Assembly (NCBI GenBank): GCA_010356995.1
Contig: ML996690.1
Span: forward strand, 1,272,217-1,336,216
Source: Trichodelitschia bisporula
Lineage: Eukaryota
Direction of reading: 5' to 3'
DNA: 64,000 nucleotides
Shown: positions 1 to 64,000 of the stretch, one piece after another
Layout: each line of letters opens with the position of its first letter
How positions within the stretch are numbered: position 1 is the first letter of the stretch
The notes under the pieces: generated by a model
What the model was told of the DNA's origin: nothing
Databases searched by the model: none
The model's input: only the letters and a program-made list of their open reading frames with translations
Made by a program: the position numbers and the translations under genes

Positions 1-6
1 CCCACA

Positions 7-822
7 ATGTCCCTCGAGCCCCTCACCTCAGCCCCCACCGCCTCGCAATTCACCCCGCTCTCCGAGCACCAATCTCACACCCCCACCACCTTCTTCGGCG
101 GCCCCGCCGTCCTGCACTACCACAGCCCCGCCTCCTCCCTCATCATCTCAAAAGCAGATTACGACCGCTACGCCCTGGTCCGCAACCTATGTGCCACGCC
201 CCCCGCTGAAGACGCCGCAGACGTTCAAATAACCGGCGTGGATGTGTGGATAACCTCCGCGTATGCCCCTCGACCCCCCTTCCCCCACTTCTCGTACACC
301 GCCTAACAAACCTCCAGCAACGTCCTCCTCTTCTCCCCCACCGCCTCCACAGGCCTCTCAATCTCCTACCCCATCATCGCCCTGCACGCACTGGGCACAT
401 ACCCACCCACCTCCGCGCCGATGGTCTACCTCCAGCTCGACCTGTACGACGTAGAGCAGAGCAACTCAGACGACGACATCGAGACGCTGCACCTGAACAT
501 CATCCCAGCCTCGGCCGGAGAGGGAGCGGCCGCAGACACCGCCACCCCCCCGGCGAAACAGCTCTTCGAAGCGCTGTGCGCCTGCGCAGACCTGAATCCC
601 GACACTGAGGAGGACGGGGAAACGCCGGATGAAACGGCGCCGGGGGCAACGGGGTGGATTACTTCAGAGAACATGGCGGACTTCATGGATGCAGACGGGA
701 ACTTTATCGGCGCGACGGAGCTAGGCCCAGGGGCAGGGACCGTACGCGGTCGGGAGGACGACGAAGTCGAAGACAACGACGGGACAAACGGGGAGGACAG
801 CAAGTGGCAGCGTACAGAATAG
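7..822 (+). CDS. pICln/Lot5-like protein (Voldacs domain; snRNP assembly chaperone family), 2 exons (7-260, 318-822)
   Basis: The intron GTATGC(261)...CTAAC...CAG(317) joins the two ORFs and gives VDVWITSANVLLFSPTASTGLSISYPIIALHA, the typical pICln motif. It is followed by LFEALCACADLNPD and an acidic GWITSEN tail. Confidence 0.85.
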
Positions 823-875
823 TCTCCGCCTCCTCAATTCCATAGCTCACAAAAAAAGCAATCCCACACACCCAC

Positions 876-1337
876 TTAACTCAACCGATCCCCCTTCCGA
901 CTCCTCCACACCTCACTAGCCTCATACTTGCTCTTCTCCCTCTCCTGCTCCGCCTGCGTCTCCGGTGCATGTCTCGTCGGCGCCGGGTCGGAGCTCGCCT
1001 CCCTACTCGGCTCGCCCGTGAAATCGCTCACCGCGTGCCCGTTCTGTGAGCGCCGGGCCCCTAGCGCCGCCAATGGACCCTCTGCGCTCTCTTTCACCGA
1101 CCCCGGATGCCGCGCGCCGTACTCAGCGTCCCGCAGGGCTTGTTGCCGGGCGGCGAGTTCGCGGTCCCGTGCGGATTTCGCAGCGCGCTCGGCGTTGATG
1201 CTGCGTTTGGCGAAGACGTAGGCGCCGCCGCCCGCGGCGATGAGCACCAGCCAGCCGTAGCCTACGGAGCGGACCTAGAGGTGCTGGTTAGCATTGCAAC
1301 GCGAGGAGAAGGGCCGGAGGAAGCGGACTGTATTCAT
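876..1337 (-). CDS. Small conserved fungal membrane-anchored protein (DUF4748-like), 2 exons
   Basis: A 9-nt exon 1 (ATG AAT ACA) and intron 1328-1275 (GTCCGC...GCTAAC...TAG) give MNTVRSVGYGWLVLIAAGGGAYVFAKRSINAER, with a C-terminal KSKYEASEVWRSRKGDRLS. Confidence 0.7.
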
Positions 1338-1929
1338 TGTTCTATCTGGCGGTGAGAATTAATTGTTTGAGTTGTTTAGGGAGAAATTGCGGGGATTGTT
1401 TGGAGAGGGATTGGTGGTAATGCTTGGTGGAGGATGCTGTGTGCCCTACGAGGTTGGAAACTTTTGGTGAAGTGGTGCCACCTCCGCCCGCCGCCACGCT
1501 TGGCTGCGGGAGTGGCGCGGCGTAGGGCTGGGAAGCGTGGGGTGTGGCGCGAGCTGGGGCTGCTATGGCGGGTGGGTGGGCGAGGAGGGGTCGGCGGCGT
1601 GCTATGAGCTTCCATTGAGCTATGAGGGGCTATCCAGTTTACATCATTGCTTGTGCTTCGCTGTCTGGGACTGTGAGACCAATGTCTGCTCTTCATTTCA
1701 TCGGGCATTATCGCGAGTGATACTGTACGGGAGACCCATCGCGCGGTTCCTAAGTTCGCCCTTGTCTTTCAGTACGCGGTGCGCTCCGGCATGGGCAAAG
1801 GAACACCAATTCCCCTCGTTCAACCACTCGGGTATGCTCGCATATATCATGCGTCCTCGTGGTTTTCACATCATCACTTATTATTTTTTGAGTTATAAGT
1901 TTGCAATTAGTTTCATCTCGCATCAATTC

Positions 1930-2046
1930 GGCTCAATGGTCTAGAGGTATGATTCTCGCTTCGGGCCATTCATTACTCCCCCCAGCCCAGCTGGGTTCCT
2001 GCAAAGGATATGCGAGAGGTCCCGCGTTCGACTCGCGGTTGAGCCC
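1930..2046 (+). tRNA. tRNA-Pro(CGG) with a 45-nt intron (1966-2010)
   Basis: Acceptor stem GGCTCAA/TTGAGCC, D-arm TGGTCTAGAGGTATGA, anticodon stem CTCGC/GCGAG with loop TT-CGG-G, intron after position 37, T-arm CGCG-TTCGACT-CGCG. A T-run Pol III terminator follows at ~2050. Confidence 0.95.
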
Positions 2047-2282
2047 GTCTTTTTTCTCCCGAGATCGGTTTTTTTGATGCTGGGAAGGGAAAGGTATGGG
2101 AATGATTTTGTTCTTTTTTTTGAAGGGACCCAGGTAGTGGGGACGAGAGATGGTTCGTTGACGCGGGTACCGACGCATTCAAGCTTCAAGCACGACAGCA
2201 TCCGCTACTCGTGAAAAGGGGAGCCAAAGGACATCAATGCAGTCTAATCCCTTCCAGAAAAACGCCTTCATGAACACCGCCC

Positions 2283-3625
2283 TCAAACAATCGTTAAATC
2301 TTTCACCTGTCCCCAAGCATTGAACCCTACACCACGAATGTTCCATTGCCCATCCTTATCCTGGCTATTCCCACCCCAATCCACCGCACGACAGAAAACC
2401 TGCCTCCCCTCGCCAGGCTCGACCTTAACCCGCGCACTCCACAAACACCACGCCCATCGCAACCTCCGCCTCCCCTCCACCGTCTTCAAGTCGTCTTTCT
2501 CAGCCCCGCCAAAATCCAGCTCCGCCTCCACCCACGTCTGCCCCCCATCCCCCGTAACCTCAGCCTTCATAACGGGGCCACAAACACCGGCGGGAACCGC
2601 ATATCCCCTCGCTTCAATCGTGCCATCGGCGGCGCGGACAACCGTGCTCCCCGACTCCGGCAGCCCGACCACGGAGTTTACTGGCATGTCCATCATAGCC
2701 GGCACGGTGGGCCAGTATTTCTCCGCTTCCTCCCAGGTACGTGCTTCGGGGGGGAGGATCTTGTAGTCATGCTGCTGGTAGAAATTGGCGCAGTCGGTGG
2801 TGGATAACGTGATGAGGTTGAGCCACTTGACGGAGCGCGCGCCGGCGATGCCGGGGATTAGGGCGCGGACGGGGAAGCCGCGGTAGGGGGTTAGGGGGGC
2901 GCCGTTCATCTGAGGGTATCAGTTCAACGTTTGCCCGGGTGAAAGAGGGAATAAGGGTCGCACCTCAAGCGCCAAAATGCAATCCCCATCCTCATCCATA
3001 GCCCGCGCCAGCGGCACACTCCCGCCATACCAGCTATCATCCTCGCACGGCGTCTCATAGCACGCAAACGAGACCCACCCCTTATACCCCTTCTCATCCA
3101 CCAAGCTATCCGCAACGCCCGCTTCCGCGAGCACATCGCGCAGGCGCGGTCCGCGCCAGGTGCAATTCATCACAGCGCCGTCGGCCCAGTCGAGGCCCTT
3201 GACTTCTTTGATGAGGGTGCGCATGCTGTGGCGTCTATTGCCGGCGCACTGGAGGACGGCGAGGACTTCATGCTGAGGAAAGGAGCGGAGATCGTCGATT
3301 GTGAAGAAGATCTTGCGGTTGACGAGCCCGTCGATTTGGACGGTGTGGGTTGCGGCGTTGATGTGTGGGATGGGGCCGTGATTGCGGTCGTATTCGTTTT
3401 TGGTTATGAAGCTGGGGGCGTTAGTGGAGCTTCGGGATATGAGTGAGGGAGTGCAGACCTTGAGAGCAGCTCGTCAATCGGCGGCTCGCGGTTCAGCGGC
3501 TCTTCCACCGTGTACTCGTACTACATGACGTCAGTCTCCTTGATATCTATAAAAAGGCCGCCAGTCTCGCGATGGCGCTGCGTTGCGGACTGGGGTGGTG
3601 GTTGAACCGAACATACCGTGGTCAT
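2283..3625 (-). CDS. Sulfite oxidase-like molybdopterin oxidoreductase, 4 exons
   Basis: The spliced product has PLNREPP, YDRNHGPIP, the Mo-ligand motif LQCAGNRR, MNGAPL...GFPVRALIPGIAGARSVKWL and a dimerisation domain (WAWCLW, WNIRGVGFNAW). Introns lie near 3616-3521, 3458-3413 and 2963-2910. Confidence 0.9.
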
Positions 3626-3947
3626 AGCGGCGATGGCGTGCTCGCACCTGACAAGTGGCGTCGTGGCGGGAGGGGTGTATATAAAACGCGCAGAAGCCCG
3701 GCTCGCGAACGATGAATTTGAAACCTGTCAGAAAGAGCTGCAATGATGGCTCAACAAAAGATCGGCGGCACCGCCACTTGATATCCACTCGCCGATGCGT
3801 GGTCACTTCCCCACCGTCTCGTCACTCCCGTTCACCGCTCGGTGCGCGCACAGGCGCGGATACCTTCGGAAAGGGAAAGGCCAGGCGCTCACGCGACTTC
3901 TGCACGCACCGATGCCGCTTTCACTCAATTGCGGCGCGAATTTTGCG

Positions 3948-4010
3948 GCAACAAGCAACGCGAAGGCAACGAGCAACGCGAAGGCAACGAGCAACGCGAA
4001 GGCAACGAGC
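3948..4010. repeat. 18-bp tandem repeat GCAACGAGCAACGCGAAG, about 3.5 copies
   Basis: Units start at 3948, 3966, 3984 and 4002 (partial). Confidence 0.9.
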
Positions 4011-5468
4011 GGCGATGAGAGCGATTCTGGGTGGCAATGAGAATTCAATTGAGTCTTTGAAACCTATTTCATGGGTCCCGCCCCTACTTAATCATCCCGA
4101 GCTCACCTTTCTTGTCCTTCCACCGCTCGCTCCGCTAGCCGCCATACAACGACGCCCGGGGCATCGGCCGCCGCCCGGTCGGGGATCTTTTGCCCGTTTT
4201 TCGCGCGCTGCATGCGTGGTGTCGTGGCCTCGTCTCCGCCCTCGAGGAGATGGTTCGATGCGGGGAGGCTCGGCGCGCTTTGCGCGACCGTTGTACGACA
4301 GCCGAGATGAGCGACCAGCGGCACGAATTCTCAATTTTGAGTTACGGTAGAGCTTGGAGTCGAGATGAATTGTGTGGTTTGCTGCATGGCCTCGGAGTGG
4401 CAGAGCTCGGACACCCGTGGGTTAGGGTTTGAGCGGTGGGGATGATCGGCGCGATGGCTGGGTGATGGCGCAGGTCGCGGTGCTGGCGATCGCGAGAGTG
4501 GTACGATGGATCGTATGTTTTCGCTGGGTGGGCGTGGGCGAGACTGCCATCGGGACTGCATGTCAGTGTGCTTGGGGTGAGATGGGTGTTTAGTGGGAAT
4601 AGTGGAGGATGCCCCGCGTGCTGCTCTCACCGTCGCTAGCTCGACGGTCATCGTACCCTTTCAGGTCTGATCTACAGACGCTCTCCCCGCATTCTTTCAG
4701 AATGTCTCCCTGGCCCGAGCTCCTCACGGCCGCGGCGACGGACTTCCTCCCCGAAACGTCATCGGGCCACCAAACTACTGTGGATCTCAGGGCATAAAGT
4801 GCAAAAGCAACGACAACCCGACTGTAGATCCTACCGTATCCATTGAAGCTCTGCGGATGCGTCCCGATAAGCGAGGACGTAGGGAACCTGTGTCATCTCA
4901 CATTCGGCCCTTGCGAAGTGTCGATCTCGCTGGACTTCCATTGCTAACCGCAGTCACTTCTCCCGAAGAGTACGAGGTCCACACAGTGGATGATAGGGAA
5001 CTTTCATATTCACAGAATCTCATGACCGGACCTTGAGCCTGAGCTTCCATCTCTACGGTGCAGTAATCATTTCGCCTCCACAGCAACTGCCATGGGAAGC
5101 CTGAAATACAAATCCGCGTCCCGCGCTGAGCCATAGCAATTAAACGCATATCCACGATCCGTCCTCAAGGGCGTGAAACCCAATAACATTCCATCGACAA
5201 ATCCAACCTGAACCTCTCGGCTACATCACGTCAACCCACCAGCTCAGGCCGATATGAACTTCATCACTCCTGCACCCGCGCCCATCCGCAGAAACGAAAC
5301 ACACGCCTGCCTCGCACGCGAAGACAGGCGAAGACAAACCCACTTGCTCTCCGCCGCCCCAACGCCGCCCACCCTCCCTCCGTCTATCCCCATCCGCCCT
5401 CCATCATTCCCATCCCTCTCTAGATCCGTCCGCATCCTCTCGCCACACCCAACTCCCATTCCAATCCC

Positions 5469-5690
5469 TCATCCCTCCCTTCTATACAGCAACGCCATCT
5501 TAAGCCGTAGATAAGCCTGAACTGCCTCGTCCGCCGATCCAGGAGTCACGGTCGCCGTGGGAGAGGAGCTGGTGCTGGACCCTGATCCGGGCCGGGTGGG
5601 CACTGACTGAGCCCAAGATTCGATGGAGGAGAGGCGTGATTGCGGGAGGTATGGGTGCGAGGCTGCGGTGGTGGGGCGGGGGTCGGTCAT
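5469..5690 (-). CDS. Small hypothetical Ser/Pro/Thr-rich protein (73 aa)
   Basis: Good start context (CATCATGA), a pyrimidine-rich leader and a G-rich trailer, as seen for the real genes in this window. No recognisable domain. Confidence 0.4.
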   Translation of the reverse strand: MTDPRPTTAASHPYLPQSRLSSIESWAQSVPTRPGSGSSTSSSPTATVTPGSADEAVQAYLRLKMALLYRREG

Positions 5691-8534
5691 GATGTCCAGC
5701 GTGAGGGAGAGGAAGCGTGAGGGAAAGGTGAGGTTGAGGAAGCGAGGTGAAGTGCGATCAGGAGGGGAGGCCAGGCTAAGAGTTCTTGAAGACGTTGCTT
5801 GGATCTAGCCGGGCTGAGACTTCTTTGAGGCGGTTCGAGTCCTTGCCGAGAAATGCTTTCTTGGGGTACTGAGGCGGCTTTCCAGCGTAGCGTGATAATC
5901 GGTACCGAAGATGTGGATTGGGATGGTAAGGTTGATACCGGTGTCGTGGGTTGGGTGTTTATATGTCGTGGAATACGTCGTGAAGAACAGGAGATCCAGT
6001 CCAAAGAATATGGAATGCACACTTGCGAATCGTGCCTCTTGCTTCCTCCTTGGAAATGAGACTGAGATAGCGGCTGCCCACTCGCCGATAATCCGCAAGC
6101 GAAAGGATTCGGTCCTGGCGTTTTCCTTTTTGTTGCGCAGGGCAGGAGAGTGGCGAGGGTAAGACGCAATAAGGCCGCCAACGTCAAACGGATTTATTGC
6201 AAAGGGGGGCAAATCAGCAACGTATTTTACTGTTTCCCTGGGGATAAAGGAGGGGCGTGAGGAGAGACGGGGCGAGGCGGGGCGTGTGCTGGAGACAAAG
6301 GATTGCGGCGCGGGGAACAGGTAACTGCGAGTATTTGGATAAAAAAGGGCCGGGCACAACGGCAGGTGTGTTTAGTTAGGGTTGGAGATGGTTTTGAGGG
6401 CCCCGTGAATGGCATCAGGGTTTACAGAGACTGGATATGGGATATATGCGAGATGTATGGAGTGTGGGGAGTGGATTGCATGGAGATGCGCGGCTTCACT
6501 GGCCTGCGACAAGACCGGCGCATTTCGCAGCGGGAGAGTGTGCATGAAGGCGACGGGCCGGCCGCGCATGCAGCAATATGCGCGCTCACGGGCTAGCCGG
6601 CCTGGCATATGACTTCTCGTGGAGCGCTTTCCTTTGCCCACAGTCTACTGCGGGATTTCGCTTCGTAGAAGCGCTGGTGAGCTGAACCTCCTCTGGGAGG
6701 GGATGTATCATCGCGGATTGCAGGAATCGTACCAGATTGGACATCCGAGTGTCGCAGGCGTTCGCCGCCGTGATTTAGCTGTGATTTGAAAGTGGAAGTC
6801 TCGGGGCGTGTGAGAGTGATAGGAGGATGAGACGTAGGGTACGTGCTCGCGATGCGAGCGGGTGTGGGGTTGACAAATACCATGCAGCATTACCGCATTG
6901 CAGCGCGTGGCACTAGCGCATCTAATCGGGAAAACTTCCTGCTCAAAACTCCTAGCCTTTCCCCCCGCAACCCCCCCCCCCACCCTCCTTGGAACAATCA
7001 CAACTTTCCAGAGAAGCCCTCACCCCATTTAGTCTTCGAAAGCCCTTCTCCTACTCGTCCACCACCTCCTAGCCGCCCCTCCATCCGGCTAGCACACGTC
7101 GAGGTCGTTCTCGTCCGCTGCCGCATCGGGCGAGGCGGACACCTCGAGGGCGCATATTCCAAATCAACGGCGTCTGTGCGCGCCGGGCGCTCTTTTTGCT
7201 GCGTGCGGAGCTTCAGCCTATCCGCTTGCTCGGATTTCTTCTTTTCTACGCGATCCCCGGCTTTCCAATTGTAAATCTCGGGACCAGCCTTGTCGAGATC
7301 TGGGAGGGAGCTGAGACGTGGGAAGGGATAGTGGGGTGATTGAGGGGTTGAGTTGCGGTGAAGACGTGCATTGCTAGTCTTGTCGAACCGTAAAGCTGCC
7401 TTTAATTCCATATTCCAGGTTCTCCACCTCCAGGATTCTTTTTACTCCTCCCCTCAGGTCAAGCCCTGCATACCACCGAATCCTTCGCTCACGAACTCGA
7501 CGCCCGACCCCGCGCCCAACCAGCACCCACACCCAAAACCACGGACCGGCCCAAACCGAACCAACCCTCGGGGAAGCCACACTCGGCCCACGCCTTACCG
7601 AATCCAGCCGGGCTCTCAACCACGACGCCATGCCCACCGCACTGTATCTATTCCACGCAAGGCTGTGCCGAACTGCCGCAATGCCGCAACGCCCGCAGGC
7701 GCGCCGCGTCACGTTTGCGTGGAATCAAGACCGGGTTTCCAAATCCAGGGAATTGCTTATGAAAGGTGCCGAAGGGCCGGAAAGATGATGACCGCCTTGT
7801 CCGGATATCTGCCGATGGAAGCGGCCACGATGTTCTTTTGGCCGGTAATTGGGCTTTTGGTTCTGAACGTGGAAACGCCTATCACGCTCCACGGCTTCAG
7901 CTCGAGCCTTGTCCAATCCAGTCGCGGCTCTTTCTCACCACAATACTCACGTCGTCTTCGTTGCAATAACCACATCCACTTTCCCATCCAGCCGCATCCA
8001 TTCCACGCAAGGCTGTGCTGCACGCCCGCAGGCGCGCTGCGTTACGGGGGGTGAATGATTTCCAAATCCGTGGACGCCCGGATGGAGGGGGCCTGTGGTG
8101 ACAGCCGTGGCCTGGCGATAGTGCACCTTGTGTAGCTCGACGCGAACGGGGAACGCCCCCAGGATTTGCACTATCACCATCCTATTCCCACGCCTCTAAA
8201 TCCTGTACAGATTCTAATATCAAATGGTGCGCCTTATGTACACGCCTCTATCCACCTCGCGTGCGGGGAGCCATCCCGTCGACAATCACGCCGCCTTCGT
8301 CGACCACCTTCAGCCCAGCCAAACAACCCCGATTATCCTCCTCGCTTCACGAGCCGATCAATACCGCCGCCCACGTTGCGATCAACACCTTCATCCTTCC
8401 CGTTTTCCCCGACCAACCCAGAGTAACACGACCGCCCATCGGCCGAAACGCCGCAATCCTCCTCGCTCCACGGGCCGATCAATACCGCTAACCACACTGC
8501 CATTCTCGACCCCCCGACCAACCCACCGAACACC

Positions 8535-10103
8535 TCACGAATCCCAAATCGGCCCAAACGCCGGCACCCCCCTCCCCTCCAACCCCCTAACAACCCTCTT
8601 CGTAACAACCTTATTCGAAATAACAACCACCGCCTCCGCTTTCGCACTCTCATACACCCCCAACGCCAGCGCCAGCATATCCGGCCTACCCTCCCTCCTC
8701 GTATCCACAATAATAGCCCGCGGATCTGCCTCCCTCACCCTCGCCACAATCCCCTTCCCAAACGTGCGTTCCGGCTCTGGGGATGCCCACACAATGCGCG
8801 CGTCCAGCCCGGCATGCCCGCTAAACAACCCCAGAACCGGCCCGATCCCAGATCCAGTGGCTACGATGATGACGGGCGAGAAGAGCGGCGCGACGCGCAG
8901 GACGCCCCATGTGGGACGCCCCTTGATCCACAGGCGCTCGGGGGGCGCAGCGACCATACGAGAAGTCCAGTCCCCCGCCGCGCTGACGACGAGGGAGTAC
9001 CCGTCCTCGCCCTCCGGCTCCGGTATGACGGCGAAGGCATGCGTCTCGCGCAACGGCGCGTCGGATAGGCGGATCGTGCGGCACGCGGCAGCCCGGCCAG
9101 GCAAATGCAACCGCACGGCATGCTCAGACAATTTCTCAGCCCGGACAGGCACACGGCGGAGTTGCAGCCAGGGGTACGCAACGAGCGCCGTCATGAGCAG
9201 GAGGCACCAAAACGGCGGGGTGTGCATAAGCGCTATGCCCAAGGACGTTCCTTCCCTCCCTGCGACCTCCCCGGCCGCACCTGCCGTCTGCAGCCAGAAA
9301 AGTACCAGCATCGCCCACCCACAGAACCGGTGGCTCATTTCGAAGGCATTGTGCGCGCAGGCGCGGACGCGCGGGTGCGCTCCGCCGATCATGGCGAATA
9401 GCAGCGTCCAGATGGCGAGGGCGAGGAGTGACTCGCCGACGAAACCGCGGGCGCGCAGAGTGCTGATCGTGTACGCGCCGTACCATGCTGCTCCTGCGAC
9501 GCCGGCGCCGCTGTGTACCCCACCGAGTGCATAAATCTTGGCTGCGAGGCGCCGGAGCCGTAGTGGCAGGGCTGGGCTTGGGAGTTGCACGAAGAGCCGG
9601 AAGAGTGCGTTGACGATGTGTTCGTTGCGTAGTGTGATGGCGGCGGTGAGGTTGACTGCTGCTGCCGTGCGGAGGTATTTGGCTGCCGATGGTGTGGCGA
9701 GCAAGCCGTGGTGTGAGGTTGCGAAGTGGCAGAGTGCGATGGCGTTGGCGCAGAAGACGGCGCCAAAGAGGCGGCGGTATATGTTGAGGAGACGCCAGCG
9801 GAGGGCGCGGTATGCTCGGTGCAGTCTGTGGAGACATGCCTTGTCCGACGGGGTGTTTTTCTGGCTGCTGGCGCTGGAACTGGCGCTGTCGAGAGAGGTT
9901 CGCAGCCTGAAGGCGGCGCTCAAATCGAAGCCAGAGCGGGAGCAGGCGCGCTGGGCCTCGATATCGTACGCCGGTGGAGTCCTGAGGATGCGCGTTAACG
10001 CAGGAGGGGGATGCGCGGGAGGAGGAGGGGCGTAAGCCGATGGCAGCGCGAGAGCAGTCTGCGCAGTACATTCCATAGGCCGTGGCATAGTCGCGTACTC
10101 CAT
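8535..10103 (-). CDS. TmpA-like integral membrane oxidoreductase (ferric reductase-like TM region plus FAD/NAD-binding C-terminus)
   Basis: 522-aa ORF with YRRLFGAVFCAN, RNEHIVNALF, KIYALGGVHSG, HNAFEMSHRFCGW, ETHAFAVI, AGDWT, VATGSGIGP and terminal RGVPAFGPIWDS. Confidence 0.85.
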   Translation of the reverse strand: MEYATMPRPMECTAQTALALPSAYAPPPPAHPPPALTRILRTPPAYDIEAQRACSRSGFDLSAAFRLRTSLDSASSSASSQKNTPSDKACLHRLHRAYRALRWRLLNIYRRLFGAVFCANAIALCHFATSHHGLLATPSAAKYLRTAAAVNLTAAITLRNEHIVNALFRLFVQLPSPALPLRLRRLAAKIYALGGVHSGAGVAGAAWYGAYTISTLRARGFVGESLLALAIWTLLFAMIGGAHPRVRACAHNAFEMSHRFCGWAMLVLFWLQTAGAAGEVAGREGTSLGIALMHTPPFWCLLLMTALVAYPWLQLRRVPVRAEKLSEHAVRLHLPGRAAACRTIRLSDAPLRETHAFAVIPEPEGEDGYSLVVSAAGDWTSRMVAAPPERLWIKGRPTWGVLRVAPLFSPVIIVATGSGIGPVLGLFSGHAGLDARIVWASPEPERTFGKGIVARVREADPRAIIVDTRREGRPDMLALALGVYESAKAEAVVVISNKVVTKRVVRGLEGRGVPAFGPIWDS

Positions 10104-11273
10104 GATCTATCTGAGTTGGGACAAGAAGCCAGGCGCGGGGACGCCCCGGGCTTTTTGACGCCTTCCACATTGCGTGGCCCCTTCCTCGCTCCTGCCTGCT
10201 CGCCGACCTTGATTTCCGGCTCGTAGGGGCAGTTGGCGCGCGCAGCGTAACGCTGCCCTTGGGCCCTGTGGGACGAGAGTGTCAAAGGGTCCTGTGCAGC
10301 GTGTGTGGTCGCAGTCTGGGCAACGGATCCGGGGGGTGGGTCGCGAGGTTCGAGAGGGCCTATGTGAGGAGGTACAGGTACACGCGCTGGACATTCTAGC
10401 ATTGCCAGCGGCATGTCTCTTCCATATCGCGCATCGCCGCCACGCATCTCGCCCATCACCATTGCACCGACACGCCCTTGGTGCCACCGCCCTCATGCAG
10501 CTGCATATTCCAGGCAGCCTATATCTCCCCATATATACCCCTCGATGCGCGCGCCCGCCACAAGCTGCAATGAAAACCGGGGACTGCGGCTGCCGCACAC
10601 TTTGACAGCCAGCACCGCATCGACGCGCATGCATATGCGGAACCGCGCGCCCATCCGCCCGCCCGCCGGCGAGCTGCATGGGCGATATCCGCAAGCGGAT
10701 CGCAGGGCGGAAGGAGGGCGGTTGAGGGCCGAGCCCTGCCGATGCCCGCCGCGTCAACCGATGCGGGCGTTCGAGGCTGTTTGCTAGAGACCCGATAGCA
10801 TAGGCCGCGGCGTGTGCCGGACCGGGCGCGCGCTTTGACAGCTGCCTTGAGCCGTGCTATCACTGCGGGGTCGGGGGGAGAGCGAAATGCAGTGGTGATG
10901 ATGTGCAGGAGCTGACGTGAGCGAGTGGGTAGACGGGAGATGAGGTACTGGCCCGTACCGTGCCTGTCTCGTTTCGTCTTCCCCGGCTTGTGTATCCCGC
11001 ACTTCGTGCCTCGCACATCTTCGTGCTAGTCTAGCCATCCGTCGGCCTCGCGGCGAGCAAGGAAGCTCGCTGTGCGTTGGGCGCCCGCATGTACTTTGGG
11101 CCGAGCTAGGACGCGCACAGGGATGGGGCTCTGTGACGCCGTTTCATGTGCCCCGGCTGTCTTTGGTCGTGCGGCCTTCCATTTTCGGGCGATGCTGCAG
11201 ACGGGTGTTTGGGGGAGCGGGATCGTGGGGATTGGTGGTGAGATGAGGGAAGCTTGTAGGAGATACTACCAGT

Positions 11274-11380
11274 AGCCAAGTAGCCAGGTAAGTGTGTAGG
11301 TGATGCTGCAGTTAGCTAAGTAGCTAGGTAAGTACGTAGGCGAAGCTGCAGTCAGCTAGGTAAGTAGGTAGGAAGCTAGT
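11274..11380. repeat. 40-bp degenerate tandem repeat, about 2.5 copies
   Basis: Units AGCYAAGTAGCYAGGTAAGT...GCTGCAGT start at 11274, 11314 and 11354 (partial). Confidence 0.8.
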
Positions 11381-13005
11381 CGGGTGAGTCGGTCAGCGAT
11401 TTCTCAGCAAGAACCCCGAAATGAGAAACAAGTGCCCAACACCGGAACAACGCATCTCGAAGTTCCGTCATTCTTGTCTCCCCCTACACCCGAACAAACC
11501 CCATCCACTCGCACCACCGCCCCCCGGGCAACCTTCCTGAGGAAGGACAATTTTCCCCGCTCCCACCCGCGAACCCGGTTTTGCGACATCACGTCGTACG
11601 GCGTAGGGAGATCCGCCACCCTTTCTGACAGCCAGCCAGCCAGAATGTGAGCAAATGCATCCAGCCACGCCTGGCGGGAGATCGCCGCGCGTCCGGGACT
11701 TGCATGCAGGTCCGCATCACGCACTTTCTTATCGTGCCGTCTCAGCTACAACAGCAGCCTCGCATGAACTGCACTATCAATATCTCACCCTCTAGCGCAT
11801 TCGATGACGTCCCTTACACACTGCGTACTAGTGCCAGTCACTGTTGATCCGGTTGTCGAGTCGGCAGCAGTGGAGCGGATTGGTCGTCCTCGACCCGCGA
11901 TGCGTGTGCCACGTGCGACATGGCCGCCGGGCCGTGAGATGGCTTGGGGGGACGAAGTGGGCGATGACGCGGTGACAATGACCGGTTTGGCTGGACTTTG
12001 CAGCATCCCGGGTCAACTCCAGGGCTGGACGGGACCAGCAGAGGTCTGATGTCCTCCGCTGGGAGAGCGAAGCGTTTATGGTGGGCACGGTTGGTTGTCT
12101 CGGACGAGGTGGATGACTTGCTGTAGGGGGAATGGAGTTGTACTTTCTGAGCTGGAGGATGCGGGGCCTTCCTGACCGGAATGTGTGAGATTCTTGGTGT
12201 ACACTTGCGTGTTTACGGCGCGGTGTGGTACGCGTACAGTATCGGCTGTGTGACGTTGGCGGGCTGGGTGTGATTGGAGGGTGCGGTGCGGAGGGTGAGA
12301 TGCGTGTGAAGCGAGGAAGGAGGGGGCCGATTGGCCGCGGAGAAGAGGGTGCATTACATGTTGAGATCATGAACGAGACCGGTGAGAGATGAGGTGGGCT
12401 TCCAGGTTGCCATCCCTTGGTATGTGGTCGGGGCATGTGGTCGGGATGCCGATTTGTGCTAGCTGCCGAGCCGATCCCTGCACCGGCCCGAGCCGGAAGC
12501 ATCGAGTCCTCGACCGTCCATTCCCCACCTTAACACGCCACATGTCCCCACCATCACCACCTCCACACTTCCCCGCCCCAAATATATGGTCGGCATCTCT
12601 TCCCCCACAGCTCCCTCGAATCTCCCGCATGTTCATTCCACCAGATGTGCTGTGTGCCCTCCCCACGTCAACCCCGTAACCGGGGTCGCGGTCGGAGGGT
12701 GGGTATGCAACGTCTCGCCATGCTGCCGTCACTAGCATAGTTGCGCTTGGCTGGGACTTGAGGGTTGCACGCAGCACCTTGGAGCGGTCGCTGGACCCGC
12801 GATCATCTGACCGCTGCTTCTCTGACGTTATGCCCGAGTTCAGACGAGAACCACCCATCAGACGAGCCCTCTTTCTCCCCGCACACCCAGCCCAGACACT
12901 CTTGCATCTTGCAGCGCAACACCACGATGCCTACCAGCTCGGGCGTACTTTTCCCGCCCGCATACGCCCCTTCCCTTGCTCCCTGGCCCTTCCGGCCCCT
13001 TCACC

Positions 13006-14272
13006 ATGCACACCGTGGAGGCAACACTCACGATCGACGAACCGGAGTATCCAACCTTCACCCGTGGTGAGCACACCCTGACCGAGGTCATCACCGAGGT
13101 CATCACCACAACCCCGCAACCCTCCTTCCGGCCACCATACGCAGCACTGGCACCTTCACCCGTCGGGTGGTCTGCATTAGGACCTTCAATCGCTTTTTCG
13201 ACAGCGGCGCTCCTGGCCGTAGTCGTGCGGTGGTACACAAAGGTGCGGCTCACGCCGGGCGGGGTGCGGGTGGAGGAGTATCTCGTCTCGGGAGCGATGA
13301 TACTGAGCTTGGTTGTGACTGCTGTGGTAGGGCTTGGTACGTGCTGAGGGTGCGACACGGGGTCGAGGCTAAGATAGACAGAGTTCCACAACACGGGTGT
13401 CATTCACAATGCGGCTGATTTTGACGCGACGGAACACCGCGTGCGGCCGCAGATTGGGAAGGTACGTTCCGGGTGACTTAGCTGCGGCGGGAATTGACAG
13501 TCCAGCTCGTGCTCGTCAGCAACATCTTTTACTGCGCCGCGACCAGTCTGTCCAAAGCCGCGATCGTCATCCAATACGTCGGGATATTTCACGATGACAT
13601 TTATATCAACCTCCGGCGGTGGTGCTGGCTAGTCGTCGCGCTGATTACCTGCTCGGCGGCCTGGGGCATCTTCGGAGGCCTATTTATATGTCACCCGGTT
13701 CACAAGTTCTGGGAGCCGCGCACCAATGGTGTCTGCAGTAGCAGCATGGTGTACTGGGTCAGTTTTGGGGTGATTAACACCCTGCTGGACTATGTGGTCT
13801 GGATCACGCCCATGCCCGTTATGCGCAAGCTGCGTCTCGGACGCCGCTTGACGGGCTGGGTGTACTTCCTGGGCCTGCTGGGCGGGTTGTAAGTCGCATG
13901 TCTTCTTTACTTCTAGCACGAAGATTGATTGCCTTACAGCATTTGCGCGGTCAGTACGCTGCGCGTGGTCCTTGTGACTGTGCAAGAAAACGCGGATGAA
14001 TTTACGGGTAAGTTCCCTCTCCGCATGTGCCGGCCCAGTGGTCAATATCGCTAGCTTCCGGCGTCTCGTCCGCGACGTGGTCGTCCGTCGAGGCTGACAC
14101 GGGGATCTTGTGTGGGTCGCTGCTGTGCATCAAGCCGCTCCTGAACAAACTGTGCCCGCGGCTGCTGCGCGATCGGGACCCGCCGAAGGATGTCTTTCAC
14201 CTGAGTCGCATTACACCATCCGGGTGGCGGAGACATGATAGTGAGGAGGTGGATTTGGTGCTTGACAGCTAA
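13006..14272 (+). CDS. PTH11-like integral membrane protein (fungal rhodopsin domain, no CFEM), multi-exon
   Basis: AVVVRWYTK..., LSKAAIVIQY, ICHPVHKFW, INTLLDYVVWITPMPVMRKL, WSSVEADTGILCGSLLCIKPLL. Canonical GTACGT/GTAAGT introns link the ORF fragments. Confidence 0.8.
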
Positions 14273-14622
14273 TTCATTCTTGCGATTGATTTACGAGACG
14301 GGACGGGAAATATTGAAGCGATGAAATGCACCGCTGGAGTGTTGTGATGACCAAGTAGAATGGGGACCGTCCCGAGTATTTACGAAAAAATCTCCTACGG
14401 GATAGTCAGCACACCTCTTCTAAATCAAACTTTTACTTATCAATTTTCTTCATCTCTCTTCCCCTCCCATCTCCCGAAATATCAACCACTTCTCAGCCCA
14501 CCTTCCCAATCCGGACCCCCAAGCCAACGTCGCGCACGTGACACCTTGGCACCGGCCGAACCCCAGCTCCATCATCGCGCAAAACTCCAACCTCACCTCC
14601 GCGGCATCACGAAACAGCAACC

Positions 14623-15465
14623 ATGCCGCCCAGCAGCCTGCGCCCGCCTTTGCGCGCGATATTCACAGCTCTTTTACCACGCTCCTCACCCACAACCCTC
14701 GCCTTCCGCCTTGCAGCGCTCAATTCCCCGCACACGCCCTCGCACATCCTCTCCGCTCAACCTCCGGTTCTCACCAGTATACGGCACGCAACCCACGCCG
14801 CAGCCGGGCGCGCCAACGGCGGGAAGAACGGTCCTGGGCCACGGTTGGGCGCGAAGAAAGGGCACGGTACGTCATTCTCCCCTTCCCAACCCTCCCCACC
14901 TCCGCCAGGAGGTCCCTCTTCCCCAAAGCTAACCCCATGCCTAGACCAGTACGTCGTCCCAGGAAACATAATTTTCCGGCAACGCGGCACCCACTGGTTC
15001 GCCGGCGAAAACTGCGCCCTGGGGCGCGACCACACCGTCTACGCCACACAACCGGGCTACGTGCGGTACTACCGGGATCCCGGCCTGCACCCGGAGCGGA
15101 AGTACATCGGCGTCGCGTTGCGGCGCGAACAAACACTCCCTACACCAGCGGGCGCGGTGAGACGGCGGCGGTTGGGGATGGAAGCTGTGGTGCGGGAGCC
15201 CGAGGTCACGAAGATACAGGTTGAGAAGCCGCTTGAGGCGGGGGGCATGGTGATGAGGCCGAATTTGCAGTTCCGGCTTGGGAATTGGCAGATTGGGCGG
15301 GTGGCGGATGGTGTTAGGGTACGGGGTTTCCAGAAGGGGGATCGGTTTTTGGCGTGGAGGAGGAGGGAGGCGAGGAAGGCGAGGAGTGCGGAGAAGAGGA
15401 GTCATAAGGCGAAGGGGAAGGGGAAGGCTAAGGCTAAGGGGAAGCCGAGGAAGGTGGCTGCTTAG
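14623..15465 (+). CDS. MRP7: Mitochondrial ribosomal protein bL27m, with a 78-nt intron (14867-14944)
   Basis: Presequence-like N-terminus, then RHATHAAAGRANGGKNGPGPRLGAKK, VVPGNIIFRQRGT and GRDHTVYATQPGYVRYY. Confidence 0.92.
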   Translation: MPPSSLRPPLRAIFTALLPRSSPTTLAFRLAALNSPHTPSHILSAQPPVLTSIRHATHAAAGRANGGKNGPGPRLGAKKGHGTSFSPSQPSPPPPGGPSSPKLTPCLDQYVVPGNIIFRQRGTHWFAGENCALGRDHTVYATQPGYVRYYRDPGLHPERKYIGVALRREQTLPTPAGAVRRRRLGMEAVVREPEVTKIQVEKPLEAGGMVMRPNLQFRLGNWQIGRVADGVRVRGFQKGDRFLAWRRREARKARSAEKRSHKAKGKGKAKAKGKPRKVAA

Positions 15466-15539
15466 GTTTGTGGTGTGTCCAATACGGTTGTGTATGGTTT
15501 ATAAACGGCTTCTCAGGCCTGGTTGAGTGTGATTCCGCT

Positions 15540-16410
15540 TCATCGTCCTAGCTCTACCGCCCCCTTCGGTATGCCGCGCACGCTCCGTAGCCGCTGTGCG
15601 AAGAAGCGCATTACGGGGAGCATTTCCTCGCGGTTGCGCGCCATGCCGTCTCCCTCTCGCGGCCACTCCACGACCTCGACGTGAGTGAATGCTTCCCGGG
15701 TGCGCGCCACTGCCTCCAGCGAAACCGCTGAGCCCCGCGCGCCCTTGAGGAGCAGCACCGGCGTTGGAGATTTGCCTGCCGTGGCTGGAGTGGGAGGCGT
15801 TTTCGTAGAAGCCGTCGTATGGGTAGCTGCGAAGGTTGCTCCAGCAGTCGGAGGCGACGGAAGCCCTCCCCCGAAACTCACCACCCCCCTTAGCTCGCGC
15901 GCATACCTTGCCACCTCCAACGCAACCATACCACCCTGCCCCAGCCCCATAATGAGCACGTCCCGCTCCTCATAACCACATTTCTCGACGAGCGCGGATA
16001 TAACCTCCTCGACATACCCAACCGCTAACTCGAACCCGGCGTCTGGGTCTATGGTCCCGTCCGCGCTGAATGTGAGGTCGTCGCCCCAGTGGTAGCCTGG
16101 GAGGAGGGGCATATGGGTCGGGGCGCGCAGGTTTATGGTTGTTGTTTCGGGGAGGGAGAGGAGCTGGGCGAGGGGGTGGAGGGCGAGGTGGGAGTCGCCT
16201 ATGCCGTGGAGGAGGAGGAGGGGGTGGGTTGGGGGGTGGGAGGGGGGGGCTGGGGGGTTAGAGTCGGGGTGCGGGAGGGGGAGGGGGTGGGGGTGACGAT
16301 GCTGGGCGGGGTGTGGCTGTGGTGGGGTTGGAGAGAGGGTACTTACGTACGGTGATGGTGCATGTGACTTTGGGGGGCATGTCGGCGGCGGTGGGCTGGC
16401 GGGGTGGCAT
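15540..16410 (-). CDS. Phospholipase/carboxylesterase-family alpha/beta hydrolase, probably non-catalytic, 2 exons
   Basis: MPPRQPTAADMPPKVTCTITV joins via a GTAAGT...CTAAC...CAG intron to PPPSHPPTHPLLLLHGIGDS. It has GYHWGDDL and a nucleophile elbow reading MGLGQGG. Confidence 0.82.
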
Positions 16411-17205
16411 GGCGAGTGGTACCGTAGAGTGCACTTGCCCTCAGGTTCAATCCTTAATCCGGTAGCGACCAATATCAGCGACGGCAAAAGCTGGCGTCTC
16501 ACAGAAGCCGGGCTTTCTCGGGAGGTATCGATCGGCTTTGGCGTAATCTTAATCAGATCGGAAGTGTCGCTGACGTTGACGCGCAGTCGCCGGCGATCGA
16601 TGCCCAGCGCGATGCCGAGCAAGTGCCGCGCCCGAGGTTGGGCCCGGTGGGGGGAGGGAGGGAGGGGATTGGGCAGGGCCCTGGTTAAGCTTGGCTAAGC
16701 GTTGTGGCGGGCTGGGCGGGGCTTGGTGGGGATATGGCGGGGGAGGGCGAGGCGGAGGGGGGAAGGGGAGACAAACGGGGGCAGGCCCACGGCAGGCCAC
16801 CGTTTGGGGGAGGTAGGCGATGGTGCCATTGAGGGCTTGCTATCTGGATGGTCTGATGCCCGTCTGACCAAGTTGATGCACGTCGCTGCTGTTGGAGTGG
16901 AGGGGTGCTGGTGCCTGTAGCAGGGCAGGTGAGTAGCGATGGACGGTGGGATTCGCTGTGGTGAGGTGATGGCTTGCTGTGAGCGATTAATGAGGGGAGG
17001 GGCGTCCCGGGAGCATGCATAGGCTGAAAAGGGGACAGGAGCGATAGGAGGGGTAAGGTCATGGAGCGGGGTATATAAGGCGGGGTCGTGGGCAAGAAGG
17101 GTCGAGCTTCAACTTGCTTCCATTGAATCCTCAACCTGCATTCCTGAATCAATTGACCTTCTTCACCTACTCCCACTTACCACTACTTCATAACAATCAG
17201 CCAAA

Positions 17206-17790
17206 ATGCCGTTCGGTTGGGGTAGGCTGGTGATTCGCGTGTCGAGGCTGAATGGACGCTGACCTGCCAGGTGAATCTCAGGACGCCTATCAGCAGTGCA
17301 ACTCCGATAACCAGCCGGAGTATGGCAGCGAGGAGCACAAATCCAAGTTTAGCCACGAGCTGCTGGCTGGTGGTGCTGCCTTTGGCGCCTTCAAGATGTT
17401 TGAGGATGCGCAGCGCAAGGAAGGTTCGTGTCCCTGTCTCTGTTATCACGTCGCAGCCCACCTCACCCACGTCACTCCCCTTATCCATCTTACCCACCTT
17501 ACCCATCTTACCCACCACCCTCCCACCTCATCCCCACAATCTCACATTCCCAAGGCAAGCCCGTCTCCCACCAATTCGCCAAGGAAGCTCTCGCCGGCCT
17601 CGCCGCCGCCGAGGTCGACAAGATAGCCGAAACCAAGGGCGCCGACTGGGTCGACCGCGAGCGCGCAAAGCACGAGGCGAAGAAGAGCTCGGAGCGCATG
17701 TACGACGAGCACTATGGCGATGATGACCAGTACGATCCGCGTAAAGCGCCACCGAGGCAGCTGCAGCAGGAGTTTGGGAATCAGTGGTAG
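17206..17790 (+). CDS. CipC-like protein (DUF3759), 3 exons
   Basis: MPFGWGESQDAYQQ...HKSKFSHELLAGGAAFGAFKMFEDAQRKEGKPVSHQFAKEALAGLAAAEVDKIAETKG. A TATA element (TATATAA) lies at ~17072. Confidence 0.9.
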
Positions 17791-18346
17791 ATTCGGGGGT
17801 CTGAGTTTCTGCCCGCGTTGATAGGGACTTGTAGCCCAATGTGGCAACTTAACCTTATGCCAATGGAAAATTGATGCGCGTCTTGTCCATGCAACTGCTT
17901 GTGATCCTCGTGCGGGGAAGAGCCAGTCGGGGGCGGACGTGAGCAACGTGCCCCGCCTTTTTGTTGAGTTGCGCATTGGAAGGGGCTTTTTCTTCGTAGG
18001 GTTGTACAAAGAGAGAGGAGATCTGATACCAAGTTACTAGAACTCGACTATCATCTCGTTCATTCAGTATCGCTGTTCCAAATATTCAAACGTGAACGCG
18101 TAAATATCTTCTCTCGTCGCGACAATTGCTCTTCATTCCTTCCTCTCATCTCGCATCTCGCCGCTTCTTCTGACGTCAGTGCTCACCTCCGCACCCCTGC
18201 GCAGCGCGTCTCCAACCACCAAAGCCCAAGCGACTTCGCTCGACGCCTCCCATCTGCACCGCGAAAACTTTGACATATACCCTCCCGGCTTCCCGCCGCA
18301 CGCTCACTTCTAATACCATGTATCGCATACCGACGCTCTCTCCATC

Positions 18347-21322
18347 ATGAAGTTCGCAAAGTGCGTCCTCCTTTGCTCCCTCCCTAACCATCCCACTAAC
18401 ACACGCCCCGCAGGCAGCTGGAGACGGACCTCGTCCCTGAGTGGCGAGCTAAATATCTCGACTACAAGGCAGGCAAAAAGAAGCTCAAAGCCGTATCCCG
18501 CGCCTTTCGCAACGCGCACCAGACCCCGCGCTCCGTTCCCCGCTGGCGGCCCTTCCTCACTCCTCAGCAACCCGAATCGCAACAACCACAACCCGCGCAG
18601 TTCGGGCCTACACCCCAAGCAACGCCGGCCTCCCGTGCACGACCCACTCCCCGACAACCCGCCCGCCAGCCTACTCTTCCGCGGCGTGAATCCACACCTC
18701 TCATAGGCGATGAGCCCTCAGAGCTCCCGCACCTCACCCGCTATGGCAGCATCGTGGGTACGCCGCCAAGCGGCTACACACCGACGGCTTCCGCCCGTGG
18801 TCGCGGCGTGCCGTCGCTCGAGCTGCCCGACCCGGCGCTCAACGTCAGCCGGCAGAACACGGCCGAGAGCAAGGACATGGCCGCACGGCCATTCCCCAGC
18901 AAAGGGTCAAACGGGACCAGCCTGCCGCGGCGACGCAGCACGATGGGCCTTTTGCGCGGAGGCTCGGACAGCGGGGCCGGTGGAGGCATAAAACGGTTCT
19001 TCGGAAGGGGAGCTGCGACCTCCAGCGGCGACGAGTTCCCTCTCGAAGCCTTCCGCGACCTCGACGTGCGACATGCCGAGTTCTTCAATTTCTTGGATAT
19101 GGAGCTCGCCAAGGTCGAGGCCTTCTACCAGCAGAAAGAAGATGAGGCTACGCAGCGCCTGCGTGTGCTGCGCGACCAGTTGCATGTGATGCGTGACCGG
19201 CGCCTTGAGGATCTTTCCAGGTCGCGCGATGAGCAGGTGCCCCGCAAGGATCCCCAGCAAGGACCTCAATCGTGGCTGAACGCTCTCGACTCTGCGCTCG
19301 AGGCGGCGCGCCACGGGCGCTTTGGGCCGAGATCGCGCGCCATGGAGGCGATGACGACACCTGCCGGGCCACAAGGCATCGATAGCACGCGTGACTATGC
19401 GCGACGACCACATGGCGACGAAGTGTCGTACCGTACGGCGAAGCGCAAGCTCAAGGAGGCGATGCAGGAGTACTATCGCGGCTTGGAGCTGCTCAAGTCG
19501 TATGCGCTGTTGAACCGAACCGCTTTTCGCAAAATCAACAAAAAGTATGATAAGACGGTAAATGCGAGGCCGCCGCTGCGGTATATGGCTGAAAAGGTAT
19601 CAGCGGCGTATTTTGTGCGCAGTGATGTGCTTGATAGGCATATTCAGGTGGTTGAGGACCTCTATGCGAGGTATTTCGAGGGTGGTAGTCACAAGCTTGC
19701 CGCGAGTAAGCTTCGAGCAAAGGCGCACCGGCCGGGTGAGTATTCGGCTGCCTCGTTCCATAACGGGCTGCTGTTCTCGGCGGGCTGTGTATTTGGTATC
19801 GAGGGGTTGGTGTACGCCGTGCAACTGCTGAACCACGATGACAAGGTCCTTGCACTGAACACGAGCTACCTGCTGCAGCTCTATGGCGGATACTTTTTGC
19901 TGCTGTCGCTCTTTTTACTCTTCTGCCTTAATTGTCGGTATTGGGCGAAGACCAAGATCAATTATGTATTCATCTTCGAGTTCGACACGCGCCACCACCT
20001 GGACTGGCGGCAAATGTGCGAGGTACGTGTCTCGTTTTCTCGGATGGGACCTTGTTGACGATCTAGCTCCCATGTCTCTTCACCTTTATGCTCGGCTTTT
20101 TTCTATGGCTCAACTTTTCACGTTATGCCGATCATGATATGTACTTGTACTTTCCCGTCATACTCATCGCTGCGACCTTCGCTGTCCTCTTCTTCCCATT
20201 CCGCACCCTCTACTGGCGCAGCCGCACCTGGCTCCTCTACTCCCTTTGGCGGCTCTTCTGGTCCGGGCTGTACCCTGTCGAGTTCCGCGACTTCTTTCTC
20301 GGGGACATGTTCTGCTCCCAAACCTACGCGCTGGGCAACATCGAGCTCTTCTTCTGCTTATACGCGACGGGATGGAGCGAGCCACCCCAGTGCAACAGCT
20401 CGCATTCGCGCCTACTCGGCTTCTTCACCGCACTGCCCGGCGTCTGGCGCGCACTACAGTGCGTGCGTCGTTACCGGGACACGCGTAACGCGTTCCCGCA
20501 CCTGGCCAACTGCGTCAAGTACATGTGCACGATGCTGTACTACGTCAGCCTGAGCTTGTACCGGATTGACAAGAGCGTTGGTCTGCGTGCATTCTTTATC
20601 TTCTGCGCCGCCATTAACGCTATTTACTCCTGTAAGTCTGCCTTCATTTTTTTGGGCCGTTCCTAACGGGCCCAGCCATCTGGGACTTGGCCATGGACTG
20701 GTCACTCCTCGACCCCACCGCATCGCCGAAATATCTCCGTTCGCACCGCGGTTTCAAGCACGCGTGGATCTACTACGGCGCCATGGTCGTCGACCCCATC
20801 CTGCGCTTCAATTGGATTGCGTACGCCGCTTACGCCGCTGACGTCCAACACTCAACACTCGTGTCCTTCATAGTCGCCCTGACTGAGATCCTGCGCAGAT
20901 CAGGCTGGACCCTCCTCCGTGTTGAAAACGAGCACTGCACGAATGTAGGCCGCTTCAGGGCTAGCCGCGACGTCCCGCTCCCGTACCAGATCGGGGACGA
21001 GGAAGCGCTGTCCGCGACGGAGACGGCGGCGGGCATGGACTCGTCGGGTGACCCGACCCCTGGCGTGGAGGGACATGCGGGGATGAGCCACACTCCGCAG
21101 TGGCTGGCGCGGGTGCCGCAGCCGAGTCCGCTGATGAAGGGCCTGGGTCGCGTGGGGAGCTTGATGCATATTGCTCACGCGCAGGACTTTGAGAGGAAGA
21201 GGAGGACTGAGGCCGGGGCGGAGGTTATGGGGTCGGCGGAGGAAAGTACGGATGAGGATGAGGAGAGTGATGGGGTTGATGGGGGGAGTGGGGGGGAGGG
21301 GAGGGCGGGGTCAGACAGGTAG
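18347..21322 (+). CDS. SYG1: SPX-EXS domain protein (Syg1/XPR1 phosphate exporter family), 4 exons
   Basis: MKFAK|QLETDLVPEWRAKYLDY, FFNFLDMELAKVEAFY and LLNRTAFRKINKKYDK (SPX). VEFRDFFLGD, WDLAMDWSL and RVENEHCTNVGRFRASRDVPLPY (EXS). Confidence 0.93.
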
Positions 21323-21792
21323 ATGGTGTTTTTGGGGGTGATGCCACATGGTGTTTTAGGTCGGGGCGGCGTTGCACTATTGATTTTGGCGGGTGTGGTT
21401 GGCGCTTTGGGAAGTATAGCCAATACATTAGGAGGAAGATATGATCAGAAGTTTACCAGGCACCAGCATCTGCATCTTGCTATCCGCCTTTCCCACCAAC
21501 TGCGGATTCCTCACATTCTCGTCTCTCAGTGCCACCCGTCGTCCGATCTCGGGCAACCTGAGGCTCTGCCCGTCCAATGTTTGGCAGGCACGTCCGCAGG
21601 TACCGGTGACGTAGGTATGCCGGCAATGGCGAGTGCAATGGCGACTGCACTGCTTTTCCGGCTCGCGACTTCCCTTCTCAGCTTTCGCGACTTCCCCTCT
21701 CAGCCTTTACAACCTTCCCCCCTCGACATTATGACTAAACCCTTGTCCCACCGTCACTTTAAAAGCTCAGTTCCGCCCTTTCCTCGCAACAT

Positions 21793-22360
21793 TTCTCAAC
21801 ATCATCTCCAACATCATCTCTCAACATCATCTCTCGGCATCACTTCACAACAACCTCCTCAGCACCATCTCTCAACATCACCACCTCTACAACATTGCAC
21901 CTTTCAAGATCACCTCTCAACATCATCCCCTCAACATCACTTCACCATTCAACCTCACCTCTCAACATCATCTTCCGCCATTGAGCAGCGCGCCTGTGTG
22001 CTCCGTCTGGGGACACTTCCTGCTCGAATGCGGTGTGCTGCTCGCACGCTACGCAGTCGACATCCCCAAAGCCGTCAAAATGGTTGCTATACCGCTTCCG
22101 TTACTCGTCGACGCTTTGGAGCACACGGAAGCCGCTCTGAAAGATCGCTCGCCGGGCGAGAGCGATGAGCCGGGGCCTGCGCGGCTCGGCGAGCGATGGC
22201 GATAGCTCGTCGACGCGTACCGCCAGCCAGTTACTATGCCTTTCAACCTCACCTCTCAACATCATTTTTCGCCGCTGAGCGGAACGCCTGCACTGTTGCT
22301 ACGACCGGATACCCTACAGCATCATGTATCTTCTCTTTCCATCTTGCCTCAACATCATTT
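21793..22360. repeat. Dispersed (T)CAACATCA(T/C) minisatellite, about 9 copies
   Basis: CTCAACATCA recurs through 21793-21971 and again at ~22253 and ~22347. TTCAACCTCACCTCTCAACATCAT occurs twice (~21948, ~22242). Confidence 0.8.
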
Positions 22361-22448
22361 ATTCCCCCCGCACGGTGCCGACGGGCATTTGGCGGATACA
22401 TACGGAGACAACGGTGACTCCAAAAAGCGCAAGGCCTCGGAAGTGGTA

Positions 22449-22625
22449 CATGAAGTAGGCCAATGCAAACTTCAGAAGGCGAAGATCACGCAAAAGGTCT
22501 TTGACCGGGAGCGTGCCAAAGCGGTGGCGGCAGATGACTTTTTCATGCTGTACACGTCCGCCTCCGCCGCTGATGGAGTGCTGCCAGACCGATCGGGCAT
22601 CGTAGACGCTTCAAACTGGGACTCA
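22449..22625 (+). pseudogene. Fragment resembling the C-terminus of Crinkler (CRN)-like proteins
   Basis: HEVGQCKLQKAKITQKVFDRERAKAVAADDFFMLYTS...LPDRSGIVDASNWDS matches my recollection of the EVxQxK...ERxKA..xDFFxLxT...LPxxSGIVDxxNW pattern. It is truncated before the usual YFGPF. Confidence 0.55.
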
Positions 22626-23290
22626 GCGGTCTCTATGACCTCCACCATGTCAATCTAGTTCACGAAGCCTTAAAAAGCCAGGCTTTGGGCTTTGGGGAAA
22701 TCGATGTCGCCCCACACGACAGGCCCCCGGCAACTCTGTGTTTCCGATCCTCATGCAGACGGGGCCACACTGGAGACACGCTCTTGTGTGGATGTGGGAG
22801 TGAGGGCTGCTCTGGCTTCAAACCCTTGCATCTTCGAAACCTCTGCCTCCACCCACACACACCATATGCCGGACGTCTCCAATCCCCCCACGGATTCTGC
22901 GGACTGCTTCTCACAACACACCTACCCCCGACCACGCCACTCCGACTACGGACGTCTCCATCCTCTCCGCGAATTCTCGGGCCGCTGCCTCCAATATTCC
23001 CCACCCATTGCCCGGGGTAGTGCCAGACCTCTACCTATAGCTCCAGTTGCGAGAGTGTCTGACTCTCTTCTTCCTTCGCCCATCTCCAAGCTTTCACTTT
23101 TCACCGATTCTGCACGCGAAGACCACTGCTCTCTTTCAAGCGTTTCGTACATCAGGCTTTGCCCCTGGTTAAGCCAGCCAACGATGGCGGCCAATTCGCT
23201 CCTGAAAAGGCTCGAAGACCCAGATTTTGTTGTGTACACTTCCAAGTGCGGAAATGGGGCTGCCGGTCTCGAGGAACCAGCGGAGCCTCT

Positions 23291-23440
23291 TTGAAGTACC
23301 TCTCGCATTGGGAATTCAATGATTATGACAATCTCTTGAAGATTGAAAATTGAAAATGCACCGGACAAACTCTCTGGCAATACCACATGGCAGAGCTTTG
23401 AAGAATTTGTCTGCAAATTTCGAGTTCTGGGGGCATATGG
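23291..23440 (+). pseudogene. Second CRN-like fragment (central region), frameshifted by a 7-bp duplication
   Basis: Removing one TGAAAAT copy (23344-23350/23351-23357) gives LKYLSHWEFNDYDNLLKIENAPDKLSGNTTWQSFEEFVCKFRVLGAY, with the pattern WxFxDY...WQxFExFVxxFR. Confidence 0.5.
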
Positions 23441-23830
23441 CTTAGCCAGTTGCAGATAGCTCCATCACCGAAACAACTTACTTTCTCACATTTGCTGGTC
23501 CATGATTTGTGTTATGAAGATATGATGTAGAAGCATTAGTTCTACTACTGAGGGAAGGAGCATATGAAGGACTGTGGGTGTTAGGATGTTACACTATGAT
23601 GTTAGGTTTATATGATCTGCGAGGACGCAGAGGATACATAGCAAAACATGGCATTGTATTTAGTCTGAAGTGACTCGGTCGCTTATCTGTTTCGCTTCGT
23701 CTTTTATCCACTCTTTTACTTGACATTCATTGCTATTGTACGTGTTAAGGCCATGCCCCATTATGCTGAATGAGGGCGTCGAAGGCAGAGTACTGAAAGA
23801 AGAGGGATGCAGCCTCTGTTAATACATGCA

Positions 23831-23959
23831 TATATAGACGCTCTAGCACTCACACAGCACTTTGGTGCTGCGTATATCTTCCTTACCATGACTTGCAGCC
23901 CCCATTGGATTCAAATTCTGCGGGAGATTGGCTCTGGACAAATTCCAAAGGAACGGCCA
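23831..23959 (+). pseudogene. Helitron Rep/helicase N-terminal (Helitron_like_N) fragment
   Basis: YIDALALTQHFGAAYIFLTMTCSPHWIQILREIGSGQIPKERP fits the Helitron Rep motif-1 region YxDAxAxxxxFGxPxxFxTxTCNPxWxEI...GQxxxDRP. Confidence 0.8.
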
Positions 23960-25128
23960 GCAAAACTGAACTCGCACGATTCTGCTGAGGCGGAAACATC
24001 TCAAAGCACTCCCGAGCTCATCATCAGGTTCCGCTGAAGAAGCAGACGGGGCTGGCATCTGCCCCCCCCATAGAGTTCTCCGGCGGAGGTGGGAAGGGAG
24101 ACCTCATTCTATTAGCACGAGAGGGCGCAGAATTTGCGGCCTTATTGCTCTGGGACATTTGAGATGGGGTATAGCAAGGCGCTGAGGTGCTGGTTCGAGG
24201 AATCCTCGGCCATGACCTCGTTTGTCGAGAACGAGCGGAATGAAAGTCGGAAGCGCTTGAAGATCTGGACGGCAAGGAGGGGGCATCTCAGGTGGCCCAG
24301 GTTGGAGAGAACCGGGCAACTACGGTACTCAGATCAGGAGCGCAAGAGGGTGCCGACTGAGGAACAGAGGACGCCTTGTCGAGAGGAGCGGAGGATTGCT
24401 TTTCGAGCTATGGGTCGCGGGACGGCAGTTGAGGCGGAGGCGTACGATGGAGTCCTGAGGGAATACGGCGTGGCCTGAACCGACCTGGCAAAGCCGGCAG
24501 AGGGGTCAATGGCGGATACATGGCACGCTCTATCCACAAGGCGGAATGGAGTGGACAGCGCGGCCGTTCGGACTTTCCGTCTTTGTCGTATCGAGGAGGG
24601 TGACTGGGGAAGCCGGATACATCATTCGGAGGATGACTGAGGAAGAACGGGCCGGCGCAAAATTCAGAGGTTCTTCATCCTCACAATCATGTTACGAATC
24701 GTGATTTCACTAACGTGTTCTCGGTCAGCAAGCCCTTAACGAGGAAGAGTGCTTTGCATACATTATGATGGACGACGCTCTTTGTATCCAGATTCGCGAT
24801 TAACTCTCCGGAAGTTCTCTGGGAATTCTAGTTCTCGCATGTTTTGAACACCGCGAGCCCAATTATCTGGGCTGAAATTGGATGCATCGTCATGCTTGAT
24901 GAAGTCACAATGGAAGGAGCATCCTTACGATTGGAACGAACGCTCGTGGCCTCGAGGGGAGCATCTAGAACTGGGAAGTGCCGGAGGGGGTTCCGGAAAG
25001 ACGAAGAAGTCTTACCCAACAGGTTGTAACCAGATATAAGTAGGCCTGGCAACTCTCATATTTTTTCCTTCCCTCTCCTTCATCAACACTTTCACTCCGC
25101 AATCGTTGATTTGCAACGTGCCTGAGCC

Positions 25129-25635
25129 ATGCCATATAAATGGTACGACAACGAGCTGTCGATTCAACAGCACTTGCATCAGATGCAGCGTTCTGATTGG
25201 TATCTGCTTTCAGAGTACCTCAAGGCTTTCCGTAAAGCATGGAGGAAGGCCGTGAAGGCGAAAACCGAGTTGTCTTATGCAACTGCCCTCGAAATGATGT
25301 TCGAACAAGCTGATCTCGAGATCCCTGACTGTGTGGAGGCTTGCGAAGACGACTGGAAGACGCGCGGCTTGCCTCGTGTTCGAATTGATGAGCGAGAGTT
25401 TCGGAAAACATATCGCAAGCTCCTATCCGAAGCTCTGAAGTTTGAGAGCGATCCTGACTACGATTATTTCCATGAAAAGATCGGTAACACCATTCCAACC
25501 TCGGACTCCGAAACCGACGACGATGGTAGCCCAGAGCACAAACGTCACTGCTCCTCGGACGCAGATTTGACCCCGGACCAGTCTAAGCCTCCAAGTGGCG
25601 ACAAACAAGAGATTCCGAAGAGCGGGGCGGTCTGA
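25129..25635 (+). CDS. Hypothetical 168-aa protein inside the putative Helitron
   Basis: An intact ATG-started ORF with a helical, charged N-terminal part and an acidic/Ser-rich tail, preceded by a pyrimidine-rich leader. Confidence 0.5.
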   Translation: MPYKWYDNELSIQQHLHQMQRSDWYLLSEYLKAFRKAWRKAVKAKTELSYATALEMMFEQADLEIPDCVEACEDDWKTRGLPRVRIDEREFRKTYRKLLSEALKFESDPDYDYFHEKIGNTIPTSDSETDDDGSPEHKRHCSSDADLTPDQSKPPSGDKQEIPKSGAV

Positions 25636-26527
25636 TGTGAGTACACTAAGGAGCATTGGTATGCCTGAGAGGAGCATACTGACATGGGAAAGTGACAGAG
25701 GACAACACTGGAAGAACCATGGGAGAATACGTGGCAAGCATTGTATCCAGACATGTGTAACTACGCAGATCACCTTCTCTTGTTCTTCATCTGCATTTTG
25801 CGCTCAATAATGCACCGTTCTTTTGCACACGTGCCGTGGTGATGATCCCATTACCTTCGATCAGGGTCCTTTCAAATTCGAACACGAGTTGAAGTACCCC
25901 GACCCTCCGGTCTGCTTAGAAAGTACAAATGACACGTCGGTTCGGCAGTGTAAGTACGCTGTCTAGACTAAGCTGTCTAGCTCGTCGCAGATAGCTCGGA
26001 ACCCCAAAGCCTGGGTTAGGGGGTGCTTGACCGGACCAAGGCATGGCCAAATTGGAAGCGAATATAATGGTTAAGTTTTGGAAGGGAGACGATTTTTCAC
26101 CTCGAGCATAAGCGGGAAGATGCTATCAAGCGCTTAGAGGGTCAGGAAGAGTAAGCCGAAGGTCAAGAAGCCGTGCAGCAAGGAGCCGACAAAGCAACTG
26201 GGCTAGTCAAGAAGGCTGAGCTTGAGCTGCTTAGAGCTAAGTGTGATATATATAGCTAGTATGCAATGATAAATCAAGCTGATGGGAGCTCATTCATTTC
26301 CGTGCAAACGTGGCAAGCGGGCTGTCTCATCTAGTACAACGTGGCCTTGAAAGCGGATATCACTTCATTCGGGTCATACTATTTGGTTCATCATTCTTAC
26401 TACGTACGTTCAGTCCGTGAAGGCACGCAGTTCTAAACGGCAGCCCTCAAAGTAGAATAAGAATACATGTCATAGATCTGCCCAGCACCGTACCCACAAC
26501 GCACCCCTCCGCCAGTAATCCCACCCC

Positions 26528-29423
26528 CTACCGCCTCCGACTCCCATATCGATCCCTCACAGGGAACAGCAAGGCCGCATTCTCATCCCAAGTCGGCAAC
26601 ACCTCCCCCGCATCAATCTCCAACCCCCCAAACAACCGCTCCAATTCCTCAGCCCCAATCCCCTCCACCCGATTCAGCGTGTGCCCATGCAGTACAAAGT
26701 CCAGGCAAAACCACTCCAACTGCAGTCCGCGCCGAAAGGACTCCCGCATAACCAGCTCATCGGAACGGAGTAGCCGCGCAGGCGTGGTTTCGGCAGTGCG
26801 GCCCCAATTCTCCATGCACCCGTACCCGACCAGGAATTCCTGCACATCCAGCCGCGGACCCGTGTCTTCGCCGCGCCCTTCGATTGGGTCGGTAAATCGC
26901 ATACCAAGTTTGACGAAGAAAAGGGTGGCGCGGACGAGGGCGGCGGAAGGGAAGTGTGATGTGTTTTGGATCAGCTTGATACGCGGGATGTTGTAGGGTA
27001 ATGCCATTATGACCCAGATTCGCAGGAGGACGGGGATCATGTGCGGTGGCAGTGTGTGGCCGCGCGATTCGAGACCGCGGATTATGGCGGCGCAGGTGTG
27101 GTAATGGTGGTGCGCAAGGCGGAGGTAGCGGAGTGAAGGAATCTGGCGCACGTCCGGGTAGGCGGCTTTGGTGCGGATGTCGCCCTTGCGCTGCATCGGG
27201 TCTTTTTGTTGGACATAGGCGAATGCCGCGAAGGGGAGGGCTGACCACGCGCCTGGGATGTGGTATTCGGTCCAGTTTTTGATAACGCTCTGCAAGTCCC
27301 TATTTACGGTGAAATGGAAGGGCTTGCTGATGGCATAGAGCGAGATCAGGTCCTCCAGGTCGACAGCCTCGCATACTCGGTAAAACACGTCTACTTGCTG
27401 GCAGAGTGCGTCAATGAAGGCAAATTTGGGCTTTGGAGTCCAGTGGGCAACCGCGATGGGGTTGTCGATCAGGCGAAGGGTGGTACGGCCGTGGGAGTTC
27501 GCGGCGATGAAGTTGTATACCGGGTTGACTGGGCGCCAGGACCCGTCGCGCGGCTGAAATGATTGCAAGCGGCGGACCTCGTCATGAAGTGGGTATACAC
27601 GCAAGTTGGTGTTGACCATGCGCAGAACGGTGTCGACATGCCCTTCGTACGTCGCGTTCGTGCGGAAAGGCGTTGGGCGGAGGTTGATAAGATGCTGGAG
27701 ATTCTCACGCGTCTCGCCGTTGATAGGGAACAAGACTTGGCCTTGACGTCCTCTAATAGCCCACTCCTGGTTGAGGCAGCGAGGAAGGGATGAGAAAGAC
27801 TCTGCTGCATGGTCCTCGGTCTTGATCCCATCATTCGTGGCCTGGCGCTTAGCCGGCATGCTGGTCTCGGGATCGTCCAGGTCGGCGGCATTGGCGGAAC
27901 GCTTCTGCCCACGAAGCTGAGAGGTATTGACGTCGGTGGGAGGAGAAGAAGGCTTTTCATCCGAATGTGGGCGCATGCCTTCGAGGACATTGGCCAAGGT
28001 AGGAGCGAACTTTCCTTGAGCGACAGAGAGATTCTCTTGCCCCATAAAGAACTCACCCAGACGCGGGAAGGCCGTCTTGATATTCCAGCCACCGAGCGCA
28101 GGAGCCACGCTTTCCTCGCGAATGGCCTCGTCATCGGGATCCGCCTCGTCGTAAGCATCGGTCCAGTCCTTGGAACCCGTATTCTTCAGCAGAGGAGTAG
28201 AGTGGCTCTGCAGCCCTGGAAGATTCGGCAAAGGATGGCTCTTCATAAGCCGCGTCGCCAGTCTCAATTGAAAAGACGGCCATGATGCGCGGGTTTGGGT
28301 CGTAGTCCGGAGGCGGATGCTGAGACTGCGCGGTGTGGGTTCCCAAGAGCCGGTTGAGGGCATTGTCAATAGACGTGCCCGGCTCTATTTGCTGCGCTGC
28401 GGCTTGGCGCTGGCCGAGAGGGTTCTCAGCCGAACTAGCAAACTGATTGAAGCCGGGTCTTTGCTGAAGCTGGGCCTGTACAGAGGGCTGGTTGGTCCGG
28501 GCTGTGATGGGAACGCCGGCACGCGGCCTCGGATGGAATGTAGAAATCACTGGCATACCTAGCAGATTGCCACGATGCGGTTCACGATCCTGGACGGGTT
28601 CAAATCGCGAGTGCCGGTCCTCAGCGGCGGCGCGATACTGCTCACGGTTGCGGGGAGGCGACCTGCTCCGACGCAGGGAAGGATGCGCGCGATCCCGAAC
28701 GCGGCTGTGATCAGACACTCCAGTATTTCGGTCAACCTGGCCCATTGCCAGAGCGACATTGTTGTAGACGAGGCGATCGGCGATACACGTAGCCATCCAG
28801 TCCACCGTTGCAGAGGAGATGATGGCGACTCGACCGATGTTCGACGGCTCGTCGCGCGCTTGATACGGGGCTCCGACCCTAGCATCATAGATCTCCAAGG
28901 TCGCACCAGGTTGGCAAGGCGTTGGCATTATCATAGGCGTTGGGTAAGGTAAGGAATAAGAAGACGTATCCACCGGTGTGCCAGAAGCCCTCGGCGCCCT
29001 CTGTGCCTGAATCTCCATTCTGGCCTCGGCGTAACGCTGCGGTGGCAAAAACGCAATGGAGATCCCGTTTTGAAACATGGGAAGCTCCGCTTTTTCGTCC
29101 GTGAGGTCTATCGACACCTCAGGAATCGAACCAGGACCATAAGGGGCAAGAGGGATTTGCGGAAGGGAAGGCTGAGAAGGGAGGGCACTGCTGCGCTGGG
29201 AGGATTGCCGGCCGCGGTTGGTGCTCTGCGTATTGGAGTGCGCAGTGCGGTGGCCTCGAACAGTGTCGGAGGGAGCTTGGATGGTCGGTACTGGGACCGG
29301 CCTGGGGAGAGGAACAGTGGCGCGACCTCTGCGCGTGGTGCTGATGGAGGAAGCAGCTGGCGGAGGGTTGCTGGTGGAGGCATTAGGCTGCCACACAGTT
29401 CCTGTGAGATTTCTATCGGCCAT
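26528..29423 (-). CDS. Fungal hypothetical protein (disordered N-terminus, conserved C-terminal domain with F-box-like segment), split over two frames near 28170
   Basis: A 430-aa ORF and a 613-aa ORF overlap. The C-terminal part has DLISLYAISKPFH, IPSLRYL, FFVKLGMRFTDPI and LLRSDELVMRESFRRGL. No convincing intron is present at the junction. Confidence 0.6.
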
Positions 29424-30491
29424 CGTGTATGAGTAACGATGGCGATGGAGAAGAGTGTGATGATGTAAAAGGATGTGGTGATGGGGGAGAGTTTGATGAT
29501 CGAGAAGAGTTTGATGATCGAGAAAGATGTAATAGGGGCAAAGTGCATGTGGAAAGCGGTTGGTGGTGAGGAAATTGAGTGGGGGATCGTGGTTGTCTGG
29601 TAAATAAAGTTTTGAGAAGTCGAGGGAAATCGGGAGGAGTTATAGGAGCGGCTAGCAATAGTCATAGCGAACTACCAGTCGGTGTGGTCTGTGCTCTGGA
29701 GTAAGTATCCCCAGGAGCTTAGACCGAGTGAACCATTGTTCCTGTGTCTTCTCATCTATGATATGACAATAATGGCGAAGTTGTTGCTGGCCAGCCTTGC
29801 GGCAGTATATGCCTTGGCATGTGATGGGCGAAACTCGCGAGGCAGGCAGCCCATCCATAACGGTATCTAGGAGGCGCCATACAAAGTACTACTGCGGCGA
29901 TAACGCTTTTATAAAACGTGGGTTGGTTATATCCTATATCAAGGATACTATCGCTTCATCCTGTTAGTACTAATGTCCACAAGGAGGAAACTTACTGCTG
30001 GAAGCCCCTGACATACGCCTACTGATATAGAAATGACAAGTATAAGTATAAATGATGTTCGGGAGGTGAAGTATTATGAGGGCTCTTTTGGTGAGGTTTG
30101 CCCCTGAATGTTGTCGTTGCTTTGAAAGAGGTGTTGATCAGATTCTTGTGTGTGTACGCAAACTCCAGGAGTGTACTTGACGGGTGTAGTTGACAAAGAA
30201 AGGCACCGTCTAAGTGCTGGCCAGCGAGTCACTGCATAAATGGTCTGGGCGAGGTCCGTGCCATTCGATGTCGACCAGAAAAGACACCGCCTGAGTGTGG
30301 GCCGGCGAATCAATGCATAAACGAACGATTGCGAAGTTTCGGCACTCGGAACAGTGATGCGCCTGTTGAGAGGCATTCCGTGTTCTAAGCTGTCATAGTC
30401 CCAGTTCCTATCAAAGATCCGCCTACACACCTGAAGTGGTGGATGAACACCCGAAAACGCCATACTGATGCCTATGCACTATTTTACACCT

Positions 30492-31535
30492 TTAGTCCTG
30501 GATGAGTTTGAGGAACTCCTCACGAGTTTTGGCCGTCGACCGCAGCCGGCCCAGCATGCAGCTGGTGATGGTCTGTGAGGACGTCTTCTCAACGCCGCGC
30601 ATCACCATGCAGAGATGGCTGGATTTTATGACAACAGCGACTCCCTGAGGCTGTAGAACCTCGGACAGCGCGAGTGCGACCTGCTTTGTGAGCCGCTCCT
30701 GGACCTGGAGTCGACGGGAGAACATGTCGGCTATCCGAGCCAGCTTGGAGAGTCCGATGACCCGTCGGTTGGGGATGTACCCAATGTGCATCTACCAATT
30801 TAGCGCAGGCCAGCACCCACAAAAAGGGCACAAACCTTGCCAGTAAACGGCACCAGGTGGTGCTCGCAGAGCGAAAAGATTTCAATGTCCTTGACAATCA
30901 CGAGCTCGTCGTGGTCCTCGTGGAAGACGGCTCCGTTGACAATGTCGCGCAAATTCTCTTCGTAGCCCTTTGTGAAGAACATCATGGCTTTTGCGTAGCG
31001 CTCCGGCGTCAGCAGGAGGCCTTCTCGCTCGGGATCTTCGCCGATGCACTCGAGTATGGTCCGTACGGCGCCCGTCAGCTTCTCGAGACGCTTCTCGGCT
31101 TCCTCGGGGGTCGCTTCGAGCCGCTGGCGCGTACCGACGCCTGCAACGTTAGATGTCTCCAGATACTGAGGAGGAGAGAGACGTACTGGGCCAGCTGAGC
31201 CCATCGAAGTCGATGGTTGGGTGCTGTGTGAAAGGGCTTTGTGGGCGGCTGGCGGACAGCGTGGGGGAAGCGGTTGCGTCGCGGGGATCCCGCGCATTCT
31301 CTTCCTCGACGTTGTTCGGCCGCGGCCCCTTCTTCGCCGGGCCATTGGCCATTTTGTGGGGAAAGTAGCCGTCTCCTTCGAGATCTACAACCTGGCGTTG
31401 CGGCGCGCGGATGGACGCATAGAGACTATCGCGCTCTCGTTTGTCGCGGGCCTGCTCAGAGGTCGACAGTGGTGATGACTCGTTGGTCAAGTAGGTGGGG
31501 AGCGCGGACTTGGGCTTCTGGTAGTGATTGTCCAT
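30492..31535 (-). CDS. FOL2: GTP cyclohydrolase I, 3 exons (introns 31186-31141, 30835-30792)
   Basis: [67 protein letters not shown]. Confidence 0.96.
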
Positions 31536-34135
31536 TGTAGGTAGGGGATGCGGGGGTGGAGAGAAGTTTTGCGGAGGGCTTACGGGAGTTGGGCCACAGC
31601 GTCAGGTAACAGAGTCTAGCTTTCGCCATCGGATCTGGGGGTGGCTCACCGGGTTCAAGGGTCTGAGATCCCTTGAAGCGGGATTTACATAAGATCCTTT
31701 ACAGGGTAGATTCAGCACTGAATCGCAGGTAAGGGCGCTCTTGGTGGGTTTGACGGCGTGAATGATCGGGCTTCTGGCGGTCTGCAGCCCGTCGTCATAA
31801 CCGCCAATTTGATCAGGCGGGGCTGCAGACTGTGGTTCAAAGAGGAGCGAACAGTCACTGCAGAGAGTTGTAATAGGTCACGCTTCAACACACATCCGCT
31901 TTCTCTGAGGGCTCTTCTCTTCGTACATATCGTATGAATAGATGAGCAAATCATAGCCTCCGACCGTGTTTCAGCAAGTCCCGGAGTTGTTCTGGCCAGT
32001 CCCAGATATGCCAAAACACAAGTGCAGCATCCGAGTGGCTACGAGATGGCTTGGCGACCGGATCATTGTTATTGCTGCAGCGGCTGGGGGTGCGACTCAG
32101 GTGAAAGACTCCGCCCGCTTGGTTCCCGACTTCACGCCCACCGCAGTTCCGCTTACACCAAAGCTAGCGACATACAGCACCGTCTTCATCTTCACGCTCT
32201 TGCCCCGCACTATCTACCCAACTTGAGATAACGCCAGACATGTTCACGATGACTGCTTCGCGTGCTGGAGAAGAGAGGCCTGCGAGCCGCCAACTCACCA
32301 CCCTCACTGTGGGCCGGGACCTCCTCAACAAGCCTTGTTAAAACCGACCCATGGCCAACACGTATATGGTACAAATATACGGGACCCCCCTACTGCTGAC
32401 AGTAGAGGTTCTTGTCGTCATTCGCAACCAGAGCCAGATGGATCACACGATACCTTTCATGCTTGGCCTCAATACCCCTTCACTTGACGCTCAGTGCTGC
32501 TGTGGGGCATCGTCCTCGGCGGTTGTAATGAGGACTTTAACTGTGTGAAGTGCAGTGGGGAGAGAACAGCTGTGCTCCGGGGCGCCCTGAGAGATTGGTC
32601 CAGGTTGCCTTTGCCACTCTTCCGACCATCACCACCCATCGTCTCAAATTTGCGGTGCAGTCTACCCCAGCGTTGCGCTCGACTGCTGCGCAGGTGCAAC
32701 TGAATCACGTCGAAGTCACTGGTCAATCACTTCCAGCCCAGCGTGCGCATGAAGGTTGGGGATGGACGTGCCGGGGATATCTCTCACCTCACCTTGCGGG
32801 CGGCTGTGGCCAAAAGAGCAGTGTCCTCTCAAATACCGATGCACTATAGTTGCCTGCATTTGGCAATATTTTGACATCAGGACGATGCTGGACCGATCAA
32901 CAGGGAGGCATCAAGTCAAGCTGCAGGGGGAGCGTGTAGGAGGCTGTTCACTGAGCAGGTTCTCAATGTTTAACACTCGGGTTACGGAAAGATGCGAGAA
33001 TCGACATTCAAGGTGATTCAACATTCAGCTGCAGCCCGGACATCTTCCGCACGCAGCTTGCGTCGCAGCGATGCGACAAATTAATGAGGATGAGCGCGAT
33101 GATATTTGCGACTAGAACGACAGACTGGATTGCCATACGTGGGAGGATCAAGCCACACGAATTCCGGATCTTTTACCCTTTGATGCATGACGGCATCACC
33201 GACTTGGACCAGAGAGGAGCTCCATTGAACAGCGACAAGCGAACGACGCAACGCAAACCAGGCTTCAACGTGCTGTCTTTTCTGGCGTATATTTTTGCCT
33301 TCTTGTAGCTGCGTCAGGATCGGTTATGTAGATTTTGCTGTGACCTCCTGTTTTGCCTTCAATACCGTAGAGAAGGCGGAGGGAGTAAAGGAGGAGGATA
33401 CACAGAGTGCCATTGGGATGTGGGGATGTGGGGATGTTGTTGCGGATACAGAGATATCTCTCCCAGCGCAGGGCACTTTTATTTCCTGGCTCTGAGGGTT
33501 TCCTCGCAGGAATATAAGGATGGACGAGCTTGTGTTGTAGGGGGAGGAGGGGAATGCCAGGGCGCCCCTCGTTTCGCTGGTTAAGGCGGGCGGACAGATG
33601 CGGCGGACAGACGCAAGAGGCGCGCGCCTCAAGGTGCTAGGCGACAAAGCAGCCGTTTTGGGATCAACACAACGAACGACGACACCAGGAGATGGGACGA
33701 GATGGGCCCGGCGAGCGAAGCCAAGGGTTCACCGAGGGCATATATCGCTCCCGAACAATTCCTGGATCCTCGCCATCTTCCATCATTCGTCGTCTCCCCT
33801 CCCATCATCGTCACTTCCGTACACCGTATTCCCGACGCTCGACACCCAATACCGAACATCAACAGCCAAAACCCTTCGCTTACTACTTGTTATCATACAA
33901 GTGGCCATTTGGCAGTGTAAGTTGTTCAATACTGACGCTCCTTTCGGTCCGCTCAAACTTGATGTTCCGTCCCCAGACAGCTCAGTGAACGCCAAGCGTC
34001 AGGTTGCCCTGATTGGTCTGGCCCCTTGAGGCTCCGCGCGCCGTCCTCCGCCCGGTCGCCAATTCTGGGTTGGAAGACCGTGCTCTCGTCAACGGGCTTC
34101 AGGATCCTCAAGACCACCTCCCAAACGCTGTCTTG

Positions 34136-37100
34136 ATGGCGTCGAGTCGCCGTCGGGAGCCAAAGGATCCGCGTCGTCGATCTCGTCACGACTACCCGCG
34201 GGAAAGTGTTGCGGATAGATCCCACGTTAGAGCAGAACTTTCCCACCGTGACCCGCACGGTGAGGTCTACCGGCCCATCGAAGACGACCGCTACAGTCGG
34301 CGCGACGACTCGAGGGATCCTCGCAACTACCGTCATTCCACACATCTTCGTCGTGAAGAGTCTCCCCGCACTAGGAACTGGTCGCGGGAGCGGTACGAAC
34401 GGTCCTATCGGGGCGATTATCGCTCGCGTTCCCCAGTTCGACGGTGCGTTACATCCATCTAACACGCGACGTCTGCTGACAATTTCCTCCAGGGACGATC
34501 GTCCATTACCTCGACCGGAGTCTCCAGATTCTCGATACCGTCGTCTGCGTGTGCGTTCTCCATCCCCCGACCGGCGTCGGGCATACCGTTCTCGATCTCC
34601 TTCGCGGGATCGTCGCTCACTCGAGCGGCATCCACACGACCGTCGTTCTATCGAACGACCCTTACTCGACCGGCACTCCATCGAGCCGCCTCATTATACG
34701 GATCGTCGTCGCTCGGAAGTTGACCGGATACAGGGTCGCAGCGTGCACCTTCCGCCGCGGGATCGAGACCGACACCTGCCGCCAGATATTACACGTGGCC
34801 CGCACGGTGAATCAGGACGTACTTCCTTAACGTCCCGGAGCAGCCGTCAGCCAACACCGCGCGAACAATCTCCCATAAGGTCTGAGGCGTCGGAGATGTA
34901 TCCTGGACGTGGTGGGTACGGAGGCGGCCGTGGCCGTCCACCATACCAGCCCGGATACTCGCCATACGGCGGGCAATCGTACCAGACGGGGCAGCCTGGA
35001 TACCAAGGCTCGTCGTACCAAGGCTCACCACATGGTTCCTATCAAGGCTCGCCGATGCACAACCAACATCCTCATCATCCACTACAAGGATCACCGAATA
35101 CCTCTCAGCAGTCGCCGATGGGCCCGAGTTTCGGTCAGTCGCATCGGGGCGGGTACACTGACTTCGGTCGCGGTCGCGGCGGCCATTGGTCCTCCTTCCC
35201 TGATCAGCGCCAACCTCCAATCGGTCCTGGGAAGGCTCCGTTTGGGGCTCCGACCCAGCCCAGCAACTCTGGACATCCAGTCAGCCAGAGTCGGACCTCG
35301 CAGACGGGCGTTCGTGGCGCACAAACAGCCGCTCACACCGGCACCTCAACGCAGGCTGCCAATGGGGAACCACCCAGCGGCCCTGCAGCGGACCAGACTG
35401 GACGCATGGCGGCACCGCAGCCTGGTAAGAGCAGTAGCACAGCCGAAAAGGTTTCCTCCAGCACTGGTTCACAACCTGGCCAGATCCAGTTTTCCATCAA
35501 GAAGCCGACCAACCCCAGCGTGCTACCGAAAAAGAACGCGTTGGAACAAACAGCTAATGGCACTGCATCAGGCCCCGTCCATCCCCCAACTCAACCCGCC
35601 AGCCACTCTGCCTTTGGCCGTCAACAATCCGTCTTTCATGCCGCGCGCACTCCTGCCTCTGGTCCCCGGAACGCGCCCTCTCGTGGCTTCGGAGCTCCAC
35701 ATGCGCAGGAATCCCGCGCTGCACCGGACCGCCCTCGCTTTGACAGCCAGCGCGATCGCTATCAGCGCGATCTGACCGAGCGTGATCGTCACCAGCGCGA
35801 TCTACCCGAGCGTGAGTATCGTCGCGACTCTGAGCGGGACCATCGTCACCGCGAGCCTTCTGAGCGTGATCGCCATGAGCGTGACATGCGCAACGATCAC
35901 CACGACGCTCAAAATGATTGTAGTGGGGCTAAGCCGGACGAGTCTGCGAAACCTCCCTCGAAGAAGGCCCGCAAGGTGATGTTTAACGTTCCTGCAGAGG
36001 ACAAAGCTGGAGAGAACCATATCCAGGCTGTTATCCTTGCTATGCGTCACACCGCTCTGTCTAAGAAAGGCCGCACCCTGATGCAGTTCCAGAAGAAGGC
36101 TCTGACCGGGCGTATCATCGATGATGGTCAGGAAGATGGCGACCTTGCTGCCGAGTCCGCTCAGAACGCGGCCAAAGTGCAAGAGGAATTCTACCGCAAG
36201 CATCCCGCCAAGCGCCCTGTCGGAGAATTGCCGCTGCTCTTTGCCGGGGAAACGATGGATACTTTCGACGTTAAGGAGACCGATGTCGATAAAGCGTACA
36301 CTGGTCCAGACAAACCCATGGCGCGCAGACACCGGACGGCCATGACATACCATAAGGAGTCTGGCAACAGCTCTGTTATTGGGTATGGAACCTACGGCAA
36401 AGTGTTCAAGGCGGTTGATGTCTACACTGGCAAGGCGGTCGCCTTGAAGCGCCTCCGTCTGGATACCGAGCGGGACGGATTTCCCATAACAGCCGCCCGC
36501 GAGATGCAAATTCTGAAGTTCCTGGACACACTCAAATCAACGCAAGTCATCACGCTCATCGAAGTCTTGTACGAGGAGCGGACGGGCGTCCGACCCCCTG
36601 ATTGTGTTATGGTCTTCGAGTACATGCCTCACGACCTTACTGGCTTGATGAGCCACCCGTCGCACACGCTGACTTCAGCGGAGAAAAAGCATCTCTCTCT
36701 GCAGCTCATTTCGGCCTTGGACTTCATTCATGGCCACAACATCATGCATCGCGATGTGAAGGCCGCCAATATCCTTGTCAACGACAAAGGTTTGATCAAG
36801 CTGGCCGACTTTGGTCTCGCCCGCCGCTTTGAGCCCGACGGTCACCCCAATTTCACCAACCGCGTCGTTACCATTTGGTATCGTGCGCCGGAGCTGCTCT
36901 ATGGCTCCCCAAATTACACGGTCCAAATCGACTTCTGGGCAGCTGCCTGCGTTATGATTGAGATCTTCACCGGAGCCGCCATTTTCCCGGGCAACGGCAA
37001 AGAGCAAAATCAGATGATCAAACTGTGGGAGCTCCTTGGGTGGCCCACTGAGGAGACTTGGCCGGGTGTGTCTCAACTGCCTTGGTACTTCTTGGTGCGG

Positions 37101-37679
37101 CCCAAGGTCCCCTACAACTCGTGCTTTGCGGAGAAATACCGCAGCAAGGTCAGCCCAGAGCTGCTGAACCTATTCACCTGGATGTTTACATACGACCCGA
37201 AGCAGCGCCCAAATGCCGCTCAAATTATGAAGCACCCCTTCTTCACCACGGAACAGCCGCGTCCAGAGCAGCCGAACATTTCAGGGCTCGGTGATTGGCA
37301 TGAACTGGAGTCAAAGAACGCGCGCAAGGGCCGCGAGAAGAAGAAGGAAGAGCAGCGGAAGGAGCGCGAGGCTGAGGCCCGCAGAGAGCGACATGAATTG
37401 AGGAAGGCTGCTTCACTAAAGAACATGGCCAACGAAGGACTGACGAAGGACGCCGAGGCGAAGCCTGACAAGGCTGAGATCAATGTTGACACCGCTGCCA
37501 TGAGCATCGATCCAAGGCCCGAGCTGAAGTCCGGAATTCCCGGTGGTTCGCCCATCGACACAGACGTGGATCAGCCCTCGTGCGGCCAGGACGGCGTCGC
37601 GGATGAGCCTGACAAGCGTGGTGAAAAGCGGCCTGCTTCCCAGCATGCAGAGCCGGCAGCGAAGCGATCGCGCAACTAA
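34136..37679 (+). CDS. CTK1: RNA Pol II CTD kinase alpha subunit (Ctk1/Lsk1, CDK12-like), intron 34444-34492
   Basis: RS/RD-rich N-terminus. Kinase motifs GYGTYGKV, VALK, DGFPITAARE, HRDVKAANIL, DFGLAR and FTNRVVTIWYRAPELL, followed by GDWHELESK. Confidence 0.88.
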
Positions 37680-38460
37680 GGACCAGTGATTTGAATGTGG
37701 TGCATATCCGGAGTTTGCGACCGTGCATGGATTGAGGCGTTGACGGGGAAGATACACTGGGTCATGGGGGGCACGCGTGTAGCTAGGCGAATAATGCTGT
37801 TTTTGGTTGATGAAATTTCTAGAAGCTGTGTCGTCTCTGTCAATGTGTTTTATGAATTCGCTTTATGCGGTCTAGGACACTATTTGGAGGTTCCCTTTCG
37901 GGGAAGCAATAATAATTGCGTTCATCTCGACTGGTAAGAGTCGTGATGTGCTATGAGGTCCAGTGCCACCCCAAAAAGTCATGGCCGCGGTCGTCCACAA
38001 ATAGGCCCATGAAGGGCTGCAATAGCATTGTCGAGTGGTCCTCAGGTCGTTTTGGACAAAGACGCCACAGACGCGCACCAAGACCTCCGGTGCACAGATC
38101 ATGAGTGGCTTTGCTGTCCAGCGCAGGGGCCATTTAGAACTTCAGGCATCAATCGGTCGGTGCCTTGGCCTTCCATTGTACTTTCTCGAGCTTCTGATCA
38201 TCCATTTCTTCTTCTTTACAACCGCACACCCTCGACTTCCTCAAGATCTCCAGTAGTCAAGATCTCCGCTACCTTCAGTAAGTTATCAATCGTGTATTCT
38301 TAGATCCAAAAGCTTTCGTTTTCCAAGCGCGGTTCGCGACACGCGAATAGAATGCGTCTAGCGGGCCGCACATCTAGTTTGCGCCACACCTGAACCTTAT
38401 CTCCTGACAGCTCTCCAGGAAGCTACTCGTACACAACACCACACCACACTATCCGCGATC

Positions 38461-41400
38461 ATGGCCGTAGTGCCAATCGCCACTCTCAATCCGACGGCTC
38501 CGCTGCCTCGGAACACCACCATCCGCGCCGTGGTCAGCTTGCTCTGGCCCTACAGCCCCTCGACGCGCGCTGCCGCTCTGCTCCTCGTAGAACCGGACTT
38601 TCGTCTCCGCCACCAACGCGGTCAAGTGCGCGTACAGTTTACGGGTGCCAGCGCACAGGCAGTCGCCCGCAGCGGCGTGAACATTGGCGATGAGGTTTTT
38701 CTGAGCCTCGAGGGCGGCGTGTGGGTCGAACCGCAGAATGGGGTACAGACGCCAGGGAAGAGCGTTGAGGGCGACATTCGCTTCAAGTCGGAACTAGTCA
38801 TGAAGGTACGATGCACAGAGACGGAGTGGATGAAGCTGACTGTGTAGATTGTTCGTGAAGGCCGGGACTCCGGCATCGAGGTCGCCGCGGGCTCGCGCGA
38901 CAGCACACCTGAGCTCGAGGTCGAGCCGACGACGCCAGCTAAGCTAGCAACACCCGCTCCCCGGATCAGCTTCGGAACTCCTGCGACGGTTGCTTTCCAT
39001 AAGCGGGCGCGTATATCCGGCCATACGTTTGTCGACTCCCCATACGACCCTTTCGTGGACGATAACAGGAGCTCCAAGCGCATGCGCCTTTCTTGGGGTG
39101 GTTCAACCTGGCGTATGGAGGACCGTGTGCCTTCACCGCAGAAGGGCCGGAGAAACATACTTTTTGGTGTTGATCTCGACAGCACCGACGCTATGGACGT
39201 TGGCACCCCTACTCCTACTTCTCCCGCTCCTGAAAACGTATCCCCCCAACTCGTGCAGCAGATCACACCTCCACTCGAGGAAACGTCCGTGGAGCATCAG
39301 CACGATGCTGCGAAGCCTGATCTGATGGATATCATAGATCAATACGTCGAAGATGGGGAGGTGGAACACAACCTCACTGTCGGCCAAGCCGCTCCATCAA
39401 CACCCACCCCGGAGCACCTTGACATTGATGTGGGCTCAACACCCCAGCTTGACCAGCGTGATGTGCGCCACACTTCTCTTGCCCCTGCTGAGCCTGCATC
39501 CAGCTTCTTTGAACTGAGCCCTCAAGACATCGCCGCCGGTGAATGGGCGCTTAAGTACAGCGAAATGATCGGTGGTGACACTGAGGACGACGAGTACGAG
39601 GAGCCCCTTAAGCTTCGTCGCCGTCTGGCACCGGAGATAGTGTCCAGGGACTTTGCCTATGAGCAAAATGTGGAGCGCGCTTCGGATGTCCCAGAACATG
39701 TGGATAGAAGTGAACAGCGTGTGGTGGTCGCTACTAACCGGGACAGTACGACTTCCCTCGGCAAGAGATCCAGCGACTCATTCAAGGACGATACAGACAC
39801 GGCCTCGGATACTTCGGAGGTACGGAGTCCTCCAAAGAAGAAGCAGAGATCGGCTGAACCTGAGATGGTCAAGGAGCTTTCGACACCTGCTGCCATGACT
39901 ACGCCATCCACTGAAGTCGTTGGACCCCCGAGGGAAGATATCAGCACTGCTGCAGATTCGCTTATCTTGGCTACCGATTCCAGTGATTCTGAGGAGTCAA
40001 ATGAAGATACCAACAACATCGCAGTGCCTGCTGCACCCAGCCCCCCTCATGTCCCGGAACCCATAGTGCGGATGCAGCCTCCCTCGCTGCCTCAACTTCG
40101 AACCTCCACTACGCCCTTGAACACGAGTCTCAAGTCCTCTAGCTCCCCTCACTCCCCGGATACTCCCTCCCTGCAGCCGCTCCTGTCAGCAACACTCCCG
40201 CTGCCATCCCCCTTTCCCGGCAACAATCTGACCTCGTCGTACTTTCCGCGCACCACTGTCCGCGTGAGCTCAGGCTTCCTGGACTCGCTGCAGCCGCAGG
40301 GCTCGGGCATCATGTCAGATCTTGCTTTTCAGTTTGGTTTTGGATTCGACGAGGAGATAAATGTGGACGTTTCAGAGCCTTCCAAAGAGGAGGCTCCGAC
40401 GGGAAAGACTGCAGAAGACGACGTTACGGTTCCGGCAGCAGTGGCGCACGAAGCAACTTCGGCTGCGATGTCTGAGCACGCATCGCCTGCTGCTGAAGTT
40501 CCCGAGGTTACGCCTCATTCGAATATCCAGCCTGGCGAGTCTGACGTTGACCATCTTGACCGGGCTGAGACATCTCCAGCTCACTCCTCGGATATTGAAG
40601 AGTCGATCGAACAGATCACTGAAGAGTCCATCGAACAGATTACTGAAGAGTCAATCGAACAGGTTACCGAAGAGTCTGCCAAAAAGGTCACCAAAGAGTC
40701 CTTCGAGCAGACCACGGAAGAACCCCTCGAACAGACCACGGAAGAGCCTATCGAGCAGACCACTGAAGAGTCCTTCGAGCAGACCGCCGAAGAGTCTATC
40801 GAACAGATCACCGAGGAGTCCGTCGAACGGGTCACTGAAGAGTCCGTCGAACGGATAACGGAAGAGTCATTTGAACAGACCGCGGAAGAGTCCCTCGAAC
40901 AGATTACTGAAGTGTCGATTGAACAGATCACCGACGATTCCATCGAAGAGATCACTGAAGAATCCGTCGAACAGATTACTGAAGAGTCCTTGGAACAGAC
41001 CACTGGGGAGACCCTCGAACAGATCACGGAAGAGTCCTTGGAACAGACCACCGAAACTCCTGCGGTCCAGCAAGATGAAGCCCCCTTAGACGTTCATGAG
41101 GTCCAGTCGCCGCACGCTGTTTCCGTAGACACCGAAATGCTGGATGATACTCCCCTTACTGAAGCCAAGATCATGGACGAACCGTCTGCTGCGGCCACGG
41201 TACAGCCTGCCGCTCTGGCCTCGGATTTCGGTGTGCGTTATCCGTCACTTCCCCCAATGTCCAGCCCTGCCCGCGAGATAGTCACCAGGCAGACCGCTGA
41301 AAACACTAGCCATTTTCAGTATCCAGCGCTGCCACTCGTCAGCGATGACCACATCACGCCTGAGCCTCCGGCCGCTCCGCAAGGGTCCCAATCTCTTGTC

Positions 41401-44097
41401 ATCGACCTGCTCGATTCCGATGAAAAGGGGACTAGTGAGGCCACTGAGTCTGGCGAAGGATCCGAGTCCGGCGATGAAGAATTGGATGAGGAGTCCGAAG
41501 AGGAATCAGACGATGAATCCGGCACGGTGTCCTGGAACCGTCGGCATTTGATTCATGATGAAGCTGGGGAAGCTGGCTCCGAGGAAGATGACGAGGAAGA
41601 CCCTTCGGAGGATGAATCGGGCTATGAATCCGATTCGGTGGCCTGGAGGCGCCAGATTATGATTCGGAGGGGCATTGACAATGCTGGCTCCGAGGAGAGT
41701 GATGAGGATGCTGACTCTGAGGAAGATGATGCGGATGCTGACTCCGAAGGTTATGGAGGACACCATTCTGAGGAGGCTCTTGACGATGAAGTTATGTCCG
41801 ATATCCAGTCTAATGGATCACCTCAGGCATTTGCGACAGCGGCCCTCGATCCTGGCGACAACTCTGGCCGTCCGAACGAGAAATCACACAGTGGGCCATC
41901 ACCTGGAGAGGAAGAGAAGTCTGAGTCTGAGGATGAATTCCCTTCGATCGACGCTCTTCTCGCTGAAGGGAACTCATCCTGGAGCCTCGCTGAGCCTCAG
42001 ACGCACCAGACTGAGACTCAAAACTTGTTGGAAGCTGACGCTGGCGGCAACACTGACGATGTCTCCATGCCTACCGTCGAAGCCCCAGAGACTCCTCCTG
42101 ACAATGCGCCCATCAATCAAAGCCAGGAACCAGAAGCTCCCTCTCAGCGCAGCGAGCGCTTCGTATCGCCCGATTATCCGGAGTATGATTCTCTTCCGTC
42201 CTCAGAGTCCGACAGCCTTCCTGTTACTGAGGATACCCCTGTTCAGTCCCAGCCTCGGCGTTCCTATAATCTTCCGCCTGTCCCATTATTTCCGCGCCTT
42301 GGTGAGCACAGGCAAGATGAAAAACTTTCCGTATCAGCTTCGCAGTCTTCTGCGGTACTTTCCCAGACTTCCGTACCAGGTCCGCACAGCCCTGTTGGCA
42401 TTGATCCGAACGACGAAGGCTCTTCCGATGTTGAAGCTCCTCAGTCGTCTGCTGCTGCTACACTCCGGCCTGAGCTTGAAGTATTGATCAAGCCCGGACG
42501 GGTGAGGAACTCTCTTCAAGCTATGGTCGGAGAGGGTGCTCCAACCTCTTCTCAGTCGTATGCTCGTACGCGGCGCGTTGGCTCTGTTATACTGTCCCAG
42601 GATAATACATCCTCGTCCTTGCCTATGAAGTATCCTCCCACGCTGGAGATGGCGGATACCGACGAGGGCGTCCTGAGGGAAGACAGTTCAATATCCACAC
42701 TTTCGTCAGATCCCGTACCTGAGCATTTGGCTTCAGAAGGCTCTGATTCAGACGCACCATTACTCAGTGCACGGGGCAAGGCTAACAGAGTGTCTCATCA
42801 AGTTGCGGAGGACGATGATTTGCCTGACACGGGCCAAGGAGAGAGTGGCGAAGAAGAGAGCGACGAAGTTAAGACCGGCGAAGAAAAGACTGGCGATCTT
42901 CTCCGGTACCGGTATGGTAAGAAACGTGAAGCGCGCGAGGCTGTCTTCGACGAGATCAGCGAAGACATGAAGGAGAAAGTCCGGCTTCAGAACCTCCAGG
43001 ACTCTGAGCAGTCGTCGGCGCAACAGTCGATCGAGCCGGAGCTCACTAACTACTATGTACCCCCTCTTTTTAGCGGCGAGAGCCACTCCATCATGACCCC
43101 GGATCCGAGCCAGAACCCCTCGCTCCCGCTCCCATCTTTTCAGCCGGCGCAGCAGTATCAATCTGCTCCCCCTCTGACGCCGCAGATGACCCAGTCTCAG
43201 TTCGACTCCGTGGATGATTATATCAGCCAGATGCTCCAACCGGAAGATCCACCCGCGCTGCCGGACGTGCTCGATTCCTTCAACGGGTCACAGACGCTCC
43301 GGTCGGAACATCCGTCACCGCTGCCGCACGTGCCCTCTTCCCCTCCGCTGGAACCGTCGAAAGGGATTGACTCGGACGGATCGAAAAAACAAGCCGAAGA
43401 CTCGACCACAGCCTCTAGTCTTTTGCGCGATCTCAAGTCCCAGCTCCTGGCCTCCCAGCAATCCCAGCTGGAGTCCTCCCAGGTCGAAGCTCCGCCTTCG
43501 TCGCCCCCCTCGGAATCGACTAAGGCTGCGTTCACCCACTTTTCTCGGACAGTCTCGCAGGCCAGGGGTCTGGTGACGCCGATGGGATATTACACTCCCC
43601 TCCCTGCACTGGTGAATCATATCAATACAGCATCGCAGTTCGACGCGTCCGTGGATGTTCTCGCCGTCGTAACCTCTGTGTCGGATATCAACCGCGCGAA
43701 GAAGGGCCGCCGGCACCACTTCGTGACGGTGAAGGTCACCGACGAAGCAAGCTGGCCACATAGTGTTGGGGTGAAGGTCTATCGGCCATGGAAGGATGCC
43801 CTCCCAAAGGCCAGTGTCGGCGACGTGATCCTGCTCCGCGATTTTGCGGTGAAGAGCACGAAGGGTGGTGCGGGAGTCGCGATGGAGAGCACGAATGGTA
43901 GCTCCTGGTGCGTTTGGCGCCTTGAGCATCTCACAGATTCTCACCGCAATGGGGCGAAGGCGGGAAGTATGGAGGCGCTGCAACGGGTTGAGGAGGCTAC
44001 AGGCCCGCCGGTGGAGATTGGGCGTGAAGAGAGGAAGGCGGTTCGAGAGAGGCAGCTTTGGTGGATGAGATTGCCCGAGAAGGGAAAGGCGAAGTAG
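38461..44097 (+). CDS. Very large acidic protein with N- and C-terminal OB-fold-like domains (POT1/Cdc13-type telomere-binding-like C-terminus), intron 38806-38847
   Basis: N-terminal IRAVVSLLWPYS...LLVEPDFRLR...GQVRVQF...IGDEVFLSL. C-terminal VDVLAVVT...VKVTD...VKVYRPWKDALP...GDVILLRDFAV. The linker is about 1500 aa of low complexity. Confidence 0.75.
40597..41052 (+). repeat. Coding minisatellite, 19 x 24 bp (EESIEQIT-type octapeptide)
   Basis: GAAGAGTCNNTCGAACAGATCACN units are visible in the DNA and in the translation. Confidence 0.95.
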
Positions 44098-44397
44098 ACT
44101 GAGGTTGTGTGGGATTGCATTTGCTCTATGATGGACTTGGGCATGGCGTAATGGGCATATTGCGATGACAGGCATGTACAAGGCGTATGGGCATGTTACG
44201 GGCGGAATTAATGGATGTACCTCAGCATTCAACAGATAGCATTCGGTAGATGTCACTCGTAGATACCCAGCATCAAGTCAGACTTCTAGATTTTCTAATC
44301 AGGTGCCACAACACACCGCGGTGATAAGCGACACGAACATCAAACCACCGACCGTTCATAAAAACTTTTCATGAAGTTTGCTCATGCGTGTAATAGC

Positions 44398-45001
44398 CTA
44401 CTTCTCGTAGACCCACGCCTGCTGGGCCGACGTCCAGGTCTGTAGCTCCTCGGGCTTGAACCAGAGGGCAATCTCCTTCTTGGCGTTCTCGACACTGTCG
44501 CTGCCGTGGCACACATTGCGGCCGACGTCGATGGCGAAGTCGCCGCGGATGGTGCCCGGCGCGCTGGCCAGAGGGTTGGTAGCGCCCAGCAGGACGCGGC
44601 CGGTCTTCACGGCGTCGCGGCCTTCCCAGACCATGGCGGCGATGGGGCCGGAGGCCATGTCTGTGGTGGGTGAGTGCGGTGTACGAGATAGAGCGGGGAA
44701 AGAAAGGAGGGGAGAGAGAGAGGGGGGGCGGTTGCAAACGCTGGGCTACGTACACGAAACCAGACCCTTGAAGAAGGGCTTGTCCGACAGGTCGGCGTAG
44801 TGCTTCTCAAGGTGCTCAACCGGCGCAGTGATCAGCTTGATGGCGACGAGCTTGTAGCCGCGCTGCTCGAAACGCGTGATGATGGGGCCGATCAGGCCGC
44901 GCTGGACGCCGTCCGGCTTGATGGCGATGAAGCTGGGTGGGTTAGTGATGGTGAATTAAGAAGAGCAGTTTTTCGTGTACGAACGTCTGCTCGTTGGACA
45001 T
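44398..45001 (-). CDS. NDK1: Nucleoside diphosphate kinase, 3 exons
   Basis: [19 protein letters not shown]..., [33 protein letters not shown] (catalytic His). Confidence 0.97.
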
Positions 45002-45440
45002 TTTGAAGGTTGAGGTGAGTAGTTTAGTTTTGGGAGGAAAGGTGGAAGTGAGGAGTTGCAGTTTGCGTGGGTTGGGATGGATGGAGGGGTTAAAGTGAAT
45101 TTCCTCCATGGTGGGGTAGTTGGTGCCTGGCTAACCGTGGCATGGCAGCCTTGTCGCCTTGCGCGGGAACTAGCTGAGACAAGAGCATGCACGGGCCAAC
45201 GCGTCTCATGAAACACGTCCGAGCCATGCTGTCCTGTTCGCCCGACCATTCCACGGCGAACTTCAGCTTACAGAGTTCACGACTCTGCTTCACGATCTCC
45301 TTGACAGGTTGCCCGAGTCTTGGTTCTTTCAATTTGATATTTACTGTAAAATCCCTCCAATGCAGTAGTGGAATCATTGCGCCCCGGCTGCACACTGCAT
45401 CATCGTTCCCCCTTAGCGCTTGCGTCGAGAGTCCGTCGAG

Positions 45441-48388
45441 ATGCGGCGAGCTCGCTCTCCCCTCCTACTCCTGGTGCTGAGTCTCTTGCTGCCTGTGGCG
45501 TGTATGTCAATCTCCATACTCAATTCGCCGCTAATATCTCAGGGATGGTCAAGCATGAGAACTTCAAGACATGCGATCAATCCGGCTTCTGCAAGCGCAA
45601 CAGACAGTATGCCGACACGGCGGCCAGCACGTCCGGCTGGAAAGCCCCATATTCCCTCGACCCGGCTACCATCGTGGTAAAGAACGGCCAGCTCACCGGC
45701 ACGATCCTGAAGACCGTGGGGAGCGACACCGTTCGTCTACCCCTGACCATCTCCTTCCTCGAATCGGGCAGCGCGCGTGTGACTATCGATGAGGAGAAGC
45801 GTCTAAGTGGCGACATCGAACTGCGGCATGATAGCAAGGCGCGCAAGGAGCGCTATAACGAGGCGGGGCAGTATGCGCTCGTCGATGGTCTTGGATTGAA
45901 CACTAAGGCGACGCTGTGTTCGACGGCTGAGAAGGGGACCACGGTTGTCGGGTATGGCGTGGGCGAAAAGAACGATGCATTCGAGGCCGTGATTCACCAC
46001 GCGCCCTTTTCGGTTGAGTTCAAGCGTCATGGAACCACGCAAGTGCAGCTCAACAAGCACGGCCTGCTGAACGTCGAGCACTGGCGACCGAAGGTCGAAA
46101 AAGCTGTGCCGGAAGTCCCAGAGGGCGAGACCGCCCCACCACCGAAGCCGCAAGAGGAGGGCGAGGATGAGAGCACGTGGTGGGAGGAGACGTTCGGTGG
46201 GAATACGGACACGAAGCCGCGCGGGCCCGAGAGCATTGCGCTGGATATCTCGTTCCCTGGCTACTCGCACGTGTACGGCATTCCAGAGCATGCGAGCTCG
46301 ATGGACCTGAAGCAGACGCGCGGTGGCGACGGCAACTACAACGAGCCGTATCGCCTGTATAACGCCGACGTATTCGAGTATGAGCTGGACAGCCCGATGA
46401 CCCTGTACGGGTCCATTCCGTTCATGCAGGCGCATCGCAAGAACTCAACTGTCGGCGTGTTTTGGTTGAACGGCGCCGAGACGTGGGTTGATATCGTCAA
46501 GAAGACGACGGGATCGAACCCTTTGAGCCTTGGGACCAAGGCGGTTACGGATACGCAGACGCACTGGATCTCGGAGAGCGGCCAGCTGGATGTCTTCGTC
46601 TTCCTGGGCCCGCACCCCGAGGATGTCGTCCGGTCGTACGGCGAGCTGACTGGCTACACGGCCATGCCGCAGGAGTTCGCCATTGCGTACCACCAGTGCC
46701 GCTGGAACTACGTCTCTGACGCCGATGTCATCGATGTGGACCGTAAGATGGACAAGTACCAGATCCCGTACGACGTCATCTGGTTGGACATCGAGTACAC
46801 GGATGGGAAGAAATACTTTACGTGGGATCCGCTGACCTTCGTCAAGCCGGAGGAGATGACGGCGCATTTGGCCAAGCGGGACCGCAAGCTGGTGACCATC
46901 ATCGACCCACATATCAAGAACACGGACAACTACCCCGTGGTCGACGAGCTGAAGAGCAAAGGTCTGGCGACCAAGAACAAGGACGGCGACATCTACGAGG
47001 GTTGGTGCTGGCCCGGCTCATCGCATTGGATCGATTGCTTCAACCCCGCCGCCATCACCTGGTGGAAGGGCCTATTCAAGTACGACAAGTTCAAGGGCAC
47101 GGCGCCGAACACCTTCATCTGGAACGACATGAACGAGCCCTCCGTCTTCAACGGGCCCGAAACCACAATGCCAAAAGACAACCTGCACTATGGCAACTGG
47201 GAGCACCGCGACGTGCACAACATCAACGGCATGACCTTCCAAAACGCTACCTACCAAGCCCTCCTCGCACGTAACAAAGCAGAAGAGAAAAATCCCCGCC
47301 GCCCCTTCGTCCTCACCCGCGCCTTCTTCCCTGGCTCCCAGCGCCTGGGCGCTATGTGGACCGGCGACAATCTGGCTGAGTGGTCGCATCTCGCGGCTGC
47401 GCTGCCTATGATTCTGAATCAGGGCATCAGTGGCTACCCCTTCGCCGGCGCCGACGTCGGCGGCTTCTTCGGCAATCCGAGTAAGGAGCTGCTGACCCGC
47501 TGGTACCAGGCCGGCGCCTTCTACCCCTTTTTCCGCGGGCATGCGCATATTGATACTCGTCGCCGCGAACCGTATCTCGCGGGCGAACCGTATACGGGGA
47601 TTATTACTGAGGCGCTGCGGCTACGCTATGCGCTGCTGCCCGCGTGGTACACCGCTTTCCACACGGCGGCTACGACGGGCGCGCCGATTGTCCGGCCAAA
47701 TTTTTATGTTCATCCTGATGACGAGGCGGGCTTTGCGCTCGATGATCAGTTGTACCTAGGTGATACGGGTCTGCTGGTCAAGCCGGTTGTGCACGAGGGC
47801 GCGGATAGCGTGGATATCTATCTCGCGGACGACACGTCATACTACGACTACGCGGACTACACTGTGTACCAGGGCAAAGGCAGTCACAAGGTGCCCGCGC
47901 CGCTGGAGAAGTTGCCGGTGCTTATGCGCGCGGGGCATATTTTCCCCCGTCGTGACAGGCCGCGCCGTAGCTCGGCGCTTATGCGCGGTGATCCGTATAC
48001 GCTGGTTGTGGTTCTGGGGAAGGGTGGGGCGGAGGGCGAGTTGTATGTTGATGATGGGGAGACGTTTGAGTTCCAGCTGGGGGCGTATATTCATCGTAAA
48101 TTTGTGTATGAGGCGGAGGGGGAGAGGTTGAGTAGTGCAGATGTAGGGACGAAGGGGAAGGGGACGGATAGGTATGTGAAGGGGATGGAGAAGGTGCGGG
48201 TGGAGCGGATTGTGCTTGTTGGTGTGCCGGCGGGGTGGAAGAGTGGAACGGTGAAGGTTACGGAGGGGGGGAAGAACTGGGAGGCTGAGGTTAGTGTTGT
48301 TAAGGGGGGGAAGGGGAGGGCGGATACTGCTGTTGTGCGGGATCCGGGGGTTGCGATTGGGAGGGATTGGGAGGTTGTGTTTGGTTAG
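45441..48388 (+). CDS. ROT2: ER glucosidase II alpha subunit (GH31), intron 45502-45542
   Basis: Signal peptide MRRARSPLLLLVLSLLLPVA, then VKHENFKTCDQSGFCKRNR, YDVIWLDIEY, the nucleophile motif WNDMNEPSVF, WTGDN and FFRGHAHIDTRRREP. Confidence 0.95.
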
Positions 48389-48607
48389 AATTAAACGGGA
48401 GGTGTCATGAGAAATGTACGAGATAGCATGGAGCATTTGCATTACTGCCCTGAGAAGGTGTCTACGGATATGCAACAACGCCTAATACCGCCCTGTCATG
48501 TCCCCGTCTACCCAGATCCGAGTAATCAGCCTAGCCCACCGTCCTTAACGCCCGCTATGCCATTTTGCCCCCGAACGCCCCATCGAAACCACAAACACAC
48601 ACCAGTT

Positions 48608-50437
48608 CTAAGTACCCGACGTCCTCGCCTGACGCTTCACACGCCCCGAACGCCTCCTCGTCTCCTGCGCCTGCTTCCTCACCGTATTCGCAACCTCCGC
48701 AATCCGCGCATCCGCCTCCCTCTCCCCCCCCTCATCCACCTCCTCCTCCCCCTCGCCCCAAAACTCCATCGCCCGGGCCAAGAGATCCGTTGCCACGGCA
48801 TCTTGGGGGTTGACCGCCAGCGCCTCATGCAGCGCCCTAATCGCACCATTCAAATCGCCCAACTCGAGACACGTGAGTCCCAGCGCGGAGAAGACGGCGC
48901 AGTCGCGCCCGCCCTCCTGCAGGACTTGGACGAACACGTCGTGCGCCTCGGCGTAGCGCCGAGCGCGCCGCAGGGCGTGGGCTAAGTTGGTGCGGGTAGG
49001 CAGCCAGGCGTGGGGATCGGAGTTCAGGGCTGTGGCCATTTGGAGGGCGCGCGTGAAGGCGTCGATTGCGGCGGTAAGGTCGTTTTCGTGGTATGCCACG
49101 ACGCCGAGTTCGTTGATGAGCAGCGGGTCTGTCTTGCAGAGCGTCCATGCTACGCGTAAGTACTCCTTCGCCAAGCGCAGATTGCCGAGCGCGAGGTTTT
49201 GCATGCCCATGAAGAGGTTCGGGAGATGCGTGCCCTGGAACAAGCGTAGCGCAGTCGAGTACGCGCTAATCGCCTGGTCGTGCTCGCCCTCCGCCGCAAA
49301 CGTGTGCGCGAAGCCGATCCACGCCGGGCCGAAGTGCGGATCCATAGTGCTCGATTTGGAGAAGAAGCGCCGCGCCTCGCTGATTTGGTTTATAGTCAGG
49401 TAGTACACGCCGATGGCGAGGTAGGTCACCGGCTCGTTGGGGTGAGATTCGGCGAGGGTGTGGGCGAGGATGTGGAGGCTGTTTTTTTCGCCGAGTTCGT
49501 GGAGGCAGGCGACGTGCACGGGCATGGCGGGGATGTTGTCGGGATCGGCTTCAAGGATGGCGGTTGTGGCTTGGAGGGCGTCGCGGAAGCGGCATTGGGT
49601 GAAGAGGAGCGATGCGCGCGCAAGCATGATGTCGGCGTTGTGGGCGAGTTTGTAGTGGGTTGAGAGGGTTTCGACGGCCTCGATGGTTTCGGTGGGGTGG
49701 GAGTATTTGGACAGCCGGGTGCTGTAGAGAAGTCGAGTGAACTGCGCTGCCTCCTGGTTTTCGTCTTGGTTCCGACCGTCGCCGACGGTGATGCTGTCGA
49801 AGTCGAGACTGTCGAGGAAGTCCCACTCCTCGTCGCTCGAGAGCAGCGCATTCTTCATCAGTGCGTCGAAGGCCTCGTAGCACTGCACGTCGATGCGCAC
49901 TGCGATCTTGAAGCACTCCTTCGCCTTGTCGAACGCATTGTTCTTGACGTAGCACTGTCCGCGCAGAAAGCACATCCCAGCCTCAGCCTTTGGGTCTGTC
50001 CGATCACGCTCCTCGCTCTGGTCAATGCGGGTAGCCCTCGCGGCAGTCCCGCCATGCCGCAGCTTGCGCCGTGGATTGTTCGGGTCGGAAATCAGGTGTA
50101 CGGGATTCGAGTCGCCGAGCAGATGCAGCGCCTCCTCATACTTGTGCTGTTTGAGCAAGCAGAGAGCTGCGAGGTACTTGCATGCCGAACTATGCTCAAC
50201 GACGCCTTTCGTAGCGAGCAGGCTCTGCGCGCGGGAGAAGTGGCCCTGCGCGACGTAGGACTGGGCGAGGGCGTAGACGTCGTCCGGAGAAGCTAGACGG
50301 GGGTAAGAAAGACGATCTGACCAGAGTCGGGTGGGAGCACCTGACAGAGCTACCAGCTTGTCGCCGACGAAGGAAGCCGCTTCGTGCTGGTTCATGTCCT
50401 GCGCTTTTTGGCGCCACTCGCGGAGGTATTTGTCCAT
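48608..50437 (-). CDS. CDC16: APC/C TPR subunit Cdc16/Cut9 (Apc6), with a probable 48-nt in-frame intron (50340-50293)
   Basis: MDKYLREWRQKA...FVGDKL, AVRIDVQCYEAF, ARRFFSKSSTMDPHFGPAWIGFAHTFAAEGEHDQAISAYSTA, DPLLINELGVV. Confidence 0.93.
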   Translation of the reverse strand: MDKYLREWRQKAQDMNQHEAASFVGDKLVALSGAPTRLWSDRLSYPRLASPDDVYALAQSYVAQGHFSRAQSLLATKGVVEHSSACKYLAALCLLKQHKYEEALHLLGDSNPVHLISDPNNPRRKLRHGGTAARATRIDQSEERDRTDPKAEAGMCFLRGQCYVKNNAFDKAKECFKIAVRIDVQCYEAFDALMKNALLSSDEEWDFLDSLDFDSITVGDGRNQDENQEAAQFTRLLYSTRLSKYSHPTETIEAVETLSTHYKLAHNADIMLARASLLFTQCRFRDALQATTAILEADPDNIPAMPVHVACLHELGEKNSLHILAHTLAESHPNEPVTYLAIGVYYLTINQISEARRFFSKSSTMDPHFGPAWIGFAHTFAAEGEHDQAISAYSTALRLFQGTHLPNLFMGMQNLALGNLRLAKEYLRVAWTLCKTDPLLINELGVVAYHENDLTAAIDAFTRALQMATALNSDPHAWLPTRTNLAHALRRARRYAEAHDVFVQVLQEGGRDCAVFSALGLTCLELGDLNGAIRALHEALAVNPQDAVATDLLARAMEFWGEGEEEVDEGGEREADARIAEVANTVRKQAQETRRRSGRVKRQARTSGT

Positions 50438-51784
50438 TGTGGTGGGGTGATGATGGTGGTAGGGGGGTTGGGGAGAGGAGGGGCGAGGAATGGTATGGGG
50501 AGGGTGAAGTGGAGGAGGCGTTGGAGGAAGAGGTGCGGATTACGGTGGTGGGTTCGTTTCGCGGTCGCAGTCACTGTTTACTGCCAGCGGCGCGGGGCCA
50601 CGCGTGGAGTGGTGATCTCATCGCGGAGCGGAATATTGTGCGGCCCGGGAGCTCTCCTCCGCACCTTCTCCGCGTCTCACACGGTGTCTGAACATCAACA
50701 TTGAATACCAGATATGTATGAAAAATAAGTCTCTCACACGTTGAACACTGGAAAGGCGTCTACCTTCATGCTGGCAGTACTTTTAAAGCAGATTGCAGAA
50801 CTCGCCGAGTCGTGTCTGGGGCTTCATTACACAGTAGTCTCCGAGGTATCCTTGACCGAGAAGAAGAAACCGTACGACATGGAGCTCGAGATTGAAGAAA
50901 TTCTGATGATGCTATCCGATGTTGCGATTTGGCTAGAAGATTCGCGAGAGCCCACTCGGAAGCTTTACACTTCGTTCCTCACGTCTTGTGTGGAAAGCGC
51001 TGCGGATCTTCACACTTATACCGCGGACCTGGCCAAACGCCATTCATGTACGCTCCACGAGTTAGAGAAATGGGAGCAGCTCGAACGTAAAACTTGTCTC
51101 CATCTTTTCTCGGTTAAGGTATTCCTTTTTAACTGAGAACTATGGTTAATTGGCTAATTCCTACGCTATGCGTTTTAGGAGTCACCCCTTTTGCCTTTGG
51201 ACAATTCGCACCTTCAGACAAAGGGCTAGGTGAGCCAAACTTGTCAGGCACTATCTACCAATCTAGGTTGTACTTGCATCCCGATTCTGGACATTCATCT
51301 CTCACTCGTGGTGTCGTGTTGTCATCGCGGGCCTGTCGGTCTGCGGCGAGCCAGCGGCGTGCATGAGTGGCACTCTTTTTTCTCCACGTCGATGCTTAAA
51401 ACGAGTTACTAACTTTGGCTTCTTCCTTTCTGAAAGTAAATCGGTCTGAGTCACTTATCACAGATCTCGGTTTTCACCTTGGCATGGTTTTCACCATGTC
51501 ATCATTGCTGACCTTCGATTCTGAAATGGGTTGATATGTATCGCTATGGCCTTCAGTCCTGACATCATATGGACAACCGATACCACGCTGAGCAGTTGAT
51601 ATCCTGCTTAGCAAGCGAATCTTTGCTTACGACATAGGACAGCCGCCGTACTCGTAAGGTCTTTCACACTTCAGCCGACGAAACAGAACCAGCCAATCTG
51701 CATTATCTGTTAACACTGCCACATTTCAACCGATAGAATAGAACCAACCAAACTGCAATATCCGTCAACTGCCACACCAAGTGC

Positions 51785-52279
51785 TCAATCCTCGGGCCCA
51801 ATATCCGAGACAAAGGCGTGTCCATAGGCCTGGAACTGCACCCCCATGTATCGCATCCCTTGGGCGTCCTTGTTCATGCCCTGGAGCTTGTGGGGTTTGA
51901 TGGATTTTCCGTTATCGAGGGGGGACAGCCACCAGTCGCCGTCTGGAGCCGAGACAATAACACGGCGGACTCTGACGTCCTTATTCCCCACGCTTACGAC
52001 GACGTCGGGCCCATCGAGTTCGGTGATTACGCCGAGAGCGTCGTTGATTCAGCCGCGCGCAGGGTCGCCGTTGCGATTGATGCGTACGCGTCTGACGAGG
52101 TGGGCCCAGCGGATTGTCGGGGCATTTCTGTTTGCATTGATGTCGATGATCGTGTTGTCGATAGCCGTGGTGGAAGCTTCCCAGAACTGCGCGATTTCAG
52201 CCAGCATGACATTGGATCCTCCATCCGAAGGCACATGCCGGAGCCAGTATTTGGGGAGCGTGAGGTTCATGGCATCCAT
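51785..52279 (-). pseudogene. Unknown ~164-codon reading frame interrupted by one in-frame TGA (52051-52049)
   Basis: ORFs 52279-52049 and 51991-51785 are in the same frame, joined by 19 sense codons. The start context is GCCACCATGG. Confidence 0.5.
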
Positions 52280-53302
52280 GGTGGCGCGTGTTGAAGGCCG
52301 GTGAGGTGATGGTGTCGAGTTTGGCTTTTTGGTAGATTATAAACGTCGAGTTTGGGGGTCGTGAATGTTGGCATGTGCACCTGTGAATGTGGATTGATGC
52401 CAAGACGCGATGGTTTGCTCTCTTTCTTTGGGGGCTATTTCCTTGACGTTTGCTGCCGGTATCCGAGATGGGATGGCAGTTCCTTCATCGCGTCTGTCGG
52501 CTGTCTCTCCCCTCCTTGCATCAGATGCCTCCACAACCACTCCACTAACTCAAGATGAGTGCCCACATCAGTTGTCCCCTCGAAGAACGCCCCTCATAAT
52601 CGACTGACGAACGCTTTAGAAAGTTGCTCTCGCATATGCGGTCCACATGCTGACAATCCGGCCCGAGCCGGTTGGGCCATGGCTGCCCCGGAACTTCACC
52701 GGCATCTCAGTGCTGGCATGTAATCAACAGTCTCATCTGCAGGCAAGGATGAAACATCTCGCGCTAAGCGCATGCACCTCGTTCCAGTTATTCCCGTGTC
52801 TGGCTCATTCCCGAAACCTCAGGTGTGGACAAGCCCTCTCTTCGAATATCTTGGGGAAACCCCATTTCGCAAGGCTGAAAAACTCCCAAACAGCATGCAT
52901 CGAGCTCCATTGCCGACGTTCAGATGCCGAAAACCGGGTAGTCATTCTTGCAGCTTCATCGCTTGGGGAAGCTTGACAACCTCTCTGGCGATTGGGAGGG
53001 CATATTACTCCGCTGGCTGTTCAAGCAGCATACATCATGTCTTGAAACACGAAGATGCCCGGTCTTCAACTGCCGAAGTTGGGAACGCACCGTTCCCCGC
53101 ATTTTGCAAGCTCGGCATATCGTGAGGTATCGAGGGTTAGGCGTGCAGTCGGATACTGACCGTGACGACAATCCCTTCTGGATGATTGGCAAGGCTCTCA
53201 TGCACATCAGCGCCGGGATGGGCCCACACCCGGAGGGATCCAAACCTTCGTACATATATATACGTCGCGACGTCACTTTCCCTTTGGCACGCACAACTTA
53301 CC

Positions 53303-54791
53303 ATGGCATTATCGGTTCTGCTTGATTTCATTTCGCAACACTCATTTTTGGCTATTCTTGTGCTTTTCCTCGGATACCATCTCCGCACCAAATACCATAA
53401 TGGACTGAATAAATACCCCGGCCCATGGCTGGCAGCATATACCGACTGGTAGCGTTTCTTCGAAGTGCTGCTGAGCAGAAAGACCGAGGAGACTTACGTC
53501 TATGTTTTCAACACGAGACGTGGATTACCATGCACGGTATCGGCGCTGCGTCAATAATGCTTTTACGATGATGAGCCTCGTCACTCTTGAACCGCTGGTT
53601 GACAGCACGACGAAAGTCTTCCTCGACCAAACGGAGAAGCTGTTTGCGCAGACTGGAAAGATCTGCATTTTTAATAACTGGCTTCAGTACTTCGCCTTTG
53701 ACGTCGTGGGATCGATTACGTTTAGCAAGCGGCTTGGGTTCGTTGACCGCAACGAGGATGTCGATGGAATTCTAGACTTCTTGACTGGATTTGGAGAGTA
53801 CTCCAGTTTAGTGAGTTGTGACCGTCTGTCTCTGCTATGCTGACTTTACAAGATCGGACAAATGCCCGGGATAGACTCTTTACTACGGAAGAATGTGGTC
53901 CTAATGCAGCTGGCTCGATGGGGATTCATCAGCAGAACGTTCCCACTGGCGCAGTTTGCACTTGGAAGAGTTAAAGAGCGGGAGTTAGAGATGAAGGAAA
54001 TCCAGGCGAAGGGGGCGGATGCAATCCGCAAATCAGGCCAGGGCATCGACTTGCTCTCCCGCTTCAACATCGCCGTGCACGAACGCCCCGACTTTATGAA
54101 CCACCACGTCGTACTCACGACCGCCAACACCATGGTCTCTGCGGGAAGCGAGACAACGGGCATTTCCTTGTCCGCCGTGTTTTCCTACCTTGCAAAGCAC
54201 CCCCGCGTTCATGCCCACCTCCTCGATGAGCTCAGTGTCGCCGTGTAGAACGGGACTATCTCCTTCGCTGACAGTCTTGTCTCCTGGGCTGAGAGCCAGA
54301 GACTGCTATACCTCGACGCTATGATCCAGGAAGCGCTCCGGATGTACCCCGCCCTCGGGCTCCTGCTGGAGCGTATCTTCCCACCGCAAGGCGCGGAGAT
54401 TTGCGGGCATCTCATCCCTGGTGGCACGACTGTGGGATGCAATGCCTAGGTATTGCACAAAGATAAAGCGTTTGGCGAGGACGTTGACGTCTTCCGTCCC
54501 GAGCGCTGGCTGGAAGCACCGCCGGAAAAGTTGAAGGGGATGAAGGCGGTCATGTTTCAATTCGGCGCCGGGTCGAGGTCCTGTATCGGTAAGAATATCA
54601 GCATGATGGAGATGTTCAAACTGGTTCCGGCCTTTATCCTGAAGTTTGACGTAAGTTTCCTCTATTTTCCAAAGTCATCACTGACGGGACAGTTCGAACT
54701 AGCGCACAACCACGGCTGGACAACAAGGAATGGATAGTTCGTCCGACAGCAAAACTTCGACGTCATTATCCGGCCGCGCCCTACCACATAA
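53303..54791 (+). pseudogene. Cytochrome P450 pseudogene (pisatin demethylase-like group)
   Basis: N-terminal TM segment, KYPGPWLA, WLQYFAFDVVG, AGSETT, EALR, FRPERW and the heme motif FGAGSRSCIG. It has four in-frame TAG stops (53450, 54246, 54447, 54735) and a frameshifting deletion near 53500. Confidence 0.9.
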
Positions 54792-54799
54792 ATCTAGAA

Positions 54800-56965
54800 C
54801 TATTTGAACATCAACTCATCCCACAACTGATTCGAAAACCGTGCCCTCATCTCATCCACCGTCCATCCCTGCACAGCTCCAATTTCCGCCGCCGCCGTCT
54901 TCCACACAGCGATCTGTTCCTTCATCGCCACGTCGCGGAGATACGTCCGCGCGTCCACGCCCTTGAACGTAAGACCGTCCCACTCCTTCGCCAGATGCGG
55001 CCGCACCTGCAACCCCTCGCCCGTCGCGAGCCACTTATCAGCAACGGTTTGCAGAAAGCCCTGCCACTCGTTGTCGTCCACCGCGTCGGGGACGGTAAGC
55101 ACTTCGATCGCCGCCGTGCCGAACGTATTGCCCTGCATAGGCGCGAGGAGCAAGTCGCTGTCCCCGATGATGCGCATTTCGAGGAGGAGCCGCATCGGAC
55201 TTGACGGATCGAGCGGGTTCTTCGGCTCCGCGTACAGCAGCTTGATCACATCCCACCACGCCCTGCGCGCAACGCCCAGATCCGGCTTCGAGGGATCGTC
55301 CTTACTCGGCGGCAGCGGAATCAGAAACTCCATATTCCGTACCCGCATATTCTGCACCCCACGCCTGAAATGCAACGCATTCGGCAGCGCCGTCTTGATC
55401 GTCGGCTCCGCGCTCTCTCCAAGCGTGGGGGGTAAAATCGCCATCTCACTCGTAGCCAGGAGCTGGGCCTGCCAGTACCCAGGCAGCGCATTGAAGAACG
55501 GGCTGCCAGTCAGCACCCCCGCAATCCACCCCTGGATCCACTCTAGGAACGTGAGTCCCTCGTCTGGATACCCGGTTACGCCAGTGCTGTCGGGCGTGGG
55601 ATTCCAGGTGTGCACCCAGGATTTGGCTTGGTAGGGACACCAGAACCACTCGCTGTAGTAGTCGTTCAGTGCGCGGGTTTCAAACTCCGCGGTCGCGGTG
55701 GCGAGGCGCGTGGATGCGTCGGGGGAGGCAAACCATGAGGGGCGTAGGGCGGGGGGGATGTCGTTTTTGTCCAGCGGCGGGATGGCGAGGCTGATGTCGA
55801 TTTTGCGCGGCTTCATGAGCGCGTAGGACATCCGGTCGAGCTCGAAGGTGACGTGCGTGACGATACCGAACTATCCCATCAGCAAAAACCTCCCCATCAA
55901 GACCCTTACTCACCAACCCAAAGTTCCCCGCCGCAGCAAGCAACTGCCTCGGATCATCGACACTCTGAAGCTTGCCTTTGCAATCCACATACTCGATCCT
56001 GCGCACATAATCCGCAATCGCCTTATGCGCCCTCCCCGCCCCATGACACAACCCCTGCGTGATACCCCCCATCGTCACCTCCACCAGCACCGTGTCCACG
56101 GGCAGCACCCACCCGTTCGCAAGCTGCCACCGGCGGAGCGTCTCGCTCGTAACCCCCGCGCCTACTCGGACAAGTTTCTTCCCCCCGCTCTCCGCGCCGG
56201 GCTCAATGCTTTTCAGCTCGGCGACCTTGGCTGCAGCCGGAGGGTCGCCGGCGATGGTAATCGGGTCGGGGAGTGTGACTGCCGTCTCGATGTCCACGAA
56301 GCTCACGAGCACTTGCCCCGTTTGCCCGAAGACGGGCGCCCAGGAGTGTCTATACCCCGCGGCGCGCACGCGCAACCCTTTCTCCCCGGCGTAGCGGACT
56401 AGATTCTGCACGCCCAGGACCGTGGTCGGGACCGCCGTGTAGGCGGGGGTGTTACTCACGCTATGACCCCAGTTCTCGAACGGAACGGAAGAGTACACTT
56501 CCATCACCATCCTCTTCGCCTCGTCCTCATAGATTATCGGGAGATTCTTCAAATACGCGCGTTTCTCCAGCAATCCCGGCCCATCTTGCGTAACATGCAG
56601 ACAGTCCAGGAACGCGCCTTTTATCGCCTTGAGCAAGCTGAAATGCTGCTTCACCCCGGGGCTCCGGTGATCGCCAGGCTCGAACCCCGTGGCGACAACA
56701 GCGTCCGCGGCCGTCTTCCCATCCGCAAACGCCCCGATCTGCGCCTGTAGTTTCTCATCCCCGACCGCGGCGAGGGCTTCTTTGAAATGCGGCGTCCGGC
56801 GGAGGGCGCGCAGGTACCCGCGGATCTGCACCTCTGGATCGAAAGTGTGCGCTATAACTGGGTTCAGCACGTCGGTTTTGAAAGCATCGAAGTCGACGTT
56901 CTTGAATTGAGTGCGGAAGGAGTCGATGTTTTTCACGATCTAGCCTGTTAGGTCTTGCGCCCTGA

Positions 56966-57039
<74 letters not shown>

Positions 57040-57114
57040 GGGGCTCACGTCGTCGAGAATCACGTCCCGGCTCAGCTTCTCGATACTCGGAGCGGCGGGG
57101 CGTTTGGATGCCAT
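54800..57114 (-). CDS. FAD-binding oxidoreductase of the L-gulonolactone / D-arabinonolactone oxidase type, 3 exons (introns 57048-56940, 55913-55871)
   Basis: FENWGHSV...P, RVRAAGYRHSW, VRVGAGVT, EVTMGGITQGLCHGAG, NFGL|FGIVTHVTF, LEMRI, RPHLAKEW. Confidence 0.85.
56967..57038. repeat. 72-nt poly-G (poly-C on the coding strand) inside intron 1 of the FAD oxidoreductase
   Basis: An uninterrupted G run is directly visible. Confidence 0.9.
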
Positions 57115-57710
57115 GATCGTTGAGGGTGAGGTTGGCGTGGAGCTGGGGCTGGATGGCGCGGGCGATGCGGGCGCGCCGGCATAATGTATCTAAGCTGCAT
57201 ACGAAGGACGCCATGTAGTACAGCTGCGCCCGCGCGGGGCAGCTTCAGCTACTGGGTGCAGCTTGTGGTAGCTGCAGCATAGCTGCATGCGTGGATGTTT
57301 CTCATTCCACTCCGCGCGGGCTCAGCCTTGCGTCTGATTCGGCACTAGCCGGCCGCCAGGGCGGTGAAAGAATGGCCGATTGGCGTGAGGCGTCGCGTGT
57401 GATTGGCGTAGCTTGGCGATAGGGTTGATGGGGAATTTTCTTTGGTTGGGGGGAGCTGGATGATGCCAGCTGGCATGTAGAACTAGGCGATGGATGTCGA
57501 GTGGTGTTTAGCATTGGTCCCGTGCATGTGGTGTCGTGGTTGGCGGGTTGCGAGAAAAACATGCGATTATGCTGCGGGGACTTCCAGCTGGACTACGGTA
57601 CCGGGTAATTGGCGGGTGGAATTATTCGCACATGTGAGAGATTCTGTTGCAGTCATTGCTCGTTACCCGTTACCAGACACTACGTACACAATACAATTAG
57701 ACGCACCCCA

Positions 57711-58714
57711 TCAATACCCATACTTCTTCTTCGAATGCTTGTCGCTCTTCGCCGGACTCTTCTCCGGGCAATTAAACAACTCGAGCGAGGTCTTGCCAAA
57801 CAGCGCCTGGTCCCCGAAGTACTTCTCCACATAGCTCCCATCAACGCACTTCCCGCCCCCCGTCGGCCCAACATGCGGGCAATGCACCTAGGCAAAGTCA
57901 GTACGGTAAGCTCCAATACCGGGTAAGCAAGCAACGCACATCCGGCCTCGACGCCGTCAACAGCAAATGGATACTCCGGCACACAACATTGTCGCCCCAC
58001 GTCTCATCATAGTTGCCATAAGTCTTCTGGCTGAGAACCCCAATGCACTCTTCCACGCTGCCGTACTGCTGATTCGGCCCGGTGCATCTATCCTGGACCC
58101 CAGCGCAGATCCCATAGATACTCCCGGCCTGCACAGCAGGGGCATAGATATCCGTCCCCGCAACATCAGCGATCCACGCACTCAGATTCGGAAGCCAAGC
58201 GTCGTACGCGAGCACCGCGCCAGTCTCATCGAAGCGCCAGAACGCAAACTGATCCTATTAGCCACATCCCCGATGCAAAGTAACAAGAAACCTGACTCAC
58301 CTCCTTGAGGTACGAGATATTGTACCTCGGGTTGACGGGATCAAACGCGCTGGTCTCGAGATACACCGTGCTAGCCGCAACCTCAGGACACCCGCTCGTA
58401 AACTGAACGACATTGCTCTTGCTAAACCCAGTGTATGCAGGGGGCACCGGCACCGACAGCCCGAAGAAGTACTCCAAGCTGTCGTCGAGGCCCACGAATG
58501 CGCCGGCGGGCGTCACGCGGCCGACGACGGAGTCATTGAAGATACCCGGTGGAATCGCAGCAGCGAGATGTTGCAGGATAGGCACATTGTTCGGAAACAC
58601 GGTGAGGTTGTAGATGGCCTCGACGGTAGCCCGATTGCGCGCAACGTACCAGTCGTCATCGGCCCTGTTGGCGGCCGCGGAGGCCAGAAGCGCGAAAAGA
58701 GGGAGGAGACGCAT
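57711..58714 (-). CDS. Conserved fungal secreted protein (SnoaL/NTF2-like N-part, Cys-rich C-terminus), 3 exons
   Basis: Signal peptide MRLLPLFALLASAAA, then IYNLTVFPNN, GRVTPAGAF...EYFFGL, CPEVAASTVYL, WGDNVVCRSIH and HCPHVGPTGGGKC. Confidence 0.85.
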
Positions 58715-61700
58715 TTTGCCGGTTCGTAGAGGGGCGCATGGTGCGATGGCGGGGCAGCTTTACATATCGCTCGCCTGCGAGGCGGAAAAGCCATCCAGCC
58801 CTGCGCAAAATATGTTGCGAGTATCGGTACACGTCACAACGTGCGCTGTGCAGCGAGCCACGAGGCACGGCTAGCTCCGTTCAGCTGAGGCAGTCTGTGC
58901 CGGCCCATTGGAAAGCCATGCGGGGTAACGAGAGAAGAAGTGCCGAACCAACTTCTTTTTTTTTAGAGCTGAACCTGATCGCTTGATCTCTTGATCGCTT
59001 AAATCGGTGTGCCGTCGGCGTAAGCCAGCCGACTCACATGGTGAACGAGTAAGGCAGGAACCGTGGACGCTGATTGGTCGTGGCCGAATGAGACGGCGAG
59101 GCGAATTTTGAGCGCTTAGCGAGATCCTGGAAAGGGCCAAAGCGGGACGGGATCGTGAACTCACAACTCTAAGGCATTGGGCAGAACAAAATTGAGCTAG
59201 TACCTGCATCTGACCCCAACGTTGCCACTTCGTAGGTCTAGATTTAGTGTCTCCTGAAGTTGCACGGAGGCGGCGCCAAGCCATCTCAACCGAATCGGCA
59301 CTGAGTACGAGGTTACCAGATCAGCGAAGGCAGCAGAAAAAGGCCTCGGTTAGCTTGTCCGAAAAGCCCTGATCGAGACTCCATCGTTCTTCACAGCTCG
59401 GGGGTGGCTGATGGGCTTCCCGTCCCGGATACGCTTGATCACCAAATTCCGTGTTGACTGTCATTGTTATAGACAGCCGTAAACCAGTTTCTGGACGGTA
59501 TCCCGGCGTTGCCCGCTCACTACTAGTCGGGCCGGTACAAAAAAAAGTTGAACGTTATCCCGAGGCCGCGGTCGGCCCGACCCAGTCCAATGGCCATCAT
59601 CTGGGGTACACCATCCGCTCATCTGGGTGGGCTGACGTGCAGCGGGCCACCAACACACTGCCTTATAGACATGTGGTCATGCTGATTGTGGTACCACAAA
59701 TATGTGCGCCCGATGTAGGTATGAGTCTGGAATGCAAGAACTGCTCAATGGTCAATCATGTGCGCATCAGATAGGGAAATGGGACAAGTGAACACCGCGG
59801 TTATTTGGGATCGGGTCGTACGATGGAAATGCCCAGTTATATTTTACTCCTGTAGCAAGGCCGGTATAGCCACGCTTGAATATCCAAGATTCTCGGGTCG
59901 CGAGGCAGGGCAGGAGGACCTGCCTAAGGTATCACGAATCGACGGTGTGTCCAGTGTCCTGGTCTCTCAAGCCATCGAAGAATGCATGAGCCTCATGATA
60001 CCAGTATTCCGATACAAATTCCTATGCAAGCAATCTATAGCACCGTCAGTGTTGTTTCTCTACAAGTTGATCTGCTGAAACCTCCAATCTAGGCTGTCGT
60101 CGAGGATAGGGGTGCCATGGACGCTGACAACCTGGAGCCGTTGGAGAACGATCGCACAAGCAGCGGCAGTTGCTCTAAAATATATGAATCGGCTCATTAG
60201 GAGGCCGCAGCAATGCTCGTTGTTGCTGGCCATGGACCTCACTGCTGGCTGCGTGCCTCATGTGTAGGGATCCGGTTGTGAGGGCTCCCGTCCATTGGTG
60301 TCGAAACCAAGCAGAGTGGCAGCTTTGCCAGCGTGCCCGTAAAGAACATTGACTGCTATGAAGTTGTCGGTAACATGCTCGGGTGGCAAACATCTTGGTC
60401 TCGTTCGAGAGCAATACAAGAAACGAGGGAGCCGGTGGTCGACGCTCGAGGGGATAGCTCCGACGATGAGCCGGGCATCCTGAGAACTGAAACGCTGGAG
60501 CGAAAGGGGTGCTACGGGACCGAAGATTGTTCAGTATAATGTCTGCTGCGTGATTGCCCCCCAGGCAAAACGGGAGCACTGCAGTGGGGGCCAGCGGCGG
60601 GCATCGCAGGTCGCATTTCGCCCACGACTCCTGCGCTCCACGAGCAGCGAGCCAGCGTCCCTTCCCCGCGCCCTCTAACCATTGCCGAGACATCACAAAG
60701 GTGATGCCGTTCTCGCTTCAGAGCCTACCATATCCGTTGGCCGAGCACGACGCAGTGACCAGGAGTGACGATAAGCGTCCCGATTCCGGTTTGAATGATG
60801 CAGTCATGCAGTCTGGACGAACAAGCAAGTCCGCGGAGGCCCGACCACTCCATAGGACAAAAGGAATAATCTGGGCAGACTTTTCCCCAACCAGCCCAAG
60901 CCGCGAAGCAGGGCCCGCTTTCCCCACTCGGCTCTGGCTTCGTGGACCAGGGGCTGGGGGGGAGGAGCGTGCACCGGTCTGGCACTGATACGGGCGGCAT
61001 GCAGGTCTCCATGCTCGCTGTGCTACCATCACGTCATGATCAATGAGGCGAGCTTCCGAGGAGGGGTGTGGGTGGGGAAGGATTGCCATTTAGGAGGCAA
61101 GCGTGGTTGCCGTGTAGGGGGAGGATTAGCTTTCTCGAATCCATTGGGACACTGCGCTGATCGCTTTGCGTAAAATTGGCGTAGAAGGACGGGATTGATG
61201 AGGGATCTTCGAGGGTTGCAGGAAGATGAGGTAGACAATTGGGGGTCATTGTAGGTGCTTGCCGTGTGTGTGACAGGGAGAGCGTAGATGACGCAAAGGA
61301 GCTCAACGGAGTTAACCTGCGGACATGTACTTCGGGGCCCTTCTGCAGTTGTTTGCATATGCCGGGACCACTTTGCAAGCTGAGGGGAGGCTAAATATGG
61401 AGATGATGCGTTGACTTGCAGGCAACTTGGCCGTGGAGCTGAGGCGACCGGTCGCATATGTTGGGGAATGCAATGGTGGAGTGCTGGCTGCTGTTTCATG
61501 CAATATCAGTTTGAGCAAAAAAGCGGATTCCCGAACGCACAGAGGACCACTGGCTGGTTGCCTACGACCTCATACTATATTTTTGTGGTTGATGATGTCC
61601 CGTGTGCGGTTGATCGTGAAGCTGTGGGGAATGGCTTTGCGCCACCCACGACGTCATTGCCGTGTCCCCGTTTACCCTGCATTCAGGACCACCACCTTGG

Positions 61701-62224
61701 CGTCCGAGCTTTACTGGCTGTGACGTCGCTCTCAGTTGTTGCCTTCGACTCTCAGCCTTGTTCGCATAATCATCTGCGACACCGCGATAATGGGTATGGG
61801 AATCCTCCTGACGACAATCCATTGTGCTTACTTCGTATCCTGCATCTGAGCTTTCCCGTTAATCCCCTGCCGTGTCATAGGCTTTAGACTTCCACAGCTG
61901 CCAACTTACCCGCATTCGCCAACTTGGCTGCATATCTGATCACCCTGCATAACCAACCCCGATAGACATGGACCCTGAATTGACGCTCATCCATCCTTCT
62001 CGTACCTCCGATTACCCTTCCCCACCAAACATCCCGCCCCGATCGGCAAATAACGTCTAGACCGGTACTAGCCCCAGAGGACGCCTACCTGCACGCCCGC
62101 CGATCGCGCGCTGCAGGGCGGCAAAGGGTCGTGCTCGTCATGTACTTCGGGCGTTCGTACCTGTTTCCCCGTCACCTAGATATATGAGTGCAGCGGCGCC
62201 GCTTCTCCCATCATCAAACCCACA

Positions 62225-62491
62225 ATGGACAACTCAAGCATGTCATCACGCTACACAATCATCAACGACCTCAGGGACCAGTCGCCCCCGTCACGATCCG
62301 AATATGCGCGGTAAGTACTGAGCGTGAGGCAGTGTGTGATGGTAACTCACAAAGAGGCAAGTTTAATGCTGCAGCACACCAAGCAGCAGCTCGACGTCGC
62401 GGCCAACTCGGCCCTTCGGAGGTCGTCAGGATCGCCCTCAAGCTTTTCCAGTTCCTCTTCCAACAGCTCTGTGAGCTCTACTGGCTCTTGA
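62225..62491 (+). CDS. Spliced 71-aa micro-protein (exons 62225-62310, 62362-62491)
   Basis: Start context CACAATGG, donor GTAAGT at 62311, branch-like GGTAAC and acceptor AAG at 62361. Product: MDNSSMSSRYTIINDLRDQSPPSRSEYARLMLQHTKQQLDVAANSALRRSSGSPSSFSSSSSNSSVSSTGS. Confidence 0.65.
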
Positions 62492-63109
62492 TTGTGTTCG
62501 AAGGCGTGGGGGTCAAGGTTTTTTTTTTGTTGTTTTACAAGCGATGGGCATGTATGGCAGGCGCAAGCACGGCATTTGAATTTTGGAACCAAGCAAAGAT
62601 TACTTCTTAATCACAATTGAAGTGCGTTCCCAGTGAACTTGTTCCCGAGAGCCCGAATCAAGCACATGCCAGGCCCGGGATAGGCCATGTGAGTAAAAAT
62701 TCTGAACTGTGAATCCCTGTCCAGAGCGCAAATCGCCAGTCTCGAGAAGGCCGTTAGTGGTGTGGCACTCTTGAGAAGCGATTCGGTCCCAGGGCAGACA
62801 TCACGTCCGTCACGGCGGACGCTTTTCCGGAAAGGAAACTAGGTAGTCAGGGCTCACGGGAGAAGCCCTGGTGCCTTCCCGTGACTGCCGCATGGAGGCA
62901 AGCCCTATTTCAATATAAAAGCTTATCAGTCCGATACATTGCAACTGAGATCGCACGATGAAACGGCAAAAGCTCAGACCACATGACGCCCGGTCTGACA
63001 TTCAATTCCTCCGTCAGAGGGCACGGCTGGAAACACTTGGAAATCGGATACGCATCACGGCACTTTAGCACCGGCAGTTGCAAAGAAAGACCAAGCCTCA
63101 ATTTATCGC

Positions 63110-64000
63110 TTAGCAGACGGTATCCAAAAACACGCTTTGCCCATACAAATTGTATGTATCCGCATTGTTCAGCGCCGACTTCTCCGCCAGCGCCTTGCAC
63201 TGCTGCGGGCCCTGTGCCTGATCACCCGTCGACGGCTTGTACAACAGTGATGAATGTGAGAGCTCATGCATGATAACGCCGGGCAAATTCATTCGCTCGC
63301 ACTTCTTGGCGTCATCCGGGTACTGCTTGATCGTCGGGCAGAACTCCGTCTTGCCGGTCGTAGGCTCCGTCCATGCTGCACCGATGGCATAGAAACCAGT
63401 GCACGTGGCCCGGCATGCGATCTTGATCGGGCCAGTTTCGCTCGTGAGTGTCTTGTAAATGGCTGCGTACCGGTCCGCCACCTTCTTGCGGTTCGCCTCG
63501 TTGTCGACCTTGAAGTAGGCTACAAAGGCGTCCTTGTGCTTCCCTGCGGCGGTTTCCTCTGAAGCCTTCTTTGCCATGGCCGCCGCAATGGGGATGCTGC
63601 GCTTGACCTTCGCATTCAGGACCTGGTCCTCGCATGCGCCGTAGATGAAATTCGATGCTGCCTCCGCGTTCGATGCTGCCTCCACGGTGATGCCGTCCAC
63701 GTGCCGCACCGGGATTTCGTCAGGCGCCGTGAAGGAAAGGACGTTGGTCTCGTAGACAGCGTCTCCCCTCTGATCTCCCAGGCGGAATGGAACAAGACCG
63801 CCGGCTTGCACCTCGTACTGCTCACTGGGTTGAAGCTCGTAGTGCGAAGCAATGTTGATCTCACGAGTGATGGAGACACCCGCTGGCAGCGATTCATATT
63901 CCTCTGGAGCGCCGACTGGCAGCCCCTCCGGATTGAGAAACTGCACGGGATCGCCGCCGATAGTGACGTACAGCTTACGGGCTAGCTGATCCGTTGACAG
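63110..64000 (-). CDS. Deuterolysin (M35) neutral zinc metalloprotease, 5' end beyond the window
   Basis: Zinc motif MHELSH plus the third-ligand region ALNNADTY, with a propeptide followed by the Cys-containing mature domain. Confidence 0.88.
   Translation of the reverse strand: MSTDQLARKLYVTIGGDPVQFLNPEGLPVGAPEEYESLPAGVSITREINIASHYELQPSEQYEVQAGGLVPFRLGDQRGDAVYETNVLSFTAPDEIPVRHVDGITVEAASNAEAASNFIYGACEDQVLNAKVKRSIPIAAAMAKKASEETAAGKHKDAFVAYFKVDNEANRKKVADRYAAIYKTLTSETGPIKIACRATCTGFYAIGAAWTEPTTGKTEFCPTIKQYPDDAKKCERMNLPGVIMHELSHSSLLYKPSTGDQAQGPQQCKALAEKSALNNADTYNLYGQSVFLDTVC

Follow-up and report, generated by a model that had tools for sequence, protein, structure and literature searches.

The 5.2-kb gap downstream of a SYG1-type gene is probably a gene-poor spacer in which about 45–50 codons of a Helitron Rep gene survive as an isolated, inert fossil, with no bounded element definable from the window (the whole 64-kb stretch of DNA analysed here). 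A Helitron, whole or in part, would once have landed in the spacer or been carried into it, and deletion and decay would then have removed nearly all of the landed sequence. The features on which this reading and its alternatives turn are listed below, with a slash marking a proposed junction.

18400–21322, plus strand: left flank, SYG1-type gene with SPX and EXS domains (Pfam)
21323–26527, no strand: intergenic gap, 5205 bp, from the stop of the SPX/EXS gene to the stop of the convergent 618-codon ORF (ORF list and sequence)
21469–21470, plus strand: proposed 5' TC end, present; 21468/21469–70 reads A/TC
21786–21975, plus strand: degenerate CT/CA-rich tandem repeat with periods 13, 25 and 45, unit about CATCTCTCAACAT
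22144–22197, no strand: GC-rich inverted repeat, 14-nt arms, 93% complementary, 26-nt loop
23774–24037, plus strand: ORF with the Helitron Rep relic, 87 codons from stop to stop, with homology only at about 23825–23983 (42–51 codons)
25129–25635, plus strand: orphan predicted ORF P0001, 168 aa; no other annotated protein was found in the gap
26300–26334, plus strand: proposed 3' end, present; six-pair bulged hairpin (26300–26320), 10-nt spacer and CTAG (26331–26334)
26528–28384, minus strand: right flank, convergent 618-codon ORF with no Pfam family, GC3 0.69

The gap lies between two convergent genes, as the earlier note had described. The SYG1-type gene, which ends in a TAG stop at 21320–21322, matches SPX at E 1.4e-65 and EXS at E 1.8e-12 and 1.5e-30, on two ORFs. 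Closely spaced convergent pairs, to which the note had also pointed, do occur elsewhere in the window: two were found, namely L27 (ending at 15462) with Abhydrolase_2 (ending at 15543), separated by about 80 bp, and GH31 (ending at 48385) with APC3/TPR (ending at 48611), separated by about 225 bp. The gap is longer than these two short spacers, so extra DNA has accumulated; one insertion would explain this simply, and the point counts against our preferred reading. The size of the gap is not unique within the window, because a second large ORF-poor interval (56940–63112, 6.2 kb) lacks any ORF of 200 codons; none of its 59 ORFs of at least 60 aa has a Pfam match at E ≤ 0.001. Nor is the gap empty, since it holds a predicted protein of the source genome at 25129–25635. 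Apart from the Rep relic, it contains low-complexity repeats, this single orphan predicted ORF and DNA that cannot be assigned.

The presence of a plus-strand Rep-motif fragment, claimed from the sequence by the earlier note, is borne out by Pfam, phmmer and tblastn matches at about 23825–23983. The relic ORF matches Pfam PF14214 (Helitron_like_N) with E 2.1e-7 and 31.8 bits, above the gathering cut-off of 28.9, over only positions 98–148 of the 191 in the profile; a match at 23831–23959, whose absence the note had named as refuting, is thus found. Among the 108 stop-to-stop ORFs of at least 35 aa in 21165–26770, it is the only one to reach its Pfam cut-off. An exhaustive phmmer search of 1.84 billion proteins with the relic ORF returned 110 matches at E ≤ 1e-3; ten of these were checked against Pfam, and nine carry Helitron_like_N (E ≤ 1e-39), five of the nine together with PIF1. 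The top match, P0002, is a repeat protein whose score sums over 30-residue repeats; it has no Helitron domain. RepHel proteins are 44–58% identical to the relic over 42–51 residues, and no Rep protein in a set of about 15 billion, clustered at 50%, comes closer. When 111 proteins were compared with the window by tblastn, 132 HSPs fell on 23735–24028, the best at 23825–23983, while the remaining 554 (E ≤ 10) comprise the self-match of P0001 and chance-level hits, the best of which has E 0.002 at 56918–56595. Fourteen columns are invariant over eight aligned sequences (the relic and homologues), forming the block YxDAxAxxxxxG....FxTMTxxPxWxxI...E...G at ORF residues 20–55. Judged by this homology, a Helitron-derived coding sequence is truly present on the plus strand at about 23825–23983.

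The alignment shows an 11-residue gap immediately upstream of the conserved block, and tblastn finds no continuation of Rep homology beyond the relic in any frame. In the homologues the HUH (two-histidine) block, KRGLPHxHxLL, lies about 45 residues past the matched block; the relic ORF has no counterpart in the alignment, with unrelated residues at that position and a stop at 24035–24037. No helicase-like sequence was found in the gap by tblastn with the 111 protein queries, five of which are RepHel proteins with PIF1, no PIF1 match appeared in the same 108 ORFs, and neither the gap nor the window shows a helicase trace. GC3 of the relic is 0.47, compared with 0.69–0.79 in six long Pfam-positive ORFs and the 618-codon downstream ORF. 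The relic frame stays open over its 87 codons, an observation that counts against a relic-only view. The relic covers the first conserved Rep block alone: both catalytic blocks (HUH and tyrosine) are missing, as is the helicase, and it can neither transpose nor nick DNA.

Among known systems, the relic resembles the truncated RepHel remnants reported in fungal genomes (PMC4289320) in being a non-functional partial transposase gene in intergenic DNA. The truncated elements described there keep an intact 3' end, whereas the gap has no convincing one, and the truncated RepHel/PIF1 helicases keep helicase sequence, of which the gap has none. With canonical Helitrons (Helitron1/HLE1), such as HELPO1 and HELPO2 of Pleurotus ostreatus (PMC4289320), the gap has in common a Rep-type (Helitron_like_N) coding sequence; a TC and a CTAG can be found on either side of the relic, rightly oriented and beside A and T. 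Unlike them, it keeps about 50 Rep codons with no HUH/tyrosine block and no PIF1 helicase, its ends are statistically indistinguishable from background, and no copy family is known.

A Helitron-derived element with other borders, truncated or of Helitron2 type and either confined to a portion of the gap near 23.8 kb or extending differently, is possible although unlikely. It would account for the relic, which is real, and it fits the portion of PMC5148889 that reports most Pezizomycotina Helitrons as grouping with Helitron2, with asymmetric terminal inverted repeats in place of TC...CTRR ends; for this reason the canonical-end model may be an unsuitable test for this locus. FoHeli elements, which are of Helitron2 type and occur in Fusarium oxysporum and other Pezizomycotina (same portion of PMC5148889), come from what is probably the same broad host group, filamentous ascomycetes, and the relic could belong to the FoHeli clade. 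Unlike in FoHeli, no asymmetric terminal inverted repeats were identified in the gap, and the FoHeli1/2 terminal hairpin motifs given in that portion are absent from the window even when up to 3 mismatches are allowed (0 matches).

Three internal features speak for such other borders. GC content drops to 0.44–0.49 around 23001–24000. The GC-rich inverted repeat at 22144–22197 forms the strongest local hairpin of the gap (−21.2 kcal/mol, z −2.27, with 5 of 200 shuffles as good) and is tied to no element end. An 18-nt inverted repeat with 89% complementarity (22675–22692/26000–26017) brackets the relic and P0001; however, its likeness ends by about 20 nt, and by our own reckoning, made without a dedicated tool, chance alone would yield about one such repeat, with two mismatches, in 6 kb. 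Helicase remnants are also missing from the gap, and one copy cannot define ends. Other repeats in the gap include a 52-nt copy of the tandem repeat, with 85% identity, at 22239–22290. The 10-mer CCCCAAAGCC, chosen post hoc, occurs three times in the window, all within the gap (expected 0.12), a clustering that hints at some internal repeat structure and counts against our preferred reading.

The earlier note had instead delimited 21469–26334 as one canonical (Helitron1-type) non-autonomous Helitron, inserted at A/T and carrying a Rep remnant with captured host gene fragments, an interpretation that we consider improbable. Every feature that it named lies where it was placed, and the Rep fragment does exist, on the plus strand. 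At the proposed 3' end, 26300–26320 reads CCGTGC-AAACGTG-GCA-AG-CGG, followed by 10 nt and CTAG/T; its six pairs form two runs of three separated by a 2-nt bulge around a 7-nt loop, and the 10-nt distance from hairpin to end fits the canonical 10–12 nt. The strand of the Rep ORF agrees with the proposed TC...CTAG orientation, which has a 1 in 2 chance and counts against our preferred reading.

These ends are nevertheless no better than chance. The hairpin folds at −2.9 kcal/mol (z +0.71), with 150 of 200 shuffles equal or better, and of the 297 CTRR/T sites in the window, both strands counted, 137 are preceded by a 36-nt stretch whose fold is no less stable. At the other end, ATC occurs 981 times on the plus strand of the window, 20 times within 21323–22000 alone. 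A HelSearch-like scan of the window, with the 2–4 nt loop and 5–8 nt spacer quoted in the relevant text of PMC4289320, returned 80 sites, compared with an average of 83 over 20 shuffles; the scan did not pick 26334 and gave no CTRR/T match in the gap on either strand. The canonical 3' hairpin, described in that text as 16–20 nt, differs from the six bulged pairs, 7-nt loop and 10-nt spacer seen here. Real Helitron hairpins can be short and a single copy cannot exclude the ends of an unknown family, which also counts against our preferred reading. The account of HELIANO (PMC11417382) notes how common TC/CTRR signals are and how many false positives they produce; according to it, non-autonomous elements are recognised through terminal sequences in common with autonomous copies. 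Positions 21469 and 26334 are arbitrary choices among many equivalent TC and CTRR sites.

Excision of 21469–26334 does leave 146 + 193 = 339 bp with the join CAGCA/TACAAC, close to the spacer of about 340 bp that the note had given and like other convergent spacers. Because the ends had been picked by the note's reader, the A at 21468, the T at 26335 and the 339-bp spacer all follow from that choice, and the spacer is not independent evidence. Given chance-level termini and hairpin and the failure of HelSearch-type settings, the reading of the interval as one element finds no support. The canonical interpretation is further weakened by the prevalence of Helitron2-like elements, with other ends, reported for Pezizomycotina (PMC5148889, in the portion cited above). 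The gap shows no RIP signature. This is a weak argument against the element having once been multi-copy, given RIP competence, which we assume for the source species.

The captured cargo and family membership proposed in the note find no support in the window. Beyond the Rep piece, no ORF of the gap has a homologue or a Pfam domain, the other 107 of the 108 ORFs scanned in 21165–26770 being without one. The ORF at 22236–22655 yielded no homologue, and the ORF at 24164–24475 no Atlas match. A tblastx comparison of the gap with the window gave no matches to other genes, solely repeats of low complexity within the gap, none scoring above 40 bits; the sensitivity of the word-based searches is limited. 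No second copy of the proposed element occurs within the 64-kb window, which leaves its status as a non-autonomous family member unsupported.

For P0001, the 100% match is the protein of the window itself, and 22 candidates included no further relative. Pfam gives it no family at E ≤ 0.1, the nearest being DUF7607 at E 0.22. It is quite improbable that 21469–26334, or a differently bounded part of the gap, is a genuine, recently mobile non-autonomous Helitron of a Sordariomycete-like genome whose payload is lineage-specific orphan ORFs such as P0001, next to a phosphate-signalling SYG1-type gene.

Very improbable, too, is an arrival of the Rep-like piece other than as a Helitron, either as filler DNA at a repaired break or within composite transposon debris, for example a retroelement relic of which the P0001 ORF would be the trace. 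The homology does stop abruptly on both sides without continuing in shifted frames, and the Atlas model of P0001 has several gag-like structural neighbours, which may be weak leads (rows 1, 2, 4, 8 and 9, with TM by query of 0.47, 0.43, 0.42, 0.45 and 0.39, hence a range of 0.39–0.47). All of these TM scores, however, are below 0.5 and the feature scores below 0.9, and the AF2 model of P0001 (pLDDT 52) is too poor for testing the fold. Matches to gag, RT or integrase families of Pfam are absent from the 108 ORFs, and the gap has no LTR-like direct repeats, its longest direct repeat being 52 nt. The idea that the Helitron_like_N match is chance and the gap lineage-specific non-coding DNA, to which a Pfam score just 2.9 bits over the cut-off across 51 of 191 profile positions might lend itself, is effectively refuted by an E-value that survives correction for the 108 ORFs scanned, by the 109 phmmer matches besides P0002, with nine of nine examined being Helitron_like_N proteins, and by the invariant columns of the alignment.

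The fossil-bearing spacer that we favour has little importance beyond annotation, as an ordinary transposon fossil, and the locus is best labelled as a fragment of a Rep pseudogene, derived from a Helitron and lying in an expanded spacer, and not as a delimited Helitron. It illustrates a known pitfall, in that TC/CTRR ends with a short hairpin turn up nearly everywhere; since 46% of the CTRR/T sites in the window qualify at equal stringency, calls made from structure alone near a single Rep fragment are unreliable. If genome-wide copies proved real, P0001 would become an interesting candidate for the birth of a Helitron-carried gene. Were the mobile-Helitron interpretation true, the locus would be a case of Helitrons creating or shuffling new genes, here next to a SYG1-type gene.

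The expanded 5.2-kb spacer downstream of the SYG1-type gene probably holds an inert, Helitron-derived fossil. Measured from the SYG1-type stop to the end of the convergent 618-codon ORF, this gap (21323-26527) spans 5205 bp, the size given in the earlier note, and the short convergent spacers described elsewhere are represented by two ORF pairs in the window, about 80 and 225 bp apart. The window has a G+C content of 57%, and Pfam and ORF scans reveal an ordinary eukaryotic, fungal-type gene content.

Genes flanking the gap and elsewhere in the window
TAG at 21320-21322, + strand: SPX and EXS (SYG1-type) gene (ORF list, Pfam)
End at 26528, - strand: 618-codon ORF, the next long ORF past the SYG1-type gene
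53475-54734, + strand: multi-exon cytochrome P450 gene (four ORF pieces compared with the p450 profile)
In the window (Pfam): mitochondrial-type ribosomal L27; Abhydrolase_2 esterase; protein kinase; POT1-domain protein
In the window (Pfam): GH31 alpha-glucosidase; APC3/TPR protein; GTP cyclohydrolase I; M35 deuterolysin

The four P450 pieces match profile positions 93-181, 232-305, 312-366 and 370-436 in succession. The best solved relative of the GH31 ORF is PDB 5dkx (1427 bits, 947 residues), which we take to be a Chaetomium thermophilum entry. On this basis the source is taken for a filamentous ascomycete, probably a Sordariomycete. An uninterrupted 1749-codon ORF occupies 38848-44094 (+), and its sole Pfam match is a POT1/CDC13 telomeric ssDNA-binding domain near the C-terminus (residues 1592-1693). 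The 6.2-kb stretch at 56940-63112 contains no ORF of 200 codons, and none of its 59 ORFs of at least 60 aa has a Pfam match at E<=0.001; long, unassigned stretches are thus not unique to this locus. Nor is the gap empty, since 25129-25635 (+) is predicted as a protein of the source genome, P0001.

The Rep-motif fragment described on the + strand is confirmed in ORF 23774-24037 (+), which matches the Pfam Rep domain Helitron_like_N (PF14214) above the family cut-off (E 2.1e-7; 31.8 bits, cut-off 28.9), the match being limited to profile positions 98-148 of 191. It alone reaches any Pfam cut-off among the 108 stop-to-stop ORFs of at least 35 aa in 21165-26770. An exhaustive phmmer search with this ORF over 1.84 billion representatives returned 110 matches at E<=1e-3, superseding a word-based search for longer relatives in which none of 79 candidates scored. 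Pfam was used to check ten of the 110 matches; Helitron_like_N is present in nine, at E<=1e-39, and five of these nine have PIF1 as well. The top match, P0002, is an artefact of repeats of about 58 residues, each weakly matching 30 residues, and contains no Helitron domain; because its score is the sum of these weak matches, it is not counted as a Helitron. When all 111 stored proteins were compared with the window by tblastn, the best alignments fell at 23825-23983 and span 42-51 residues with 44-58% identity; a further 554 HSPs at E<=10 comprise the P0001 self-match and chance-level hits (best E 0.002, at 56918-56595).

Alignment of the relic with its homologues reveals a conserved block, YxDAxAxxxxxG....FxTMTxxPxWxxI, with an 11-residue gap directly upstream. 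The KRGLPHxHxLL block, located some 45 residues further on in the homologues, has no counterpart in the aligned relic. The relic is real but tiny and, judged from its sequence, is without the catalytic parts of Rep, given the absence of a KRGLPHxHxLL counterpart, and has no helicase at all. Its codons have a GC3 of 0.47, compared with 0.69-0.79 in six long Pfam-matched ORFs and the 618-codon downstream ORF.

According to PMC5148889, most Pezizomycotina Helitrons group with Helitron2, a type marked by asymmetric terminal inverted repeats and different target sites; TC...CTRR may therefore be the wrong model for this locus. The FoHeli terminal hairpin motifs, as printed in PMC5148889, have no match in the window. 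Non-autonomous Helitrons are described in the HELIANO paper as recognised via terminal sequences common to autonomous copies, and terminal signals as widespread, with many false positives (PMC11417382). A scan recoded from the HelSearch settings quoted in PMC4289320 (at least 6 pairs, at most 2 mismatches, a 2-4 nt loop, 5-8 nt to CTRR) gave 80 sites in the window, and 20 shuffled versions averaged 83. The scan found no CTRR|T match on either strand of the gap and did not select 26334, the proposed 3' end. By blastn, no part of 21301-26500 occurs a second time in the window.

The exact element of the earlier note, a non-autonomous Helitron at 21469-26334, is highly improbable. Its proposed parts are all present, namely A|TC at 21468|21469, a bulged hairpin at 26300-26320, a 10-nt spacer and CTAG|T at 26331-26335, and its removal leaves a 339-bp spacer, as claimed. 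As Helitron termini, these ends do not rise above chance. The hairpin, folded as DNA, reaches -2.9 kcal/mol (z +0.71), a stability equalled or bettered in 150 of 200 dinucleotide shuffles. Counting the two strands together, the window contains 297 CTRR|T sites, of which 137 have an upstream 36-nt fold that matches or exceeds this stability; ATC occurs 981 times on the + strand. Within the gap, the + strand has 13 such CTRR|T sites, none of them strong (best -4.3 kcal/mol).

The captured cargo attributed to 21469-26334 could not be identified by homologue, Pfam, Atlas and tblastx searches of the gap. P0001 is a helical orphan of 168 aa. A near-length word search for its relatives yielded, among 22 candidates, the window's own record alone; Pfam gave no family at E<=0.1, and PDB sequences gave no relative (single match, E 1.9). 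Several of its structural neighbours in the Atlas are retrotransposon gag-like, with TM-scores by query of 0.39-0.47, all below 0.5, and its single-sequence AF2 model (pLDDT 52.3, pTM 0.30) is too poor to bear on this likeness. The Atlas neighbours give a weak hint that P0001 may be a retroelement remnant or a gene of recent origin. ORF 24164-24475 is absent from the Atlas and has no usable match. A translated comparison of the gap with the window (tblastx) returned nothing but low-complexity repeats of the gap itself, at <=40 bits. Between 20.5 and 27.5 kb, RIP indices mark no RIP-like window inside the gap, and neither tRNA genes nor Rfam families were found there.

Repeats within the gap
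21786-21975: degenerate CT/CA-rich tandem repeat, unit approximately CATCTCTCAACAT, periods 13, 25 and 45
22144-22197: GC-rich inverted repeat, 14-nt arms, 93% complementary, 26-nt loop
22064-22073 (+), 22688-22697 (-) and 26002-26011 (+): 10-mer CCCCAAAGCC

The tandem repeat lies a short way downstream of the SYG1-type gene, with a 52-nt copy (85% identity) 294 nt further on at 22239-22290. The frame at 20636-22165 (+), that of the last SYG1-type exon, runs on for 281 codons past its single TAG. This extension is probably a non-coding composition effect of the repeat, and read-through was rejected, because its GC3 is 0.47 compared with 0.77 in the exon and the repeat leaves all three + frames open. 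A 306-codon frame at 21735-22655 (+) contains a single TAG (22203-22205). On either side of it the GC1>GC2<GC3 profile is coding-like and the peptide motif FNLTSQHH is repeated; a search with ORF 22236-22655, the second half, found no homologue. The GC-rich inverted repeat folds at -21.2 kcal/mol (z -2.27).

An 18-nt inverted repeat (22675-22692 / 26000-26017) was considered as a pair of TIRs; its flanks carry no matching target duplication and similarity stops at about 20 nt. It is near chance expectation by our own estimate and was therefore rejected as a transposon end. The three occurrences of CCCCAAAGCC in the 64-kb window all fall within the gap, against an expected count of 0.12, and 0 of 100 shuffles reach three; the motif was, however, chosen from the repeat list post hoc, and similarity around the copies ends by about 20 nt.

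The locus does not resemble a recently inserted, structurally intact non-autonomous element, and a Helitron-derived element with borders other than those proposed is unlikely. For the fossil that we favour, Rep homology is lost abruptly on both sides, with neither frame-shifted continuation nor helicase debris found, a pattern that points to a lone fragment or near-total deletion: the fragment would have arrived alone, or the element would have been almost wholly deleted.
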